Shown: positions 1 through 64,000 of the stretch, one piece after another
How the letters are laid out: every line of letters begins with the position of its first letter
Position numbering within the stretch: the stretch's first letter is position 1
Assembly (NCBI GenBank): GCA_040285855.1
Contig: JAUFOQ010000006.1
Span: 930,001-994,000 of the forward strand
Source of the DNA: Eukaryota sp. GEM-RC1
Lineage: Eukaryota
Length of the DNA stretch: 64,000 nucleotides
Direction of reading: 5' to 3'
Position numbers and translations under genes: made by a program
Notes under the pieces: model-generated
Told to the model about the DNA's origin: nothing
Database searches by the model: none
The model's input: only the letters and a program-made list of their open reading frames with translations

Positions 1-510
1 AACACAGTGTCATCATTCTGTCTAGAAATGGAATTAGGATCATTGGATCTTTCTGGATGAGAAGTTCCTCTATCAGTGTCAAGTATTGGGCTATGAAGGT
101 GTCTGTTAAATTCATAGGCATCACAGGCAGGTGTGTTAAATCCAACAACAATCCCTTTCATTCCTCAAATACTGTTAACTGAATATTATTTACATTCAGT
201 GCTGATGTATTTATCACTACAAAATGGTTCTTTCTAGAGCTTATCACAAATGTAGAAGGATGCTTATTTGTGATTGTTGTTGCCACTCACAATTTAAATT
301 GATAAGAAGAAATTTTAAAACGACTTTTTGAGTCACTCATTCAACAGTCCCTTATATGCCAAAAAAATCGGAAAAAAGCTCACACAGTTCACAGAAACGA
401 ATCAATAATGAGAATTTCTCCCAACATCCATAAATCCAATACTGTAATCAAAAGAAACGAAAAAAGAAATTTCTTTAAGAACCAACCGACAGGTTTTTCA
501 AACTTTCGCA

Positions 511-1085
511 TACAACGAGATGTGCTGATTGCCTTTAAGGAAAGTCTTTTAGTGTCAGCTGTTGAACGTTGACTTCTGTCTCAGAATATTTTAAAAATAT
601 GTTTCATTTGAATTTTCCTCATTCTGAAGGAAAGTCTTTCACATACGACCAAGAATTTGCTGAGGTTTCGGTCTAAAATTTTGAAATTTTCAACATTTAC
701 TTGGTAAACATTTTGAACTTAATATTAACAATTTTGGTGATTATTACAAATTGTCAGTCAGAAGGTATGTAGGAAAAGCGAATAAGATGCACTTGAGTAA
801 AGTTGCTGGACAACATCTTGGGGGTAACTGAAGGCTAACTGGCTTAGAGAATACTTTAGAAATGATCTTATGAAGAGGATCGGCTAAAGAAGGAAGTTCA
901 AGGGGGGAGCATAGGGTGAGCACGCTGCCCATGATATTGAGAGTGAGTTCAAAGGGTTGTCCATAACAGTAATCGAGGCGTTGGAAGAGGAGATCCGCAT
1001 TGGGAATGAAAGATGCTAGTTGGGGGAAGTTTACTTCAAAACGATCGGCCATGAGTTTTTGTTTCCAGGACTGAACTGGAAGAAG
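511..1085 (-). pseudogene. BTB/POZ-domain pseudogene (paralog of 3456-4295) with an internal inversion
   Basis: About 790-1085 matches 3721-4015 in the same orientation (IPNADLLFQ..DYCYGQPFELTL). About 511-790 matches 3440-3720 in the opposite orientation. Stops and indels are present. Confidence 0.8.
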
Positions 1086-1974
1086 AGAAATCGACTACGT
1101 TTCAAATACAGAAGAAGAAGCAGTGTTTGTAGTGAAAAAACGGCAAAGAGAGGACATCAAGACAGATGGTAAAGAATTTGAGAGGGTTTCTCCTTTCTAA
1201 CTGTTTGAGGTTTCTGCTATTGACTTCAATCACTGTGACCTCTCTAATGGTGTTTAGTTAATTAATGTTCTTCAAAACGGTCCAAAATTGCTTAATCAAT
1301 CTATCCAGAATTGATTACGTGATTACACCTGCTAAAGTCATTTTCTTCCATCGCCTGCTCAAAATTAGGTTGTAAAGTCTCTGCTGGTCAAACCATCCTG
1401 AACCAAGAGTTCCTCATTGGAGGTACGTTTGACTTTTCTCTTGTTAAATCTACAGGTTTGTGAGATCTGTAGTATAGAGTTATTACCAAGGACTCTTTCC
1501 TAGAGCTGCGACCACTACATTTCTCACAATGTGAATTTAATAATTTAATAGACTTACTCAAAACATTCAAAAAAGATGTTTACACTCTGGTTATTACAGT
1601 GATTTAAGAAGTAGAAATTCTAACTTTTATTCTTTCTTTGAGTAGTATCACGAAGACAAAGCTTCAACAAGATTCGACTATAAGGAATCTTCATTTGATG
1701 ATATTGAGTTTTAGACTATTTATTTCATTATATACATGAAAATTCTGTTCAATGTTTACAACTATATCCATACAGTGTATAGCACGAACTCTAGTACATA
1801 GTTTCCGGTAGAATTTCTCTAAGGGACAATAGAATCAAACCCGAATTAACACAAACTACATCGGCGGAAATTACATTGGTACAACAACTATACTAATGTG
1901 TTTCATAAATCATGTTGGTATAGTGTTGTAAAATATTTTATTAATTTACATGACCTAAATCTCTCACAGGAACA

Positions 1975-4295
1975 TTACAAAATACATCTTAAAAGTTCAA
2001 CTTTCCAGTGCTTATTCCTATGCTTAACTTCCACACCAAAAACCATATCATCAGTCTCTTTAATAATAAAAGTAGTTGTACAGGTAGAAGGCTTGAAGTA
2101 TACATAACCACTAGCAAAAGTGACAGAAATTGATTCACCTTTAGTGATCGGAGGAAATTTTGGTTTTGAAGGGGGAGAAAGAACCAGACCAAAGAGCACC
2201 TTTAGATTCAATAAAGGGCTTTGGGTCTTTAAAAGAACTATGGAGTTTACTCCTCTTTTCCAACCAATTTTTCACTGATTTCAAAAAACCCATATCCAGT
2301 ATCATCCAATTTGGTAAATTTCAGAGAACAACTGTCTGAATGGAAAACTTCTACAAAGATAAAAGTTAATTCAAATAACAACCCTGATGTCTTAAGAAAA
2401 ACAGTATTATTATCATAGAATAGAAAGTCTATTTCACAGTTTTGAGGATTAAATGTACCAACAGCACCTACCAATCTTTGAACTTCTTCTTGTTGTTGTT
2501 GTTCTTCTTCTTCCAATTTCAGCTCATCCATCTCATGCCAATCTATGCCTAATTTACCGCTCAAAATTTCTATTTGTTGTTTTAATTCTTTTAACTCTTT
2601 GTGATGATTATTCAGCGCCTCTAAAGAATGGCCAAACAGATTGACAGTAATACGATCATTGAGTCGCGAATCAGTCAAAAGTTCTGAAAGAATATTTAAA
2701 ATTTCCACACCGTCTGGGCCAGATTTAAAATCATATTTGAAAAACACGTCCTCGAAGTCCTCAACTGACCACAAATTTGTACTTTGTCACGATTGAAGAA
2801 GGCATTTGACTAGAAACAGATCATAAGAAGTCGGTAGCATAGATTTCAAAGTTTCCAAAATTTGAGGACTAAGATAGGGATAAGTATTGATATTAAATAA
2901 GTCTTTTTCTTCAATAACCACCGGAAAAATCTCAACAGAAAAGTTTATATTTATAATTTTCATGTCACACTCATGGAGACACCATTGAGACAATCCCCAC
3001 AAAAACCATTCATCAGGAATAGTGGTAACATCATTAATTCCTGGGAAGACTGTGTTTATCGTCCAGCTTAATAGAAATTCATGTAGGTAGTGATGATTAA
3101 ACAAAGGGTTTAAAGATCTGTAAATATAATAAATATTTTGATCTGTAACAACAATTTTTCAAATATTTGTGTTAAAGTGAAATATTCATCATGGAAAACC
3201 TGGGAATTGACAGACAAAGTTAAACAATTCAACAACCATTGGTTATGAACTTCTTCAATAAAAGTGATATAAACCGTAAAGGTAAAGGAAAAATAGATTT
3301 ATCAATAGCATTGGTGTTGAGTTTAACAAAAGATTGCAAATTTTGATTTAAAAAATTGTAAAGATTTCGTTCGGAAATAGTTGTCAGCAATAAAAGAATA
3401 TCTTTAGAAGACGAAAGCGTAGAAACAAATGAATTACAGGCTTGTTTAACTTTCTCTACTTGAAAAAGACTGACAGTTGATAAAAATCAACAACATTGTT
3501 AACGTCAAGGGCAAAAGATTTACCATGAAAGTAATCGAAGAAAATTTCAAAATTTGAGACCGTAACCTCAGCAAATTCTTGGTCGTATGTGAAAGCCTTT
3601 TCTTCAGAATGAGAAAAATTCAAATGAAACAGATTCTTAAAATATTCTGAGACAGAAATCAACGTTAAAGAGCTGACACTAAAAGACTTTTTCTTATAGG
3701 CAATCACCACGTCTGGTTGTACACTTGAGTAAAGTTGTTGGACAACATCTTGAGGCTTCAACTGAAGGCTAACTGGCTTAGAGAATCCTTCAGAACTGAT
3801 CTTATGAAGAGGATCGGCTAAAGAGGGAAGTTCAAGGGTGGAGCATAAGGTAAGCACGCTGCCCATGTTATTGAGAGTGAGTTCGAAGGGTTGTCCATAG
3901 CAGTAATCGAAGATTTGGAAAAGGAGATCGGCATTGGGAATGATAGAGTCTCGTTCAGAGAAGTTTACTTCAGAACCATCGTCCAAGAGTTTTTGTTTCA
4001 GGACTGAACTGAAAGAAGAGAGAAAAGCAGAATGACATGGATAAGATTGACCATCGAAGACAATGAGCTTGTCCGTGAGAACTTCACTTTGCTTATTAAG
4101 GAGGAGTTGTGACACGATATCTGTGGGATTTGATGTAACATGAGAGATCACCTGGTTTTCAGATTGATTAGCAGTAACCCCGATTGAAACAAAGCATATC
4201 AACGCTAGGACTAGCAGTATAGAATGCATTTTGGACGTTGAGAGAGGAAATTTGAACCTGCATTGTGACCTTGTACTAGAACATGTCCCCTCCAA
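1975..4295 (-). pseudogene. Tandem BTB/POZ (BACK-like) domain gene, fragmented
   Basis: ORF 3456-4295 has two BTB-like repeats (CHSAFLSSFSSVL; SLTLISVSEYFKNLF). Coding continues after a -1 shift (VFFQVEKVKQAC). ORFs 2787-3104 and 2247-2774 are in one frame, separated by an in-frame TGA. Confidence 0.7.
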
Positions 4296-4628
4296 TTATA
4301 ACGTGTTTGTCTTTTGCATCATAGAGTTTGGACACATGGCACACAAGGGACTGTGAATAAACTTTCATTAACTCAGCGAGTTTATAATATCGAAATGCAC
4401 ATATATGCACGTAGTCTTGGTTTGTAATACAAAGCAAATCGGAAAACAGACGACAGTTTTTTGTACCAAATAGATCTCTTTTCGAATCAAACCTTCGAAG
4501 AACTGAAATTTGAAATTTAAAAGATAGAATGAAAACAATGAAACGTTAATGAAATGACAAGTTCAGCTTGACTTAGTTTTTTTTGGAGAATAAGAATCAG
4601 AGGCTTTTATGTCAGTGATTATTCTTAC

Positions 4629-6518
4629 TCAGTCAATACTAACTGAACATCCATCGTCGTCCATTGTGACACAGTCCATAAGTAAAATTTCAGGAGACTT
4701 TGTCTTTTTTAAATATTTCATCAACACTGCATGGGCTTTGTCATCAAAATAACAACCATTGAGAACAACTAACTTCAAAGAATTCTTTGAAAGGAAATCA
4801 ATCAATTGAGAAACCCGCTTGGTGTTGAAATGGCAATACCTGATTGATTGTCCACAAATATCGACAGAAACAGACTGTTGTCTGAAATAATCACATTCAG
4901 AAACATTGGATTGCCAATCAAAAGTAAAGTAAGATTTCTCTAAAAAGTCAAGAAACATAGGTGACAGATTGAACTGAATTACCGACTTTTTCAAAAAGTA
5001 GATTTTGTATAAAGTAAAAAGGCTTTTAATTCCAATGTTTCTCACACCAAATGATTCAACCCGTTCGATTGGAATCTTTTTCCTCAAAGCCTTTAAAAGG
5101 GCAACTAAATCGGAATTAGTAAGTCTATTTTGAAAACGAATAAGTCCACGTGATGTGTCAATGGAATGTCCACCAAAACCGACAGAAAATTTTAGCATTG
5201 GTGATAATTTGAATTTGTTAACAGTTTGACTTTCAAATACTGCAATAAGACAACTCAAATTCATTGAACGAAAACTGCATGAAACTAATCGCAGAGTTGA
5301 ATTCAATTCAAGTCCTTTCAATAAATTCTTAAATTGAACTGGACTCGAAATTAGACCATCAAAATTTAAAGCACGCAAGCCAGTATTTGACTGTAGCATC
5401 GTGACTAACAACTGCGATTCCTGATTAGTCAGTGGTTTCTTAGGATCGGAAATAACTAACTCTTTGAGAGAAAAATTAAAGTCCAAAGTTTTGAATAATT
5501 CTGTAAAAAGAAGTGAACAATCGTATAGCTCCAGTTTTTGAAGAAATGAATTGACTTGCAGAACTTCCGAAACTCCACCAGTCAAAAGATCGGTGTTTAG
5601 AAATGAAATTTCCCTCAAACAGGAATTGAACTTAAGAGCATCACAAAATGAAGAATCAACATGAAACTCTGGTAACCCCAATATTTGAAGATTGTCACTA
5701 GAAAGAAGTGGAATGACCTCATCTGAATTTAAATTTGAAAGAAAATAATGGGATAATTCAACATCAACAACGGTACTATTGGCAATTGCAACAAACAGAA
5801 CTTTCGTTGCCTCACTCATCTGTAAAATAAGGTGGTACTCAACAGGATCACTGGTAAAACAAACTTTCTTTAAAACCTTGTTGAATGACAATGCTTCTGC
5901 AAAATCAACGGCTTTGTTTAAAGACAATACTCCTAAATCTATGGTTAAATCTTCAACAGTTATGTGGTGTTTCAAGAATTCACACAACAAATCAAAATTT
6001 GAATCAGAAAAGGCATATAAAAGAAGATTTTTAAGACATGGAAAACAAGTGTGGTGCAGATTGTCAAAGAGTGTGGTGGAACTCAGCTCTAAGTGTAATC
6101 CATGAATGACAGATGTCCAACTTCTAATTTCCTCAAAGTTGAAAGACCGATATGTGTCCAAGAAAACAGAGGTGATTCTAGCATTGAAATGGGAGGAAAT
6201 AGAAGTGAGCCGAGTGAGTCTTGAGGGTTTAAGATCACATGGATTGGATTCTAGGAAGATTCTGACAGCTTGAGAAGTGGACTCAAGGAAGTGGTGGCTG
6301 ACGTAACCGACTTTCTCAAAGAACTTTGGAAGCACCGATACTAGATCAGTCAATTCAAAGGAGGAAAACTTGTTATAAGATGACATGGAAAGGAATTTGA
6401 GTAGATGAACATTAATAAGAGTCAACAAAGACTGCTGGAAGAAGACATGTTTGGAAGCAGAGGTACTGAAGGAAGAGATGGGGTGACAGGGTGTTTTGAC
6501 ATCTGGTTGATTTGACAT
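4629..6518 (-). CDS. Leucine-rich repeat protein (RNI-like)
   Basis: 629-aa ORF with repeated L..N..L..L.L motifs (ALKFNSCLREISF, VLQVNSFLQKLEL, MLQSNTGLRALNF). Confidence 0.8.
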   Translation of the reverse strand: MSNQPDVKTPCHPISSFSTSASKHVFFQQSLLTLINVHLLKFLSMSSYNKFSSFELTDLVSVLPKFFEKVGYVSHHFLESTSQAVRIFLESNPCDLKPSRLTRLTSISSHFNARITSVFLDTYRSFNFEEIRSWTSVIHGLHLELSSTTLFDNLHHTCFPCLKNLLLYAFSDSNFDLLCEFLKHHITVEDLTIDLGVLSLNKAVDFAEALSFNKVLKKVCFTSDPVEYHLILQMSEATKVLFVAIANSTVVDVELSHYFLSNLNSDEVIPLLSSDNLQILGLPEFHVDSSFCDALKFNSCLREISFLNTDLLTGGVSEVLQVNSFLQKLELYDCSLLFTELFKTLDFNFSLKELVISDPKKPLTNQESQLLVTMLQSNTGLRALNFDGLISSPVQFKNLLKGLELNSTLRLVSCSFRSMNLSCLIAVFESQTVNKFKLSPMLKFSVGFGGHSIDTSRGLIRFQNRLTNSDLVALLKALRKKIPIERVESFGVRNIGIKSLFTLYKIYFLKKSVIQFNLSPMFLDFLEKSYFTFDWQSNVSECDYFRQQSVSVDICGQSIRYCHFNTKRVSQLIDFLSKNSLKLVVLNGCYFDDKAHAVLMKYLKKTKSPEILLMDCVTMDDDGCSVSID

Positions 6519-7142
6519 CAGTGATTGAAATATCTATTATTGTGGATGTACAAAGTCTTTAGACGCTATTTACACACATTCCATGCGAAGCAGTATATGT
6601 AGCAACTGCACAAAAGCTAGAACAAGTATCATAGCTCTGCTAGTCCAGGTGGTGTCCGTAAAATGTGTTAAGAAGAATAACTGTTTCTTCACAAATTAAA
6701 ATAGGTATAACAGGTATTAATTGAGAAAGATCTAATGGTGATGCTATCCAGAGATGCTAAAAAATATATTCGTAATTTACTTATTGCAATAAATATTATA
6801 TATTGATGTATTGTCCAAAGCACGGGCAATAAATACATATATCATATAATATTTTATCACATTTGAGAATACCAATATTTTTATTACGGTTTTGACAAAT
6901 AACAATACATTTGTTGACAACCCACAAAATGATATATTTATTTATACAGAATTTTCAACATGCCTGATGCTATCTAACAATTATGAGGACAAAGCTGTTG
7001 TAAGATTTCATAGCGACGGGTGTTGTTTTAATGATATCAAATTTTATTTGTTTAAACGATTACATTTAGAATAAATTAAATGGTACACAAACACGTAACC
7101 TAAGAAAACACAAGAAAATAGTTCTTCAGAAACTGTTGTATG

Positions 7143-7798
7143 CAGGCCCTCTCATAAGATAATTTAAAATAATTTGAACATCAAAAAGTGCCAAAAATAA
7201 ATGTGGAATAAATATAATTAAAACAAAATAAAACCCAAATAAAAACCAAATATTTTACTAGTTCAGTTTGTCTCAGTCACTATCGATGATTACACAATCC
7301 ATTTGATCATCCCTTTCTTGTCGAAAATGGTTAGTTGACTTTCTGCTTCGTATAATTGCTCTGACTGTGTCGCCACCACCTGTGGGTCTTCAACATTAGT
7401 TCGAAGTTCAGCATCGTGGACGACCATTAGAATCGTTCACTGATCATACGTCCGGATATAGTTGTGGGATTGGCTTAGAACACAAGTAAAGGCTCGTCTG
7501 CATCGGTTAGGTTCGACATAGAAATGGCAAAGTTTGAGGAAAAATGAGTTGACTTTGATTCTGGGCTGAGCTTGAGTATTTCACACATCATGTTTCAAGT
7601 CAATCAACAACCTTGAGCACTAAATTAATTCATGTATTATAGAGATCATGAAGTTTACTTTCCGATATTTTATTTATATTTATTTATATACTTTTTTATT
7701 TTGTTTTATTTGCATGATCGCCAAAAAGGCTCAAAAATAAATATAAATAAAAATAAATAAAAATAAATAGAATTTATATTTATTTGTGAGGGGCCCTG
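7143..7798. mobile_element. Non-autonomous hAT-like element (MITE)
   Basis: Imperfect TIRs CAGGCCCTCTCA...TGAGGGGCCCTG, flanked by 8-bp direct repeat GTTGTATG (7135-7142 and 7799-7806). AT-rich subterminal repeats. Confidence 0.8.
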
Positions 7799-7861
7799 GT
7801 TGTATGAGACTTCTGTAATTCTCCTGTTCTGTTTTCCACATTAAACTACAAGTTCATTTTC

Positions 7862-8725
7862 ATGTCTTCCTTAGAGTTTCAGGAGACAACTGCTAAGGAA
7901 TGTGGATGTCCTAAAAGTCTAAGTTTCTGTTGGCATCAATGTGCATCTTATTCCATTGTCTTTCAACTGTGAACCCAATGATTACCTTACGCTATTGAGA
8001 TCCGGTGTACATTCTCCTCACGATCTTGCTTTTCTCCCTCTGTTTATCTTCCATAAGCTGCCTGTTTTCCACCAGCTCTCATCTTCACATTTGGCCTACG
8101 CCTTGAAACTACCAGGTAGAATTATAAATGGATCTCATATAACCTTTCGTTCTCTTCAAAAAAGTGTTTTCCTGGCTTCTTTTCTCGAACACTTTCTAAA
8201 CTGTTTTGTTCAAATTATTGTCCTCCTGATTTCGGACATAGTCCTTCATCGTCCAAAGGAAATTACCAGACACACTCAGTTGCTGATTTCTTACAGAGGA
8301 TCTCCAATCGTGATCCTGTCAAACTCATTTCATCAGCAATGATCCTCCGCTGGTTCTTTCCGTCACATGACTTTACAGTTCCTCCTAATCCTTCGCCCGC
8401 GGAAAAGTCCTCAATTGATTTGATCTTGAGGACAGTCAGGCGAACAAATCATTTCAACTACCAAGGCCGCATGCTTACTTTTATCAGTGCGTTTAATACA
8501 CTTATTGAAGAATCATTAGTAAATAAGAAGATCAATTGTGATCTTTCTGATGACCTTAAAAAGCATTATGACTATGTTGTCCAGAATTATCAAACCAAGT
8601 CATTCATGCAACAATTTTGTAAGATTATGAAAACGTTCTTTGAAATTCATGACTATGAGGCATGGATTAACTCGGATGCATTTAAGTTTATGAAACAAAC
8701 ATATGAGTTAATTGTGATGTCATAA
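7862..8725 (+). CDS. Hypothetical protein, fragmented across frames
   Basis: Overlapping ORFs 7941-8342 and 8339-8725 with protein-like composition. No family recognised. Confidence 0.35.
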
Positions 8726-10163
8726 TATTAGGTTTTAACCTTGTCATTTATTAATTGTTCGTAAATCTTTGTGAATCAGAGCCGTTTGTAATTCAGTATA
8801 ATTACTAAACTTGTATATTTTAAGATCGTTATATGACACTTTAATTCAACTCTACATGTACGTGAGGATTCTCAATCACATTTTGGAATTTTGGGGTTCA
8901 TAGTACTTGTTCTAAACTGCGTAGATCTACAGGTTCTTCTCCAAATTACCCTGTTGCTGTTAACAATGTTGCTATAAAAATTCACAGGAGGTTTTAGTTT
9001 AGGAGACTCCTAATAGTGAGAGGAAAATGTGGAACTCCAAATTCAAAAATGATTTATTTCCACTTAGTAGGAGTTTGAACTGGATTATCTTGCATCACGA
9101 AACAATGGATGGATCAAGAACAGACTCTTTTTGTATGTTGTAGGTGCTATATATAACCAAACCTGCGAGTTTCATTTTTAGACTTTTTAGAAAAAATACA
9201 GAAAATACAGATACACAGTGGAAAAAAAATACAAACAAAAAATACATGTACATTGTATTTGTATTTTCCAGGTATGCAAATAACAATTCATTGAAGAGAT
9301 GAAAACTTCAGCGAGAATAGGTATCAGATAAATCAGCAATGTATCCGTTCCACACCACTGATCGCGACATTTCAGAATCAACTAATAGAGTAAGCTAAGT
9401 GAAACATATTGAAATTGTTAAAAAAATTGGCTGGATAGAAGTGATGTTTCAGCTATATCCATAAGCCAACATTAAAATGTAGGCAAATGCCAACCAAGGT
9501 GATGAACTCATGAAGAGTTGTTGTCGATGGTTTCTCAGCATACATTGGTTTACGAAAAGTGGACATACACACCAAGAAATAGGGTTTTACATTGTAGAAT
9601 ATGTAGGTATTGTCACCAGATTTGATGATTAAACGAAGAAGGACTCAATAACAACGATTTATGGCTACGTTTGATTCAACTCAAAAGGGAGCTGCGAACT
9701 GCTGGAGTTTAGTTCAGATTTTGGAGATGATCTTGTCAATACAGAAAGAAGTGGCGTATTTGATTGTTCATAAGTGTGAGATGAATGAGTTGAACTTACA
9801 TTATCAGAGGCACGCAAAAGAATAGCACAGGTACTGGTGTGTGTCTATCATTCTCTGAAAATGAAGTTGTAAGAAATTTCGTCAACCACTGAGCTAGAAT
9901 TACATTATTGAAATATTGAAAAAATAGGGAATGTTAGATATATTGAAAAATGAATAAGTGAAACCAGTCTTTAACCATAGAGATTTAAAACAATGAATCA
10001 CAATAGTCGATATCAAGAGCACTTTCTTAGCAATAGCTCGGTGCCATTAACCAGACACATTGTAAAATAGAAGCAGAGATACTCCTCAGAGAGTGAGATT
10101 CGGAGTGCCACTGTATCTTCTCATAGACAATTTCAAATTTAAATTTTGCATTATTTTCAGGCA

Positions 10164-11329
10164 ATGGACATCTTCACCTTATACACACCAGTTGATGGTT
10201 GTGAACTAGCAAAATATTCTCGACCGCATGTGAAAATTACAAAAGCACTGAACAAACTGACTGGAAACTACGCCGTCCTCAAGAAATACACACCAACCGA
10301 AGCTCAACACAGAAACGAGGTTGTGAGAGAACGATTCTTCCTCAATTCCACTCCGCAACATCCAAATGTTATCCGCTACTATGCTTTCGACGACAACCCA
10401 GAATCAGACGAAACAACAATTTTGATGGATTATGTTTGTGGAGGAGATCTTCATAATCACATCCATGGTAAGAAAGGAAATCTACATAACACAGGGCAAA
10501 CCTATTCCGGGGAGGAACTGTGGAAGCGTGTCGCTCAACTCATCAACATCGTGGACTTTCTACATGAAACACTTCACATCTGCCATCGTGACCTCAAAAC
10601 TCAAAACATCTTGCTGGACGAAAATGGTGACTTTGTGGTGATGGACTTTGGTCACGTCCGCAATATTGATGGAACAGAATTCGAAACTAAAGGTCTCGGA
10701 TCACTTCTATACAATCCTCGAGAGATGCAAAGAGGCAGTACTGAACCTTCTCATGACATTTCGACTGACTACTTCAAACTGGGAGTAATGCTGTACGAAT
10801 TGATCATTGGACGGTGGCCATTTATTCCTAAGGATTTGAACAAGAAACTCAGAGTACTCGAAAAGAAATAGGTGAGTTGTAGGTAGGTCCTCCTCCTGAT
10901 TGCTCTGGTTTGTCTCCTAGCTTAGCAGGCTATGTGGAAGGATTATTAACCCAGCAGCGAGAATCAAGACGTATAAGCTATGGTCAATTGCTGAACGACA
11001 ACTACATTCGCGAACAAAGAGACCATTTTCAACCTCAAAGACCAAGATTTGTCAAAATTGCTCCATGGTCAGATTGTGACTACCTCATTGTTTCTGACAA
11101 GGCTCCATCAGAACTTCTGGAAGAGGTTGGTTGTCTAAGTGAGAAAGCTCAAGTGTTGAGGGTTAACTGTGATAGTCTTTGTTTGTGTGCTGAAACTGCC
11201 AATGCATTTGTTCAACACTTAATGGAATTTATCATTCCTGGAAGTCAAGTCAACACAAATGTTGTTTTTCAAATGGATAACGAAGAGTTAAATGATATAT
11301 TGTATGATTGCTGGTTTGACATTATCTAA
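10164..11329 (+). CDS. Ser/Thr protein kinase, interrupted near 10870
   Basis: AVLKK, HPNVIRYY, GGDL, HRDLKTQNILL, DFG, YNPRE and DYFKLGVMLYEL motifs. The C-lobe continues in ORF 10910-11329. Confidence 0.85.
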
Positions 11330-12628
11330 TTCATTAAATTTTAAAAAAAGATTTTAGATACGAAGGACAAAATAAATTATGAAAATGAAATCTTTCTTCT
11401 TCACAACACTGGGCACTGAAAGTTGCTGATCACCTCGATGCTTCGTCACATTTCCTATACACATAGATAATATGCTTAATAAATTTGAGTGTTGGTCATA
11501 GCAAATTTGCCAAATTGATAAGCTGGATCTCCACCAACTTGAGACTTAAAAATAGACTTAAAATCAAATTAGAACTGAGACGTCATTTCACAAACAGTGC
11601 ACTACCAATAAGAAATGGCAGATGGAATAAATACAACTTCGAAAATTTGAATATCGATTGAAACTTTTATTGAGCTTAGCTACACACAAATTTAACCTAC
11701 GATGTTCGGCTGTTTCTAAGTGGTTAAAACATCTTGAAGTAAAGATGTTTCAAAATTTACAATCATTACTGGCAAACACCTGTAGATATGCATATGTGCA
11801 CATAGCTAACTACAATAATGACTAGTAACTTCTTTCATATTCTGAGTTACAGTATGCATTAATTTATTGTTGCAAATACACTCTTGATTATTTTTGTGCA
11901 TATAGTATTAATAATTGTATTGAATATTAAAATGGTCTTTTCTTGAAATTGAGTGTTTCGATCAAAAATCTGACAATTCTTCAATACAAAAACTGGAAAC
12001 ATGTTTTTGCCAAGTTGCAGTTTGCTACTATAATACAACACTATAAAATACTGATTTTACTTACATAGACAATACCAAGCATATAACAAGCAGTAACAAC
12101 ATGAGACTAAGTTTTTGTGTTACAATTTTTTCTGCAACTTTAAGCCTCCATAAATCGTCATACCAACCCAAAAGTCTAAGATATCATTCAATTAACTCCG
12201 CACACAATCCGTGTAATTAATTCTAAATTGTTAAACATGTATTGTTAAAAAATTCAGTGGTTTAACAGAATGAAAACTTGTTTTTGCAAACAGTATAGAT
12301 GAAAGGGAAAGAACCAACTACATGTAACAGAACAAATCGGAATTGGTAGAGATATCAATTGTTTTAATTCCATTTCAATACTATAGTTTATATCCCAAGA
12401 GGTTGTCTTGTTCACTTCAAAAACTACCTCGTTTAATAGCAATCTCCAGCTTTTGAAGAGAAAAACTTGTTAACTCTCATTTTTGTCAGTGAGAAGAATA
12501 CAACTTTACACCGTTACACTGAATTAATTAAATTAACTAATTACATAAGTCAAACTGAACATTGTAGAATCAACACTAATCAATTCTATGCCACTCCATT
12601 AAAAACATTTTGGCATTATTTTCATCTC

Positions 12629-13560
12629 ATGTTATACTATAGACGACGTGGGTACCGCAGACGACGTACCGGCTATCGATCACGTTACAGACGACGCAGA
12701 GGACGAGGTAGTGAAATTTGCAAACCAATAATCAGATGTCAAGCCTTTCACTCTTATCTTGTGATTGCGATTAGTTGATTGTACTGGGAAACAAAGAAGA
12801 ACGTTAGCTGTGCCTGCATTGTCATTGTAGTTTGTCATCAAGACATGGTTTAGCATTCAACATGTTGTGTCAGATCGTGTTTTACAAGTATTGTCTAAAT
12901 TGACCATTCGAGGTGCTTTGGATACGTTGACCTGTTTCAGTAGTAATATGATTGTTCTAACTATTATTGTAGACACCACATGATGATTAGGCAATTAACA
13001 GGAGAAGAATCTTGGAAGCGATATTAAAGAAATTAGATAACTTTTTTTGTGTTTTAAACAGGAATTTCCAGTGTAACGACAGAGTCTGTGGAGTCCAACG
13101 ATTACGAATATAGTCGTAACTAAATGACACTGTTTTGGTGATATTTGATAAGCAACATTTTGTAGTCACAGGTCATATAGGTTTCGAAATCCACCCAAAA
13201 TCTTCGTGTATGTCAACATGACCACTCCGAGGAGATCTATAATACCACTGTGAACTCTTCATTTGTCAATAATTATTTTTCAATCATCTTCAGTTTAGTT
13301 GATCACTGAAATCGTTTTGTAGTGTTATGTAAAAATTTGCATTTATAGTAGAATCTGATATTGTGATTGAAGCGTATTTGGGACTGACAAATATCTACAG
13401 AAAATAGAATAACCAAGTTACAAATTGCAAGATAATTCTTACATGTATAGGAAGCTCCACAACTGGTAGAAGTTGTGAAATGCAACTTGAAACATTTGAA
13501 CCAAACAATGTGTATATGTATGAAACTTAGAGTAAGATTACGAATTAACAAAACATTGCA
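12629..13560 (+). pseudogene. Decayed CRESS-DNA-virus-like capsid gene (candidate endogenous viral element)
   Basis: Arg-rich N-terminus MLYYRRRGYRRRRTGYRSRYRRRR. Downstream fragments VLVIFDKQ (13132-13155), TPEEIY and DH*NRFVVL (13301-13327) occur in the order seen in gemini-like jelly-roll capsids. Many stops. Confidence 0.5.
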
Positions 13561-16053
13561 TTCAACTGGCATTGGCCACATTCACGAATGTATATTCTTT
13601 TGAATAAAATAGATGACATAAAAACCTTAATTACTGTGGGCAACCCCCATTCTCACAACTCACTTTCAGCACCACTCTTGAACGGAACCTCCCGTCTCGA
13701 GTCTTGTAAGTTTCTGGAGGACCTCCAAGCTTACGCCGCTGTCCTCCAGGCTTCCGAAGCAATGTCCCGCCCTGCTGTCGCTGAAGAGTTTGAATCCGCT
13801 ACAGAATCCGAAGATGAAGGTAACGACGCTGAACAAGGTTAAGGTCCCGCCCCTCCCTCCAGAATTGTCCGCTCTCACATGCTGCAATTGTGCCCTGATT
13901 CTTCGAACGTTTCTGTTCCGCCAGAACTGAGGAACCTAATCCCTCACATCAGACGATTCCTCAGCCCTCGTCTCTTGCCATTCCCCTGTTATGTCCTGAA
14001 GCTGCAGAAGACGATGAACAACTCCTGGCCTGGATATATTCCAACTCCCTTATCCACGACGAAGCCCTCGCTTCGAGAATTCCCCATATGTGTCTGGCCA
14101 TTGATGAACAGTTCTGTAACAAACAACGGATTACTGTATATGGCTGTCTTCTTGCGAGACTGTACGCTCTTTACGAGCCTGGGCATTCCCAGAGGCTGAC
14201 CCAACAGCCGTTCTAAGAGAACTGTGTTTCGACTTTGTGATGTATTCGCATTCACCAACTAGAATACCATTTGCTACTGATCACATTGTTTACGAAACAT
14301 TATTACCAATTTCAGGGCGACCATTATGGCCATTTCCGCATGACAAATGACAACAAGGTGTCTGTTTTTGACATCCTTGCGAGGTTTACAATGACATTTT
14401 GAGACAGTAATAAAGACAATGTTGGATATACAACTTGTCATTGATTGTAGCGCATTCTAGAGGTGATTTACAATCTAACGAGAGTAGGCTCGTGATTGGA
14501 TTCGATTTTAATAAAAAAGTAAATGTAGAGACCTTTTTCATTACACTAGTACTGCTCTACACTGTGTCTGGAGTACTTTCTAAAGATATCTGCGAGATTT
14601 TGACCTATTGGTACAAATTTGAACAAGGCCACTTTTTGGCCATTATTTCAGCTTCATTGCACTCGACTCCTTGGATGAAATACTAATCATTGTTGGATGT
14701 TAATTCTTTAGTGATTGTTCATCTCAGCTCCTTTTGATCTCCTCTCGTTTCTTCTTAAGGTTTTGCAAAGACCGACCCTTGTTTTATATTGTGTTGTTTA
14801 ATGTTGTTTTATTTTATTTATTGAATTCAAAATTATGGAAAAAACTAATTATATTATTGCTGACGAACAATGTGATTGATGATTCGGTTCCACGACTTCA
14901 ACAAAGGATTTACTTGGGACTGCTACCTACTCAAACTCAATTCAGTCAATTGATCCTCTTCTTGAACTGGAGGGAAGAAGAACAAAACACTTCTGGTCTA
15001 AAAAGGGTAACGATTTTCTACAAAATTTGGGCAATTACAAATTTATCAAATGTTTGTAAAAAAACAAATAACATCGAATTTAAAATAGTTAATTGACATA
15101 TGTTAGAATCGAAATTCAGGAAATTGCTTCCTGCATTAAAAACTTCAAAAATTCTGAATTGAGAGAATGAAAAAAAGGAAAAGAAACAACAACAACAACA
15201 ACAACATCGATTTCAAACTGTTCATCAAAGATGAAATTGAAAAATTATAAATTATCACCAGAATTAATGAAAAGGAGGAATATCAATCGACGGATTTGCA
15301 AATGATCACACTTTTACATTGGAGTTAGGGCAAAGTGAAGTAATGTCATCAATCACATCAGAATTTTGACCTGTTTAGACCGATTTTGATCTCGAAACAT
15401 CAATAATTAGTGATTTCTGATCAATATCACCAGAAAAAGTGGGATCTCAGGGAATTTAGAGATGCTACCATCATCAACAAAGTAGCTCAATCAATAAATT
15501 GGATTGCAATCAGAACAGATTGTTTCCAACTTCGTTCCAAAAGATCAACAACATCACCAAGAAAATCAACATAATCATCATCAATCAAACCCTCAATCAA
15601 AAGATCCCTAATGACACACTTATGATACTTAATACCAGTAGAAAATACTGTGATTGAGAATTATCGAATTAAATCAATTACTCTAAGAATATTAGCATGA
15701 AGTCTCTGGTCATTTGTGAAGTGGTTCATGGTGGGGTAAGGAATAGGATCAATGGAGAGGAACCAGCTGTTGGTGGAAGCATTGTAAGGGGAAATGGAAG
15801 TGATAATGTTCAGAGAGGATGTGACTTGAAGAGATTCTCCTGGGTGAGTGTAGACGGATGAGAGAAGTCTTTGAGTTCAAAAGAGAGGATCTTGATGAGA
15901 GGTTTAGGAGAGTGGAGTCGTAGCAAGAAAAGGAATCAAGAACAGTATTAGTACGAGTTTTGAAAGAGCCAATGCTTTGGTCTAGATTGGGACGACAAGA
16001 AGACTGGTTGTTGGAGGAGTAGATAGTGATAGTGAAAGAGAAAGTCCCAGAAT

Positions 16054-16661
16054 TTAAGTAGTTATGTGGATATGTAGATTCAGAAGAACATTTCGAAGCA
16101 GAGTCATCATCCCAAAAGACTTGGGAAAAAGAAACTGAAGATTGTGGGTAGACATCATCAACTGAAAATTCAGTGAAGAAAGAGACATTGAAGTCTGCAG
16201 CTGTGCATGAAAGAGATTGAAGGATGAATCGAAAGGCAGCAGGGTTAGCTCTATTGAGTTCAAATAAATATATAGCATGAAAGCAACCAGATACAAACGA
16301 CGAATATAGACTTCAGTGAATCGAAGATGGGGATAGGACTTCTGGAGTTTGTTGATGTAGAAAAGTGCAAGAAAAGCACATTCTAAGGTACTTTGGCTGT
16401 TGGACAGCAATCTCTTAATTCAAACTGACAAGGAAACTTTGGGTTTGGAACCAAAATACTGGGGAGTACTATCGGGAATAGAATCGAGCACTGAGTCCAG
16501 AATGGTTGACGCGATGGAGAGAACATGGCAATCATCGGAGAAGGAAGTGACATTGTCATCAACAAAAGGCATGAACAAGACTTCAGGAAATACGTCCTTG
16601 AATTTGATGTTGTAGAATTTGTAGAGAGAGTGACATGACAAGATTGATGAGCATTTGACAA
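16054..16661 (-). CDS. PHO80-like cyclin, fragmented (introns or pseudogene)
   Basis: STLECAFLALFYINKL...IRRLYLVAFML, then K..WDDD in another frame. This matches the cyclin N-terminal box. Confidence 0.65.
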
Positions 16662-17124
16662 GGTGAGATGTACTTAAGTGTTATGTATAGGGGTGTACAA
16701 AAACTCGACTCAAGTTTAGACTGTTGAATGTTTAGAAAATTGAGCGGACAATTTAACTAGAATTTCTGCGAGTTTACATGACCCAATGTACCAACAATTA
16801 GTAAAATTGATCAGCAAGATCCTGGTGAGTGTTTCTCTCATTTACTTCAGTCATTTTCATCAATTAAAGGGATTTTAGGGTTGGTAAAAAAATAGAAGAA
16901 ATACAAATACAAACACACTTTTCCAGAAAAAAATACGGTACAGAATACACAAAAATACAGAATACAAAAAATACTGTATTTTGTATTTTGCAACTACAGT
17001 ATGCCCTATGGGATACCTAATAAAGTTTTATATTAAATCCTTGTTTTAACTTACATGATTTGATGTAGACAAGATGTAAGTGAAAGTTAGTCCTAAAACA
17101 AAACACAATTTTATACAACAAACT

Positions 17125-17610
17125 TTAAAAAGTTTTACAAGGATCAGTCAGACCACAAACAGTACATCCTCCAGAAGAAAACGTAGATCGAGCGAAATAT
17201 GTGACAGTATATTGCTCGTTCAAGAAACGGGATGACTGCGTCTGTGCCCAAGATGAACAGGCCGAGTGAGAACCAGAATACGAAGCACAACTTCCAGGGC
17301 ATGTACAACGACGAAGAGGGAAGATCATCTTATCGTTAGATTCGATTCCCATTATGGCATCTGAAAGACTGTTTTCAAATGATGAAGTGTCTTGACCGAG
17401 ACTGTTTATGTTGGAAGCACAAAGAACACATTCGCCAGGACCGTAGGCTCCGCCAGGTCGAAAATGACATCTGGCATCAGAAGAAGCTCCAAGTACATCG
17501 GCCCAGTATTGACACCAGCAGTAACATCCGTCATTCGTTCCGCTATGCCCTTGTCGGCAACCAGCAAGAGCCAGCGCTATAAGTAGAGTGAGAACTAGAA
17601 CTACTTTCAT
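17125..17610 (-). CDS. Small secreted cysteine-rich protein
   Basis: Signal-peptide-like MKVVLVLTLLIALALA followed by two Cys-rich halves. Intact 161-aa ORF. Confidence 0.75.
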   Translation of the reverse strand: MKVVLVLTLLIALALAGCRQGHSGTNDGCYCWCQYWADVLGASSDARCHFRPGGAYGPGECVLCASNINSLGQDTSSFENSLSDAIMGIESNDKMIFPLRRCTCPGSCASYSGSHSACSSWAQTQSSRFLNEQYTVTYFARSTFSSGGCTVCGLTDPCKTF

Positions 17611-17990
17611 TAGGGGTGAGATTATACTTGTCGAATGGAAGATTTATTCTTCCATTTTTTCTATGTTTTTCGAAAACTTTCTAACAACAAGAACCAGAAG
17701 TCCTTGATTTACTCGTTCAAAACACTTTCTGGGTTTTCTGGTGAAGTTACCTTTTCGGAAAATCGTCCTGCACAAAGATAAGGGTGAATGTGTGTTTGTT
17801 GCTTTTATCACAGACTGAATTTGGAAAAGAAGGTAACTATTAGGAAACCTATTCAAGTGTCGTTTGAAGTCACGGAGCAATCGCTCAATCACCATAGTAG
17901 ACATGGCCCAAAACAGTGATGAGATCAGAATAGATTTTAAGCTATACTACGAGTAGCAATTAAATCATTAGGAAAAAGCCAGAAAAAAAA

Positions 17991-19428
17991 CTAATAAATA
18001 TATCTGTAAACAAAATAACAAACTAAAAGAACCGGAGTTAATGAGGAAATGAAGTAAATAATGACATCCCATCCCCGCCATGTCACACCAAGAGCTCTCC
18101 TCATGTCCTTCCTTCTAACAGCCGTACAAACTAAAACTGAACCAATAACACCTGTTAGAATTACCGCTGTGGTTCCCGTAAATCGATCAATGAAATCCAT
18201 GAAAGATTCACCATTGATTGTCAACTTGACACTAGTTGATGATAAAGCCGACGGAGTGCCAGCTATTAACAACAAGCAAGTTACTATTATTACAGCTGTT
18301 TTGTTGGAGATTGAAAACTCTTCAGAAACTGCATTAAGAATTACCTTAAATCCAGCTAGTGATGAGCTAAATGCAGCAAGAAAGAACAAAAAGAAAAACG
18401 CTATTGACAAAACATACCCCCCTTTTAGACTTGGAAAAATCTTGGGTAACACGTTGAATGCCAATTCTAAACCTAAAATGAGTACAACAATGGAAAAAAC
18501 ATACCAGCGGCTGGCTTTTCATCTGATGCAAAAACAAATGGAAAAATCACAAAAATTGAAGCTAATGAAACTGATAGCTGAGTAAGTCCTACAATGATTG
18601 AAGCTCGGGGAATGTGAATCTTAGGGGGAAGGAGAGAACCATAAGTTTCCAAATAGCCTTGGCCAATGGCAATCGTAAAGAAAGCTTGACCAAATGCAAA
18701 GAACCAAAGATCAACATCTGCTAAATCTGACCAGTTAACTCTAAAAACAAAGTCTTTCGTCTTCTCCCAACCTTCGCCTGTGGTTAGAGCACTTACAACT
18801 ACCAGCATCAGCAAAAGAGCCATTAGAACTGGGATAAGTACAGTACATAACTTTTCTAGTGCTTTTACACCCTTCAGCATGATCAGAGCACATAGAACAG
18901 TGAGAGTGATGAACCAGTAAAGTGATTTGAAACCTTGGCAAAAGTCATCGAACACAACCAGACGATTAGCAACAGCATCGAAGGAGAATGCTAATGTCCA
19001 GCCAGTGATGACCATTAGGTAGGAAGTAATGGCAAATGTAAGGAGGATGACTGCCCAGCCATGGATTGGACCTAGCCTTTTGTTAGTGAAACGATAAGTT
19101 GATACAACATTTCCTTGAGCAAGACGCCCAGCGGCAGTTTCGAGGAACATCTAGAATAAGAAATACTAGAAGAACTTACAAATGGAAAAGCAACACATAT
19201 CAAGGTGACGATTTGGGCAAAGATGTAAGTAGCTCCACCTAGTTTGTAGACAATGTAAGGAAATCTGACTACATTACCCAACCCAACACTAGCAGCACAA
19301 GTGGAAATGATGAATCCTCTTTCGGAAGAGAACTTCTCGTCATTTTTCACATAAAACTCACTAGCAAGGAGAGGAAGTCTAGTTTTGATGAGAGGAAGAA
19401 CCTCCCTGGGACGAAGAGAAGTAGACAT
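17991..19428 (-). CDS. Sodium:neurotransmitter symporter (SLC6/NSS) family transporter, two introns
   Basis: SVGLGNVVRFPY, AFGQAFFTIAIG, YGSLL and FLAAFSS motifs. GT-AG introns at 19151-19179 (29 nt) and 18473-18504 (32 nt) restore the frame. Confidence 0.92.
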
Positions 19429-19941
19429 CAGCTTATAAGTGGAAAAGATAGAGAAATCAATTACAATGTTCTTAAACAAATTCCAATTCAATTAATTATT
19501 ACCGATTTCGGCACAATTGTTCTTTTCCATGATACTCTGCATGCTCCAGACTTCTTCTTAACATTATTCTGATTAATTATTTACAGTCGAAACGACATTC
19601 GATGCATATAAACACATTATTTGTTTCATTTGCGTTCCTTAGTACAACTGAATGCTGTTTTCTATTGAATGGAAGTCGACATCAATTGCTAGAGTTGTTT
19701 GGTAAATGACGAAATAACTATTGCAATACATTGGAACGTTCTCATATTTGCAATAAATATATTGATGCAAAGAACCGTGGGCAATAAAATACTTATTACA
19801 GTACATTGTATTTCTCGGTGTCCCTGTGCAGTGTTGAATCAACCTCCCATTACTCAATTCATCAATAAATCTCAAAAAAACATAGAAATTGAGGGAACTT
19901 CCTCAATGGTTCGAGTGTGATTAAGAAATATGGTTTGTTAC

Positions 19942-20344
19942 CAGGGCCTGGAAAAATTGAATTGAATTGATTGCCAATGTCAATGATTGGTATTTATCCA
20001 ATGCCAATGTCAATGTCTCAAATTGAACCAATCGACTTTGCATGTTTTAAATGAATCCAATCAATGTTTGCATGTTTGATATTGGTCCAATATTTCAAGT
20101 ATTACCACTACTACTAGTAGAACAGCCAAATCATACGATTTATGTATTCTGTTCGTTAAAAACATGTTTAAACGACTATCTACATCAGCTGCATATTTTA
20201 TTGCGGTTTGCAGTGTTGAGTGAAATAGGATAATACGCAAAATATAATTGGCCAGTATTTTAATGTTTGAACATTATACCAATCAATGTTTCATACCAAT
20301 GTATTCAAGTATGTGTATTGGCAATTCAATTTTTCCAGGCCCTG
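19942..20344. mobile_element. MITE with perfect 23-bp TIRs
   Basis: CAGGGCCTGGAAAAATTGAATTG...CAATTCAATTTTTCCAGGCCCTG, flanked by direct repeat GTTTGTTAC (19933-19941 and 20345-20353). Confidence 0.88.
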
Positions 20345-20487
20345 GTTTGTTACCATACTGAACACTTAGCCACCAAGAATCACACTCAATCAATGAATAA
20401 TTCAGTCATTTTATACATGAATAGATTTGACCAACCAAGAAATTTGAGAATCTGTTGGGTTTGCTAAACATATAAATACTAATAGTG

Positions 20488-21685
20488 TCAACAAGAACCT
20501 CCACATTCCAATTGACGGGTACATCCTTGACAAGATAATTCCACTTCCAATTCAACAGCTTCACTTGGAAATTTAGACACCAATTCATTCATAACTTGCA
20601 TCAATTCCTCAGTTTCAGAAGCCATTTCTAACTCAGCGCTTTCAAATCGCTTGGCAATCTCACTATGAACAGATGGAGGGAAATGAGCGTCCAACAGCTT
20701 AAACAGTACTATAGTTAGAACAATAACAAGTAAACATACTCTGATCTTCCTTGTAAATATGTTGAGTCAAATGAGAAGCGTACTCATTACTGGACTCTGA
20801 AAACCCAACCACATCTTCTGCTTCAATTGCTTCCTTCATTGAAGTCATTAGTTCTCGGTTGATTTCATGTTCAAGTTCCATTACTTCGATGGGACCACCT
20901 TTAACTGGGAATCCTGTATCTTTGGCAAATACAAACAGAATGTTCTCTTCTTTGGCATGATGAACGCGGTCAGCAAAGCCAGTAAAGAATTGAACAAATG
21001 AGTTGGCTGTGGTGGTATCGAAAGCAGTATTGAGGGAATGGCGGCAAAATGAAACTAGAGCAGACAGGACAGCGGATATCTTACGATGTTCTTCTTGGAG
21101 GTTGAGAGTTGATGTAGAACTGTTCTGTGAAAGTCCGGCATCACGAATTCCTGGACACGAAGGTAGCTTAGGAGCAGCATATTTGTCATTGAGTTGATCA
21201 GCAATAGAGAGAAGTTCATCATTCAGCTTGACGCTGGATATTTTCTTCATGAGCGAAAGTACATCAAACTCACTAAATCCTTCCTCGAGCATAGGAGCAA
21301 GAATGTTATCCTCCTTATAAGCGTGGTTTTTGAGCAAGTCAATGTACTTTTCAGCAAAGGCTTTAAACTCAGAGCTGCCATCATGAGACAAGCACTCTCG
21401 CATGCTAGAGATTAAAGCGCGAAGAGCGGTGTGTTCTTTTAGCATGGCCTTGATGGGTTCGGTTGCTATATGCTTTGACAAAGCTAGGTCAAAAATGAGG
21501 TCTTCTTCCATGGCATGGTGGTATTTGTCAGCATAATCTGAAAAAAACCGTGCGAACAGACCAGCATCTGTACTATCAAATTGGGAAAGAATGAACTCCT
21601 CGAAGGATTCCAGAACATCGGTAATCAACTTGTGATGGGAAGCAAGAAGGTCGGTTGGTGAATCTATTGACAGAGAAACGGACAT
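20488..21685 (-). CDS. Tandem hemerythrin (HHE) domain protein, one intron
   Basis: Two H...HHxxEE...EH...HxxKED motif sets. A 31-nt GTATGT...TAG intron (20709-20739) joins ORF 20488-20694. Cys-rich C-terminal tail. Confidence 0.9.
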
Positions 21686-21803
21686 GAAGTGGAAAGGTCT
21701 AGGTCCTATGGAACAAGCTTTGACATAAGGGAATGGGTCGAAATTGTAATGTGCAGAGTTCGTGAGATGACGAGCAAAAAACGTTTTGTTGGAACTTCTA
21801 CTA

Positions 21804-21919
21804 CTGTGAATTTCATTCCAAATGCATAAGGGCATAACCCTTCACATTTTCATGAGATAAACCACAGTTGACAAAGTCCTCATTCGCAAAGTCTTTTAAG
21901 ACGAGCTAACTTCATAGAT
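21804..21919 (-). ncRNA. Candidate Fanzor omegaRNA scaffold (copy 1)
   Basis: 116 nt between the Fanzor stop and the element end, identical in copy 2. It folds into two stem-loops; the terminal one is a 64-nt CTGTG...CACAG hairpin (21804-21867). Confidence 0.75.
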
Positions 21920-24807
21920 TCAAGATTCCTGATCTTTCTGGTTTACGTTTACGTGTGAGTCCTTGGGTACATATTTCTTAGGCTTATTTGGACAAGTTGC
22001 TCTGTTATGCCCAGGTTGAAAACATATACCACACTTGTTAGGACCTCTGACTTTTGTTAGAGGACGCTTTGCCTTACCCTTACCCTTACTCACAGTCTTT
22101 TTCTTAGGAATCTGATCTGTATTCCCGCCATCCACGACAGGTGTTGTTTGAGATTTTGGTCTCTCGAGGATGGCAGGTCTACCTTGACCTTGAATTGTTC
22201 CATTTACAATATTGTAAATATTGATAGCAGAATTGAAATCTCTATTCCAGAGGACATGACATTTAGCACATTCAACTAAGCCCCATGGTGAGACTTTGTT
22301 GTTCTTCAATCTTTCTTTCGAAAATGTCAACTGGTCTGTCCATTCTTCATCAAAGTTACGCTCCACAATATTGTCTAATTGATTGTGTTCAATAATTTCC
22401 TTTTTAATTCTTTCTCTTCCTTCTGTAACTTCTTCTTCCAATTAGGATCAGTGACTTTGATCCTTTCAGGATTGGAACAGATACCTTCGTCATTTCTGGA
22501 AACACATGCAGAGCAACATTTGCTGGTCTTAAATTCATCAACTAGGAACACTTTAAATCCAAATTTTCTCAATAATTTCCGAATTGAAGCACCTTTTACA
22601 GTCGATGCTTTACCTCTTCTTCGACGAAAAGCAGTGTCGTTCCAGTCTCCATACCCAACAACGACTTCATCTGGGTTTCCAAACTGGAGAGTAAATCTGT
22701 GAAGCATGTTTTTCTCACTTCGTTCCTTTCTTGAATACTGTGTTAAGCGTCTACGTCTAAACCACTTTTCTTCGTAAATTCCTTCAGTATTTCTTTGATC
22801 AGTAGTGGGTGATCGTAATAAAGAACAGGTAATTTCTTTACCAAGAACAAAAGCAGAATACTGAGTCAATTCACAAGATTTACTACCTGGCGAGTTAGAG
22901 CCCCATTGATCTAAAATTTGTTGCCCATTTATGTCAATGCGTCTGCCATCTGGAATGTGAATAAATTGGGTAGAGTATTGTTGTAACCGTTCAGATTCAG
23001 ATAAACGGTGGAGATTATATCGTCTTATTTTCTTCTCCAGCTTCCTCTTCTTTCTCTTAGCTCTTTTTCTTTCCTTCCTTGTTTTTTTCTTTTCCATGGA
23101 GACTTGTTCATATCTGCCTTGCGCTCCCCAGCAGTGTATCTGAATACTTTCCAATCATCACGATTTTTCAACTTGACAGTTGATGGTTTGTCAATAGTGG
23201 GTGCGTCTTTCCAATCCTTCAATTGATTTTTTAATTTTTTCAAGCTTCCTTTTTTCTTTGATGATTTTGGAGAAATCTTTCTTCTTCTGAGTTTGGCTGA
23301 TGTATCGAAACCTTCGATTTCCTTTTCCTCCTTAGATTTTAAAGAAGCACAGTACATCAAATCATGCTGATTAGGATCAATAGCAACAATTCTTTTGGAT
23401 TTCAAATTTAAGTTTTGAATTTCTGTGGAACTCAAAGAATCAATGTACCTTTCAGTAGCTGTGTAGTCAACTGCTTTCACCTTCTTATGAGGATTTCCTC
23501 TCGCATCAAGCAGATCTTTCCGCATCATCATTAAATTACAGCTAACTCCATCTGTAGAAATAGAACTGTATTTGAAGTCATGAGACAATGACTTTGGAAG
23601 ACACTTTGGTTTCAAAACTGAGTGCCAAATATCTTTTCGAACGTCATCAAAGCTACCTTTAATTTCTGATGCATAAACTTCTTTAAACCATGTAGTATCC
23701 AATCTGATATGATTAGGAATCAGTGATTTTGTTAGAGGAAAAGGATTATTGGCAGTAACACCAGGACAAGAGTCCTCAACAAGACGTTTCAAATACACTG
23801 CATGACTTAAGAATTTCAAAGGATCTACTTTTTCAGCATAATAGATTGTTTTCTCCATTTTACCTTCAAAAAAAGTAAACAAATAGTTAAAAAATAGTAA
23901 ACTCAGTCTAGAATTGGGATCAGGAAACACTTCAACATCTTGAAAATTAATTTTTGAAATTTCCCCATTAATGATCAACTGTCTGACTTCATTAAGCTTT
24001 GTACACAACTCTTGTCGTAGATTCTTATCAGTAAGCTTGTTAAGTCTATCTTTTTCAGGGTAACCAAATTAAATACTTGAAAAACATATTCATGAAAGTG
24101 ATCACTCATGTTAGTCTTGTAATTCGTTATAATTTCAGTAGCCATGTAATGCAATATACGAGATAAACGATGACTACTGGGAAACACAATCCTATCAAGT
24201 CCAACAGATCGAGCAGCTATTTCTAAACGAGGAATATAATACATCAAGAAGTGTTGAGCAAACTGATTTTGAGTTGAGCCATCATTTGTGTTAGAAATTA
24301 TGTTTTCTAAAGATTCTTGCACAGTCTCAATATGATTCTGATTGTTTACAAGTTTGTTGTCCCTAATCGTCATCATAGACAACACTTGTTCCATTGATTT
24401 CAACGTAAAAAAATTCTTCCAGTCTGGCAATTCAATTTTGGCAGTTTGAATTTTAGTCCAAAGGTCAGGTTCAGGTTTAGGTTCATCACTCGCATCTTCA
24501 ATATTTTCTAATTTAATAGGAGGAGTAGCAGCATGGATAGACTCTGAATGTACATCTGTTTCTTCATCAGTTGACTCATCTGTATCAGAATTCATTTCTT
24601 CCTTAACAGTTACATTTGGAACAGTAGCAGGCAGTAACTTCTGAATGTAACCTATAATACCTGAATGGTGAAAATTATGAACAAAAAATGTTTCAAAAAG
24701 AGAGTACTACGGACTCTTACTTGGTGAGCTCTCTTAACACGAGATTCAATAAATTTAACCTTCGCTTTGGACACAACATTGTCTAGTCGTTTCTTAACCA
24801 CTTTCAT
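21920..24807 (-). CDS. Fanzor1 (TnpB-like RNA-guided RuvC nuclease) with C-terminal CCHC knuckle, frameshifted
   Basis: ISTDGVS; RuvC-I IVAIDPN; VGYGDW; RuvC-II VDEFKTSKCCSAC; ECAKC..WNRDFNSAINI (RuvC-III); GRP; CGICFQPGHNRATC. Spread over several ORFs joined by -1 shifts. Confidence 0.9.
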
Positions 24808-27800
24808 TGGTGACTTTGAACGTAATGTTTGTTTTTTGGGATCCAATAGGTCAGCCAACAAGTACTCAATCAGAGGTAATTGTTGAATTGAGTTCATCAA
24901 CAATAGCGGTCTTGTCGATTCCTTGGCCCAAAGTTCATTTACTTTCTCCAAATTTCTTACAAATTTCTTTTTAATCTTATCGACCTTCACTTTGGGATTG
25001 TCTGGAACTAAAACATTAATACTGTCAATTATGCCATGCAAGTTTTGGACATTATTGACCAATTGAACTTCATCAGGATCAGAGTCATGATTAAGTTCTT
25101 CCAAGCGTTTGACAGTTTCATTTTTAGAAAAATTATTCATTTCAAGAAAAATTTGAACAACATTTTCCAAAAAACGGCCACCAGTAAAGACATAAAAATT
25201 CTTCAGTACAGCATTCAAATCGAGACTAAAAAACGGACCAAAAGTTGTTTCCTTACACCATTTGTTGAACCAAAAGGGAATGTAGGGTTTAAATTCTGGA
25301 AAAGTAAACGTTGTATTGATTTTGAGGACTTGACAACGTGATACAAGAAAGGGAAATGTATCTAAGTGAAAGTCATAACTCACAAACAATCGTGGACAAT
25401 GTTGAGTAATGAAGGAAATGAAGTTTTTAAGCATACTGGATTCACTATCTGAAATATGTAAGGTACACAAATCCAAGTTTGTAGTATCAAAGTTGCCATG
25501 AGAAAATAAATGTTTTTCATTAAACTCATTGTGATCAATGATCTCGATGGAAATTGATACAATAGGATCAACAGAAGAATCACGTTTAACTTCTAATTGA
25601 TCTTCAGCTTCACCTTCAACAGTTTCAATGTCATCATCATCTTCTTGAACAAGTTGAACATTTCTGCCATTAATTCTTTCTTTTTTGGCAAAATCACTTT
25701 GAACATGAATTAAACAAAAGTTGGTAGATTGTTCCAAAGTAGAGGGGATTTAAGAAAGTCTTGAATTTGTATTTCTTCTTCTATAGGCTCAGTGTGTAGA
25801 TTTACTTCCATTTTTGGATTTCTTCTTGAATTGGCGATGGATACGACATAATGGAGGCCTTAATTTTGGGTGGTAGTTCAGATGGTGGTACTTCAGATGA
25901 TTCCAATGTGGACATACGGCGGTGAGTCTTTCGTATTGGAGTGTCACCAGTTGAAACAAGGGAGCTGGTAGTTCTAAATTTATTTCGTTGAATTAAAGGT
26001 GAACCTCGTGGTGATGGAATATCAGAAATTTTGGCCTTTCTTTTTTTAGTGCTTAAACCAGTAGATGCTTTAGTGCTAGCAAGACGCTTACCTGAGATTG
26101 GTGACGCAGAAACACGCGACAACTCAACAGGACTAAAAGTTTCAAAATGTTCCAAAATTTTACTTCGAGACTCGTGAACAGCAATAGTGGTATTACCCAG
26201 CAGTTCTTTAACATCAGTCCACCTTATGACCACAGATTGATCTAAATTCATTAAAAGATCAATGTATTCGAGAACACAAAAACCAGAGTCAGTTAGAGTA
26301 TGTTTGATATTTGATGGAATAAATTCTATATTTCTGGTTTCACACATTGACAACACTGAATAAATTTTTGACACAATTGTAAATAAATTGGAGGAAGATG
26401 GTGCAACTGGCATTTGGTTAGCAGGAAATTCTCTGGCATAATCATCCTCAACGTAGGTCGGATCAATGAATAAAATATGACTTGTAGGAGATGAAATGAT
26501 CAGAATAATTAAACCCCAATGACGACCATCAGCAGTAAGATCACACATTGCACTATTGACAGGAACAAGTAGCATTTGTTGGTTGTTTTGACCACATTGG
26601 AAGAATTTCTGCGTCAAAAAATCTGAAAATGGATATTTATTATAGGGTTGGTCACCATATAATAACGGATATAAATCAGTTGGCCCAATTACATAGTCAT
26701 AAAAGATTAAACCTGTTGATTCCACAAGTATTTTGGAATATTTGATGAACAATTGATCGTCAACATAAGTAAACAATTTTTGAATCTGTTTACGGAGATC
26801 TGCAGCATTAAGTTCAATGTTAACTTGGATTAAAGCACGTTCAATAGAGATCAAAGATAGATTGATGCCATCCCTTGAAATGAGTTCAACAAATTTTTGA
26901 ATATAACCAATAACATAAATACCACAGTCATTAGGAGTCTGTGTCTTGGTGATGTTGACCCTCTGTACGTTCAATGTTACTTTCCTACATAATTCATCTA
27001 CAACAGAACTTAGATAAGAAGAACCAACAATTGGATCCACAAATATCGCGTTGTTTTCCGCACAGTCTATTACCATTAGACCCCAATGAACTCCTCCAGA
27101 TCCACCTGTTGTATTCATAGCATCGTTGAGAGGAACAGCGAAGTATCTGGTGCTTCTCTCCCGGGCGTCATCAATCTTATTTTGGCAGTATCCATCAGTT
27201 AAAAAATCTGACCACATCTCATCTGGAGCAATGAAATAGCATTCCCAATCAAGGTTTGCTTCTTTGAATTGGTGTTTTGAGTATTCAGAAAGGGCGTAAT
27301 CATCTATCCATTGGCCAGGATTCAGATACTCTAGGGAGTCTTTGGACAACGGTCCGGGATTGGATTCCACGTCACCATCCATGGTGAGATCTTCTTTGAA
27401 TGGGGGACGGGAGGAGAAAACTGTACAAGAGAGGTCTAAAACACTTCGCGAGGAAGAACCACACACGGCATAGCTCTTGTTTTTAAGTATGTGTGTGTAG
27501 TTCATTGGAGGGGAATTGACACGGAGGGGAGAAACTGTACCATCAGCGAGAGAAGAACCACACACGGCATAGCTCTTGTTTTTAAGTATGTGTGTGTAGT
27601 TCATTGGAGGGGAATTGACACGGAGGGGAGAAACTGTACCATCAGCGAGAGAAGAACCACACACGGCATAGCTCTTGTTTTTAAGTATGTGTGTGTAGTT
27701 CATTGGAGGGGAATTGACACGGAGGTGAGAAACTGTACCATCAGCGAGAGAAGAACCACACACGGCATAGCTCTTGTTTTTAAGTATGTGTGTGTAGTTC

Positions 27801-28000
27801 ATTGGAGGGGAATTGACACGGAGGGGAGAAACTGTACCATCAGCGAGAGAAGAACCACACACGGCATAGCTCTTGTTTTTAAGTATGTGTGTGTAGTTCA
27901 TTGGAGGGGAATTGACACGGAGGTGAGAAACTGTACCATCAGCGAGAGAAGAACCACACACGGCATAGCTCTTGTTTTTAAGTATGTGTGTGTAGTTCAT
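24808..28000 (-). CDS. Repeat leader + 2A + two Ulp1/C48 (SENP8-like) protease domains, N-terminal to Fanzor
   Basis: WIDD..., VPLND...GGVHWGLMVID, FVDP, QTPNDCGIYV. Second domain VPVN...HWGL...FIDP...DSG. In copy 2 this region is one ORF running into the Fanzor N-terminus. Confidence 0.85.
27350..27391 (-). other. 2A (StopGo) ribosomal skipping motif
   Basis: DLTMDGDVESNPGP matches the D(V/I)ExNPGP consensus. Confidence 0.9.
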
Positions 28001-28026
28001 TGGAGGGGAATTGACACGGAGGGGGA
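27453..28026. repeat. 99-bp tandem repeat (~5.8 units) encoding the 33-aa leader repeat
   Basis: Near-identical units differing at one G/T position. Each encodes MNYTHILKNKSYAVCGSSLADGTVS(H/P)LRVNSPP. Confidence 0.95.
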
Positions 28027-28445
28027 GAGCGAGAGGACCTCATCCCGCTAAACATGTATGCGAGAGAAATGATGAAGAGTATCTGTAAACTGATCTGGAC
28101 TACAGTTGACTTTTTGCGACATCTTCAATTTGACAATACACCTGACATACATTCAATTTATTTTAACGACATGTGATGAACGAATAATTCTAATGACATC
28201 ATGTATACACAAACATAGTACTGTACTGTATGGATTGAAACAAACCAACATTGATGTCAATTTACTAACCTACAGTATGTTAAAAGTTATAAAGACTGCA
28301 TGTAAGATTTATCTAAGTACTGTGAGTAGTGATAACAATAGATGTACATATAAATAAGATCAAGTAAGTCACTGTCTGAGGTGTAGAATTAACCATAAAA
28401 ACTAAGAACGAAAAAATTTATAAAGAACGAAAAAATGAATAAAGA

Positions 28446-31400
28446 CTATTCCCTCATTTTGTATTCCACATCTGTAAGATTTTGCCTCAAAAACGCGTGG
28501 AAAGTATTCCACTTTTTGCTTCGGGGTTGGTCGTTATCCATGATAACAAACAGTGCGTTTTCAGTTCTTTGTTGAATAAAAGGAAATGTTGATGGCGTAT
28601 CTGGAAGATCAATAATAATTGATATCTGACACCTAAATTCGGAAAATTTTTCCAAAATTCCCCAATTAGCAAACAATACCGAGTTTGGTTTCGTGTTGAA
28701 CTGGTTCATTGTGAAATTATAAGCACTTTGAGTGACAGGTTTGGTTTTGCTACTGGCAAATTGGAGGGCATTAATGGTACCGTTCTTGGTTTCTTCACTA
28801 AACAAACTGCGATACGTCAGTACATCTTGTCTAGATTTAAACAATACAGCAATTTTTTCATGGGGTAACTTCCTTGTTTGGAGGATACCATGTAATAACC
28901 TTTTCAAAATTGAACTGATATCCGCAAATTTGCAATGAACAAGGTTGAACTTTTTTCCTTTCAGTCGAATAGGAGGTCCTTCAGCTGGTGATAGTTTGTT
29001 TGGGTGGGATGATTTATCCAAACTTCTACAATATGATTGGAAATCAATTTGTTCCAAAGTTGTATCACCACCTGAACGACACAAAGTCATCACTTCTCCT
29101 GACACATCAACAATTCCAATTGTCATTGAAGTATGAGAAAAAATAGTTGACATGGCTCTTGTATGCCCGTAGATATACAAAATGAGATTTCTTTTTGTTT
29201 TGCACTTATACCTATACACGTTCCATCATTAGTGATACACAAAAATAATTCAAATGCTTCAATGAAAATACAGTCTACCAGACTAATTTTCTCACTTGTA
29301 GGGTAAAAATCATAGACAGATTCAAGACAGTGTATGACATTGCTTTCCCCATCAGTTCTTATGAGATCTACGGATGACTCGCTTAAAACCAAAACAAAAC
29401 CTTCTTTGTAAGCATGAAGTTTGGTGAAGAGCTTTCTTGGTCTATCTTTTGGTTCACGTTGCAAGTCAGCATGAAATTGAATATCTGTCACACTGACGGT
29501 GTAATCAGTAATGTAAATGAAACTGTCACATAAGGTTACAATATCCTTTAATCCTGTTGTTTGACTAGTTAAAGTCCGCCTGACTCCAGACATTTCAAGT
29601 TCGTATATAAACTTTTCCGTCATTACCAAGCATCCCCTAAAATAGTGACCAGGCAAAAATATTGCAACAATTCTTTCATCAAGTTGGTGTTGCGTATATT
29701 TTCCATTTTCGGTACCATTTTCTACGCTGTCTTCATAAGATGACTCATTGTATAAAGGTAGATTAAGGAGTTTAATCATTGACTCTTTAACATAAATAAC
29801 AAATAATCCATCAGACGAAACGTCAAATGGACTATCACTATTGATTTTGTCCAAAATTGAACTGGATTTGTGATCTGTAAGATCAAGAATCATAAGATAG
29901 TATGAGCCATTGAGAAGACAACGAGCAACAATTTGAGTTGTCGCCGGTATAATTACACACTGTTGAACGACAAGTTGTACAAAGGTAAATTTACCAGCTA
30001 TGTTAGGTACAGGTCTTTGAAAACAAATTTTTTGAGCCTTCCATGACGCAATAGGTTCTGTACTATACAAAGCAGTAGAAGAAGTAGTAAAAGCAGTAGT
30101 AGAAGTAGTAGTAGGAGCAAGAGTAGTAGAAGCAGTAGGAGCAAGAGTAGTAGAAGCAGTAGAAATAGTAGAAGCAGTAGAAATAGTAGGAGGAACTGTA
30201 TCTTGCCAATACAATGTAATAATAGATCCTTTTCCAGTAACAAAATAAATTTCTGGCTTTTTGAGAGAAGGAAAAATTTTGATAATACCTGCATCCCAGT
30301 TTCGTTTAAAACGATCATTAAAAAAGACAGGAGCGGCTCGATTATCAGTATTAAAGAAACCAATACGATTCTTTCTAGTCACAAAAATGATGACTTTGGG
30401 ATGACCATATATTCCACATGCATCAACAATACAATCATATGGCTTAGGTCCTTCCAACCACCCCTGTGGTCTTAACAGAAAATCTACTTTGATTTGAGAT
30501 TTTGAAACCGTCACAATATGTAACGAAGTCTTTGCAACCACGAGTCGTGAATGAATATCATTTGGAATTACACCAAATTTGAATCCACCCGTAGCATAAC
30601 TGTGCATTTCAGCATCTGAGAAGCTGACGGCATCTTTATTTGCCCAGAAAACCGAACTACTTGTTAATAACAAATGTGTATCAAAGGAATCTTCCAGTTT
30701 TACAAATGTGGAATCAAGGGCTACTTCGTTTCTTGGAAGTAAGGTAAACGCATCGTTACCAGTCCTATCGGGAAGTTGTACAGATTTCAAATAACCACCA
30801 ATGGTACCGACAAACAAACGGTCATTATCTGTACTTACTAAAGATGTTGACTTGATTTGATTTTTAAATTCACGGTACATTTGATTCTTATACGAAGCAT
30901 TATGTGCTTGCATGTATGTGATCATAACTTGATCAGCGGTGGGTGTGAATACATAAAAAAAAGTAGGCCTGGGTTGGTGAACTGCTAGTGACAGTAAATC
31001 ATACTTTGGCAAATGTAAACGATTTTGTAAAGTATCCTCTCCCACTGTCCAAAGAACTAAATCATTTCCAGTTGTCAATAATATAATGAAACTACCAGTT
31101 TCAGTTATTACGGCATTTTTAATGTCAGATGTAGATGACCAAGTGGTTTTGGATTTGACAGATGTCGCAAGTTGAGCGAGAATGTCAATTGTCTTTGTCT
31201 TTACAGGTTGACGTTCTGAAGAAGGAGGGTGAGAATGAGCTGAAACACTGACTTGATGCCCTAATAAAAGTTCATCTTCTTTTGAAATTGTTTCTAAATC
31301 AGATTCTTCCATATACTCCTCTACATCACTGGTTCCAAATGTTTCAGACTCCGAGTCCGATACAATTTTTTGTTTTTCAACATTACTATACAGTCTTTTC

Positions 31401-34400
31401 CAGTTGAATCAAACCTTGCTTCATACTTACGAATTGCTTCCTCAATATCAAAATTTCCGCAAACGTTACACGGCCCAGTGCATAATTTAGTTTTAACGGT
31501 TTCATCTAACCGAAATGGTACACTACCAGCAGCATCATAGTCGGATGCGTCCACATCAATAATTGTTCCAGTAGGTTTCATGGGGGACGATTTAATGGCC
31601 TGAATCTGATAGAACAAACGAGTAGGATCCATTTGTAATCTTTCACACAAATAAACACCTAATCTACATCGATTCAGGCAACCAATCATTGATACTAAAG
31701 GTTTCAGAACAGAATCATCGTATTCATAGCATATTTCCGAATTATGCGCAATATCAAATGATACCATTTGTGTGGTAATACATCCGTAGCTGAACACACG
31801 AACATACATCAATTGTAAAAATAAGTTGGACAAAGTACGTTCAAAATAACAGCACAAAGTTGGAAGTGCCTGTTGCGGAGTCACATATACACCTGACCAT
31901 TGATCACATTTATCGACAGGTAATCGAGTGAAAAGAGAGTTGTAGAATTTGAGATCAATACGACCACTATGACCGTTCAGAGTACTGTACTTAATAGGAC
32001 TTTGATAGTAGTAATTTGAGGCTCTTAAACGCACATTAACGGAGAATGTTTTTTCTTTACATAGTAGACCAAAATTTAACAAATCTGCAACATTTACACC
32101 GGCACTGTTACTGGAGTACCATTGATTAGTTTTGAAGAATACTGAGGGATAGGGGTGTATATTCAATTTGGGGAAAAACGGATGGGGTAATTTAGATGAT
32201 GAAGAATTTTCAATCATTTTGGCCAAAATAAGTGAAATAACTCTGTTATTTTTACAATTACTCGCTGTAAGTTCGATTTCCTTGTCGGATTCAACAGAAA
32301 GTTCTAATTTAACAGCATTTGTGTCCCGCTGTCGCTGTTTTGAAGACTCCAATAAACTATTCAATTTTGTTATCTTTGCGTTTAATTCATCAACAGAAAC
32401 ACTTTCAAATAACGTCTTTTCAAATGGTTCAACAGGCAGCTGAGTTGAAGATCCTTGTAATGCCATGTCTTGTTGCATACTTCGAAACATTATTGAATTT
32501 TTCGGGTAAGACGACGCAAACAACAAAGTCAATTGTGAAAAATCGAAATTAGATGGAACAAGTGTTTGATAAAAAGATTGATCCTTAAAATCACTCCATT
32601 CTTTTGATTTAGATCCTGTTTCCTCTCTTTTTCATGTTTATGTCCTGTATGGGCCATTTTGTACCCTTGTAATAAAGATTGGACCTGTTTGGCTTTAGCT
32701 TCTAACGAATCAAAGGTTTTGGACAATCGATTCAATTTGGATTGGAAGGTTTCACCCATACTTGATACACTACGCTTAATAACACTCAATTTGGACAGCA
32801 ATCTATCGCACCAAAACTTCAACTTCCTAAGGTCAAAATATTGTAAAATCTTCCAATTGATTGTACCGGATAACAAGGCACATAAAAATTTGAACATCAT
32901 ATTCAGGTCTGAAAATCCGTGATCCGTTCCATCATCATACAAATTTAGAAAATTTCCTAGTTTTTCAACTTGGTTGATGTATTCTGTGTTGAACTTGAAG
33001 TTAAACAAATTGAAATTGAATGAACATAAAAGAATTAATCCGGCAACAACTTGATCTTGAACAAAACAATTGAATACAAAATGAAAATGTTCATGAGAAT
33101 CAGCAAGAAGTGATCCCAAAAGTCCCATAGACGTCAGTTTGTCATTGATAAAACGACTCTCAAGGATATTATTCAGGTAGAGGGAGTAAACTGTTTCGTT
33201 TACTGAAAAATCAGAAACGATAGTAGGCATGGCATTCAGAAAATCATTTGGATGAGATGAAATTTGTTTAACTTTCAAAATACAATCTTCCAATGGTGAA
33301 TCTAGAATTTGTGGATCTTTTGTCGGAGACCTTGAGTACTGACCAATAAAATTAAAGTCAAATAATCTAATACAGATCCCAGGTCTTGTCCGTCCGACTC
33401 TTCCAGCACGTTGAGTAGCAGAGCATTGTGAAATGTTTGCCATAACCAATTCTTTTCTGAAATTTGGAACTCTTTCTAACCCAGTATCCAAAACAATTAC
33501 TGCCGAGTCGATCGTGATTGATGACTCTGCGATGTTAGTTGCAGCAACAATCTTGAATTCATTGTTTTTACACTTGCTTGCTGCCTTGAGTTGATCCTCT
33601 CTGCTGATCTCAGAATACAAAGGATAACAACAGTTCATAGGCAAATCATTATTGTGATAACATGCTTTAACCAGACTTTCTACTTCAAAAGAACCAGGTA
33701 AAAAAACAATTAATGTTATACCTGGAACATCTGACTGTCTTGTATGAAGTTTTGTTAGTACAAAGTATTTGACAACAATTTTGTAAATAACAATTATCAA
33801 TTGCAGGAGTGCGTCTGAGTTAATAATCGACGGGTGAAGTCTCTGATCTACTTTAGATTCAAAGTGTTTTTTATAATTTACCACTTCTGCACGAAAATCA
33901 TGTTGATGATCACAGACAGCTTCTCGAAATCGAGGGGGAAATCCTTCAGTAAGTTTTGAATACCAGTCATTAGTTTCGAAATTCTTAAAGTCGAAAACGT
34001 TCAGGACTCTTGAGAATTGACCAGTGTCAAACATAAGGTTTTGTTGTTCTTTAAGTAAATCAGTCTCTGTCCATTGATTATCAGGGAGCAAAGTGTTTAA
34101 AAACTGGGTTAAGTTCAGCAGTTGTTGATCCAATAGTTGCGGATGACAAACCACGTATAATGCCCGAGTTTTTTAAATTAATTTTCATTACTGTGAGTAA
34201 CAGATCGACATCTATAGTTCTGTCATGAACTTCATCCACAATGACGACTTTGTAAGTAGAAACAAATGAATGCTGATTCATCAACAACATGAGAGTTAAA
34301 CCAGTTGTTTGATAATGAACCAAAGTATTGTCTGAAAAATTGTATACCCCACCACCACAGTGATATCCAGCAATGGGGTAATCGTAAATAAATTTACTAC

Positions 34401-36542
34401 CCAGTCGAGGTCTAGTTAAGGAGTTAAGAAATTCAGACAAAAGATTGCCGAAGGTACCGTTGGTTGGGAAACAATGACTTTGCTAAAAAAAGTAAGCGCA
34501 AAAATAACAGGTGACAGTGTAGATTTTCCTGATCCAGTTGAACCAGTGATCATATAGGGTAAATCATAACTCCGATCAGAATTACAATAACACTTGATTA
34601 AATGCTTTAATAGTTCAGTAAAACTATTCTTTCCAGTAGAAGTCGAGACAAAGGACAATTTATGATCTCGTTGAGCATGAAATAGAACATTCATCAAACT
34701 AGACAATGCGAAATGGTCTACATTGTGTCTACTAGCATATTGTTTCCAGTGAGTGATGATAATTGGAGTAATTTGAGTAATAAGGTCGCATTTTAAATCC
34801 ATCAGCTCAGTCATAAGATCATCGAAATTAGTATCATGACGGTTTACCTCAATTGGTTCAATAGCATCAACAGCATTAACATCAAGGAGAATTTCGGTAA
34901 GATCTTCGGGTGTTTCTTCAACATCTTGTAATAAATCAATAACTTTGGCTTTCTCTGTCTTATATTTCAAAGCATCTTTAATTGCTTGTTCAACAACTTC
35001 TTCATGTGTTGTTCCATTGAATATATAGCTAATGAAAACAAATGGGAAGTTCATTAGATTTACAAAGGGTTCAAAACAATTTTCAAATTCTGAAGTGGAA
35101 ATAATGTAACTTTGATAACCTAGCATAAATACCAACAAATAAATTGAAGAAATTTGTTGATTTCGGTAATTCTCTTGATCAGTTTCATTTGAAAATAAAT
35201 ATGTCTTGGCAAAGACATAAAAGCGATAGAGTGATCGAAAAATCCAGGTATCTTGTAACTTTGCATCAACATTGAGTAATCGGGAAGCATAGTTTTCAAT
35301 TCTTACAGACATATCAATAGATGTATTATTAAAATCCTGTACTTGTTCATATTCATCAGCTTCGTCAGTTGTTTGTTCTGAAAGAACAGCTTGGCCATCG
35401 GCAGCTTCAGCATATTCTACAATTTCATTGAGTAGTTTTTCCAAGTAATTTTTGTTAAAATGTTTTGGTGGGGTCAGATCTCGCAGCCAAGTTTTTACTT
35501 CTCTTGCTGAATCAACTGTGAATGGGGAAAGAGAATCTGGCGTTGGAAAGGTATCTTTAAAAAATTTAGATCTTTGCAAATACTGATGACACAGTGTTAG
35601 TGCTATCGTCAACATTGTTGTTAACGAAAGACAACAGGCAGGATTTACAACGCGAATGAATTTCGAGAAATCAAGAGTATGAGCGGTTAAACAGCATTGG
35701 ACGGGCCTGGTCGAATCATGCTGTTGTGGAAGTATACCAGGCTGTCGGGGGAGCATACATTGATTACAAATGGCGTAACTTGAACATTGTTTATCAATTG
35801 TCAAACGTTTTTGTGCAGAAAATTGTAGAAGTTGTTGCGATGGTAAAACTTTCAGGGACGGCAAGTCAATGGAGGTGAAAACTTCATTATGATATTCTAG
35901 AAACTCAACAAAAACATGATCGACTTCTGGGGCAATCAGAGATTCAAAGAAGGATGTAATGTAATCATAAATATTTTTAACAGAAAGTCTTTTCATTGGT
36001 AGATCAAAATGAGCAAGAGCATTGTCTAGTTGAGACTTACATTCAGTAAAAGAAATGGGATCACGATCAGTCATTGCTTCTGGAACAGACTGTGAAGCAT
36101 TCAGGTGATAGTGTTCCAAGCAAGTACATATACGATGTCCTGTAATGTTCTTCACAGGATGGATTACAGACTCATGTGAAATAAATGCACAGCCTGAGTG
36201 AGCGGAGGGTGGAAATGGACCGGGATTTGACTCTACATCACCGTCCATTGTGAGATTTCTTAACCAACTATGGGATGGAGAGGCATTAGATTCAGTAACA
36301 CGTACAAAACAACAATAGTTCAAGGCATGACTCTTCTTTACGAGCATGTTATCCCTATATGTTGTATTGGGGGAAGGGGGCGTAGAAAGAGAGGACTTCG
36401 CTTCAACAACGGGAGGAGAACAACAACAACAATAGTTCAAGGCATGACTCTTCTTTACGAGCATGTTATCCCTATATGTTGTATTGGGGGAAGAGAATGG
36501 CATTTTGAAACGATGGGGAAGATATATCCGGAGCAATTTCAT
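28446..36542 (-). CDS. Repeat leader + 2A + DEAH/RHA-family helicase polyprotein (six ORFs joined by frameshifts)
   Basis: GSTGSGKST, SQPT, IVDEVHDR, SAT, VFLPG, ATNIAESSITI, DTG and QRAGRVGR motifs. Downstream ORFs overlap in shifted frames and include a beta-rich (propeller-like) region and a degenerate helicase-C-like domain. Confidence 0.8.
36216..36266 (-). other. 2A (StopGo) ribosomal skipping motif
   Basis: WLRNLTMDGDVESNPGP. Confidence 0.9.
36309..36493. repeat. Two ~68-bp direct repeats, 117 bp apart, in the helicase leader
   Basis: PNTTYRDNMLVKKSHALNYCC is encoded twice. Confidence 0.9.
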
Positions 36543-37229
36543 TTGATGTTGATCTTGATGCTTCTGACTTCACTTCACCACCTTGGATTTTACATCACCT
36601 TAAAAACACTTCTTTAACACGTTATCCCCATGGATGTTTACGTCTGTCTAACGTAATTCATGCTTACTTGGAGTTCATCATGTGTTGTTCTGGATGAGAT
36701 CCATGACTTTTTTTTGAGTTTCCACCTTCATTTACTGTACTCTTGGTCAAAATCGAATCGTATTTGCGGTTTTTAATGATGAGATATTTATGTAATGTTG
36801 GCTTCACAATAAAATATGAAATAGATAGTTACAGTTGAAAACATCCTATACATTTATAAAAATAGAATATAATTCACCATATGGCTTATGAGTCGTTATG
36901 ATGCCGTTGCCGTGACGGATATGCACCTAAACCCACCACGATCTGATGATGTTGTAGTAGATCAAATGCGCAAATCAACTTTCTCCAATTACACACGAAT
37001 CCAGGAATTTCAACAGGTTGTCAACAACCACCAGACATCTCTTCTCACTTTTTTTCACTATATGGTCAAAAAATCTTTATTGTATATGATGGTTTCTTTC
37101 ATGTACATAATGAAGGGAAGATATATCTAAAGTTCAAAAGGATTCTTCGTAAAATTGGATTTTTGACAAGAGACTTAAGAGGAGGGAGTGGAGTCGAAGT
37201 AATCTCAGTTGTTCCAGTTGATTCTGATT

Positions 37230-37799
37230 CTAAGTCATTGCTTGAGTTACTTGATTCTTCTTTTCATTCAATAAGTTTTCTTCTCTAACTGCCTTTGGAG
37301 ATTTAGACTTTTTCATCTTAGAAAGTCTTGCAGAACATGAAACTTTTTGATGTTGTTCATGTTCTGCAAGATCAGACAAGTCTATTGCTGAGTCACTTTG
37401 ATCTTGAATCAAAATATTATATAAATTTTGAGAGGACAAGGAAGTAGTGGTACCATTCTTTTCTTCAAGAATATGAGTTTCTTTGTTAATAAAGAATTCA
37501 ATGTTTTCCTTAAGATTATCACCAACAACATTTTTAAACCATGTTGTATTGTTGGTGGACACTGCGATATGAGAAGTACTATCAGCAGCTCGGGTGATTA
37601 AGATATAATCTCCATTAATTCCGAGATTGCAAGGTGAAGTTGAAGGAGTTGATTTTGTCTCAGTAAAAGAAAAGACATTGTATACATCTTGGTGTTTAGA
37701 TGCATACTTCCTCTGATAAGCAGAAAGACGACGTTTCCGAGACAGAACGTTTGTTGATGAGTTCATGCAAATTTTGCCGGGAAACAAATTCTCCTTCAT
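37230..37799 (-). CDS. Hypothetical element protein
   Basis: 189-aa ORF with an NLS-like RKRR. It probably continues through a -1 shift. No family recognised. Confidence 0.4.
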   Translation of the reverse strand: MKENLFPGKICMNSSTNVLSRKRRLSAYQRKYASKHQDVYNVFSFTETKSTPSTSPCNLGINGDYILITRAADSTSHIAVSTNNTTWFKNVVGDNLKENIEFFINKETHILEEKNGTTTSLSSQNLYNILIQDQSDSAIDLSDLAEHEQHQKVSCSARLSKMKKSKSPKAVREENLLNEKKNQVTQAMT

Positions 37800-38590
37800 C
37801 GGAATCTCAATGTCTTTGAACGAATCTTCTCTTGAAGTGATGTCAAGTCTGTTAGTACAATATCACGAACACTGCAACAGAAGTTTGATAACCTTATGCA
37901 ATTGTTGTCATTGTACTTCGTTAGGAGATGATTCTGTGACCACATCTATATCAACTTCCTTAAAAGATCTTGTGTCAACTCTGTTCTACCCTTCATCAGA
38001 AACTTCTAATGTTGAGGAAGTCTTAATCAGAGTATCTCATCTTTGGCAGTTCACGCCTCTACTCAACAGTTTTCTCAACTGGACAGGTTTAATTGATATT
38101 CTTCTTCATTGTTGTCTCAATGATGATACTTGTTTATTTTTGAAACATTTACATTTGCTGATCAATAGTTTTGCTTGTTTAGTTGGTATATTATTTTGTC
38201 ACAGTTCTCGATCTTCTACAACTTTATTAATTCCTGTACTCCTCCAAAGTTCACTTCATGATGATGGTCATTTAAGATTTGATTATTTTAAAAAGATTGA
38301 GGATAAATTGTTGCTATTACTTGAGGACAATGATTATTATCTATCTGTTTCAAAGTTTGTTTTGATTTTTGTTAACATTGTTTTAGCAAAAGGTAATTGT
38401 AATGATTATACTGAAGTTGTCAATTTGTTTAGTTTTATTTTTAGAACGAAGTGATTTTGTTGACTTGAAACATGTTTTGACTTGGAAAATGTCAGGAAAT
38501 GATGAGATTGATGTGGAGAATTTATGTGATGAGTTGTTGCAGTTTAATGATAGTGTAGTGAAGTATGTTTGTAAGTATTTGTGTAAGTAG
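37765..38590 (+). CDS. Hypothetical element protein (frameshift at ~38440 in copy 1 only)
   Basis: ORFs 37765-38454 and 38402-38590. The 3' part is continuous in copy 2 (59321-59797). Confidence 0.45.
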
Positions 38591-38596
38591 ATACAT

Positions 38597-38846
38597 ATTG
38601 TTACACATCTTGTATTACACATCTTGTATTACACATCTTGTATTACACATCTTGTATTACACATCTTGTATTACACATCTTGTAAAACACATCTTGTAAA
38701 ACACATCTTGTGTTACAAATGTTGTATTACAGATCTTGTGAAACACATCTTGTAAAACACATCTTGTAAAACACATCTTGTGTTACAAATGTTGTATTAC
38801 AGATCTTGTGAAACACATCTTGTATTACAGATCTTGTGAAACACAT
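38597..38846. repeat. 14-bp minisatellite (TTACACATCTTGTA and variants)
   Basis: Tandem 14-mers starting just after the stop codon at 38590. Confidence 0.95.
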
Positions 38847-39647
38847 CCAGTCTTGTATCTACATCCACATTTTCTTCATCCAAACTCATATCCACAACGA
38901 AGCCACACTCTGTTACTTCTCGTTCTTTAAGAGTTATGTGACTCCCCAAACTGAAGGCTAGTGACATTTGCTGAAGACATACACCCGATACACATGTTAA
39001 ATGCCATATTGTTACCCCTTGGTCTTTGATTCTCCTTCTTGTATAATAAACAGCTAGTGTCTCGTTTGCGTATCGTCGTTGCATATCTTTTATATGACAA
39101 CATCAAGACATGACAATTCTAATCCCAGTCAAACAGACTTACGCGTACTCTTTATTGTTTGGTCAATCCACTGCTTTACACTTCTCGCCAAACTTATCGG
39201 AAACACATTCACTCTTTTCCTCTTTTAACATTTTGTGTTGATTCTATTGGAAGACGGTGCTAGATGTATTAGTTAGTCGCTGAGTAATGTCGCTGAGTAA
39301 TATCATAATAGTTGGAAAGTAAGATTTGATCTATAAACAAGAAGACATAGATGTTAAAACGAAGTTTACTATTACAAAAAGAAGTCAGAGATGATACATA
39401 TAAACATACAAACACACATCCTCCATCACTACTACTGGTGTGATATAGAAAATTCTTGCATATGAATCGTATGGAAGGACAAATGTTCACAGAATCAATA
39501 TAAAAGGACTTGAAGTCGTGAACTGCGGAAATGTGAGATTGTAATACCCCGACTGAAATACAGTCCCTGGATAAAGTCATAGTTTGAAGTGAAAGAGAAA
39601 TTTGATGAAGACCAAGTTTCCCTGCGCTCAAACAATCCATCAACTCA

Positions 39648-42144
39648 ATGGCACCAACCTCTTTACACAACATCAATCTCACAGATGACCAACGTGAGAT
39701 CTTTAACGCAATCACTACCAGCAGACACAACTTCTTTGTCACTGGTGGTGCAGGATCAGGAAAATCTTATCTTTTACATGCTCTCAAATACTGGTGGAAT
39801 AACGCAGGATCTCGTCTCATGCGTGCTAATGGTGAAATCTTCTTCACTGCAACAACTGGGGTTGCCTCAACTGTTTTTGGTGGACAGACCATACACTCAC
39901 TGTTTGGTTATAAGTTTATGAAAGAAGAAGAATCCATACATGATGTTATCAAATGTATGCCATCAAATGTCAAAATTTTGTTAAAAAATATTACTCCAAA
40001 AAATACAATGTTAATCATTGATGAAATTTCAATGTTATCCTCCAATTTGTTTCAACGGGCGAGTGACATTTTGGGCGAACTTATGCACACGCAAAAATGT
40101 CACTCTCCGAAGAAACCATTTGGAGGAATTCAGATAATTTGTTTTGGGGACTTTCTTCAATTAGCCCCTGTTGTGAAAAGTCTTGATGGAAAAGGAAATC
40201 GAAAAGTGGTAATTTCTGATTTCGCTTTTTCATCAAGAGCTTGGAACAATTTAAATTTTAAATATTGTGAACTGGCTGGAAGTATTCGTCAGCAATCAGA
40301 CTCAAAATTTTTTAATTTTCTAAATCAATTGAGATTGGGTCTGTTAGATAATTTTATGAAATCAATTCTGCGTACTCATTTCGAAACAGCAGAATCTGTT
40401 GAAAACCCAACAATTTTATACGGAAAGAATACTGATGTTGCTAGAGAAAATTTTAAACAATTCAAACTTCTGGCCAAAATTCAGATTCAATTGAATTTGT
40501 AGCTGTTGACAAATTCAATGAATCTGAATTAAAATCTCAAATCAGAAAAAGAAGTTCTAGATTTCCAGTCAATGAATCTAATTTGGAAAAATATTATGAC
40601 ATTGAAACTTCTGTGCTGACAAGTCGCTTGGATGACTTTGCTGAAAAAAAACTAGAATGCGTTGTGGGTGGACAAGTGATGTACACTCAAAATAAGCCTG
40701 AACTTGGACTAGTTAATGGTTCAAAAGGAGTTATTGTTAATTTTTCAGATTCATATATTGATGTTCGGTTCAACGCTGAAGCAGAACCGAAAAGAATCAG
40801 TCAGTCAAGGTTTGCTATCGAACACTTGAACGAAATCGGAAGACCTGTTCAAGTGGCGAAAAGAATTCAGTTTCCGCTAAGACCTTGCTGGGCGATAACA
40901 GTGCATCGATCCCAAGGTTTAACAATTGACGGGATTGAAGTTGCTATCCAGTTTTGGGAATATGCCCAACTTTATGTGACCTTAAGTAGGGTTAGGTCTT
41001 GGAGGAGTTTAAAGATTTTAAGTATTGGAAGAAGTTATCCGGTACCAAATTTGGAATTGTACCAATGGTATTATTCAACTTTTCATCCTGTTAAACCATC
41101 CACTATTGATTTGTATGTTTTGGGAAATCAACATTGTCTTCAACGAGATTTCAATCATTTTAATTCATTGTTTGCAAACTTTTGTGCAGAATCGAGTGAA
41201 CCAATTATGGATGATGTTGTTGTTCCTGAAATTGTTCATGGTGTTGATGAAATTGTTGATGAAGTTGTTGTTGATAATGTTGATGAACAAATTATTGAAA
41301 ATAATGATAATCAAATTATTGACTTTGAAAAAATCGTTTAAATCATTTAGACAAATCAAATTTATTTGAAACAGAAGCTGTACTATCAGGATCCGATTCT
41401 GGTGATGAATCTGATAGTGATACAATTTCAACAAGTTTAGATGATTTTGTTGTAAATGATGAACTTGAAGAAGATGAAACTAATATTCCTCCCAAATTTA
41501 TTAATTGTGACTCAATTTTTAACAAAAATTCCCCAGAGATTGGTGTCAATAAGTCTAAACTTCCTCAGTTACCACGAGGCAACATTACTCTACCATCGCT
41601 TCCCCGTTTGAAGAAAACCCCTTTACCAACGAAGAATTTATTATTAAAAAAGAATGTCAGTGCTGGTATAGAAAGAAAAAGTTCCCAAGTATTTCCTCTT
41701 ATTGATGATGAAAAGCGATTTTGTCTCAAGGAAGTTCAAACTGAAAGCTTTGAAAATGAAAAATGTGATTCCATATGTGAATATCAACAAACTGACAATA
41801 TGACTTATGAAACAATATCATTGTCTCCTATTTTGGAGTATAATCGTGTTGCTACTTCAAAACAATTGAGAGTGGACTTAACTATTGGAATTCAGTCAAT
41901 TGTCGATAATGTACTAGATTGTATTGGATCTGAATATGCATCAAGTATGGAAGTGAAAACAATAAGAAACTGTTACATTACCGATGTGATTAATAGGGAT
42001 AATGTTGATGAACGTTATTGTAGTGATGTGCTTGTGGAATTGTTTCATGTTTTGAAAGAGTATTTGAAAAATGATGAAAAGACTGGTATGTGTGTTTTAT
42101 TTGAATTATATTTAATTTTGAAAAAGATTGGAAAATATAGGTAA
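39648..42144 (+). CDS. PIF1-family (SF1B) DNA helicase with acidic C-terminal extension, two -1 frameshifts
   Basis: TGGAGSGKS, TATTGVAS, GQTIHS, IIDEISM, PFGGIQIICFGDFLQLAPV, RQ, LVNGSKG, RIQFPLRPCWAITVHRSQGLT and QLYVTLSRV motifs. Confidence 0.92.
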
Positions 42145-42160
42145 TTTTGATAGTTTCATT

Positions 42161-42520
42161 TTGTGTTACACATCTTGTAAAACACATCTTGTAAAACACA
42201 TCTTGTATTACAAATCTTGTATTACACATCTTGTGTTACACATCTTGTAAAACACATCTTGTATTACAAATCTTGTATTACAGATCTTGTGTTACACATC
42301 TTGTAAAACACATCTTGTATTACACATCTTGTGTTACAGATCTTGTGTTACAAATGTTGTATTACAGATCTTGTGTTACAGATCTTGTGTTACAAATGTT
42401 GTATTACAGATCTTGTGTTACACATCTTGTGTTACACATCTTGTAAAACACATCTTGTGTTACAGATCTTGTGTTTCAAATGTTGTATTACAGATCTTGT
42501 AAAACACATTTTGTGTTACA
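42161..42520. repeat. 14-bp minisatellite, same family
   Basis: Tandem TTACACATCTTGTA / TTACAGATCTTGTG / TTACAAATGTTGTA after the PIF1 stop. A related array lies at 42709-42798. Confidence 0.95.
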
Positions 42521-43262
42521 GAAAGCACTTGTAGTTTTGTAAATTCTAATATAAAATAGTCAACAATTCAAAAGATCGAAGGTGTTCTTTTCAGTCAACT
42601 CTAGACATTAATAGTGAATATCTTTCTTGGCTGGGTTAACACATTGATTAGTGAAGACAGATAAGAGTCATGTCTAGGTCAACAATTCATTACACATACG
42701 ACACTTTCATTACAAATGTTGTAGTTACAAATGTTGTATCACCAAATGTTGTAGTTACAAATGTTGTATCACCAAATGTTGTATCACCAAATGTTGTACA
42801 TGTAGTTATAACTTGGTGTCTTTGTGTCTTCTGATGAATGAAGCTTCATGGACTTGATGTCGTTGACCTTAGTCTCATTCCAGATAGCATCTGATAGAAT
42901 TGAAAAATGCAGTCAAAAATGACTGAAGACACAGCAGTGTATTACACGATCAGAGTTGTAGCAAACCTTAGTGTTTTCCTTTGGAGGATAAGATGTCAAT
43001 GTGATGTACGTGTAGTAGGATGGTTGTACAACGTTGAGTTTATTCATGACATGGTTGAACACGGTTCACAAGTCTAAGAACGAACACCTGCAAACACGTC
43101 TCTATCTTGAAAGAAGCTCAACACTGGATATCAAACGATGTATGGAATCCATCAAAGAAGGTATAAGTGAATCAGTTTGGGGATATGTGGTTATGGGGTG
43201 AAGAGTTTTTGGGGTAAAATGATTTTGGGGAGTATGCACCCCAAATGAATTCAACACTAGTA

Positions 43263-43898
43263 CACTGGTTTGTCTAATTAGTCTCATCAGCTAATTAGTC
43301 TCATCAGCTAATTAGTCTCATCAGCAATTTAGTCTCAGTGAGACTTATTCTAAAATTGACCTTTAAATTTTGTCAGTGAGACAATAATCCAAATAAACTC
43401 TGTGTATATTTCTATTATGTTTTGTTTTTCCTATGTCCTATCTTTGAGTACTGCTCTCATGTCTCTTCATAACCAATAGCTCTCAGTGTCTGTTTCCGTT
43501 TAAGCACGCATCTCTCGACCTCACAACCCTGCTGTTAGTATTTCCGACGAAGATAATTGGAATTCTGATGGTATTACGGACTAGATAAGCTGTAGTTAGA
43601 CTTGGACTCAGTTTTAGCAATTAGGCATCACTCAATTGTGCCTTGTTTTTGAAGAACATAAATGAAAATATTCGCAGTGTTTTTATGGGAATCATATTAT
43701 CAATGATCAATAGTTTTTCGCAATGAATACTAAAAAGCAATGGTAAAGTATTCTTGAAATTAGTCTCACCTTTTGAATTAGTCTCATCAGCAAATTAGTC
43801 TCATCAGATAAATAGTCTCAGTGAGACTAATTCTAAAATTGATGACGAAAACTTTCCTTGCAAATTAGTCTCAGTGAGACTAATTAGACAAACCAGTG
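43263..43898. mobile_element. MITE, Tc1/mariner-like (TA target duplication)
   Basis: 24-bp TIR CACTGGTTTGTCTAATTAGTCTCA at both ends, TA on each side, and subterminal AATTAGTCTCATCAG repeats. Confidence 0.88.
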
Positions 43899-44893
43899 TA
43901 GTTCTGGGTTCTGTTTACTGTAGTTAAAAACCTGTTTAGTAGTTTTCAAGTGCATGTAGCTGTATGTTCATCTACTTAGGATGCATTACTTTCTGTCATA
44001 AAAACAAATATCAACAACTAAACACAACCTCATCCAGTTTCTAGTCAACATATGGGTTGCATATTTACCCAGGAATCATGTCCTTGAAACTCAGTTGATA
44101 GTTGACTAACAAACACTGACAAACAAATAATAATAAGATTAAATCCAAACGACTTCATCACCATCCATTAAAAATTCGATACATTATTTGATCTAGTATA
44201 GTACTCAGAAATTACAGTGTATTTTAATACTACTACTCAAGTCTTCTCTCAAGTACTCAAGTACATGTAATACACATTTCCACCTTTTCAAATATGGTGA
44301 CATCAGGTCTAGTGGACAAATATATACCAGATTTTCCACAACAGTGATACTATAAAATGTTGGGTGACCTACTCTGAATTCAGAAAATCGTGTATATCCA
44401 CTGAAGTGAAGTTCAATCACTTAATGCAGTGGTTCTGTGTTTTGTCCACCTTTTGAGATTTGAAAGGAAATGAAGATGGACCAAAAACCAATAACAATAT
44501 GACATTTACATCCAACACCCCAACGATGTGTGAAGCGAATCACTGTGTAAACTGAAGAACGATGGAGCTTAGAACGGTAACGAGATGATACAGAACAACT
44601 GAACAATATTCCCGCATTTTTGGATTCCAATGATGGCAACTTTAAGAGAGAGAGACTGGGTTTGTACGTACAAATTTGGACTTCGATTTCAAGAAGGGTC
44701 TTGATCAAGACTAAGAGTAAAGAAGTCACAAAACTACATTTGGAGCAACTAAAGGAACGAAAACTTGAATTGCTGCAATTCCGAATTGAAAAATGGGCCG
44801 CCAAAAATTGTCTGGGAAGTAGAATTTGATTCTGTTTTCTCATTTCGAATTTTGTATTGTCAAATATTTCCATTCACTCACTGTAGAAACCAT

Positions 44894-46009
44894 ATGTCAT
44901 CACGTGCACCTAGTTACCAACGTTCAAACAAAAAGAGGTTCATCGGAATAGCCATTGTGGTGTTGCTATTGATCGCCATCGTTGCTGTTGTTGCTGTTGT
45001 GGTTCTGTCTGCCTCAGATGATAAAAATGATCCTGAAGAAAAAGATATTGTCTACAGACAGGTTTCCATGACCATAGGTAGCAGTGGGTTTGCTATGAAT
45101 CAATGCCAAACTTGTGTGGTACTCAAAGACTGACCCAGCATCTGGAGACCAATTCGAGATTGTTGCGGATTACACTGAACACAAACTCTACCGCCTGGAA
45201 GAAGGAACAACACAGTGTTACAAGGATGTCATTCTACCAGAGGAAGATGAAGCTCAGCTAATTGAACAACGTCTAATGATGCTCCCTCCCAAGGATGCTG
45301 AGAAGGCTGACACTAAACTGGTTGGTGGCAAATCCTGCCAAATGTACAAAGCCTCTGTGACGACAGCCGATGAAACCACTTTGAGTGTAGAGTGGTGTGT
45401 TGCTGATAAGCTGGTATTGGAAGTGGTTGCTCATGACGGAAGTGACTCCCATACCTTTTGCTAACCAGTACGAAGCTTCCCTCAGATGATCCTCGAATGT
45501 CAATTGACTCGTTCTGTGAATCCATTGAGGACCAAGACATCGTACACAGAAGTGTGGGTTTTGACGGATTTGACAATCCTAGAATGACGGACTACTTCTA
45601 TTTCGGTATCGACTATGATGCCCAAGCTCTCCACCTTGAAAAAGACGATGGAAGTACTACCATTGCCAAGTTGAATAACAACCAGTTTGACGTATACACC
45701 AAGAACGGTGCTTGTTCCTTTGAAAACAAGTGGGATTATGACCTGGATCTTTTACTGATTGGTTTGCTCCCACCAAAGGACGCTGAGCTTATTGGCACAA
45801 AAAAGACCAGAAACAACAAAACTTGCAGAGTGTATGAGGCCAATGTTCGAGCCTTAGAAGGAGAAACTTACATTCTTCATTGGTGTGTTGTTGACCGTTT
45901 GGTTTACGAAGTATCTGATGACTGGGGTGATTTTGATTGGAATATCCAATATCATGAAGTATTGTCGGCAGTGTTTTTCGATGAAAACACTTTGTGTCCC
46001 GATTTGTAA
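44894..46009 (+). CDS. Type II membrane-anchored protein with a duplicated extracellular domain, frameshifted
   Basis: N-terminal TM helix. Two repeats DY...L...C...PPKDAE...K.C..Y.A...WCV. Split into three ORFs. Confidence 0.6.
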
Positions 46010-46824
46010 TGTTCAATTTTCGAAAATAAACCAAATTTGAAAGGCCGGCCTAAACTACAGTAAAAACAGTTTACGTGTGCACTGTTGTGAAGTAAAATTT
46101 GAACACCATTATTTAAAGTTACTGAAGTAATTAATGTACGGCAAATGTGAAGTATAAGGTTGCTCAATTTACAAAAGTCTTCAGGAACGATGGACCATAC
46201 ATTAATTGACATAATCCACAGAAAATTAACTTCTGTAAAGACCTGGAACAATCAATTAAAGTGCTATATTTATGGTTTCGCCAAAAATTTACGTCATTGA
46301 GACAAATTGATGTTCTGATATTTCTATATGTAATTCAGCAGAACTTTGTTTATTCCTGATTCAGTTTCCCGATGTGGATTTTTACGACTAACTTGTATTG
46401 TACAATAATTTTACTGTCAATCAAGATCTTTGTTCAAACATTAAACTGTTTTTCACTAATGCATTTCTTCACGACAACAGCAAACAGTATACCTGTGAGC
46501 AGGAAACAACGAAATATCAAAAGAAAGACGTGTTTTTTAAAACACTGAAGATGTGTTATCAACAGCACCACAGCTCTTCCACAATTTGGTAACAATTGAC
46601 TCAATACTTTGGGACAAGGATTTGAACAGAGAATTGGTCAAATGGCACCACTACTAGTAGCATAAGTTCGATATTGGCACTTTCATCTTAGTTTCTGCAT
46701 TAGTGTCGTTCAAACTACATGTAGAGCTGTTTTGATCTAAGATAATAACTTGACACGTGTAGACACGAAAGACTAAGTGTTATCATCTTATTTTAGAGGA
46801 CATCTTCTAAAGCGAGCGCCTCCC

Positions 46825-47657
46825 ATGCTCCTTCTGCTAGAAAACTTTGTTGGATTCCTCGCAACCGCAATATGTGTTGTTTCTTATCTTAGCAATGTAC
46901 AACCCCACATCACTGTTAGAAGGACCCGCCAGCGCGTAAACGAGTATGGAAGGTACGGTCTCGGCTTTCTCTAAACTTCAGCAATATTGTAGTCACACAT
47001 TGGCATATGTTCAACGCTCTCTTCTACGGCTACCTAATCCTTGATGTCTTCTTGGTGCTCACAAGTGGGGTAGGTTTAATTAGTACATTGTTCTATCTTC
47101 TTACACTACTCTACTATGGATCGGACCCCATGTACATGGAGTACACTCTCATCTCCTTCTACATGTTTGCTCTCGCATTTTTCACTGTCTACACATTTGT
47201 CCTTCCTACTGAATATCGATTCCAAAGTGTCCAAATACTCAACATAACGTCAAATCTGTTCTGTTCTCTGTTTCTCCTTCAACCAATCATAGCCAGCTTC
47301 CGTACCAAGGTCAATTTCAATCCCAAGTACTACACCTACTTCAATACAGTCAACATCTGTTTATGGACTTTATATGGATTTCTAAAGAAAGACGTTGTCT
47401 TGTTCTATCCTCATTTAGTTCAAGGACTTCTCAGATTTATTCAGTGTTGGCAAGTCTATTATTACTCCCCAGTGACAACAAGTGAAACCAATATCGAATC
47501 ACCTTCCGTTGTTGATCCTGATGTTCATGTCCAATCTGAAGTCGCGTTTGACGATGCTGATGCTTTGTCTATTATTGAGCGGTCTATATCCACTGTTAGT
47601 TTGTCAATGTTGGAGGAATCAGATTTTGGATATGCTAGTGCTGTGGTTAAGGTTTAA
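46825..47657 (+). CDS. SWEET/MtN3-like sugar transporter, one intron
   Basis: Multi-TM ORF with N..LW.LYG.L..D.....P motif. A 29-nt intron at 46953-46981 joins the N-terminal exon. Confidence 0.75.
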
Positions 47658-47999
47658 GTTCGTAAACTGTAGTAGCTTTTAGGTAATTAAAAGAATAAAT
47701 ATCCTTCTAATTGTCTAGGTAGCTCTTAAAACGAATCCTTCTTAAGGAAGCTAGATGGATGAACAACACTCAATAGAACACTGTCTGTTTAATTAGTTTA
47801 AACTGTTCTATGTACGTTCCAACTCTTTGTGGCTCTTGGTGTAATATAAATGGGGACACCAATCTAAGGGGAGTTTTAATGACAGTGAATGTTGTTTTAA
47901 TAATGTTGAGTTCTTGTTTTTGTACTTATTATCAGCTCAATATACGTACGTAGAATAATTACAGCTCTTTGTCTATTCATCGTTGGTTAGAATCTTCTC

Positions 48000-48290
48000 T
48001 TCAAGTATTCACTCCCAAATATACAGTGCATGAAGTGTTTGATAATATTGATCTATTTTCAAGTGATGTTTATAGCATTGGAATTCTCCTATACGAAGTT
48101 CTGTGTAATTAAGTTGCTTTTGAAAGCATGACTGTTGCCGTTGTTCTACGTCAGAAAGTTTCTGGAGTTTGGCCATCTTTCCCTCACAGAGTGCCACTTG
48201 CTCTCCAGTCAGTGATTGCTGTAAAGTGAATCCCAATGACAGACCATCTCTTGCAGACATTTTAGAAGTATTACAGAGTCTTGATGTTGA
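48000..48290 (+). pseudogene. Protein kinase C-lobe remnant
   Basis: DVYSIGILLYEVLC and DCCKVNPNDRPSLADIL fragments with stops. Confidence 0.65.
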
Positions 48291-50140
48291 AGGTGGTCTT
48301 CTTTTGAGGTGTTCAGTTTTTGTTTTCAAATGTTTCAAAAATTCTAATTATGTTTTCCATGTTAAAAACTCGACATATCCAAGTGAATTATAGACGTTTT
48401 GGTTTCGTTGTTTTAATGTTGATGATGAAATTAGGCGGTTGTTTGTTGAAATTCATTTGTTGGAATTTTGGATGTTGCAAAGCCTTTTTGGGGAAACTCG
48501 ATGTAATTCTCAAAAAACATGAAATTTGTTGAGATTATAGAAAATGTGGTGTCGATAATTCTGAATTGCTTTTCCACACAGCATAAAACTTTTGAAACAA
48601 TTGAGCCAGACGATCTCAAAAGACCTCAACTACAGTTGTCAAACCAGTAATTGCTGAAGCAGATACAATTAGCACGGGTTCACCCGCAGTTTCAATCATC
48701 CCCTTAAATGGAGATCCAATCAACTTATTTACTGAGTTGGCCACTTGGTATGCATCTGAATAGTCAAATCTTCTAGGTTTAGTCCCCAATCATCTCTACC
48801 TTCATTACCATCTGTTTCTAGAAACAAACCGTCTCTTACCAGTTTCTCCAAGACTATTAGTAATCTAAATTAGCCGATAACTCTAATCCAAGGTTTGCAA
48901 TCCCACATTAAGCGTGCTTCAAGATTGGTAGATGCTCAGAGATCATCTTTTGCTTCTCACCCTGCTGATTGTTTCCAATGAATTGTCTGGAGCAATGTGC
49001 GCAAATCGTTGGTACATACCGATTTATTTTATCCATACCGATGTCATTTGATTTTATGAACAGCATATTTATGAATGATCGAAATGGATTTACAAATAAT
49101 ATTTTTCGAGTGGAGGTTCATTCTAGTCAAACACAGTGCTAGTGCAAATTGCTACTTCATCATCTGATTGTTTGGAAATCCAATCTGTGGGTTTTGGGCC
49201 CTTTATCATTGTTATATTTCGTCGTAGCCACTCAATAAATACATTGCAATTCGAAGCAGCTACTACTATTGTTGATTTCGAGCGATTGCTGAGCTTCTTA
49301 CGTAAAAATGTCATTTTGGGGAAGCTGTGGTCAGCAAATGACGTACCCTAAATTTGAATAAGTGTGACAATCACGATTTTGATATCCTGAGCAATGTTTA
49401 ACGGTAGAATTTATGACGATGGTAACTGTTAAAATCTCACATTGGATCACCATGTTCTAAATTTTAGTCGGTCAAAAGAACAGTACCGGTACTTGTACCG
49501 TACGTACGTACGGTACGCCTAAAATCGCCGCGGTACGGAACATTTGCGTTCCGGACCTGGAGTAGCGGGTATTCTTAATAGTTTATAAAAATTTAGTTAT
49601 TGTATTGTTCAAAATTTGTTGGATTAATTAGTTCACCACCAAGTAAACACTAAATGCAAATAGGAGAATTTTCAATTTTTTAATATGTGTTCAAAGTAGA
49701 TTTGTAAGGGGTACAAGTCTTTGGTACTTACTGACGGATATCATCCGTACTAATGTCATATGATGTTAGATATGAATGAGTGGAGGTTCATCCACTCCCC
49801 AAACTTAACACTATTCCTAGTTTCTTATAATGTCTACCCTGGCTATGGTCCGCTGTTTTATATCGTGCGTACCAAATTGAGCGTACTATATCCAGAGTAG
49901 ACTGTACGTGTGCCTCTTCTGATCATTTAATAGTCCAATTCTTAGGTTTTTGGGCCGAATATGATTGATCTCATAACAGTTACCGCTCCAATGCGGGCTA
50001 AAGACGATACAGTTGTTTTTATGCGATTCCAGAGCTTCATATGTACCATTACCATTTTGGGAACGCTGTGGACTTCACTTGACTTAGCTTGACTTGCATT
50101 TGATAGAAGATATCTTTTCACGTCATCTCCATTATCCTCC

Positions 50141-50964
50141 ATGCTAGAAAACTTTGTTGGATTCCTCGCTACTGCAATATGTATCGTCTCATATCTCAGC
50201 AACATACAACCCCATATCACTGTTAGAAGGACCCGCCAGCGCGTAAACGAGTATGGAAGGTACGGTCTCGGCTTCTTCTCAACTTCAGCAATATTGTAGT
50301 CACGCACTGGCATATGTTTAACAACCTCTTCTACGGATTCCTGATTCTTGATGCGTTTGTGGTGCTCACAAGTGGGGTAGGCCTAATCAGTACATTGTTC
50401 TATCTTCTTACACTACTCTACTATGGATCGGACCCCATGTACATGGAGTACACTCTCATCTCCTTCTACATGTTTGCTCTCGCATTTTTCAGTGTCTACT
50501 CATTTGTTCTTCCTACTGAGTATCGATTCCAAAGTGTACAAATACTCAACATAACGTCACATGCCTTCTGTACCGTGTTTCTCCTTCAACCAATCATAGC
50601 CAGCTTCCGTACCAAGATCAATTTCAATCCCAAGTACTACACCTACTTTAATGCAGTCAATACCTGGTTATGGGCACTTTACGGGTTCCTAAAGCAGGAT
50701 GTTGTTCTGTTGTACCCTCCTCTAGTTCAAGGTTGTCTTAGACTGGTTCAGTGTTGGCAAGTTTATTATTATTCCTCAATTGGTCCCAGTGAAACCAGTG
50801 ATGAAGCACCTTCTACTGTTGATCCTGACGTTCATGTCCAATCTGAAGTCGCCTTTGATGATGCTGATGCTTTGTCTATTATTGAACGGTCTATATCTGC
50901 CGTTAGTTTGTCAATGTTGGAGGAATCAGATTTTGGATATGGTAGTGCTGTGGTTAAGGTTTAA
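50141..50964 (+). CDS. SWEET/MtN3-like sugar transporter paralog, one intron
   Basis: Close paralog of 46825-47657 with a 29-nt intron at 50260-50288. Confidence 0.75.
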
Positions 50965-52362
50965 GCACGTATACTAGAGTAGTAATAGATTGATTTCGAT
51001 TTACACTAATTGATGTGTAAAATATTAGGATAAATACTCGACTAAACTGTTTGATTGTCTCAAATTTTCATCCTTGATCAAGTCTTTAGGGAGAGAAGGC
51101 CAGTGTCCAGTTGTGATTTCATAGTTTATGCCATTGTCTAATAGTTCAGTATCACTCTCAGCTAGATTTGTGTAGTCAAATAATCGACTAAGTTGAGTGG
51201 AGTGGAGTCGACTACTGTCCATTTCAAGTCGAGTCGAGTCGACTCATAGCCTTTATCAAATACCATTTAAATTACACCAGTTTATGACTATTGTCAGCTG
51301 GTTTTGTAGGTGATGATGCGAAATTGAGATAACAATTTGAGTAGCCCTCTAAATATGACTCAGAAGTCAAACTCAGTCGACTCCGCTCATGAGTCCAGAC
51401 TACAACATTTGTAGAGAGGAGACCAGGCGAGTCGACTCAAATGAATTTCAAGTCAACTCGTACACTGGTCTACTCTCGGCAAGTTTCTTTGATTCAGCAA
51501 ATACACTGATATATTGAAGACTTGGAATATTTGCATTGTCATAATTATTCTATTTGTATTCTTATTTTTTTAAAAGGCAATGAAATATTGCAAGTATATC
51601 TCATTTACTGCAAGTAACTAAGTTATTAATTGGTTCAAGATGTACATCAACCATTTCTGCTCTTTAATCAAAAGAGGCCTCAACACGATGTTCCGTTTGT
51701 AAGCAACACTAGTCTTCCGAATACATTGTACTCAGTAGTAAGTAAACGGGGCATATTTGTACTGAAAACTATCAATTATAGTGAAAAATATATTGTAGTT
51801 GATTGCACCGCTAGATGTAAACCACTTGAACCATGTCAATGAAATCCATTCGCTGCCTTTGCTTGAATAAATAGTCTTCCCACTTCTAAAGCAGTCGGCT
51901 GCATTTCTGAATCTGTCAGAAAGAACCATTCTAGTACAAAGATCGATTATCCGTATGTAAAAGTAACATTGAAATCTTTATGAATTAGGCAAAGTGATTT
52001 ACGACCTCTTCGTCCGATAGCAAACAGTGTATTTTCTATTCATTTTGGCATGTGAAACATCTGCAATAATCGCAATTAATTACTCAACTAATTACAATAG
52101 CTCTGTCCAAGCCACTATGTTATTTTCATTAGTACATTGGTAAACAATTGGATCGGCAATTAAATTGTTCCGGGTATTGGATGTGTAAGTTCAGAAACTG
52201 GCCAAATAGCTAGGTTTGAACAGTATACATTGAACGATTCAATCATGACTGTGCTTATGATCAAAGCGTTTGTTAAATCTCATTTTCAAGACTGTTCTGA
52301 AATCGTTTAACAAGTACCAAACAATCTTTGCTAGACGAAAACATATCAACACAGCTCAAACA

Positions 52363-52545
52363 GTGAGAAAGCTAAAGTGTTGAGTGTTAACTGTGATAGT
52401 CTTTGTTTGTGTGCTGAAACTGCCAATGCATTTGTTCAACACTTAATGAAGTTCATCACTGCTGGAAGTGAAGTGAACACAAATGTTGTTTTCCAAATGG
52501 TTGATGAACATTTGAATGATTTGTTGTATGGTTGCTGGTTTTATT
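52363..52545 (+). pseudogene. Fragment duplicating the 3' end of the kinase gene at ~11139-11318
   Basis: Near-identical sequence GTTAACTGTGATAGTCTTTGTTTGTGTGCTGAAACTGCC... Confidence 0.8.
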
Positions 52546-53214
52546 TTAATTAATATGGTATTTCAACACATTTAAACTATAAATTATCTAACATTAATGC
52601 TCCCATTAAAACCGTTTCAGTAAGTTGGATAGTATGTAATTAACAGTATGTAAAAATCATTAATTTCATCTTTATATAGTTCAACTCCAAAACAATATGT
52701 GACTACCACTTCTTTAGCAAACCCAAGAACAGCTTTTAACGATTGCTATAAATGGTGGGTAGTAGGACACACTCCCAAATTTGTAGATCCAAAATGCTAA
52801 TTGAAGAACATTATATACTCCAGCAACGACATTTCGTTTTAGAATATATAACTCATCAACTACGTTTTGAGTACTTTTTCTAATTCCTGTAAGAATACTT
52901 GAATAGTACAGTTGATCTTTGGCAGTTTTGCTTTGTTTGACCATTAGAAGGTGTCAGAATGTTCTTCAGCAAATCAATCACAAATTGTTGTTTTTAAAGT
53001 GGCATCGGATGCAACATCATACATCGAATAGCAAATGTCTGGTATACTCCAGCAGCCAGCCCAACAGCCACCCCTGTGCAGAATGAAATTGCATGTTTGT
53101 GGTGCTTCAAAGCCTACTTCACTTCGTCACATTGTTAATTGCCCCAAATTTATTCATGCGAGATCTGTTCTTCACAACAGTATTCGTGATCAATGTCTTT
53201 CTTTATTTGAATAA

Positions 53215-53835
53215 AACGGATTTCATGGTAAAATTGAACCTCTATTGTCCGCATTTTTCTGATTGTTTCATTCGTGATAGGAGTAGTGGTCCACGGTTAA
53301 ATTGTGAAGAAGCTGTTATGGATTTCACCACTGTGGATCCATGTAATGATTCTGCTAGTAGCAAAATATCAAAGGATCAATTTTCACCTTTGAATAATGC
53401 AGAAAATACGAAAGGTCTTCGTTATTGTGATTCTATTTCTAAATCGAATTCACAAAGACATAATCCTTTGGTGTTTCAACCATTCGGTATTTCAATTTAT
53501 GGGAACTTGGGTTCTGTAGCTCAAACGTTTTTGACATCATTTATTCAATTGTGTTGTGAATTTGGCAAGAAGTTTAACATTAGTTTTTGGAGGGATCGTC
53601 TCGTTGTTTCTATATTTCGTTCAATGTTTCAGTATTTCGACGGAATATTGAAGAAACTCTTTGAGGTTCAAGACCATGTCATGGAAGTGTTTTGATAATT
53701 TTGTTTAAGTCTTTAGATTCCATATATCTTTAAGACATAAAAAATTTTTATGTATGTCTTTGTTAGAAAAAATTTTCATGTTGGAATATCGTTTTGTATA
53801 TAGCTAAACGTTAACAATAACATAATAACAATCAC
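53215..53835 (+). mobile_element. 3' remnant of an RLE-type (CRE-like) non-LTR retrotransposon
   Basis: DFTTVDP...AENTK..RY...FQPFGISIYGNLGSVAQTFL...FWRDRL resembles a restriction-like endonuclease C-terminus. An (AAT/AAC)-rich tail lies near 53811-53833. Confidence 0.6.
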
Positions 53836-53951
53836 CTAATCTTCAATTAAATGTACAAGGTGGATCAGAATTAAAAATTTCAAAACAACACACGTGTGTT
53901 ACTCTGGGAAATGAATTCCAAAAGAATTTCAACTTTAAGATTCTTACATGG

Positions 53952-54067
53952 CTGTGAATTTCATTCCAAATGCATAAGGGCATAACCCTTCACATTTTCA
54001 TGAGATAAACCACAGTTGACAAAGTCCTCATTCGCAAAGTCTTTTAAGACGAGCTAACTTCATAGAT
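53952..54067 (-). ncRNA. Candidate Fanzor omegaRNA scaffold (copy 2)
   Basis: Identical to 21804-21919. Terminal hairpin at 53952-54015. Confidence 0.75.
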
Positions 54068-56950
54068 TCAAGATTCCTGATCTTTCTGGTTTACGTGTGA
54101 GTCCTTGGGTACATATTTCTTAGGCTTATTTGGACAAGTTGCTCTGTTATGCCCAGGTTGAAAACATATACCACACTTGTTAGGACCTCTGACTTTTGTT
54201 AGAGGACGCTTTGCCTTACCCTTACCCTTACTCACAGTCTTTTTCTTAGGAATCTGATCTGTATTCCCGCCATCCACGACAGGTGTTGTTTGAGATTTTG
54301 GTCTCTCGAGGATGGCAGGTCTACCTTGACCTTGAATTGTTCCATTTACAATATTGTAAATATTGATAGCAGAATTGAAATCTCTATTCCAGAGGACATG
54401 ACATTTAGCACATTCAACTAAGCCCCATGGTGAGACTTTGTTGTTCTTCAATCTTTCTTTCGAAAATGTCAACTGGTCTGTCCATTCTTCATCAAAGTTA
54501 CGCTCCACAATATTGTCTAATTGATTGTGTTCAATAATTTCCTTTTTTAATTCTTTCTCTTCCTTCTGTAACTTCTTCTTCCAATTAGGATCAGTGACTT
54601 TGATCCTTTCAGGATTGGAACAGATACCTTCGTCATTTCTGGAAACACATGCAGAGCAACATTTGCTGGTCTTAAATTCATCAACTAGGAACACTTTAAA
54701 TCCAAATTTTCTCAATAATTTCCGAATTGAAGCACCTTTTACAGTCGATGCTTTACCTCTTCTTCGACGAAAAGCAGTGTCGTTCCAGTCTCCATACCCA
54801 ACAACGACTTCATCTGGGTTTCCAAACTGGAGAGTAAATCTGTGAAGCATGTTTTTCTCACTTCGTTCCTTTCTTGAATACTGTGTTAAGCGTCTACGTC
54901 TAAACCACTTTTCTTCGTAAATTCCTTCAGTATTTCTTTGATCAGTAGTGGGTGATCGTAATAAAGAACAGGTAATTTCTTTACCAAGAACAAAAGCAGA
55001 ATACTGAGTCAATTCACAAGATTTACTACCTGGCGAGTTAGAGCCCCATTGATCTAAAATTTGTTGCCCATTTATGTCAATGCGTCTGCCATCTGGAATG
55101 TGAATAAATTGGGTAGAGTATTGTTGTAACCGTTCAGATTCAGATAAACGGTGGAGATTATATCGTCTTATTTTCTTCTCCAGCTTCCTCTTCTTTCTCT
55201 TAGCTCTTTTTCTTTCCTTCCTTGTTTTTTTCTTTTCCATGGAGACTTTTTAATATCGGCATTGCGCTCCCCAGCAGTGTATCTGAATACTTTCCAATCA
55301 TCACGATTTTTCAACTTGACAGTTGATGGTTTGTCAATAGTAGGTGCGTCTTTCCAATCCTTCAATTCCTTTTTTAATTTTTTCAAGCTTCCTTTTTTCT
55401 TTGATGATTTTGGAGAAATCTTTCTTCTTCTGATTTTGGCTGATGTATCGAAACCTTCGATTTCCTTTTCCTCCTTAGATTTTAAAGAAGCACAATACAT
55501 CAAATCATGCTGATTAGGATCAATAGCAACAATTCTTTTGGATTTCAAATTTAAGTTTTGAATTTCTGTGGAACTCAAAGAATCAATGTACCTTTCAGTA
55601 GCTGTGTAGTCAACTGCTTTCACCTTCTTATGAGGATTTCCTCTCACATCAAGCAGATCTTTCCGCATCATCATTAAATTACAGCTAACTCCATCTGTAG
55701 AAATAGAACTGTATTTGAAGTCATGAGACAATGACTTTGGAAGACACTTTGGTTTCAAAACTGAGTGCCAAATATCTTTTCGAACGTCATCAAAGCTACC
55801 TTTAATTTCTGATGCATAAACTTCTTTAAACCATGTAGTATCCAACCTAATATGATTAGGAATCAATGATTTTGTCAGAGGAAAAGGATTATTGGCAGTA
55901 ACACCAGTACAAGAGTCTTCAACAAGACGTTTCAAATACACTGCATGACTTAAGAATTTCAAAGGATCTACTTTTTCAGCATAATAGATTGTTTTTTCCA
56001 TTTTACCTTCAAAAAAAGTAAACAAATAGTTAAAAAATAGTAAACTCAGTCTAGAATTGGGATCAGGAAACACTTCAACATCTTGAAAATTAATTTTTGA
56101 AATTTCCCCATTAATGATCAACTGTCTGACTTCATTAAGCTTTGTACACAACTCTTGTCGTTGATTCTTATCAGTAAGCTTGTTAAGTCTATCTTTTTCA
56201 GGGTAACCAAATTAAATACCTGAAAAACATATTCGTGAAAGTGTTCACTCATGTTAGTCTTGTAATTCGTTATAATTTCAGTAGCCATGTAATGCAATAT
56301 ACGAGATAAACGATGACTACTGGGAAACACAATCCTATCAAGTCCAACAGATCGAGCAGCTAGTTCTAAACGAGGAATGTAATGCATCAAGAAGTGTTGA
56401 GCAAACTGATTTTGAGTTGAGGCCTCATTTGGTTTAGAAGTTATGTTTGTTAACGATTCTTGTACAGTCCTAATATGATTCTGATTGTTTACAAGTTTGT
56501 GGTCCCTAATCGTCATCATAGACAACACTTGTTCCATTGATTTCAACGTAAAAAAATTCTTCCAGTATGGCAATTCAATTTTGGCAGTTTGAATTTTAGT
56601 CCAAAGGTCAGGTTCAGGTTTAGGTTCATCACTCGCATCTTCAATATTTTCTAATTTAACAGGAGGAGTAGCAGCATGGATAGACTCTGAAGGTACATCT
56701 GTTTCTTCTTCAGTTGACTCATCTGTATCAGAATTCATTTCTTCCTTAACAGTTACATTTGGAACAGTAGCAGGCAGTAACTTCTGAATGTAACCTAAAA
56801 TACCTGAATGGTGAAAATTATGAACAAAAAATGTTTCAAAAAGAGAGTACTACGGACTCTTACTTGATGAGCTCTCTTAACACGAGATTCAATAAATTTA
56901 ACCTTCGCTTTGGATACAACATTGTCCAGTCGTTTCTTAACCACTTTCAT
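54068..56950 (-). CDS. Fanzor1, copy 2 (three -1 frameshifts)
   Basis: Same motifs as copy 1. RuvC-II, zinc finger, RuvC-III and knuckle lie in one 390-aa ORF. Confidence 0.9.
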
Positions 56951-59311
56951 TGGTGACTTTGAACGTAATGTTTGTTTTTTGGGATCCAATAGGTCAGCCA
57001 ACAAGTACTCAATCAGAGGTAATTGTTGAATTGAGTTCATCAACAATAGCGGTCTTGTCGATTCCTTGGCCCAAAGTTCATTTACTTTCTCCAAATTTCT
57101 TACAAATTTCTTTTTAATCTTATCGACCTTCACTTTGGGATTGTCTGGAACTAAAACATTAATACTGTCAATTATGCCATGCAAGTTTTGGACATTATTG
57201 ATCAATTGAACTTCATCAGGATCAGAGTCATGATTAAGTTCTTCCAAGCGTTTGACAGTTTCATTTTTAGAAAAATTATTCATTTCAAGAAAAATTTGAA
57301 CAACATTTTCCAAAAAACGGCCACCAGTAAAGACATAAAAATTCTTCAGTACAGCATTCAAATCGAGACTAAAAAACGGACCAAAAGTTGTTTCCTTACA
57401 CCATTTGTTGAACCAAAAGGGAATATAGGGTTTAAATTCTGGAAAAGTAAACGTTGTATTGATTTTGAGGACTTGACAACGTGATACAAGAAAGGGAAAT
57501 GTATCTAAGTGAAAGTCATAACTCACAAACAATCGTGGACAATGTTGAGTAATGAAGGAGATGAAGTTTTTAAGCATACTGGATTCACTATCTGAAATAT
57601 GTAAAGTACACAAATCCAAATTTGTAGTCTCAAAATTGCCATAAGAAAATAAGTGTTTTTCATTAAACTCATTGTGATCAATGATCTGGATGGAAATTGA
57701 TACAATCGGATCAACAGAAGAATCACGTTTAACTTCTAATTGATCTTCAGCTTCACCTTCAACAGTTTCAATGTCATCATCATCTTGAACAAGTTGAACA
57801 TTATTGCCATTAATTCTTTCTTTTTTGGCAAAATCACTTTGAACATGAATTAAACAAAAAGTTGGCAGATTGTTCCAAAGTAAAGGGGAATTAAGAAAGA
57901 CTTGAACTTGTATTTCTTGTTCGATAGGCTCAGTATGTAGATTTACTTCCATTTTATGGATTTCTTCTTGAATTGGCGATGGATACGACATAATGGAGGC
58001 CTGTGATTTTGGTGGTAGTTCAGATGGTGGTACTTCAGATGATTCCAATGTGGACATACGGCGGTGAGTCTTTCGTATTGGAGTGTCACCAGTTGAAACA
58101 AGGGAGCTGGTAGTTCTAAATTTATTTCGTTGAATTAAAGGTGATCCTCGTGGTGATGGAATATCAGAAATTTTGGCCTTTCTTTTTTTAGTGCTTAAAC
58201 CAGTAGATGCTTTAGTGCTAGCAAGACGCTTACCTGAGATTGGTGACGCAGAAACACGCGACAACTCAACAGGACTAAAAGTTTCAAAATGTTCCAAAAT
58301 TTTACTTCGAGACTCGTGAACAGCAATAGTGGTATTACCCAGCAGTTCTTTAACATCAGTCCACCTTATGACCACAGATTGATCTAAATTCATTAAAAGA
58401 TCAATGTATTCGAGAACACAAAAACCAGAGTCAGTTAGAGTATGTTTGATATTTGATGGAATAAATTCTATATTTCTGGTTTCACACATTGACAACACTG
58501 AATAAATTTTTGACACAATTGTAAATAAATTGGAGGAAGATGGTGCAACTGGCATTTGGTTAGCAGGAAATTCTCTGGCATAATCATCCTCAACGTAGGT
58601 CGGATCAATGAATAAAATATGACTTGTAGGAGATGAAATGATCAGAATAATTAAACCCCAATGACGACCATCAGCAGTAAGATCACACATTGCACTATTG
58701 ACAGGAACAAGTAGCATTTGTTGGTTGTTATGACCACATTGGAAGAATTTCTGCGTCAAAAAATCTGAAAATGGATATTTATTATAGGGTTGGTCACCAT
58801 ATAATAACGGATATAAATCAGTTGGCCCAATTACATAGTCATAAAAGATTAAACCTGTTGATTCCACAAGTATTTTGGAATATTTGATGAACAATTGATC
58901 GTCAACATAAGTAAACAATTTTTGAATCTGTTTACGGAGATCTGCAGCATTAAGTTCAATGTTAACTTGGATTAAAGCACGTTCAATAGAGATCAAAGAT
59001 AGATTGATGCCATCCCTTGAAATGAGTTCAACAAATTTTTGAATATAACCAATAACATAAATACCACAGTCATTAGGAGTCTGTGTCTTGGTGATGTTGA
59101 CCCTCTGTACGTTCAATGTCACTTTCCTACATAATTCATCTACAACAGAACTTAGATAAGAAGAACCAACAATTGGATCCACAAATATCGCGTTGTTTTC
59201 CGCACAGTCTATTACCATTAGACCCCAATGAACTCCTCCAGATCCACCTGTTGTATTCATAGCATCGTTGAGAGGAACAGCGAAGTATCTGGTGCTTCTC
59301 TCCCGGGCGTC
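56951..59311 (-). CDS. Ulp1/C48 protease region, 5'-truncated, in frame with the Fanzor N-terminus
   Basis: The 821-aa ORF 56795-59260 contains HWGL/DCG motifs and ends in MKVVKKRL...STLFLKHF. Confidence 0.85.
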
Positions 59312-59804
59312 TCTCCCGGGTGTCTCAATGATGATACTTGTTTATTTTTGAAACATTTACATTTGCTGATCAATAGTTTTGCTTGTTTAGTTGGTATATT
59401 ATTTTGTCACAGTTCTCGATCTTCTACAACTTTATTAATTCCTGTACTCCTCCAAAGTTCACTTTATGATGATGGTCATTTAAGATTTGTTTATTTTAAA
59501 AAGATTGAGGATAAATTGTTGCTATTACTTGAGGACAATGATTATTATCTATCTGTTTCAAAGTTTGTTTTGATTTTTGTTAACATTGTTTTAGCAAAAG
59601 GTAATTGTAATGATTATACTGAAGTTGTCAATTTGTTTAGTTTTATTTTAGAACGAAGTGATTTTGTTGACTTGAAACATGTTTTGACTTGGAAAATGTC
59701 AGGAAATGATGAGATTGATGTGGAGAATTTATGTGATGAGTTGTTGCAGTTTAATGATAGTGTAGTGAAGTATGTTTGTAAGTATTTGTGTAAGTAGATA
59801 CATA

Positions 59805-60040
59805 TTGTTACACATCTTGTATTACACATCTTGTATTACACATCTTGTATTACACATCTTGTAAAACACATCTTGTAAAACACATCTTGTAAAACACATC
59901 TTGTGTTACAAATGTTGTATTACAGATCTTGTGAAACACATCTTGTAAAACACATCTTGTAAAACACATCTTGTGTTACAAATGTTGTATTACAGATCTT
60001 GTGAAACACATCTTGTATTACAGATCTTGTGAAACACATC
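59805..60040. repeat. 14-bp minisatellite (copy 2)
   Basis: Equivalent to 38597-38846 with a slightly different unit count. Confidence 0.95.
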
Positions 60041-60054
60041 CAGTCTTGTATCTA

Positions 60055-62388
60055 CATCCACATTTTCTTCATCCAAACTCATATCCACAACGAAGCCACA
60101 CTCTGTTACTTCTCGTTCTTTAAGAGTTATGTGACTCCCCAAACTGAAGGCTAGTGACATTTGCTGAAGACATACACCCGATACACATGTTAAATGCCAT
60201 ATTGTTACCCCTTGGTCTTTGATTCTCCTTCTTGTATAATAAACAGCTAGTGTCTCGTTTGCGTATCGTCGTTGCATATCTTTTATATGACAACATCAAG
60301 ACATGACAATTCTAATCCCAGTCAAACAGACTTACGCGTACTCTTTATTGTTTGGTCAATCCACTGCTTTACACTTCTCGCCAAACTTATCGGAAACACA
60401 TTCACTCTTTTCCTCTTTTAACATTTTGTGTTGATTCTATTGGAAGACGGTGCTAGATGTATTAGTTAGTCGCTGAGTAATGTCGCTGAGTAATATCATA
60501 ATAGTTGGAAAGTAAGATTTGATCTATAAACAAGAAGACATAGATGTTAAAACGAAGTTTACTATTACAAAAAGAAGTCAGAGATGATACATATAAACAT
60601 ACAAACACACATCCTCCATCACTACTACTGGTGTGATATAGAAAATTCTTGCATATGAATCGTATGGAAGGACAAATGTTCACAGAATCAATATAAAAGG
60701 ACTTGAAGTCGTGAACTGCGGAAATGTGAGATTGTAATACCCCGACTGAAATACAGTCCCTGGACAAAGTCATAGTTTGAAGTGAAAGAGAAATTTGATG
60801 AAGACCAAGTTTCCCTGCGCTCAAACAATCCATCAACTCAATGGCACCAACCTCTTTACACAACATCAATCTCACAGATGACCAACGTGAGATCTTTAAC
60901 GCAATCACTACCAGCAGACACAACTTCTTTGTCACTGGTGGTGCAGGATCAGGAAAATCTTATCTTTTACATGCTCTCAAATACTGGTGGAATAACGCAG
61001 GATCTCGTCTCATGCGTGCTAATGGTGAAATCTTCTTCACTGCAACAACTGGGGTTGCCTCAACTGTTTTTGGTGGACAGACCATACACTCACTGTTTGG
61101 TTATAAGTTTATGAAAGAAGAAGAATCCATACATGATGTTATCAAATGTATGCCATCAAATGTCAAAATTTTGTTAAAAAATATTACTCCAAAAAATACA
61201 ATGTTAATCATTGATGAAATTCATCCACATTTTCTTCATCCAAACTCATATCCACAACGAAGCCACACTCTGTTACTTCTCGTTCTTTAAGAGTTATGTG
61301 ACTCCCCAAACTGAAGGCTAGTGACATTTGCTGAAGACATACACCCGATACACATGTTAAATGCCATATTGTTACCCCTTGGTCTTTGATTCTCCTTCTT
61401 GTATAATAAACAGCTAGTGTCTCGTTTGCGTATCGTCGTTGCATATCTTTTATATGACAACATCAAGACATGACAATTCTAATCCCAGTCAAACAGACTT
61501 ACGCGTACTCTTTATTGTTTGGTCAATCCACTGCTTTACACTTCTCGCCAAACTTATCGGAAACACATTCACTCTTTTCCTCTTTTAACATTTTGTGTTG
61601 ATTCTATTGGAAGACGGTGCTAGATGTATTAGTTAGTCGCTGAGTAATGTCGCTGAGTAATATCATAATAGTTGGAAAGTAAGATTTGATCTATAAACAA
61701 GAAGACATAGATGTTAAAACGAAGTTTACTATTACAAAAAGAAGTCAGAGATGATACATATAAACATACAAACACACATCCTCCATCACTACTACTGGTG
61801 TGATATAGAAAATTCTTGCATATGAATCGTATGGAAGGACAAATGTTCACAGAATCAATATAAAAGGACTTGAAGTCGTGAACTGCGGAAATGTGAGATT
61901 GTAATACCCCGACTGAAATACAGTCCCTGGATAAAGTCATAGTTTGAAGTGAAAGAGAAATTTGATGAAGACCAAGTTTCCCTGCGCTCAAACAATCCAT
62001 CAACTCAATGGCACCAACCTCTTTACACAACATCAATCTCACAGATGACCAACGTGAGATCTTTAACGCAATCACTACCAGCAGACACAACTTCTTTGTC
62101 ACTGGTGGTGCAGGATCAGGAAAATCTTATCTTTTACATGCTCTCAAATACTGGTGGAATAACGCAGGATCTCGTCTCATGCGTGCTAATGGTGAAATCT
62201 TCTTCACTGCAACAACTGGGGTTGCCTCAACTGTTTTTGGTGGACAGACCATACACTCACTGTTTGGTTATAAGTTTATGAAAGAAGAAGAATCCATACA
62301 TGATGTTATCAAATGTATGCCATCAAATGTCAAAATTTTGTTAAAAAATATTACTCCAAAAAATACAATGTTAATCATTGATGAAATT
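60055..62388. repeat. 1167-bp tandem duplication containing a truncated PIF1 5' half (60841-61221)
   Basis: ORF pairs are offset by 1167 nt (60841/62008, 60462/61629). Junction GATGAAATT|CATCCACAT at 61221/61222. Confidence 0.92.
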
Positions 62389-64000
62389 TCAATGTTATCC
62401 TCCAATTTGTTTCAACGGGCGAGTGACATTTTGGGCGAACTTATGCACACGCAAAAATGTCACTCTCCGAAGAAACCATTTGGAGGAATTCAGATAATTT
62501 GTTTTGGGGACTTTCTTCAATTAGCCCCTGTTGTGAAAAGTCTTGATGGAAAAGGAAATCGAAAAGTGGTAATTTCTGATTTCGCTTTTTCATCAAGAGC
62601 TTGGAACAATTTAAATTTTAAATATTGTGAACTGGCTGGAAGTATTCGTCAGCAATCAGACTCAAAATTTTTTAATTTTCTAAATCAATTGAGATTGGGT
62701 CTGTTAGATAATTTTATGAAATCAATTCTGCGTACTCATTTCGAAACAGCAGAATCTGTTGAAAACCCAACAATTTTATACGGAAAGAATACTGATGTTG
62801 CTAGAGAAAATTTTAAACAATTCAAACTTCTGGCCAAAATTCAGATTCCATTGAATTTGTAGCTGTTGACAAATTCAATGAATCTGAATTAAAATCTCAA
62901 ATCAGAAAAAGAAGTTCTAGATTTCCAGTCAATGAATCTAATTTGGAAAAATATTATGACATTGAAACTTCTGTGCTGACAAGTCGCTTGGATGACTTTG
63001 CTGAAAAAAAACTAGAATGCGTTGTGGGTGGACAAGTGATGTACACTCAAAATAAGCCTGAACTTGGACTAGTTAATGGTTCAAAAGGAGTTATTGTTAA
63101 TTTTTCAGATTCATATATTGATGTTCGGTTCAACGCTGAAGCAGAACCGAAAAGAATCAGTCAGTCAAGGTTTGCTATCGAACACTTGAACGAAATCGGA
63201 AGACCTGTTCAAGTGGCGAAAAGAATTCAGTTTCCGCTAAGACCTTGCTGGGCGATAACAGTGCATCGATCCCAAGGTTTAACAATTGACGGGATTGAAG
63301 TTGCTATCCAGTTTTGGGAATATGCCCAACTTTATGTGACCTTAAGTAGGGTTAGGTCTTGGAGGAGTTTAAAGATTTTAAGTATTGGAAGAAGTTATCC
63401 GGTACCAAATTTGGAATTGTACCAATGGTATTATTCAACTTTTCATCCTGTTAAACCATCCACTATTGATTTGTATGTTTTGGGAAATCAACATTGTCTT
63501 CAACGAGATTTCAATCATTTTAATTCATTGTTTGCAAACTTTTGTGCAGAATCGAGTGAACCAATTATGGATGATGTTGTTGTTCCTGAAATTGTTCATT
63601 GTGTTGATGAAGTTGTTGTTGATAATGTTGATGAACAAATTATTGAAAATAATGATAATCAAATTATTGACTTTGAAAAAATCGTTTAAATCATTTAGAC
63701 AAATCAAATTTATTTGAAACAGAAGCTGTACTATCAGGATCCGATTCTGGTGATGAATCTGATAGTGATACAATTTCAACAAGTTTAGATGATTTTGTTG
63801 TAAATGATGAACTTGAAGAAGATGAAACTAATATTCCTCCCAAATTTATTAATTGTGACTCAATTTTTAACAAAAATTCCCCAGAGATTGGTGTCAATAA
63901 GTCTAAACTTCCTCAGTTACCACGAAGCAACATTACTCTACCATCGCTTCCCCGTTTGAAGAAAACCCCTTTACCAACGAAGAATTTATTATTAAAAAAG
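62008..64000 (+). CDS. PIF1-family helicase, copy 2 (runs off window)
   Basis: Near-identical to 39648-41650, with the same two frameshifts. Confidence 0.92.

Follow-up and report, generated by a model that had tools for sequence, protein, structure and literature searches.

A predicted Fanzor1 omegaRNA scaffold at the end of a large polyprotein-bearing element in Eukaryota sp. GEM-RC1

Fanzor1 omegaRNAs, as described in the available text of PMC10432273, PMC11423790 and PMC10711439, measure 75–150 nt, follow the open reading frame (ORF) and comprise a short first stem-loop (SL1) with one or more further stems; they end in a stem and carry a variable flank of 14–15 nt. SpuFz1 of Spizellomyces punctatus is a single ORF of 633 aa in an element of ca. 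2.1 kb with 30–33-bp inverted repeats and a 75-nt scaffold (PMC10432273, PMC11423790, accessible portions). A design of scaffold plus flank is already established for Fanzor1, and the RNA predicted below is itself of this ordinary kind. In the consulted part of PMC13565253, TnpB and IscB are the systems for which restorative homing is given as demonstrated; for Fanzors, only cleavage is. What a Fanzor does for its element is left open in the accessible text of PMC10432273.

The window analysed here is a 64,000-nt stretch of Eukaryota sp. GEM-RC1 (contig JAUFOQ010000006.1, positions 930,001–994,000) that holds two copies of one element. In copy 1, a Fanzor1 module lies on the minus strand at 21920–24460 (start approximate), with frame breaks at A/T runs. 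It carries the TDG motif, a WED feature (ISTDGV, 23561–23544), the RuvC-I DPN (23384–23370), the RuvC-II E (22542–22513), the RuvC-III RD (22246–22232) and a C-terminal CCHC knuckle (about 22033–21992), all on the minus strand, and the last frame of the unit matches Pfam PF07282. The gene model P0025, 99.5% identical to the last 389 aa of copy 2, was significantly similar among solved sequences only to SpuFz1 (E 8.5e-15) and PpFz1 (E 3.7e-9), and in the SpuFz1 alignment the catalytic motifs IDPN, DE(F/Y)KTS (here DEFKTSKC) and WNRD were in register. Its predicted structure (pLDDT 77, pTM 0.73) had seven fold matches with E values up to 0.001, all of them Fanzor1, and Fanzor2 first appeared at rank 15 (E 0.029). 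E442, the four zinc cysteines and R540 were invariant in all 88 alignment rows. The catalytic E stands six residues ahead of the zinc finger, a spacing given as a Fanzor1 feature in the available text of PMC13565253, as the TDG motif is in that of PMC10711439. The upstream protein is therefore a Fanzor1 with a D-E-D triad, because the SpuFz1 and PpFz1 matches, the fold matches, the E–zinc spacing and the TDG motif all indicate this class. In a 42-row tree built by quick tree search, it grouped with proteins of the same lineage (7 rows, SH-aLRT 96), and the Fanzor1 of viruses and metagenomes fell outside this group. Protein-led scans gave 25 loci in metagenomes and, from 127 viral ones, the top 80, with 24%–43% identity in the best segment.

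The element boundary was defined from the two copies, which share an identical scaffold. After the Fanzor stop codon (TGA, 21922–21920, minus strand), the shared sequence continues for 116 nt, at 21919–21804 in copy 1 and 54067–53952 in copy 2 (both minus strand). These 116 nt end in ...TTCACAG and are the sole non-coding DNA between the stop codon and the boundary. Direct comparison reproduced the identity that an earlier, sequence-only reading of this DNA had reported, and beyond it the flanks, which begin with TA (copy 1) or CC (copy 2), diverge exactly as had been quoted. That reading had also called the scaffold conserved. The 116-nt identity is uninformative about constraint because the adjoining coding DNA matches just as perfectly, with identical runs of 700 and 451 nt in the ca. 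1.15-kb coding stretch 23105–21955; the copies are 98.5% alike over 5370 nt (21804–27169 versus 53952–59311). Spanning up to 116 nt from the stop codon to the last shared base, the candidate scaffold falls within the 75–150 nt of Fanzor1 omegaRNAs. An Rfam search with it gave three matches, all far under the gathering scores (E 2.4–7.5). A 31-nt scaffold pattern had no match in the metagenome contigs, the scaffold as DNA showed no likeness to 105 related Fanzor loci (best E 3.0), and scaffold read-through peptides, sought among 258 proteins as a source of sequence variants, were not found. As a separate observation, an ATG at 21835, within the terminal hairpin, starts a minus-strand frame (20699–21835) that crosses the boundary into a two-domain hemerythrin gene; the gene's own start is probably 21685, with the element ca. 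120 nt upstream of the gene.

The full 116 nt had a predicted folding energy of -29.1 kcal/mol (z -2.36), equalled by 3 of 200 shuffles, and this signal is due to the last 64 nt. These form the long terminal hairpin (SL2; 21804–21867, minus strand), with -20.4 kcal/mol and a z of about -3.6; one shuffle in 200 was as stable. Among 64-nt windows taken along the Fanzor unit, 3 of 150 reached a z as low as this or lower; one was SL2 itself, and the other two fell within a 99-bp tandem array. The five terminal pairs of SL2 had probabilities of 0.92–1.0 with the real flanks and means of 0.92–0.96 over 200 random flanks. When the element was cut at 476 other positions, a random flank was added and the same helix-closing criterion was applied, a helix closed on the last base at only six of these pseudo-boundaries, as against both real boundaries; the real end closed in 78 of 100 trials with random flanks. 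Thus, the long hairpin that had been proposed to close on the last shared base was borne out as a prediction, and the end of the scaffold next to the putative guide is a predicted double-stranded stem. The proposed first stem-loop fared worse. The SL1 region (21871–21915, minus strand) was no more stable than shuffles (z -0.31; 71 of 200 as stable) and has two competing folds, one with a six-pair GC/GUCU stem and the other with a longer stem. The two-hairpin fold drawn earlier came to -24.3 kcal/mol, 4.8 kcal/mol above the best fold.

The most likely reading is that the 116 nt are a Fanzor1 omegaRNA scaffold and that the next ca. 15 host bases are the guide of each copy, a prediction to which we assign a probability of about 0.7. 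It is favoured because size, position and terminal stem match those of known Fanzor1 omegaRNAs, and the upstream protein bears the Fanzor1 triad; of the scaffold as originally proposed, the first hairpin is the part that gained no support.

The element is at least 20 kb long and includes DEAH and PIF1 helicases. A second 2A-led reading unit with the DEAH-type helicase and further, unassigned domains (28449–36569, minus strand, frame-broken) is absent from copy 2; its 2A motif (36245–36216, minus strand) follows a 117-bp direct repeat, and a homologue search with this ORF recovered only two proteins, with the same organism label. A search of the Atlas with a 436-aa ORF gave only scores of 0.84 or less. 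The PIF1-like helicase occupies two plus-strand frames (39609–41338; PF05970, E 5e-33) and is also found in copy 2. A 14-bp satellite forms two arrays, at 38601–38847 and 42157–42520. Copy 2 (53952–64000, minus strand) matches 21804–27169, then jumps to 38113–41652 and runs off the window. It thereby shows a 10.9-kb internal deletion, whose joint (59297–59326) bears a duplication of 13 bp, a structure that fits, but does not prove, interrupted break repair. Within it, 60055–62388 is a 1167-bp tandem duplication at 99.9%, either real or an assembly artefact.

The candidate far end of copy 1 is a Helitron-like motif of a GC hairpin, 12 nt and CTAG (43225–43260, plus strand); it is unproven as an end, and hairpin-plus-CTAG motifs occur three times in the window over both strands. 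An imperfect inverted repeat seen by eye near 43257 was dropped, as it did not rank among the top 15 local scores. A MITE-like insert (43263–43898) lies two bases from the candidate end; it has terminal inverted repeats of 24 bp (CACTGG...CCAGTG), is flanked by TA at either end and contains 17-bp repeats. The scaffold had no exact match longer than 9 bp in 36500–44600 and none that stood out by local alignment.

Several element classes were considered. Helitron1 (HLE1) ends are defined by a 5′-TC start, a 3′ hairpin with CTRR and an A|T target (PMC11417382, available text). Here, the hairpin and CTAG at 43225–43260 are followed by T, but the other end is CTGTG, and the base before it is A (copy 1) or G (copy 2). 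Of the RepHel transposase (Rep plus PIF1) that also characterises HLE1, PIF1 is present, but no Rep family was matched. No Rep domain was found upstream of PIF1 or in the element frames scanned with Pfam, among which frame breaks could hide one. The asymmetric inverted repeats and T|T target of Helitron2 (HLE2) were not found when the scaffold was compared with 36500–44600, and a search for the marks of a DDE cut-and-paste transposon (terminal inverted repeats, a target duplication and a DDE transposase) gave no more than one weak 6–8-bp duplication candidate. Pfam detected no transposase family in the long element frames or in 32 selected short frames of 36500–44500 (31 of the 53 listed plus the frame at 37720–38451). 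The element was left unclassified because it agreed with none of Helitron1, Helitron2 and DDE.

These features bear on an alternative in which the hairpin serves solely to mark the DNA end of the transposon, like the hairpins of Helitron2 or IS200/IS605, and the true omegaRNA is missing or encoded at another place. The hairpin does fold on both strands, the opposite strand reaching z -3.45 and -15.3 kcal/mol, but the RNA strand is the more stable (-20.4 kcal/mol) and uses G-U pairs. PIF1 and Ulp1 domains such as those of this element occur in Helitron-like elements, and 5′-truncated Fanzor Helitron2 families with a 3′ hairpin have been described (PMC3627910, PMC11417382, in the parts available), whereas no Rep domain, TC 5′ end or 11–17-bp terminal inverted repeat was found here in the frames and ranges searched. 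In favour of this alternative, the family also contains more fragments of the Fanzor end (protein clusters of 26 and 18; the 30 rows listed bear 28 different locus tags) than of the upstream modules (exonuclease 11, PIF1 14 and DEAH 3 members). However, a triad-bearing Fanzor needs a guide RNA, and no other non-coding DNA precedes the boundary. We therefore regard a purely DNA-level role as unlikely.

The putative guides are 21789–21803 in copy 1, in host DNA upstream of the hemerythrin gene, and 53937–53951 in copy 2 (both minus strand); their length follows the 14–15 nt given in the available text of PMC10432273 and not the window. The copy 2 guide was predicted to be mostly unpaired (0.88). 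The flank of copy 1 was predicted to be sequestered on scaffold nt 38–52 (-36.6 kcal/mol in total), which speaks against a free guide in this copy as originally envisaged. The exact scaffold–guide border of copy 1 is uncertain because of this back-pairing. Neither flank recurred in the window with fewer than two mismatches over 15 nt, and neither a TAM nor an empty allele was found within it. For reading a TAM, the left-end candidates are 43260 and about 44229; copy 2 runs off the window. That such guides would target the empty allele is an idea borrowed from TnpB homing.

The same back-pairing could mean that the omegaRNA region is correctly placed but its border is not, lying a few to 14 bases further on owing to a target duplication or a longer stem, with one end damaged and the guides out of register. 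The next 14 nt of copy 1 lengthen the stem, and only 7 of 500 random 15-nt flanks paired as well; the figure for 20-nt flanks was weaker, 29 of 500, and the comparison was one of four of its kind. The sequence AGTAGTAG, which spans the copy 1 border, recurs at 44237–44230 as a weak candidate for a 6–8-bp target duplication, and Fanzor1 scaffolds include the target duplication according to the accessible text of PMC13565253 and PMC10711439. Nevertheless, this 8-mer is of low complexity and one among many short matches, and the helix closes exactly on the final shared base whichever of the two flanks follows. A misplaced border is thus quite unlikely.

Other features of the window lie outside the element. 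By eye, 19942–20344 was seen to be a MITE-like insert with inverted repeats of 23 bp (CAGGGCCTGG...) and what looks like a target duplication of 9 bp. A 200-aa ORF (53093–53695, plus strand), 250 nt from the end of copy 2, had no Pfam match; we take it to resemble the endonuclease tail of a non-LTR retrotransposon. At 46823–47675 and 50129–50982 lie two paralogous transporters of the SWEET-like (MtN3) type, with 88% identity.

The sequence-only reading had missed that the Fanzor is predicted to be the tail of a long polyprotein within this much larger element. Upstream of the Fanzor on the minus strand are a PolB-type 3′–5′ exonuclease-like domain (24900–25720, limits approximate; PF03104, E 8e-8 in copy 2) and two Ulp1/C48 protease-like domains (25950–27340, limits approximate; PF02902), of which the first keeps H-D-C and the second has S in place of C. 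They are preceded by a 2A-like motif, DGDVESNPGP (27350–27379, minus strand), recognised against the published 2A consensus as far as its source was available, and by the 99-bp tandem array, 5.8 copies in frame before the motif (27448–28024, minus strand). In-frame tandem repeats precede both 2A motifs of the element, the second having 117-bp units at 36308–36493, and the relative P0044 has a repeated peptide at its start, before its 2A.

Copy 1 has at least five frame breaks and copy 2 has three. Those examined sit at A/T runs of 5–7, and for each there is another model (P0241, P0250, P0248, P0024 or P0025), or copy 2 itself, in which the frame continues. Because of this, we infer a single frame of ca. 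1800 aa after the 2A, ordered 2A–Ulp1–exonuclease–Fanzor, with the proviso that gene models may hide invented introns, so that reading through the breaks is not proof of an intact frame. The longest gene model of the window family over the nuclease end is 644 aa, and none seen spans the whole polyprotein. In relatives labelled ‘Eukaryota sp. TZLM3-RCL’, 2A, exonuclease and Fanzor form a single ORF of 1394–1494 aa without Ulp1, and all seven proteins read, among 12 cluster members, keep the exonuclease motifs D-x-E, F-D and Y-x-x-x-D and the RuvC triad. In the alignment, the exonuclease of the window family has lost the four DEDD acidic residues, which are kept in the relatives P0044 and P0231. 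The exonuclease is apparently active in the copies of one isolate and dead in those of another, as judged from these residues. That the family is a relic devoid of working Fanzor, its hairpin persisting only since the copies are young, would accord with the frame breaks, the 10.9-kb deletion of copy 2 and the 644-aa maximum, but is very unlikely given that breaks at short A/T runs, each read through elsewhere, are expected of long-read errors and that the related single ORFs are whole.

With the 116 nt taken as an omegaRNA scaffold, the following course can be proposed. Transcription of the polyprotein gene would run past the element end, and trimming of the read-through RNA would leave the scaffold and its guide. 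As in SpuFz1, the long hairpin would place its terminal stem at the junction between these two. Fanzor from an intact copy, acting in trans, might load this RNA and cut DNA that carries a TAM and a guide match, which for a flank-derived guide would be the element-free version of its own locus. Repair from the filled allele could then restore or spread the element. The same hairpin may double as a DNA end signal for transposition.

A more far-reaching possibility, which we consider doubtful, is that a giant transposase-free element copies itself by RNA guidance. In such a scheme, the omegaRNA–Fanzor complex would cut the empty site, the fused 3′–5′ exonuclease would trim the break, the PIF1 and DEAH helicases would drive copying from the filled allele, and the 2A motifs would release the polyproteins. 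If true, the element would also contain a natural Fanzor–exonuclease fusion editor.

The organisms labelled GEM-RC1 and TZLM3-RCL are presumably free-living anaerobic metamonads; the taxonomy entry for GEM-RC1, the label that close relatives bear, gives no more than an unclassified eukaryote. In addition to the window family, a sister subfamily forms a cluster of 14 members, and a Fanzor tag (003645) three tags from a PIF1 tag (003648) suggests a third linked copy. No paper on Fanzor in metamonads was found, and an omegaRNA here, if the reading holds, would extend Fanzor1 to a protist lineage for which a search found no Fanzor paper. Engineered nuclease–exonuclease editors exist, and a nuclease fused behind protease and exonuclease domains would be their natural parallel. 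A single genome carries ca. 30 or more young copies whose flanks differ, and these would offer a ready test of the role of Fanzor for its element.

Judging by titles, the literature search found no paper on a fusion of Fanzor with a 2A peptide. None on Fanzor with an exonuclease domain in a polyprotein was evident among the matches listed, from their titles and the beginnings of their abstracts; catalogues in supplements and Repbase may hold the family. The words ‘fused’, ‘exonuclease’ and ‘protease’ do not appear in the available part of a 2026 review of the topic (PMC13565253). The Fanzor fusion and its carrier element look like a novel form of an established type of system.

Related Fanzor1 loci on metagenome contigs resemble the window in having a small stem and then a long stem straight after the stop codon, the long stem running up to the point at which the loci diverge, 66–126 nt post-stop. 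This applies to two sets (L003/L006 and L001/L007/L008), which differ from the window in their protein (30%–33% identity), their tree branches and their DNA, where no likeness was found; L001, L007 and L008 are, moreover, stand-alone ORFs of ca. 680 aa. The window hairpin is weaker than those of L003 (z -8.7) and L006 (z -7.6); that of L001 has z -2.2. In their own right, L003:1120–1242, L006:838–963 and L001:5433–5498 are strong candidate Fanzor1 omegaRNA scaffolds, with different sequences and the long stem kept. On viral contigs (L030–L105), many of the ca. 30 Fanzor1 loci examined have a short 3′ end finishing in ...GGTGTAAA, followed by unrelated flanks, a ready set for covariation work.

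Among described systems, SpuFz1 shares with this locus the Fanzor1 fold and D-E-D triad (PMC10432273, PMC11423790, accessible portions), as well as the layout of the scaffold, which follows the ORF and has a single long second stem that stops at the variable flank; a short first stem would be a further likeness. Unlike SpuFz1, the locus has a scaffold of up to 116 nt, no inverted repeat that we could find and an element of at least 20 kb, and its Fanzor, with a CCHC tail, ends the inferred ca. 1800-aa 2A–Ulp1–exonuclease frame. The Fanzor1-bearing Helitron2 elements CRe-1, CRe-2 and CRe-3 of Chlamydomonas are similar in their intact 3′ ends with a hairpin, their internal deletions, the occurrence of the Fanzor end in more copies than the rest and the lack of a transposase in the copy (PMC3627910, PMC10530073, in the text available). 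Here, by contrast, no asymmetric inverted repeats, TTTT target or Rep domain were found, and helicases, proteases and 2A motifs are present. As in IS200/IS605, where the TnpB guide comes from beyond the right end and the empty site is the expected target (PMC13565253, accessible part), the guide proposed here would derive from flanking DNA; unlike in IS200/IS605, no HUH transposase was found in the frames scanned, and the 3′ end is a predicted stem, not a pseudoknot, as in other Fanzor1.

Follow-up and report, generated by a model that had tools for sequence, protein, structure and literature searches.

What kind of mobile DNA carries a Fanzor1 nuclease beside Ulp1-like proteases and two helicases, and what moves it if no transposase can be recognised? 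This question is raised by a locus in the 64,000-nucleotide stretch of Eukaryota sp. GEM-RC1 DNA analysed here (the window), for which the initial annotation had proposed a new element family. Our analysis bears out a multicopy Fanzor1 element that carries unusual cargo and in which no transposase can be recognised, but not a fixed 21-kb family with a defined far end.

Copies and ends of the element

The repeated element in the window is real. Copy 1 (21804-27169) and copy 2 (53952-59311) are 98.5% identical, and two further matches between them (38113-40028 and 38862-41652) reach 99-99.5%. Copy 2 as a whole (53952..64000, minus strand) continues beyond the window edge. The shared end, 21804 in one copy and 53952 in the other, is exact to the base and lies 116 nt past the Fanzor stop, with unrelated flanks on the outside, as had been claimed for the boundary beside Fanzor. 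The two copies had also been said to hold the same cargo; copy 2 lacks 27170-38112, which comprises the entire DEAH ORF and both 2A leaders. The joint of this internal deletion contains a 9-nt templated insertion (a local duplication), and copy 2 additionally carries a 1167-bp tandem duplication. The order and orientation of Fanzor and PIF1 are the same in both copies. Substitutions between them are patchy (0/1291, 66/2796 and 3/1269), the central part being 2.4% different; together with the templated joint, this is the pattern expected of repair copying and recombination.

Sequence that clearly belongs to the element extends as far as a group of tandem arrays on the plus strand (42157..42798), consisting of a 14-bp array (42157-42520) and a related 15-bp array (42710-42798). 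In the following stretch (42799..43262) no TIR or TSD rises above chance. The end had been placed at 43260; the strongest candidate in 42520-44800 is a 14-nt inverted match that stops at 43257, and chance alone would yield 0.89 matches of this quality. Comparisons of greater length lend an end no support either, and neither an outstanding TSD nor cut-and-paste TIRs with a fixed-length TSD are observed there above chance; the far end of copy 2 falls outside the window. No long inverted repeat joins the ends of the element, and 43263-43899 is a separate TIR element. The far end lies somewhere from 42799 to about 44700, and its placement at 43260 is unsupported.

Most frame breaks in the element look like single missing bases. 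Programmed frameshifting is not favoured, because 10 of the 13 joints are a single -1, host genes are broken likewise and several joints are read through in other copies. It may still apply within PIF1, where one common joint is the break site in 6 of 14 models.

An exonuclease-Fanzor1 fusion in a predicted 2A-led polyprotein

Fanzor1 forms the C-terminal part of ORF B and lies in pieces on the minus strand (21920..24810), identified from motifs and homologues. Its catalytic motifs are intact: TDG (23555), the RuvC-I motif IDPN (23381), DEFKTSKCCSAC, the RuvC-II glutamate near 22535, CAKC and NRD (22246), accompanied by a zinc finger and a C-terminal CCHC knuckle. These correspond to the Fanzor1 motifs given in the available text of PMC10711439 and PMC3627910, namely TDG in the WED domain, DP(G/N) in RuvC-I (here DPN), an alternative-position glutamate, a C4 zinc finger and RD. 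The homologues P0044, P0068 and P0001 are continuous across the breaks of the window Fanzor, and the best solved-structure match of P0001 is SpuFz1 (E 6.8e-7).

The 3' terminal region (21804..21919, minus strand) comprises the element end and, judging from the shared boundary and a predicted stem, a putative omega-RNA scaffold. The stem ends flush with the final base of the element; its z-scores are modest (-2.0 and -2.4, with 5 of 200 shuffles scoring as well), and the prediction was made from two identical copies and is therefore free of covariation. The predicted stem matches the terminal double-stranded stem that the available text of PMC10711439 describes for Fanzor1 RNAs. The flank beyond 21804 would provide the guide. 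An Rfam scan returned two weak matches far below threshold and no ribozyme.

Directly upstream of Fanzor, we observe a PolB-type 3'-5' exonuclease domain (24810..25749, minus strand), assigned by alignment to natural fusions and by profile matches within 24655-25749 (PF03104, E 1.2e-7; phrog_262, E 1.2e-5). The initial annotation, which had recognised no polymerase, overlooked this domain, and its statement is not confirmed as it stands; no polymerase catalytic domain was found. Further upstream are two Ulp1/C48-like protease units with a Ser/Lys-rich linker (25805..27350, minus strand; PF02902, E 6.7e-6). They form an internal repeat (E 2e-6), the first unit having H-D-C motifs and the second a serine in place of the cysteine. 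In copy 2, Ulp1 through exonuclease is open in one frame. The ORF B leader (27350..28024, minus strand) consists of 5.8 in-frame 99-bp repeats followed by the 2A motif DVESNPGP at 27373.

Intact fusions of the same kind are found in databases: P0001 and P0005 (1473 and 1479 aa; 2A, exonuclease, Fanzor) and P0068 (1182 aa). They span two deeply diverged subfamilies, with Fanzor parts 28-45% identical, and in a quick tree the fusion-bearing subfamilies group together on a single branch (SH-aLRT 100). The P0001 subfamily keeps the 2A leader and all three exonuclease catalytic motifs. In P0068 and in the subfamily of the window these motifs are degenerate, and the exonuclease of the window copies looks dead. 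In an Atlas search with the N-terminus of P0068, all matches listed were PolB exonuclease clusters (0.82-0.83), which serves as a lead only. Ulp1 is absent from P0001 and P0068. The conserved hallmark is the exonuclease-Fanzor1 fusion, rather than the set of PIF1, DEAH and Ulp1; we found no description of such a fusion in the literature searched.

The viral sequences searched yielded no counterpart of the fusion. From 80 viral loci we extracted 78 ORFs, of which 0 matched an exonuclease profile, and a viral scan with the exonuclease-Fanzor alignment gave no match. Viral scans with Fanzor and with PIF1 recovered distant relatives only, the Fanzor relatives being mostly stand-alone ORFs of about 605-705 aa. 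A metagenome scan with PIF1 found three distant loci, and the only one with ORFs inspected looks bacterial. Across 83 loci compared with the element, matches were to Fanzor and PIF1 pieces only.

We tentatively favour a multicopy, cargo-laden element organised around exonuclease-Fanzor1, in which Fanzor would serve homing and an end-specific enzyme not found inside the element would likely make new insertions. ORF B would be translated as leader-2A and then Ulp1-Ulp1-exonuclease-Fanzor, and the omega-RNA would consist of the final ~120 nt together with flanking sequence. Guided by this RNA, Fanzor would act as a homing nuclease on alleles that lack the element; synthesis-dependent repair, possibly helped by the element's PIF1, would then copy it back. 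An active exonuclease might trim DNA ends or guide RNA; the degenerate form in the window may only bind or scaffold. ORF A would be variable cargo. The available text of PMC10055086 shows TnpB-driven retention in bacteria, and that of PMC10530073 proposes Fanzor-driven retention.

Cargo genes and linkage of the modules

ORF A (28449..36569, minus strand) encodes about 2,700 aa across five breaks. It starts with a leader of 117-bp repeats and a 2A motif at 36239, followed by an orphan region, a DEAH/RHA helicase (about 34540-33000; PF00271, E 2.6e-8; DEAH structures, E to 3e-18), a 436-aa region, a 761-aa beta-rich region and a C-terminal piece. In the homologue P0075, the DEAH helicase reads through into the following ORF A piece. 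The 2A leaders of ORF A and ORF B are homologous, which ties the two ORFs together.

Outside the helicase, profile searches gave no family match for ORF A. A phmmer search with the orphan region against 1.84 billion representatives found P0026, a fragment of the same family; a repeat-protein match (E 1e-7) was treated as spurious. The region 31324-32631 had no Atlas match at 0.9 or above, and a helicase C-terminal fold for 28449-29225, an impression from motifs, was unsupported on testing. Single-sequence AlphaFold predictions for the element reached pLDDT values of only 36 and 33. A codon-usage scan of 36570..38590 points to three coding stretches, for which no family match was found: 36873-37285 (plus strand), 37233-37862 (minus) and 37720-38587 (plus). 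A 14-bp tandem array of the TTACACATCTTGTA type (38601..38847, plus strand) follows a plus-strand stop.

The PIF1 helicase (39648..42144, plus strand; PF05970, E 5.6e-33) is a stand-alone protein of about 830 aa across two breaks. It is of the cellular/viral type and 59% identical to P0008, which likewise starts with the helicase. The motifs that the initial annotation had called clear, those of Fanzor, Ulp1, DEAH and PIF1, are all present, as are two DVESNPGP 2A motifs.

Do these modules travel together? The gene-model clusters hold 26, 14 and 13 Fanzor models and 14 and 19 PIF1 models. Fanzor-A comprises 26 near-identical models, 15 of them listed on 7 contigs, and PIF1-A occurs on 8 contigs with 0 of its 14 models full length. 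Counted by gene number, PIF1 is no nearer to Fanzor than chance would have it: 3, 4, 8 and 9 of 26 fall within 12, 20, 30 and 40 genes, where chance predicts 2.0, 3.2, 4.8 and 6.2 (p 0.10-0.40), in lists that are fragmented and incomplete, 10 named Fanzor-A models being absent from them. Only 1 of 11 named PIF1 models of the window's subfamily is within 30 genes of a listed Fanzor. The DEAH cluster has a single other locus, P0075, separated by 39 gene numbers from the PIF1-A model closest to it.

Given the lack of linkage above chance and the single other DEAH locus, the 21-kb stretch may have a composite origin. A smaller 2A-(Ulp1)-exonuclease-Fanzor1 element would then sit beside, or be nested with, an independent repeat bearing PIF1 and one-off DEAH cargo, the whole having been copied once nearby. 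The PIF1 part is flanked by 14-bp arrays of its own, Ulp1 is missing from the intact fusions, and the copy 2 deletion hides the joint between the modules. However, both window copies agree in Fanzor-PIF1 arrangement, ORF A and ORF B have the homologous 2A leader in common, a few PIF1/Fanzor pairs are close (gene numbers 2, 9 and 11 apart), a fragment of a 2A leader is found 17 genes away from a Fanzor-C model, and the fragmented gene lists themselves weaken the case. We regard a composite origin as rather unlikely, and retain the cargo-laden exonuclease-Fanzor1 element as the preferred reading.

Mobility and relation to known elements

Profile searches of the element ORFs agree with the earlier statement that no DDE, HUH Rep, tyrosine or serine recombinase or capsid is recognisable. 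No DDE transposase of the cut-and-paste kind (Tc1/mariner, MuDR, hAT, Sola, CMC) matched in Pfam, PHROGs or NCBIfam among the ORF pieces, no tyrosine or serine recombinase (Crypton/Starship, IS607) by HMM in the element ORFs, no Rep in Pfam among 81 ORF pieces, and no reverse transcriptase, the mark of non-LTR retrotransposons and Terminons, in any ORF piece. The pPolB catalytic domain, integrase, capsids (by HMM only) and long TIRs of Polintons and Polinton-like viruses were likewise not found. The element ORFs may still hide a divergent transposase.

Could the element copy itself with no transposase at all? Fanzor would make breaks, the fused exonuclease would prepare the ends and PIF1 would drive long-tract replication into new sites. 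Every recognisable enzyme suits such break-and-copy chemistry and no integrase is found; the fusion is conserved across subfamilies of one branch, and the deletion joint is templated. The guide, however, matches only the element's own flank, and exact ends at unrelated sites are therefore not explained. Further points against it are the degenerate exonuclease of the window's subfamily, PIF1 linkage no better than chance and the lack of any precedent that we could find. We consider this route improbable, and equally so the new class that it would imply, a giant eukaryotic mobile DNA free of any transposase, in which a 2A-released fusion, guided by RNA, would cut and trim the target DNA and the element's own PIF1 would drive replication of up to 21 kb into the break.

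A Helitron2-like or other HUH element, with Rep lost, supplied in trans or too diverged within the unassigned ORFs, is very doubtful. The available text of PMC3627910 describes Fanzor1 within non-autonomous Helitron2 elements whose 3' ends are over-represented, and that of PMC11417382 reports that Helitron-like elements can carry Peptidase_C48. A subterminal hairpin is predicted here, and HUH-like tripeptides occur (for example FFHVH at 37100), but they also turn up in many non-coding frames. The PIF1 ORF and 5 of 5 aligned homologues begin at the helicase with no N-terminal Rep, and P0008 scores 143 bits to cellular Pif1 against 82 to Helraiser 7LCC (a score comparison, not a tree). The known end is CACAG rather than CTRR with an A|T site, the next base being T at one copy and C at the other, unlike HLE1 or HLE2 ends, and no inverted match above chance supports Helitron short TIRs with a T|T site. 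By its lack of Rep, its type of helicase and its ends, the element falls outside the Helitrons, among which Helitron2 had been named for comparison by the initial annotation.

Local segmental duplication or misassembly with no real mobile unit, which the initial annotation had raised against itself, is highly improbable and for the Fanzor end largely refuted: the copies are 32 kb apart and partly near-identical, frame errors extend to host genes and the 1167-bp duplication may be an assembly error, yet the boundary falls exactly where the Fanzor RNA scaffold should end, at least 7 contigs carry Fanzor-A models and 8 carry PIF1-A models, and the central parts differ.

The preferred element shares features with several known systems. 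Fanzor1 elements, including the unclassified MCi-2 and MCi-5 and ascovirus SFav-1, have the same 3'-end Fanzor1 motifs and a conserved 3' region, and often lack a transposase of their own, according to the available text of PMC3627910 and PMC10711439. In contrast to them, the Fanzor of the window is predicted to form the C-terminal part of a polyprotein that begins with a 2A leader and also contains Ulp1 units and a PolB-type exonuclease. With Helitron2/HLE2 elements bearing Fanzor (CRe-1,2,3) it has in common Fanzor1, a nearby PIF1-family helicase, clan-type protease cargo, a subterminal hairpin and 3' ends outnumbering full copies, but it has no Rep, its helicase is not Helitron-like, and neither a CTRR end nor a T|T insertion was observed. 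IS200/IS605 and IS607 TnpB systems share the RNA-guided nuclease and a right-end RNA reaching into the flank (predicted here), and empty-site cutting for retention is their working model, as we propose here; unlike them, the element has no Y1 or serine TnpA, is about ten times larger and has predicted eukaryotic 2A recoding. Polintons, Tlr1 and transpovirons, at 15-25 kb, are of comparable size and likewise combine a cysteine protease and an SF1 helicase with a PolB-related domain. The element differs from them in that searches for a polymerase catalytic domain, an integrase, a capsid, a packaging ATPase and long TIRs came up empty. Terminons, the giant Penelope-like elements of PMC6431247, are likewise giant and of protist/animal type, with many accessory ORFs including 3' exonucleases in the available text; the window element differs in having no reverse transcriptase or Rfam ribozyme match and genes on both strands.

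Predicted 2A recoding is thereby placed in an element with no reverse transcriptase, where a 2A survey lists RNA viruses and retroelements in its available text (10.64898/2026.09.24.754024). The fusion bears on what eukaryotic transposons gain from Fanzor, and is a candidate natural nuclease-exonuclease editor. The active-looking P0001 and the degenerate P0068 and window forms make a natural pair for asking whether trimmed ends bias the repair of Fanzor breaks toward copying. If it were true that no transposase exists even in trans, the element would represent a new mode of mobility.

Two copies and their genes

The repeated Fanzor1-bearing element in this window is real. By self-BLAST, 21804–27169 (copy 1) matches 53952–59311 (copy 2) at 98.5%, and 38113–40028 and 38862–41652 of copy 1 are matched in copy 2 at 99–99.5%, to the window end. 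The same cargo had been claimed for both copies, which stands for Fanzor and PIF1, present in each, and fails for 27170–38112, absent from copy 2.

Three long genes are read across frame breaks in copy 1: ORF A, the DEAH-helicase gene (minus strand, about 2,700 aa), ORF B, the Ulp1–exonuclease–Fanzor1 gene (minus strand, about 2,030 aa), and PIF1, a separate helicase gene (plus strand, about 830 aa). A DVESNPGP 2A motif stands with a short repeat leader at the start of both ORF A and ORF B, and their 2A regions resemble each other. The DEAH/RHA helicase of ORF A has every main motif; outside it, family and structure searches found no family or solved relative. In ORF B, two Ulp1-like units, the second without a Cys, are followed by a PolB-type exonuclease domain (Pfam PF03104, E 1.2e-7) and by Fanzor1, with the TDG, IDPN, E, zinc-finger and NRD motifs present. 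The Fanzor, Ulp1, DEAH and PIF1 motifs named in the initial annotation are all recognisable.

Single −1 shifts make up 10 of the 13 joints of copy 1, and host genes of the window show the same kind of break. Three of these joints are uninterrupted in copy 2. Among related database proteins, P0044 and P0008 cross a joint within Fanzor and within PIF1, respectively, uninterrupted, P0075 is continuous from DEAH into the following piece, and P0068 and P0001 are continuous from exonuclease to Fanzor. The simplest reading is that bases are missing from the assembly. The PIF1 joint may be a genuine break, since none of the 14 related models is whole and 6 of them are interrupted at a common site.

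Host paralogues in the window include two SWEET-type transporter genes (46823–47675 and 50129–50982, with a PF03083 match on the first) and genes at 511–1088 and 3468–4021 that we take, by their pattern, to be BTB-like repeat genes. A C-terminal gene fragment is common to 11138–11330 and 52362–52554, which are ordinary host paralogues. A frameshifted plus-strand ORF (about 52900–53692), ending 260 bp before copy 2, has a Cys/His knuckle and, after it, D...K..RY...PFG motifs; it has no match in Pfam or NCBIfam, and its pattern resembles that of the restriction-like endonuclease at the C-terminus of non-LTR retrotransposons.

The exonuclease–Fanzor1 fusion

The distinctive, conserved feature of the element is the fusion of an exonuclease to Fanzor1, which is 2A-led in the window and in RCL-labelled proteins. 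A search with the Fanzor C-terminus against longer proteins gave four matches. The best is P0001, a protein of 1473 aa with four cluster members and the label Eukaryota sp. TZLM3-RCL; its single chain combines a 2A-like motif with PF03104 and the Fanzor domain. The exonuclease motifs are D-x-E, N-x3-F-D and Y-x3-D; all three are kept in P0001 and in two further database proteins, P0005 and P0007. P0068, a subfamily C protein of 1182 aa with the label Eukaryota sp. GEM-RC1, is a second natural fusion; motifs II and III are lost from it, and the window's subfamily has none of the three. The same exonuclease N-terminus begins 6 of the 13 subfamily C models. The Fanzor parts of the fusion-bearing subfamilies are 28–45% identical and form one branch (SH-aLRT 100) in a quick, midpoint-rooted tree of 32 rows, which had long branches flagged and omitted partial rows together with 13 of the 31 viral ones.

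No exonuclease profile matched any of the 78 ORFs taken from 80 viral loci with Fanzor; most of these ORFs are of 605–705 aa, and at least one, L053, is a MutS picked in error. The listings of literature searches gave no description of the fusion, and supplementary Fanzor tables, Repbase or subscription papers could list such loci. PMC10530073, PMC10711439 and PMC10691335 do not use the word 'exonuclease' in their main text, no paper found combined Fanzor, PIF1, helicase and transposon, and the literature matches listed for Skoliomonas, Barthelona and metamonads do not mention Fanzor.

Copy number, linkage and ends

At 90% identity, Fanzor models cluster into subfamilies A (26 models), B (14) and C (13), and PIF1 models into A (14) and B (19), the window copies belonging to subfamily A; the DEAH cluster has three members only, two of them window pieces. 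Fanzor-A occurs on at least seven contigs among the 15 models listed, and the 14 PIF1-A models are spread over eight. PIF1-B (the P0008 cluster) is a second stand-alone subfamily, 59% identical to the window's PIF1 and from the same labelled proteome. Together with the two further Fanzor subfamilies, it points to several related element families in that proteome.

When the gene numbers of 26 named PIF1 and 45 named Fanzor models were compared, PIF1 lay within 12, 20, 30 and 40 genes of Fanzor in 3, 4, 8 and 9 cases, against 2.0, 3.2, 4.8 and 6.2 expected by chance (p = 0.32, 0.40, 0.10 and 0.15). The test is weak because ten named Fanzor-A and four named PIF1-B models were missing from the lists compared and because repeats break gene models into fragments. 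It gives no support to a fixed PIF1–Fanzor unit, though both window copies hold both genes. Neither the 21-kb extent nor a fixed place for PIF1 and DEAH in the element is proven; that Fanzor and PIF1 belong to separate repeats, making the element a composite, is possible, if less likely than not.

The far end placed at 43260 by the initial annotation is not established: the inverted match near 43257 is no better than chance (0.89 expected), a search space of 2.3 kb gives a best TSD candidate of 6 nt, and the adjoining 43263–43899 is a separate TIR element. This non-coding, MITE-like element of about 640 bp has perfect 24-bp TIRs (CACTGG...CCAGTG) and 17-bp subterminal repeats and is flanked by TA at either end. 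Arrays tied to the Fanzor1-bearing element extend to 42798. Tandem arrays of 14/15 bp, all on one strand, lie at 38601–38847, 42157–42520 and 42710–42798, each main array immediately following a stop codon of the plus strand; they are candidates for a terminator, for binding sites or for an origin. The last 66 nt of the element are predicted to form a stem that closes at the very last base (z −2.0 and −2.4; 5 of 200 shuffles equally good), in agreement with PMC10711439, which describes a double-stranded stem at the end of Fanzor1 RNAs.

Mobilization and proposed retention

Pfam searches of 30 long and 51 short ORF pieces, and PHROGs and NCBIfam searches of the long unassigned ones, gave no match to any family of DDE, HUH, tyrosine or serine recombinase, RT, polymerase core or capsid. 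The earlier claim of no recognisable transposase, recombinase, polymerase or capsid agrees with these profile searches, except that a PolB-type exonuclease domain is present. A diverged mobilizing enzyme may lie within the element. Self-copying without a transposase appears improbable; that the ends are exact although the sites are unrelated calls for an enzyme specific to those ends, and it would work in trans or be unrecognised. Derivation from a Helitron is very doubtful, as PIF1 has no Rep in front of it, the helicase is nearer cellular Pif1 than Helraiser (143 versus 82 bits), and the element's known end violates the Helitron end rules given in PMC11417382.

The two copies share their start base (21804/53952) in unrelated flanking DNA, confirming the exact boundary next to Fanzor that had been noted, and a local duplication or misassembly is a highly improbable source of them. 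Copy 2 has a 9-nt duplication of nearby sequence at its deletion joint and a 1167-bp tandem duplication, and substitutions between the copies are patchy (0/1291, 66/2796 and 3/1269 sites). The templated joint and the patchy divergence fit repair copying without proving it.

We tentatively favor a reading in which the Fanzor end defines the mobile family: a nuclease with its guide taken from the flank would cut the empty site, and repair would copy the element back into the cut. Beside copy 1 lies a two-domain hemerythrin gene (20702–21685, minus strand; PF01814, E 1e-31). The copy stops upstream of this gene, about 120 bp from the likely start, and its predicted guide would therefore come from the gene's upstream region. 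The cut-and-copy-back reading follows bacterial TnpB, a model for retention by cutting (PMC10055086), and the same role proposed for Fanzor (PMC10530073); the Fanzor1 of this element may likewise serve its retention.

Follow-up and report, generated by a model that had tools for sequence, protein, structure and literature searches.

The window analysed here is a 64,000-nucleotide stretch of the Eukaryota sp. GEM-RC1 assembly. It hosts two copies of an element in which protease domains, an exonuclease-like domain and a Fanzor1 nuclease follow one another on the reverse strand. The features are as follows:

21920..28000, minus strand: copy 1 of the fused element (coding part), with a 3′ end that runs on to 21804
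27448..28024, minus strand: repeat leader of 99-bp tandem units (x5.8), in frame; ATG at 28000, giving 216 aa ahead of the skip site
27350..27391, minus strand: 2A-like (StopGo) motif DLTMDGDVESNPG/P, immediately upstream of protease 1
26776..27349 (approximate boundaries), minus strand: protease domain 1, SENP8/Ulp1-family (C48); His 27088, Asp 27037, Gln 26941 and Cys 26926 all intact
26130..26775 (approximate boundaries), minus strand: protease domain 2, likely inactive; Cys to Ser at 26287, Gln to His at 26302
25750..26129, minus strand: Ser/Pro/Lys-rich linker with a KKRK stretch; one-base break at 25814 in copy 1 only
24850..25749, minus strand: PolB-type 3′-5′ exonuclease-like domain, catalytic acidic residues gone; break at 25719 in copy 1 only
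22190..24807, minus strand: Fanzor1 nuclease; RuvC D 23378, E 22536 and D 22240, CxxC pairs at 22515 and 22270; breaks A, B and C in both copies, D in copy 1 only
21920..22189, minus strand: basic tail with a CCHC zinc knuckle (22033-21992; zf-CCHC_2 match below cut-off) and the stop codon
21804..21919, minus strand: non-coding 3′ end that closes with a hairpin of 64 nt, a candidate omegaRNA scaffold
53952..59311, minus strand: copy 2, 98.5% identical to copy 1, 5′-truncated against a Pif1-containing repeat

Copy 2 is cut off at 59311, so that leader, 2A motif and the first part of protease 1 are missing from it. At the other end, identity between the copies stops sharply at 21804 in copy 1 and 53952 in copy 2. 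The element is multicopy, as a single segment leads to clusters of 18 and 8 gene models. Peptidase_C48, DNA_pol_B_exo1 and, in copy 2, TNB pass their Pfam cut-offs; these matches are beyond chance. Within the window we found no left end, target-site duplication, TAM, inverted repeat or transposase, and no inverted-repeat partner for the right end.

A first-pass annotation of this DNA had described one open reading frame in copy 2 that runs from the proteases into the Fanzor N-terminus, and a joined product of about 2000 aa. The join is indeed direct, with a stop-free frame at 56795-59341 (minus strand, 848 aa) that reaches RVKRAHQVRVRSTLFLKHF, but this frame ends about 50 codons into the Fanzor part. 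The length also holds, at 216 + 1,812 = 2,028 codons once six missing bases are counted in, but no copy holds a single intact reading frame. The frame breaks are all of one base, six in copy 1 and three in copy 2. Three -1 breaks are common to both, A (24683-88), B (24051-55) and C (in or after the run 23082-88), while those at 22405 (break D), 25719 and 25814 (breaks E and F) are restricted to copy 1. Every break in both copies is a single-base loss at a homopolymer, and the coding segments are free of in-frame nonsense codons.

Read-through was observed in other copies for breaks A, B, D, E and F. With the window's own copies left out, 9 of 13 read through break A and 5 of 13 through break B (4 by pattern, plus P0076). 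For example, the sibling P0042 (2A-SENP-exonuclease-Fanzor) passes break A in frame, and P0068 and P0078 run from the exonuclease to RuvC-I in one frame. Break C is read through in none of 14 other copies (13 stop as in the window and 1 has a shorter run), in searches that skipped proteins of 609-688 aa, the expected size of a break-C read-through product starting after break B. No single record of a whole SENP-to-RuvC-III protein was found among the sibling proteins, which are automated gene models with apparent introns bridging some breaks (P0010, P0019, P0060). The named sibling records belong to an assembly of R9.4 Nanopore/Albacore data (PMC11316075). Where near-identical repeats differ by a one-base indel, the indel falls within or at a homopolymer run in all four cases (a fifth is at the edge of an 88% pair), and 9 of the 11 overlapping-ORF junctions outside the element are -1, splitting an SNF transporter, Pif1 and a DEAH helicase core. 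Because siblings read through most of the breaks, and unrelated genes of the window break alike, the majority are probably errors of the assembly; for break C no copy shows read-through. An explanation of break A by a 20-nt intron was rejected, since the read-through siblings retain its residues. In the inferred frame the two copies differ with a pN/pS of 0.34 (32 of 73 synonymous, p = 1e-5), the exonuclease contributing 8 synonymous and 6 non-synonymous changes; the protease region has just 2 substitutions, so a selection test is impossible there.

The three RuvC acidic residues reported in the first pass are present (D 23378 in a DPN, E 22536 and D 22240), as are both CxxC pairs and the CX2CX4HX4C tail. 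A hallmark of Fanzor1 is a RuvC D-E-D with the glutamate six residues ahead of the first CxxC (Ealt; PMC10711439), which is the arrangement seen here, with ExxxxxxCxxC at 22536, D at 23378 and RD at 22240. A published Fanzor1 motif, D-X(125,275)-[TS][TS]-XX-C4 finger-X(5,50)-RD (PMC3627910), is found with all of its elements, the D-to-TS spacing of about 283 residues being slightly over the quoted range. The RuvC-I motif reads DPN and not DPG; among 166 control ORFs DPG occurs in 82, DPN in 45 and neither in 39, and SpuFz1 has D383/N385. Profile A4, which also includes three stand-alone Fanzors, matches the solved Fanzor1 structures with E-values of 2e-49 to 2e-38 (next match 0.003). The best match of P0001 alone is SpuFz1 (E 7e-7); P0001 (KAL0225525.1) and P0005 (KAL0227451.1) are hypothetical proteins of Eukaryota sp. 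TZLM3-RCL (RCL below), single predictions with 2A, a DEDDy exonuclease and a complete Fanzor. At the sequence level, the nuclease part is nearer to Fanzor1 than to Fanzor2/TnpB. The CCHC tail is missing from the RCL relatives. None of the 166 control Fanzor ORFs, the longest of 755 aa, has such a fusion, and no homologs of the protease-exonuclease ORF were found among proteins of 1,485-4,240 aa, which is weak evidence. An Atlas look-up with P0001 gave no usable match, and a single-sequence AlphaFold model (pLDDT 35) was unusable.

Between the proteases and the Fanzor lies a match to PF03104 (E 8.7e-8, above the Pfam cut-off). The ExoI D-x-E, ExoII D and ExoIII Y-x3-D motifs have been lost in the window's family and kept in RCL P0001, P0005 and P0007. 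A Foldseek search with the sister protein P0095 matched PolB enzymes, a result of domain-level value as the model is of low confidence (pLDDT 47, pTM 0.34), and the Atlas look-alikes of the exonuclease are PF03104 clusters at 0.90, a lead only. The earlier domain list named the proteases and the Fanzor, but it overlooked this exonuclease, the 2A motif and the serine of protease 2. The exonuclease is a more conserved partner of Fanzor than the protease is. The related species has a 2A–exonuclease–Fanzor1 version as an intact predicted protein of 1,473 aa, with DEDDy kept and without a protease.

Protease domain 1 scores 26.6 bits against PF02902 (cut-off 20.7) and has the His-Asp-Cys triad with the oxyanion Gln. 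In alignment A3 these four residues are the same in every one of 12 rows, at 23-86% identity to the window's own row. Domain 2 is missing the catalytic Cys and Gln (Ser and His instead), with the same Ser in all 6 proteins that have this domain, two of them the window's own, and is likely a pseudo-protease. The tandem of SENP8/Ulp1-like proteases first described is therefore a tandem of domains, of which protease 1 has the full triad and Gln but protease 2 does not. An element-only profile gives near-equal scores to SENP8 (E 6e-10) and Ulp1 (E 1.8e-9); a stronger SENP8 score arose from a profile that includes two cellular-type rows (P0037, P0038). Sequence cannot tell SUMO from NEDD8 as the substrate, and removal of either by protease 1 is plausible. 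A literature search for SUMO/NEDD8 pathways in metamonads found no paper. The fusion of a domain of this family to Fanzor1 was borne out, directly in copy 2 up to the Fanzor N-terminus, and in P0042 through break A. Self-release by protease cleavage, also proposed earlier, is disfavoured, because the sole processing signal found is the 2A-like motif, which precedes the proteases, and because C48 enzymes cleave behind the Gly-Gly of a folded ubiquitin-like protein.

The processing signal itself, GD(V/I)ExNPG/P of 2A/StopGo peptides at 27391-27350, occurs in 16 of 56 compared proteins, 13 of GEM-RC1 type (the window's own included) and 3 of RCL, and in none of 2,366 control ORFs. Such a motif by itself is no guarantee of skipping, as the upstream context counts (PMC3708506). 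Other copies have unrelated repeat leaders ahead of the same 2A motif. A 2A-plus-repeat leader also heads the neighbouring, unrelated DEAH helicase gene.

At the 3′ end, the hairpin has a z-score of -1.9 for the 122 nt shared by the copies, and Rfam gave no match. Pairing between the copy-1 flank and the scaffold is possible (z -3.1, from a comparison of two copies), so the right end could reach about 14 nt beyond 21804. The terminal hairpin would fit a guide-RNA scaffold, which makes it a candidate omegaRNA.

Could the breaks be real? That both window copies are decayed pseudogenes is scarcely credible. Six breaks in copy 1, three in copy 2 and the truncation of copy 2 beside another repeat would agree with decay, but single-base homopolymer losses without an in-frame nonsense codon in either copy would not, and unrelated genes show the same pattern; even if right, this reading leaves the family-level fusion standing. 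It is distinctly unlikely that break C is genuine and recoded. In that case a ribosomal -1 frameshift, or slippage during transcription of the A-run, would limit the full-length nuclease, and most of the output would be a protease-exonuclease-REC protein without RuvC. Read in frame, A AAA AAA does match the slippery-heptamer rule for -1 frameshifting, and read-through is absent from all 14 other copies. However, there is no downstream stimulatory structure (z -0.7 at C, 0.7 at B, -1.7 at A), sister subfamilies and RCL cross the region in one frame (P0062, P0088, P0095, P0001), and the run length differs among copies (P0084; P0059 vs P0087).

A further possibility, named in the first-pass annotation as the case against the fusion, is that Fanzor is expressed alone from the Met at 24807/56950, the upstream domains being a separate or incidental product. 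We regard this as very unlikely. Met stands at this position in 22 of 30 relatives, aligned with the beginning of stand-alone Fanzors, which would allow an internal start. The other 8 have Ile or Leu, including the longest proteins of both other lineages (P0095, P0005, P0103), so the start is not conserved, and no stop separates exonuclease from Fanzor in any joint-spanning subfamily, across two species that are about 28% identical in the exonuclease core. It is also unlikely, if less so, that the fusion is real with a mere passenger as protease cassette, protease genes led by 2A having recombined ahead of exonuclease-Fanzor elements with no contribution to the nuclease. P0001, P0005 and P0007 of RCL do without a protease, first proteases vary among siblings in number (1 or 2) and identity (28-91%), one cassette is found on two exonuclease subfamilies, and the leader of the adjacent helicase gene points the same way. 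Against this stand the unchanged catalytic residues of all 12 A3 rows. In these elements, moreover, exonuclease or linker sequence is preceded by no fewer than three distinct protease types, which suggests repeated retention.

Our preferred reading, to which we give a probability of roughly 0.6, is a multicopy Fanzor1 mobile element that encodes one polyprotein. A predicted 2A ribosome skip would shed the variable repeat leader and leave a protein of about 1,810 aa, with protease 1, its inactive-looking copy, a degenerate exonuclease and a Fanzor1 with its catalytic residues. Directly observed are the order of the domains, their catalytic residues, the multicopy state, the read-through of breaks A, B, D, E and F in other copies and the one-ORF 2A-exonuclease-Fanzor relative. 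The omegaRNA would consist of the 3′ hairpin and flanking DNA, Fanzor1 would cut element-free sites, and repair would restore or copy the element. The tethered protease may strip SUMO or NEDD8 near the target, from chromatin, repair or degradation factors, or from Fanzor itself, and the exonuclease fold may bind cut DNA ends or, in the RCL version only, trim them. Missing in some relatives, the protease is an optional accessory whose cassettes are swapped between subfamilies, with 2A–exonuclease–Fanzor1 as the conserved unit. More tentatively, and with considerable doubt, skoliomonad protists may host a modular Fanzor1 polyprotein platform, in which 2A uncouples the leader, a captured proofreading exonuclease processes or holds cut ends and an exchangeable SUMO/NEDD8 protease is guided by RNA to chosen sites on the DNA. 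This would be a natural RNA-guided nuclease that de-modifies chromatin and needs no transposase of its own to spread.

Described Fanzors are compact, at roughly 400-750 aa, and the fused lineage shows accessory activities that would help an RNA-guided nuclease on eukaryotic chromatin. A fused protease would let a DNA cutter strip protein tags at its site of action. Furthermore, the unexplained Ulp1-type cargo of transposons is here tied to a programmable DNA address, so its function becomes testable. In the RCL version, engineered exonuclease-Cas fusions have a natural counterpart, and this version, predicted as a single intact protein, could be assayed directly.

Literature searches found no published record of this architecture. 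Among the closest relatives are P0001 and P0005, which like the window's element combine 2A, a Ser-rich linker, a PolB exonuclease and Fanzor1 in one predicted protein and form one clade with its Fanzor (support 0.988). Unlike it they have neither protease nor CCHC tail, and keep the exonuclease D-x-E, D and Y-x3-D. The Fanzor1s of Spizellomyces punctatus (SpuFz1), Parasitella parasitica and Guillardia theta (PDB 8gkh, 9cf0, 9cer; PMC10432273) share the RuvC triad (D-x-N, E six residues before the zinc finger, RD) and a large REC region. They are likewise multicopy, with a conserved 3′ non-coding end, a variable flank and, as in Spu-1, no transposase. In contrast, the window's protein is about three times longer, with 2A, C48 proteases, exonuclease fold and CCHC tail added and a long insertion between the CxxC pairs, and no terminal inverted repeat was found in the window. 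C48/Ulp1 proteases of unknown function are cargo of KAONASHI MULEs (PMC4948706) and Helitron-like elements (PMC11417382), which similarly captured a ubiquitin-like-protein protease as an accessory. It is a second gene beside the transposase in the MULEs and lies near RepHel in the Helitron-like elements, whereas the window's element has it joined in frame to an RNA-guided nuclease. The non-LTR retrotransposons L1Tc, Ingi, CR1 and Crack (PMC3708506) also have GD(V/I)ExNPG/P near the N-terminus of one long ORF, but the window's element is without their reverse transcriptase or AP endonuclease. Finally, exonucleases are coupled to a nuclease in the engineered TREX2-SpCas9 and T5Exo-Cas12j, and are carried by mobile elements in the Terminons (DEDDy; PMC6431247), while the window offers a natural in-frame fusion to Fanzor with an exonuclease that is catalytically degenerate.

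Two copies of a Fanzor1 element lie on the minus strand of the window, copy 1 at approximately 28000-21804 and copy 2, which is truncated at its 5′ end, at 59311-53952; they are 98.5% identical across 5,370 nt. We conclude that the element is a real, lineage-specific Fanzor1 architecture that is apparently undescribed. Its conserved unit is a 2A (ribosome-skip) motif, an exonuclease and Fanzor1, while the SENP protease cassette is an optional, exchangeable addition. Read 5′ to 3′, the element is composed as follows:

5′ end of the element ORF, minus strand: leader of 99-bp repeats, from repeat analysis
27350, minus strand: 2A-like motif ending NPG/P, 3′ of the leader and before protease 1
After the 2A motif, minus strand: protease 1 (C48 domain), His, Asp, Gln and Cys present
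After protease 1, minus strand: protease 2 (C48 domain), Ser replacing Cys in 6/6 proteins with this domain
Between protease 2 and the exonuclease, minus strand: Ser/Pro/Lys-rich linker
Between the linker and Fanzor1, minus strand: PF03104 exonuclease domain (Pfam)
After the exonuclease, minus strand: Fanzor1, catalytic triad and zinc finger present
C-terminal to Fanzor1, minus strand: CCHC tail
After the CCHC tail, minus strand: 3′ end of 116 nt closing in a 64-nt hairpin, a sharp boundary beyond which the flanks of the two copies differ

The first-pass annotation had proposed a Fanzor1 behind tandem proteases, with a joined product of about 2000 aa. The RuvC triad, CxxC pairs and CCHC tail that it described are indeed present, and so are two protease domains, but the second carries the Ser substitution. 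The single frame it reported in copy 2 also holds, with 848 stop-free codons that link the protease domains to the N-terminus of Fanzor; this frame ends about 50 codons further on. The length agrees in sum (216 leader codons plus 1,812, six missing bases counted in), but one-base (−1) breaks A, B and C interrupt the Fanzor part of both copies and copy 1 has three further breaks (D, E and F), therefore this product is a reconstruction. In the inferred frame the two copies show an excess of synonymous changes (32/73, pN/pS 0.34, p = 1e-5) that includes the degenerate exonuclease; in the protease region the changes are too few for a selection test.

Most of the frame breaks look like assembly errors. 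The GEM-RC1 assembly is described as made from R9.4 Nanopore reads with Albacore and short-read correction (PMC11316075). One-base indels between near-identical repeats of the window fall in or at homopolymer runs in 4/4 cases, and a fifth is found at one edge of a repeat pair with 88% identity. Outside the element, 9 of the 11 overlapping-ORF junctions in the window are −1, and these split a Pif1 gene, a DEAH helicase (between motifs) and, as an assembly-error control, the sodium:neurotransmitter symporter (SNF) gene at 17994-19491 on the minus strand, which two −1 shifts split into three consecutive Pfam pieces. Near-identical sibling proteins, which carry the NCBI name Eukaryota sp. GEM-RC1, are automated gene models with apparent bridging introns in some; leaving out the window's own proteins, 9/13 read through break A and 5/13 read through break B (P0076 and four found by pattern); their residues are those expected from one extra base or close variants. 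Breaks D, E and F are read through by copy 2 and siblings. The weak point is break C, with read-through in 0/14 proteins in searches that covered sizes other than the 609-688 aa expected of a post-B read-through product. Sister subfamilies and proteins of Eukaryota sp. TZLM3-RCL (RCL) cross this region in frame, and we found no frameshift-stimulating structure downstream of the break.

The best long relative is P0001 (KAL0225525.1) from RCL, a single predicted protein of 1,473 aa with a 2A motif, linker, exonuclease and complete Fanzor, in that order, and no protease; P0005 (KAL0227451.1, RCL) is complete in the same way. Their exonucleases keep all DEDDy motifs, with Pol delta as the best match after SpuFz1, and these motifs are lost in every GEM-RC1 subfamily seen. 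The joint between exonuclease and Fanzor is free of stops in at least four subfamilies. The protease cassette is modular: P0021 joins a window-type protease pair (91% in domain 1) to a sister exonuclease (98% to P0103), and P0020 and P0042 join a different single protease (39-42%) to a window-type exonuclease (95%). The 2A motif occurs in 16 of 56 proteins examined, preceded by unrelated repeat leaders, and in 0/2,366 control ORFs. In a midpoint-rooted tree of 125 sequences, built on a 135-residue segment, all four of the tested Fanzor segments from skoliomonads group in a single clade (support 0.988). In the RCL relatives P0001, P0005 and P0007 the PolB-type exonuclease is catalytically complete, and P0027 has a further intact one, for which no connection to a Fanzor was observed. 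P0033 is a cassette of two protease domains with the catalytic Cys kept in both, P0035 is another cassette, and that of P0055 has a locus tag two away from P0086, a Fanzor fragment of the same family.

Across 160 viral and metagenome loci (the best 80 of 429 and best 80 of 562 matches, partly overlapping sets), 0/166 Fanzor ORFs, which measure 118-755 aa and in 142 cases are delimited by a stop upstream, had a protease or exonuclease profile match in the same ORF. A HMMER search of 1.84 billion representatives with the protease-exonuclease ORF gave 22 matches; all 13 with a known source, the window's own included, are from GEM-RC1 or RCL, and two others, both weak (P0037 and P0038), resemble ordinary cellular SENP8-type proteins.

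Most likely, a single transcript gives a single polyprotein. Skipping at the 2A motif would then define an N-terminus at protease 1 regardless of the leader, and, since the skip site lies upstream at the start of protease 1, the protease would remain attached to the nuclease rather than release it. Expression of Fanzor from an internal start at the Met at 24807 is made less likely by the presence of Ile or Leu at that position in 8/30 relatives. By analogy with SpuFz1 (PMC10432273) and a homing model (PMC13565253), we infer that the 3′ RNA and flank may guide cutting at element-free sites, with repair restoring or copying the element. The tethered protease may strip SUMO or NEDD8 from its own protein or from factors in the vicinity that act in silencing, repair or degradation; an element-only profile scored SENP8 and Ulp1 alike. 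The exonuclease fold could bind cut ends, with trimming in the RCL version. No transposase or left end of the element was found in the window.

Other features surround the two copies:

511-1088 and 3468-4021: duplicated fragments, partly inverted, near a BTB-domain gene
20699-21835, minus strand: two-domain hemerythrin gene, starting some 120 nt downstream of copy 1's right end
28446-36569, minus strand: six ORFs that overlap in a chain (some 2,700 aa together), immediately 5′ of copy 1
38113-41652 and 59321-64000, plus strand: repeated unit, 99% identical, that carries a gene for a Pif1 helicase as well as a 14-bp minisatellite (Pfam, repeats)
46823-47675 and 50129-50982: duplicated SWEET/MtN3-like gene, 88% identical (Pfam run on the first copy)

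The 28446-36569 chain has a leader of 117-bp-spaced repeats, another 2A-like motif (near 36230), a helicase core of DEAH/RHA type that matches DEAH helicases of solved structure at E 3e-18, and perhaps a beta-propeller. Its leader-plus-2A design matches the Fanzor ORF, and it could be a partner gene of the element or a separate 2A-led gene. The Pif1 unit yielded no Rep domain. One of its copies meets Fanzor copy 2 at the latter's 5′ break, where a 13-bp duplication lies, and the segment 60055-61221 is repeated in tandem.

Fanzors often carry additional domains, according to PMC10530073 (its fig. S1B), and the two text supplements of that paper contain no match to Peptidase_C48, Ulp1, DNA_pol_B_exo, OTU, Skoliomonas or Metamonada. 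Among the papers listed in full-text literature searches, none appears to describe a natural fusion of Fanzor with an Ulp1/SUMO protease, cysteine protease, exonuclease or 2A, and the portions of text consulted from PMC3627910, PMC10711439, PMC10432273, PMC10530073, PMC13565253, PMC12338488 and bioRxiv 10.64898/2026.06.03.729735 describe none; supplements of the other papers, subscription papers or Repbase could hold one. Each separate part of the element has a precedent elsewhere: C48 proteases occur in MULEs (PMC4948706) and Helitron-like elements (PMC11417382), DEDDy exonucleases in Terminons (PMC6431247) and 2A motifs in non-LTR elements (PMC3708506).

Follow-up and report, generated by a model that had tools for sequence, protein, structure and literature searches.

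Two minus-strand genes of a multi-copy mobile element, present in the window (the whole 64,000-nucleotide stretch of DNA analysed here), each open with an in-frame tandem array followed by a 2A (StopGo) motif. We think there is about an even chance that each array is an exchangeable control region acting as nucleic acid (an internal promoter array being the likeliest form), with the encoded peptide predicted to be released by the 2A. A nucleic-acid role is favoured because leaders are swapped for unrelated repeats whilst the 2A and the body of the gene are kept. Coordinates are collected in Table 1.

Table 1. Positions of the element, its copies and the features of its genes within the window
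Feature	Position	Strand	Detail
Copy 1 of multi-copy mobile element	21804..42520	.	21804 end sharp; other end at or beyond 42520
Structured 3' end after Fanzor	21804..21919	-	ends CACAG; fold z -1.97
Fanzor1 region (putative RNA-guided nuclease), gene 2 C-terminal part	21920..24706	-	RuvC-type residues
Family-B DNA polymerase exonuclease-like domain, gene 2	24652..25749	-	Pfam PF03104, E 1e-7
Two Ulp1-like (C48) protease domains, gene 2	26282..27349	-	Pfam PF02902, E 7e-6
Predicted 2A/StopGo, gene 2, FKEDLTMDGDVESNPG/P	27350..27400	-	exact DLTxDG + DVESNPGP (motif 4)
Leader array A, gene 2	27448..28024	-	99-nt (33-aa) unit x5.8, in frame
Shared 25-nt motif, one of 8 copies	27467..27491	-	6 in A, 2 in E
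Gene 1 body	28446..36215	-	~2,600 codons, six frame pieces
Predicted 2A/StopGo, gene 1, WLRNLTMDGDVESNPG/P	36216..36266	-	core octapeptide + W-x-R upstream signature
Leader array E, gene 1	36304..36493	-	117-nt (39-aa) unit, ~1.6 units, in frame
Stand-alone PIF1 helicase gene	39648..42144	+	Pfam PF05970, E 6e-33
Copy 2	53952..64000	.	internal deletion, equivalent of 27170-38112

Array A has 98% matches and one in-frame ATG per unit, the first at 28000. In array E, which was missed by Tandem Repeats Finder, 74 nt are duplicated; two in-frame ATGs (36542 and 36503) precede this array in addition to the one in each unit, so that gene 1 needs no start within a unit. Only one of the three sense frames of each array is free of stop codons, and the 2A and the gene lie in that same frame; the periods of 99 and 117 nt are, as originally noted, multiples of three. 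The GC content of the arrays (0.46 for A and 0.43 for E) compares with 0.30 and 0.35 in the adjoining non-coding stretches, where the tandem-repeat listing contains no long-period array. The likeness of the two leaders that had been quoted, in peptide and in DNA, is real. As DNA, the A and E units can be aligned over more or less their full length, with a score reached by 17 of 5000 dinucleotide shuffles; as peptide, their resemblance is not significant (163 of 1000 shuffles). Sigma-70-like sites in array A came from a bacterial promoter scan and were set aside as irrelevant to a eukaryote.

A six-frame reading of the window contains exactly two NPGP motifs, and both belong to LTMDGDVESNPGP, which is present in the two genes on the minus strand (36216-36254 and 27350-27388). 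As had been claimed, each gene has an in-frame tandem leader and then a 2A written in different codons: the 13 identical residues of the two 2As show eight synonymous and no non-synonymous codon differences, and in the flanks 14 of the 14 codons compared differ in residue. These comparisons support the view that the 2A is under selection as a peptide and its flanks are not. Both genes encode DVESNPGP, which fits the published StopGo core, (D/G/C/N)(V/I)ExNPGP (PMC12846837). The same source describes motif 4 as DLTxDG with a preference for D at p12 and S at p15, gives an upstream W-x-R signature, and reports that StopGo was almost 100% for the tested example of motif 4 when assayed in reticulocyte lysate (PMC12846837). 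The gene 1 hexapeptide, NLTMDG, departs from motif 4 once (N for D), and gene 2 has F where motif 4 prefers W. Both 2As therefore fit a StopGo class that is active in viruses, and skipping is predicted to occur before the Pro codons at 36216-36218 (gene 1) and 27350-27352 (gene 2). The upstream Trp of the WV(R/K)DLT signature, reported as critical in class B 2A peptides (PMC12338488), is present in all four gene-1 types; gene-2 types have Phe (seven of eight) or Ser (one of eight). Among related predicted proteins, P0021 keeps the 2A at 12 of 17 residues, with identity in its body down to 29% across the 150 residues that follow, and P0040 has a decayed 2A. A 16-residue stretch of the 2A is identical in a toti-like viral contig (L002).

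The leaders of other copies are known from automatic gene models, that is, as predicted proteins rather than as DNA. Twelve of the 27 proteins examined have an intact 2A, and an upstream array is found in ten of these (eight of ten predicted proteins when the window's own two are left aside), the other two showing no repeat; the remaining 15 start downstream of the 2A position and are thus uninformative on leaders. Unit number differs across copies (about 2, 3 and 4): leader E, with 1.6 units in the window, has 2.6 and 3.6 in P0020 and P0037, in line with the variable leader length originally predicted. The comparison of repeats across copies, which had been proposed as a check, went beyond that prediction in that the leader has been replaced altogether by unrelated repeats. 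The gene-2 body is 94-99% identical behind four repeat types (33, 38, 76 and 27 aa) that have no significant peptide similarity to one another. There are six leader types in all (A-F) and every one is an array, although protein repeats can reveal in-frame arrays only, which biases any argument from the periods of B, C, D and F being divisible by three. Among the 15 unit pairs, D-F is the only one with peptide similarity (0 of 1000 shuffles); like A-E it pairs one gene-2 leader with one gene-1 leader, and a leader family is common to both gene types twice. The unit of leader F contains no Met, and for gene 1 a start ahead of the array is available. One ATG per unit was rejected as a rule on these grounds, and the initiation array offered in the original prediction is not a general account.

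Of the 39 distinct contexts from viruses or metagenomes that hold a 2A of this class, none had an upstream peptide repeat; a Pfam scan of 28 loci gave 16 RNA viruses and 12 loci without a match. Our literature search found no tandem-repeat leader before a 2A and no 2A in a Fanzor element; the supplements of bioRxiv 10.64898/2026.09.24.754024 and PMC12338488 may list such peptides, and the four supplements of PMC13405545 contain neither the 2A peptides of this element nor a tag for the organism.

On the favoured reading, the ATG that starts translation would lie ahead of the array or inside it, the ribosome would skip at the G/P junction and the leader peptide would be waste, discarded by the 2A, with the enzyme polyprotein always beginning at the same proline. 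Because the 2A would shield the protein, the array would be free to expand, contract or be replaced through recombination close upstream of the 2A, and matched leader families on both genes would put both under one control. In mouse L1, non-homologous promoters have been swapped and monomer number varies (PMC3600994), and the best reading of the arrays is that they are like L1 promoter monomers, but translated, with a putative promoter role. A hairpin shared by A and E, described below, points partly to RNA and counts against the promoter reading; a DNA promoter and an RNA structure both fit the observations. The two proteins with a 2A and no repeat, the gene-2 2As without Trp, the lowered yield often seen with eukaryotic 2A-like peptides, the decayed 2A of P0040 and the existence of a copy without the modules count against the explanation as a whole.

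We would extend this only tentatively to the idea of a translated 5'UTR, in which exchangeable control arrays would lie inside the reading frame and be cut off by a viral 2A, with matched arrays co-regulating both polyproteins. Giardia mRNAs are described as near-leaderless and translated without scanning (bioRxiv 10.1101/2020.09.30.321331). The host of the named relatives, the single-celled Eukaryota sp. GEM-RC1, is read as a metamonad; were it like Giardia in both respects, a mobile element could not carry a long regulatory 5'UTR.

It is rather unlikely, we judge, that the arrays act as RNA, with hairpins in the first translated codons either steering initiation or binding a protein, for which the DEAH helicase polyprotein of the element is one possibility, and with the 2A removing an incidental encoded peptide; the 2A step would be common to this account and the promoter one, the read-out different. 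All eight units of A and E carry one 25-nt motif and the same predicted hairpin (a 7-bp stem, a 1-nt bulge and an A-rich loop of 8 nt). The A and E stems differ by one compensatory A-U/G-C pair and one U-G/C-G pair, all three stem differences keeping pairing and four further differences falling in the loop and bulge; however, three random stem changes would all keep pairing with a chance of 2-6%, and the covariation falls short of significance (79 of 500). For unit A, folding is confined to the sense strand (z -2.78 vs 0.04), whereas that of unit E does not surpass its shuffles (z -1.0 and -0.4). The residues changed in P0040 map, as read by eye, to the hairpin loop. A precedent exists in the Giardiavirus IRES, for which 264 nt of coding sequence were reported as needed (PMC2757703), the start site having since been revised (PMC8230311). 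Against this, Rfam gave no match, leaders B, C and F are unable to encode the hairpin in any sense frame and leader D can do so only if the pattern is loosened to one that 25 of 300 shuffled peptides satisfy as well; a hairpin universal to all leader types is thus unsupported.

Neutral arrays, in which slippage duplications and captured sequence pile up without function because the 2A makes the upstream peptide irrelevant, strike us as improbable. High leader turnover, variable unit number, the two of 12 proteins that have a 2A and no repeat, and the survival of copy 2 without the modules would all be expected, but neutrality sits poorly with six different leader types that are all arrays when none is found in adjoining non-coding DNA, and with leader families common to both gene types twice, and it leaves the retention of a 2A at the gene start unexplained.

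We hold out slightly less hope for a functional product in the form of a released leader peptide, which the original prediction had allowed for, or of a hydrophobic tether before the 2A, for example for membrane or SRP docking. Such a docking signal has reportedly been proposed for sea-urchin 2A leaders, and in leaders B, C, D and F the skip site is preceded, at a distance of 33-45 residues, by 11 hydrophobic residues in a row (mean hydropathy 1.9-2.6). Neither leader of the window has such a stretch, however (1.34 and 1.15), and no N-terminal hydrophobic core exceeds 1.42 (11-residue hydropathy) in any of 11 leaders. The A-E similarity, moreover, is significant as DNA and not as peptide. The released peptide is disfavoured because leaders on near-identical bodies are unrelated, without significant similarity, and have no N-terminal hydrophobic signal.

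Least probable of all is that skipping is weak or absent in the host, with the 2As either throttling a risky nuclease/protease polyprotein or persisting as relics: eukaryotic 2A-like peptides in retrotransposons often cut protein yield rather than skip cleanly, 59-70% of those tested having lowered protein abundance (bioRxiv 10.64898/2026.06.17.732966), and the missing Trp of gene 2 and the decay in P0040 would fit, but the whole core and the motif-4 hexapeptide are strictly conserved at saturated synonymous sites and 16 residues are identical in the viral contig.

Turning to the bodies of the two genes, 1-nt frame breaks split both, which are therefore much longer than their stop-to-stop frames suggest. 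Programmed frameshifting was rejected as the main reading of these breaks because the gene models of other copies (P0020, P0022, P0048 and P0080) read through several of them, the first gene 1 break being read through in P0020, and copy 2 lacks some. Decay and assembly error look alike at such breaks, and introns may hide in the gene models. The gene 1 body comprises, in order, a Cys/His-rich and helical domain of unknown family, a DEAH-box helicase (DHX8/Prp-type matches, E ~1e-17; helicase motifs at 33390-34544) and ~1,400 codons without a match. Its N-terminal domain found six matches among 1.84 billion representatives: the decayed relative P0040, four around the 2A only and one repeat protein. 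In gene 2, the triad as it reads in the sequence is His, Asp and Gln-Cys in the first Ulp1-like domain, with Ser in place of the Cys in the second; copy 2 and P0022 both have Ulp1 and the exonuclease-like domain in one continuous frame. Fanzor1 proteins are defined by the motif D ... [TS][TS]xx-C4 zinc finger ... RD (PMC3627910), and the gene-2 C-terminal region has the RuvC-type residues D (IDPN), E (VDEFKTS) and D (NRD), with the set IDPN, KTSKCC and NRD found in both copies. It thus carries the Fanzor1 motif, RNA-guided cleavage being putative; the relative P0080 has exonuclease and Fanzor in one protein and, as a PDB query, gave Fanzor1 in three of three matches. The structured 3' end lies where an omega-RNA scaffold would be expected; Rfam returned no match at E up to 1.

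The element, at least 20.7 kb in size, carries Fanzor1, Ulp1-like, DEAH and PIF1 domains. Copy 2 starts at the same base as the sharp end of copy 1, with other flanking DNA and 98.5% identity, and no inverted copy of the 21804 end was found within the window. Its deletion takes out both leaders and both 2As, so that it exists without either module. The PIF1 gene has neither repeat leader nor 2A and is flanked by two 14-nt repeat arrays (38601-38847 and 42157-42520). For a transposase, Pfam, PHROGs and a PDB sequence search gave no match, the Atlas gave none that was usable and two low-confidence folds (pLDDT 34 and 45) gave no Foldseek match at E 0.001. Pfam likewise gave no match to a reverse transcriptase or APE endonuclease (~1,900 codons of gene 1 are without a family), nor to a Rep (HUH) domain among 34 frames scanned. 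The 17-nt repeats at 43274-43820 were dropped as a candidate hammerhead because they lie within a TIR element.

What role is played by the peptide before an N-terminal 2A in mobile elements is a standing question. A leader that turns over fully beside a fixed 2A and body is a natural experiment on it, and suggests that what counts in the leader is its nucleic acid and that the 2A may decouple regulatory from protein evolution. The use of 2A is extended to an element without detectable reverse transcriptase, several natural leader/2A pairs are supplied and a large unclassified Fanzor1 element is pointed to.

How does this arrangement compare with known systems? Unlike sea-urchin NLR-type 2A leaders, all 11 leaders here lack an N-terminal hydrophobic signal. 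Viral StopGo motif 4 has the same core octapeptide, upstream hexapeptide and D/S at p12/p15 (PMC12846837), but here it follows a tandem array and stands at the start of genes that belong to a chromosomal element. Fanzor1 transposons such as the Helitron2-associated CRe-1/2/3 also have Fanzor1 at a sharp conserved 3' end (PMC3627910), and more protein records cover the 3' part of our element than cover gene 1 (the searches not being equivalent), but here Fanzor makes up the C-terminal portion of a Ulp1-exonuclease polyprotein headed by a 2A, and no transposase was found. The Rep (HUH)-PIF1 fusion of Helitrons and Helentrons is absent, PIF1 standing alone on the opposite strand, and whereas the 3' end of Helitron1 is CTRR, both copies here end in CACAG. 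In APE-type non-LTR elements (L1Tc, Ingi, CR1, L2 and Crack; PMC3708506), an N-terminal 2A likewise separates a leader from the enzymes of a mobile-element polyprotein; here Pfam found no reverse transcriptase or APE, two genes use the 2A module and the leader is a tandem array exchanged between copies, whereas the available part of PMC3708506 makes no mention of repeats. Finally, the 5'UTR monomers of mouse LINE-1 (PMC3600994) are also arranged in tandem at the gene start, vary in number, undergo non-homologous replacement and are followed by a tether before the protein, but they are untranslated, whereas the arrays described here are in frame with the gene and lead into a 2A.

Both of the element's long minus-strand genes begin with a tandem-repeat leader followed by a 2A (StopGo) peptide, at which the ribosome is predicted to skip the bond before the final proline, and this start module is a real feature. 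The original prediction had placed the same 2A motif in both genes, and its positions agree with ours; the window holds no further NPGP motif. The two 2As have 13 residues in common, with eight synonymous and no non-synonymous codon differences, and the flanking residues differ at 8/8 codons before and 6/6 after: in sequence terms, the 2A of each gene is real. That of gene 2 fits exactly an upstream motif, DLTxDG, which a 2026 study links to D at position 12 and S at position 15 of the 2A and an example of which gave almost 100% StopGo when assayed (PMC12846837). In gene 1, N replaces D of DLTxDG and a W-x-R signature is present.

Features of the mobile element and of the surrounding window
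Feature	Position	Strand	Description
Gene 1	ATG 36542 or 36503 to 28446	-	Leader E, 2A, Cys/His-rich and helical domain, DEAH helicase, unassigned remainder
Array E	36304-36493	-	Leader of gene 1; 117-nt period, ~1.6 units
2A, gene 1	36216-36254	-	LTMDGDVESNPGP
Gene 2	ATG 28000 to 21920	-	Leader A, 2A, two Ulp1-like domains, PolB-exonuclease-like domain, Fanzor1
Array A	27448-28024	-	Leader of gene 2; 99-nt unit x5.8
2A, gene 2	27350-27388	-	LTMDGDVESNPGP
PIF1 gene	within element	+	Neither leader nor 2A
14-nt repeat arrays	38601-38847; 42157-42520		Flank PIF1, direct orientation; begin right after stops of two plus-strand frames
Short frames	42907-42996; 38992-39084	+; -	Either side of PIF1; weak peptide similarity (E 0.006), possibly chance
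Tandem duplication, copy 2	60055-62388		1167 nt; region before and into PIF1
Deletion junction, copy 2	near 59311		Short duplication
Hemerythrin gene	20699-21841	-	Two-domain; directly past the element's Fanzor end
Broken fragment	53000-53695	+	Frames resemble zinc knuckle and restriction-like endonuclease end, presumably of RLE-type non-LTR retrotransposons; no Pfam match
MITE-like element	43261-43900		640 bp; perfect 26-nt terminal inverted repeats, 17-nt subterminal repeats
SWEET-type sugar transporter genes	46823-47675; 50129-50982		Duplicated, 88% identical
Dispersed repeats	511-1088, 3468-4021; 11138-11330, 52362-52554		190-300 nt, direct and inverted

Self-comparison reveals a sharp element end at 21804 that recurs, with different flanking DNA, at 53952. 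This second copy lacks any equivalent of 27170-38112 and with it both leaders and both 2As. The genes are interrupted by 1-nt frame breaks; as some are missing in copy 2 and several are read through in gene models of other copies, we read the genes as single polyproteins split by decay or assembly error. The Cys/His-rich and helical domain of gene 1 could be assigned to no family, and Pfam and other sequence and structure searches of the element found no transposase, Rep or reverse transcriptase. Named relatives (identity up to 97-99%) carry the label Eukaryota sp. GEM-RC1, matched by name alone to Skoliomonas sp. GEM-RC, a metamonad from a clade sister to Fornicata (PMC11316075). Three Fanzor clusters comprise 26, 14 and 13 protein records, counts that overstate copy number because records are often fragments.

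Leaders were compared across 27 proteins, those of other copies being automatic gene models without DNA, in which only in-frame arrays are visible. Fifteen, which start downstream of where the 2A would lie, give no information; the other 12, two of them the window's own, have an intact 2A, preceded by an array in ten and by none detected in P0015 and P0025. Repeat number varies between copies, as the original prediction had proposed to check, with unit E present x1.6, x2.6 or x3.6. Over the first 150 residues beyond the 2A, gene-2 bodies show 94-99% identity, yet four unit types precede them, of 33, 38, 76 and 27 residues, none significantly similar to another. A sixth type (26 residues x3) occurs in the divergent gene-1 relative P0021 (36% identity overall), which keeps 12/17 2A residues; at the end of its gene model a histidine-phosphatase domain (PF00300) takes the place of the helicase, either a captured gene or a modelling artefact. 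The resemblance originally predicted between the window's two leaders, A and E, holds as DNA (score reached by 17/5000 shuffles) but not significantly as peptide (163/1000). Among the 15 unit pairs only D and F are similar as peptides (0/1000 shuffles), so that in two cases (A-E and D-F) a leader of gene 2 and one of gene 1 are of one family.

What might the arrays do? The reading that we rank first, and to which we give an even chance, is that the array would act as an internal promoter-type control region at the gene start, the 2A then discarding the peptide that it encodes. It ranks first because monomer number varies, replacement is non-homologous, a tether occurs as in L1, and arrays A and E are GC-richer than non-coding DNA nearby. 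An RNA hairpin array, with the leader peptide likewise discarded by the 2A, is ranked second and is rather unlikely. A 25-nt motif common to A and E occurs in 8/8 units (a circular count, the pattern having been built from those units) and is predicted to form one hairpin with a compensatory pair, with a fold z of -2.78 for unit A but only -1.0 for unit E; covariation is not significant (79/500) and leaders B, C and F cannot encode the hairpin, for which support is thus modest. Neutral accumulation of arrays, ranked third, is improbable. Marginally less probable is a functional leader peptide, kept alive by a hydrophobic tether before the 2A in 4/6 leader types, though not in A or E; the released product envisaged by the original prediction is disfavoured, since the leaders upstream of one body are unrelated as peptides and an N-terminal hydrophobic signal is absent from 11/11. 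That the 2A is a throttle or relic is the least probable.

As to why a control region should be translated, highly expressed 5'UTRs of Giardia are mostly <10 nt and its ribosomes appear to be non-scanning (bioRxiv 10.1101/2020.09.30.321331). Were the host similar, a reading that we consider rather unlikely, a long 5' control region of the mRNA would be forced inside the reading frame, which would explain the periods divisible by three, the 2A and the open frames: in arrays A and E one of three sense frames is open, that of its own gene.

A degenerate DNA pattern for this 2A class retrieved 22 metagenome and 39 viral stretches. No peptide repeat was found within 300 residues upstream of the 2A in 39 distinct contexts (62 loci, several with upstream frames short or cut), and a Pfam scan of 28/62 loci (one or two frames each) identified 16 as RNA viruses and left 12 without a match. 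Positions 151-192 of a toti-like viral contig, L002, include 16 consecutive residues that match the gene-2 2A exactly, which may reflect shared origin or convergence.

N-terminal 2As are already known from non-LTR retrotransposons (PMC3708506; bioRxiv 10.64898/2026.06.17.732966; bioRxiv 10.64898/2026.09.24.754024), whilst a literature search, with most subscription journals outside its scope, returned no description of a tandem-array leader before a 2A or of a 2A in a Fanzor element. Gene-2-type 2As lack the Trp reported to be critical in class B peptides (PMC12338488). In their variable monomer number, non-homologous replacement and tether before the protein, the leaders are similar to mouse L1 promoters (PMC3600994).
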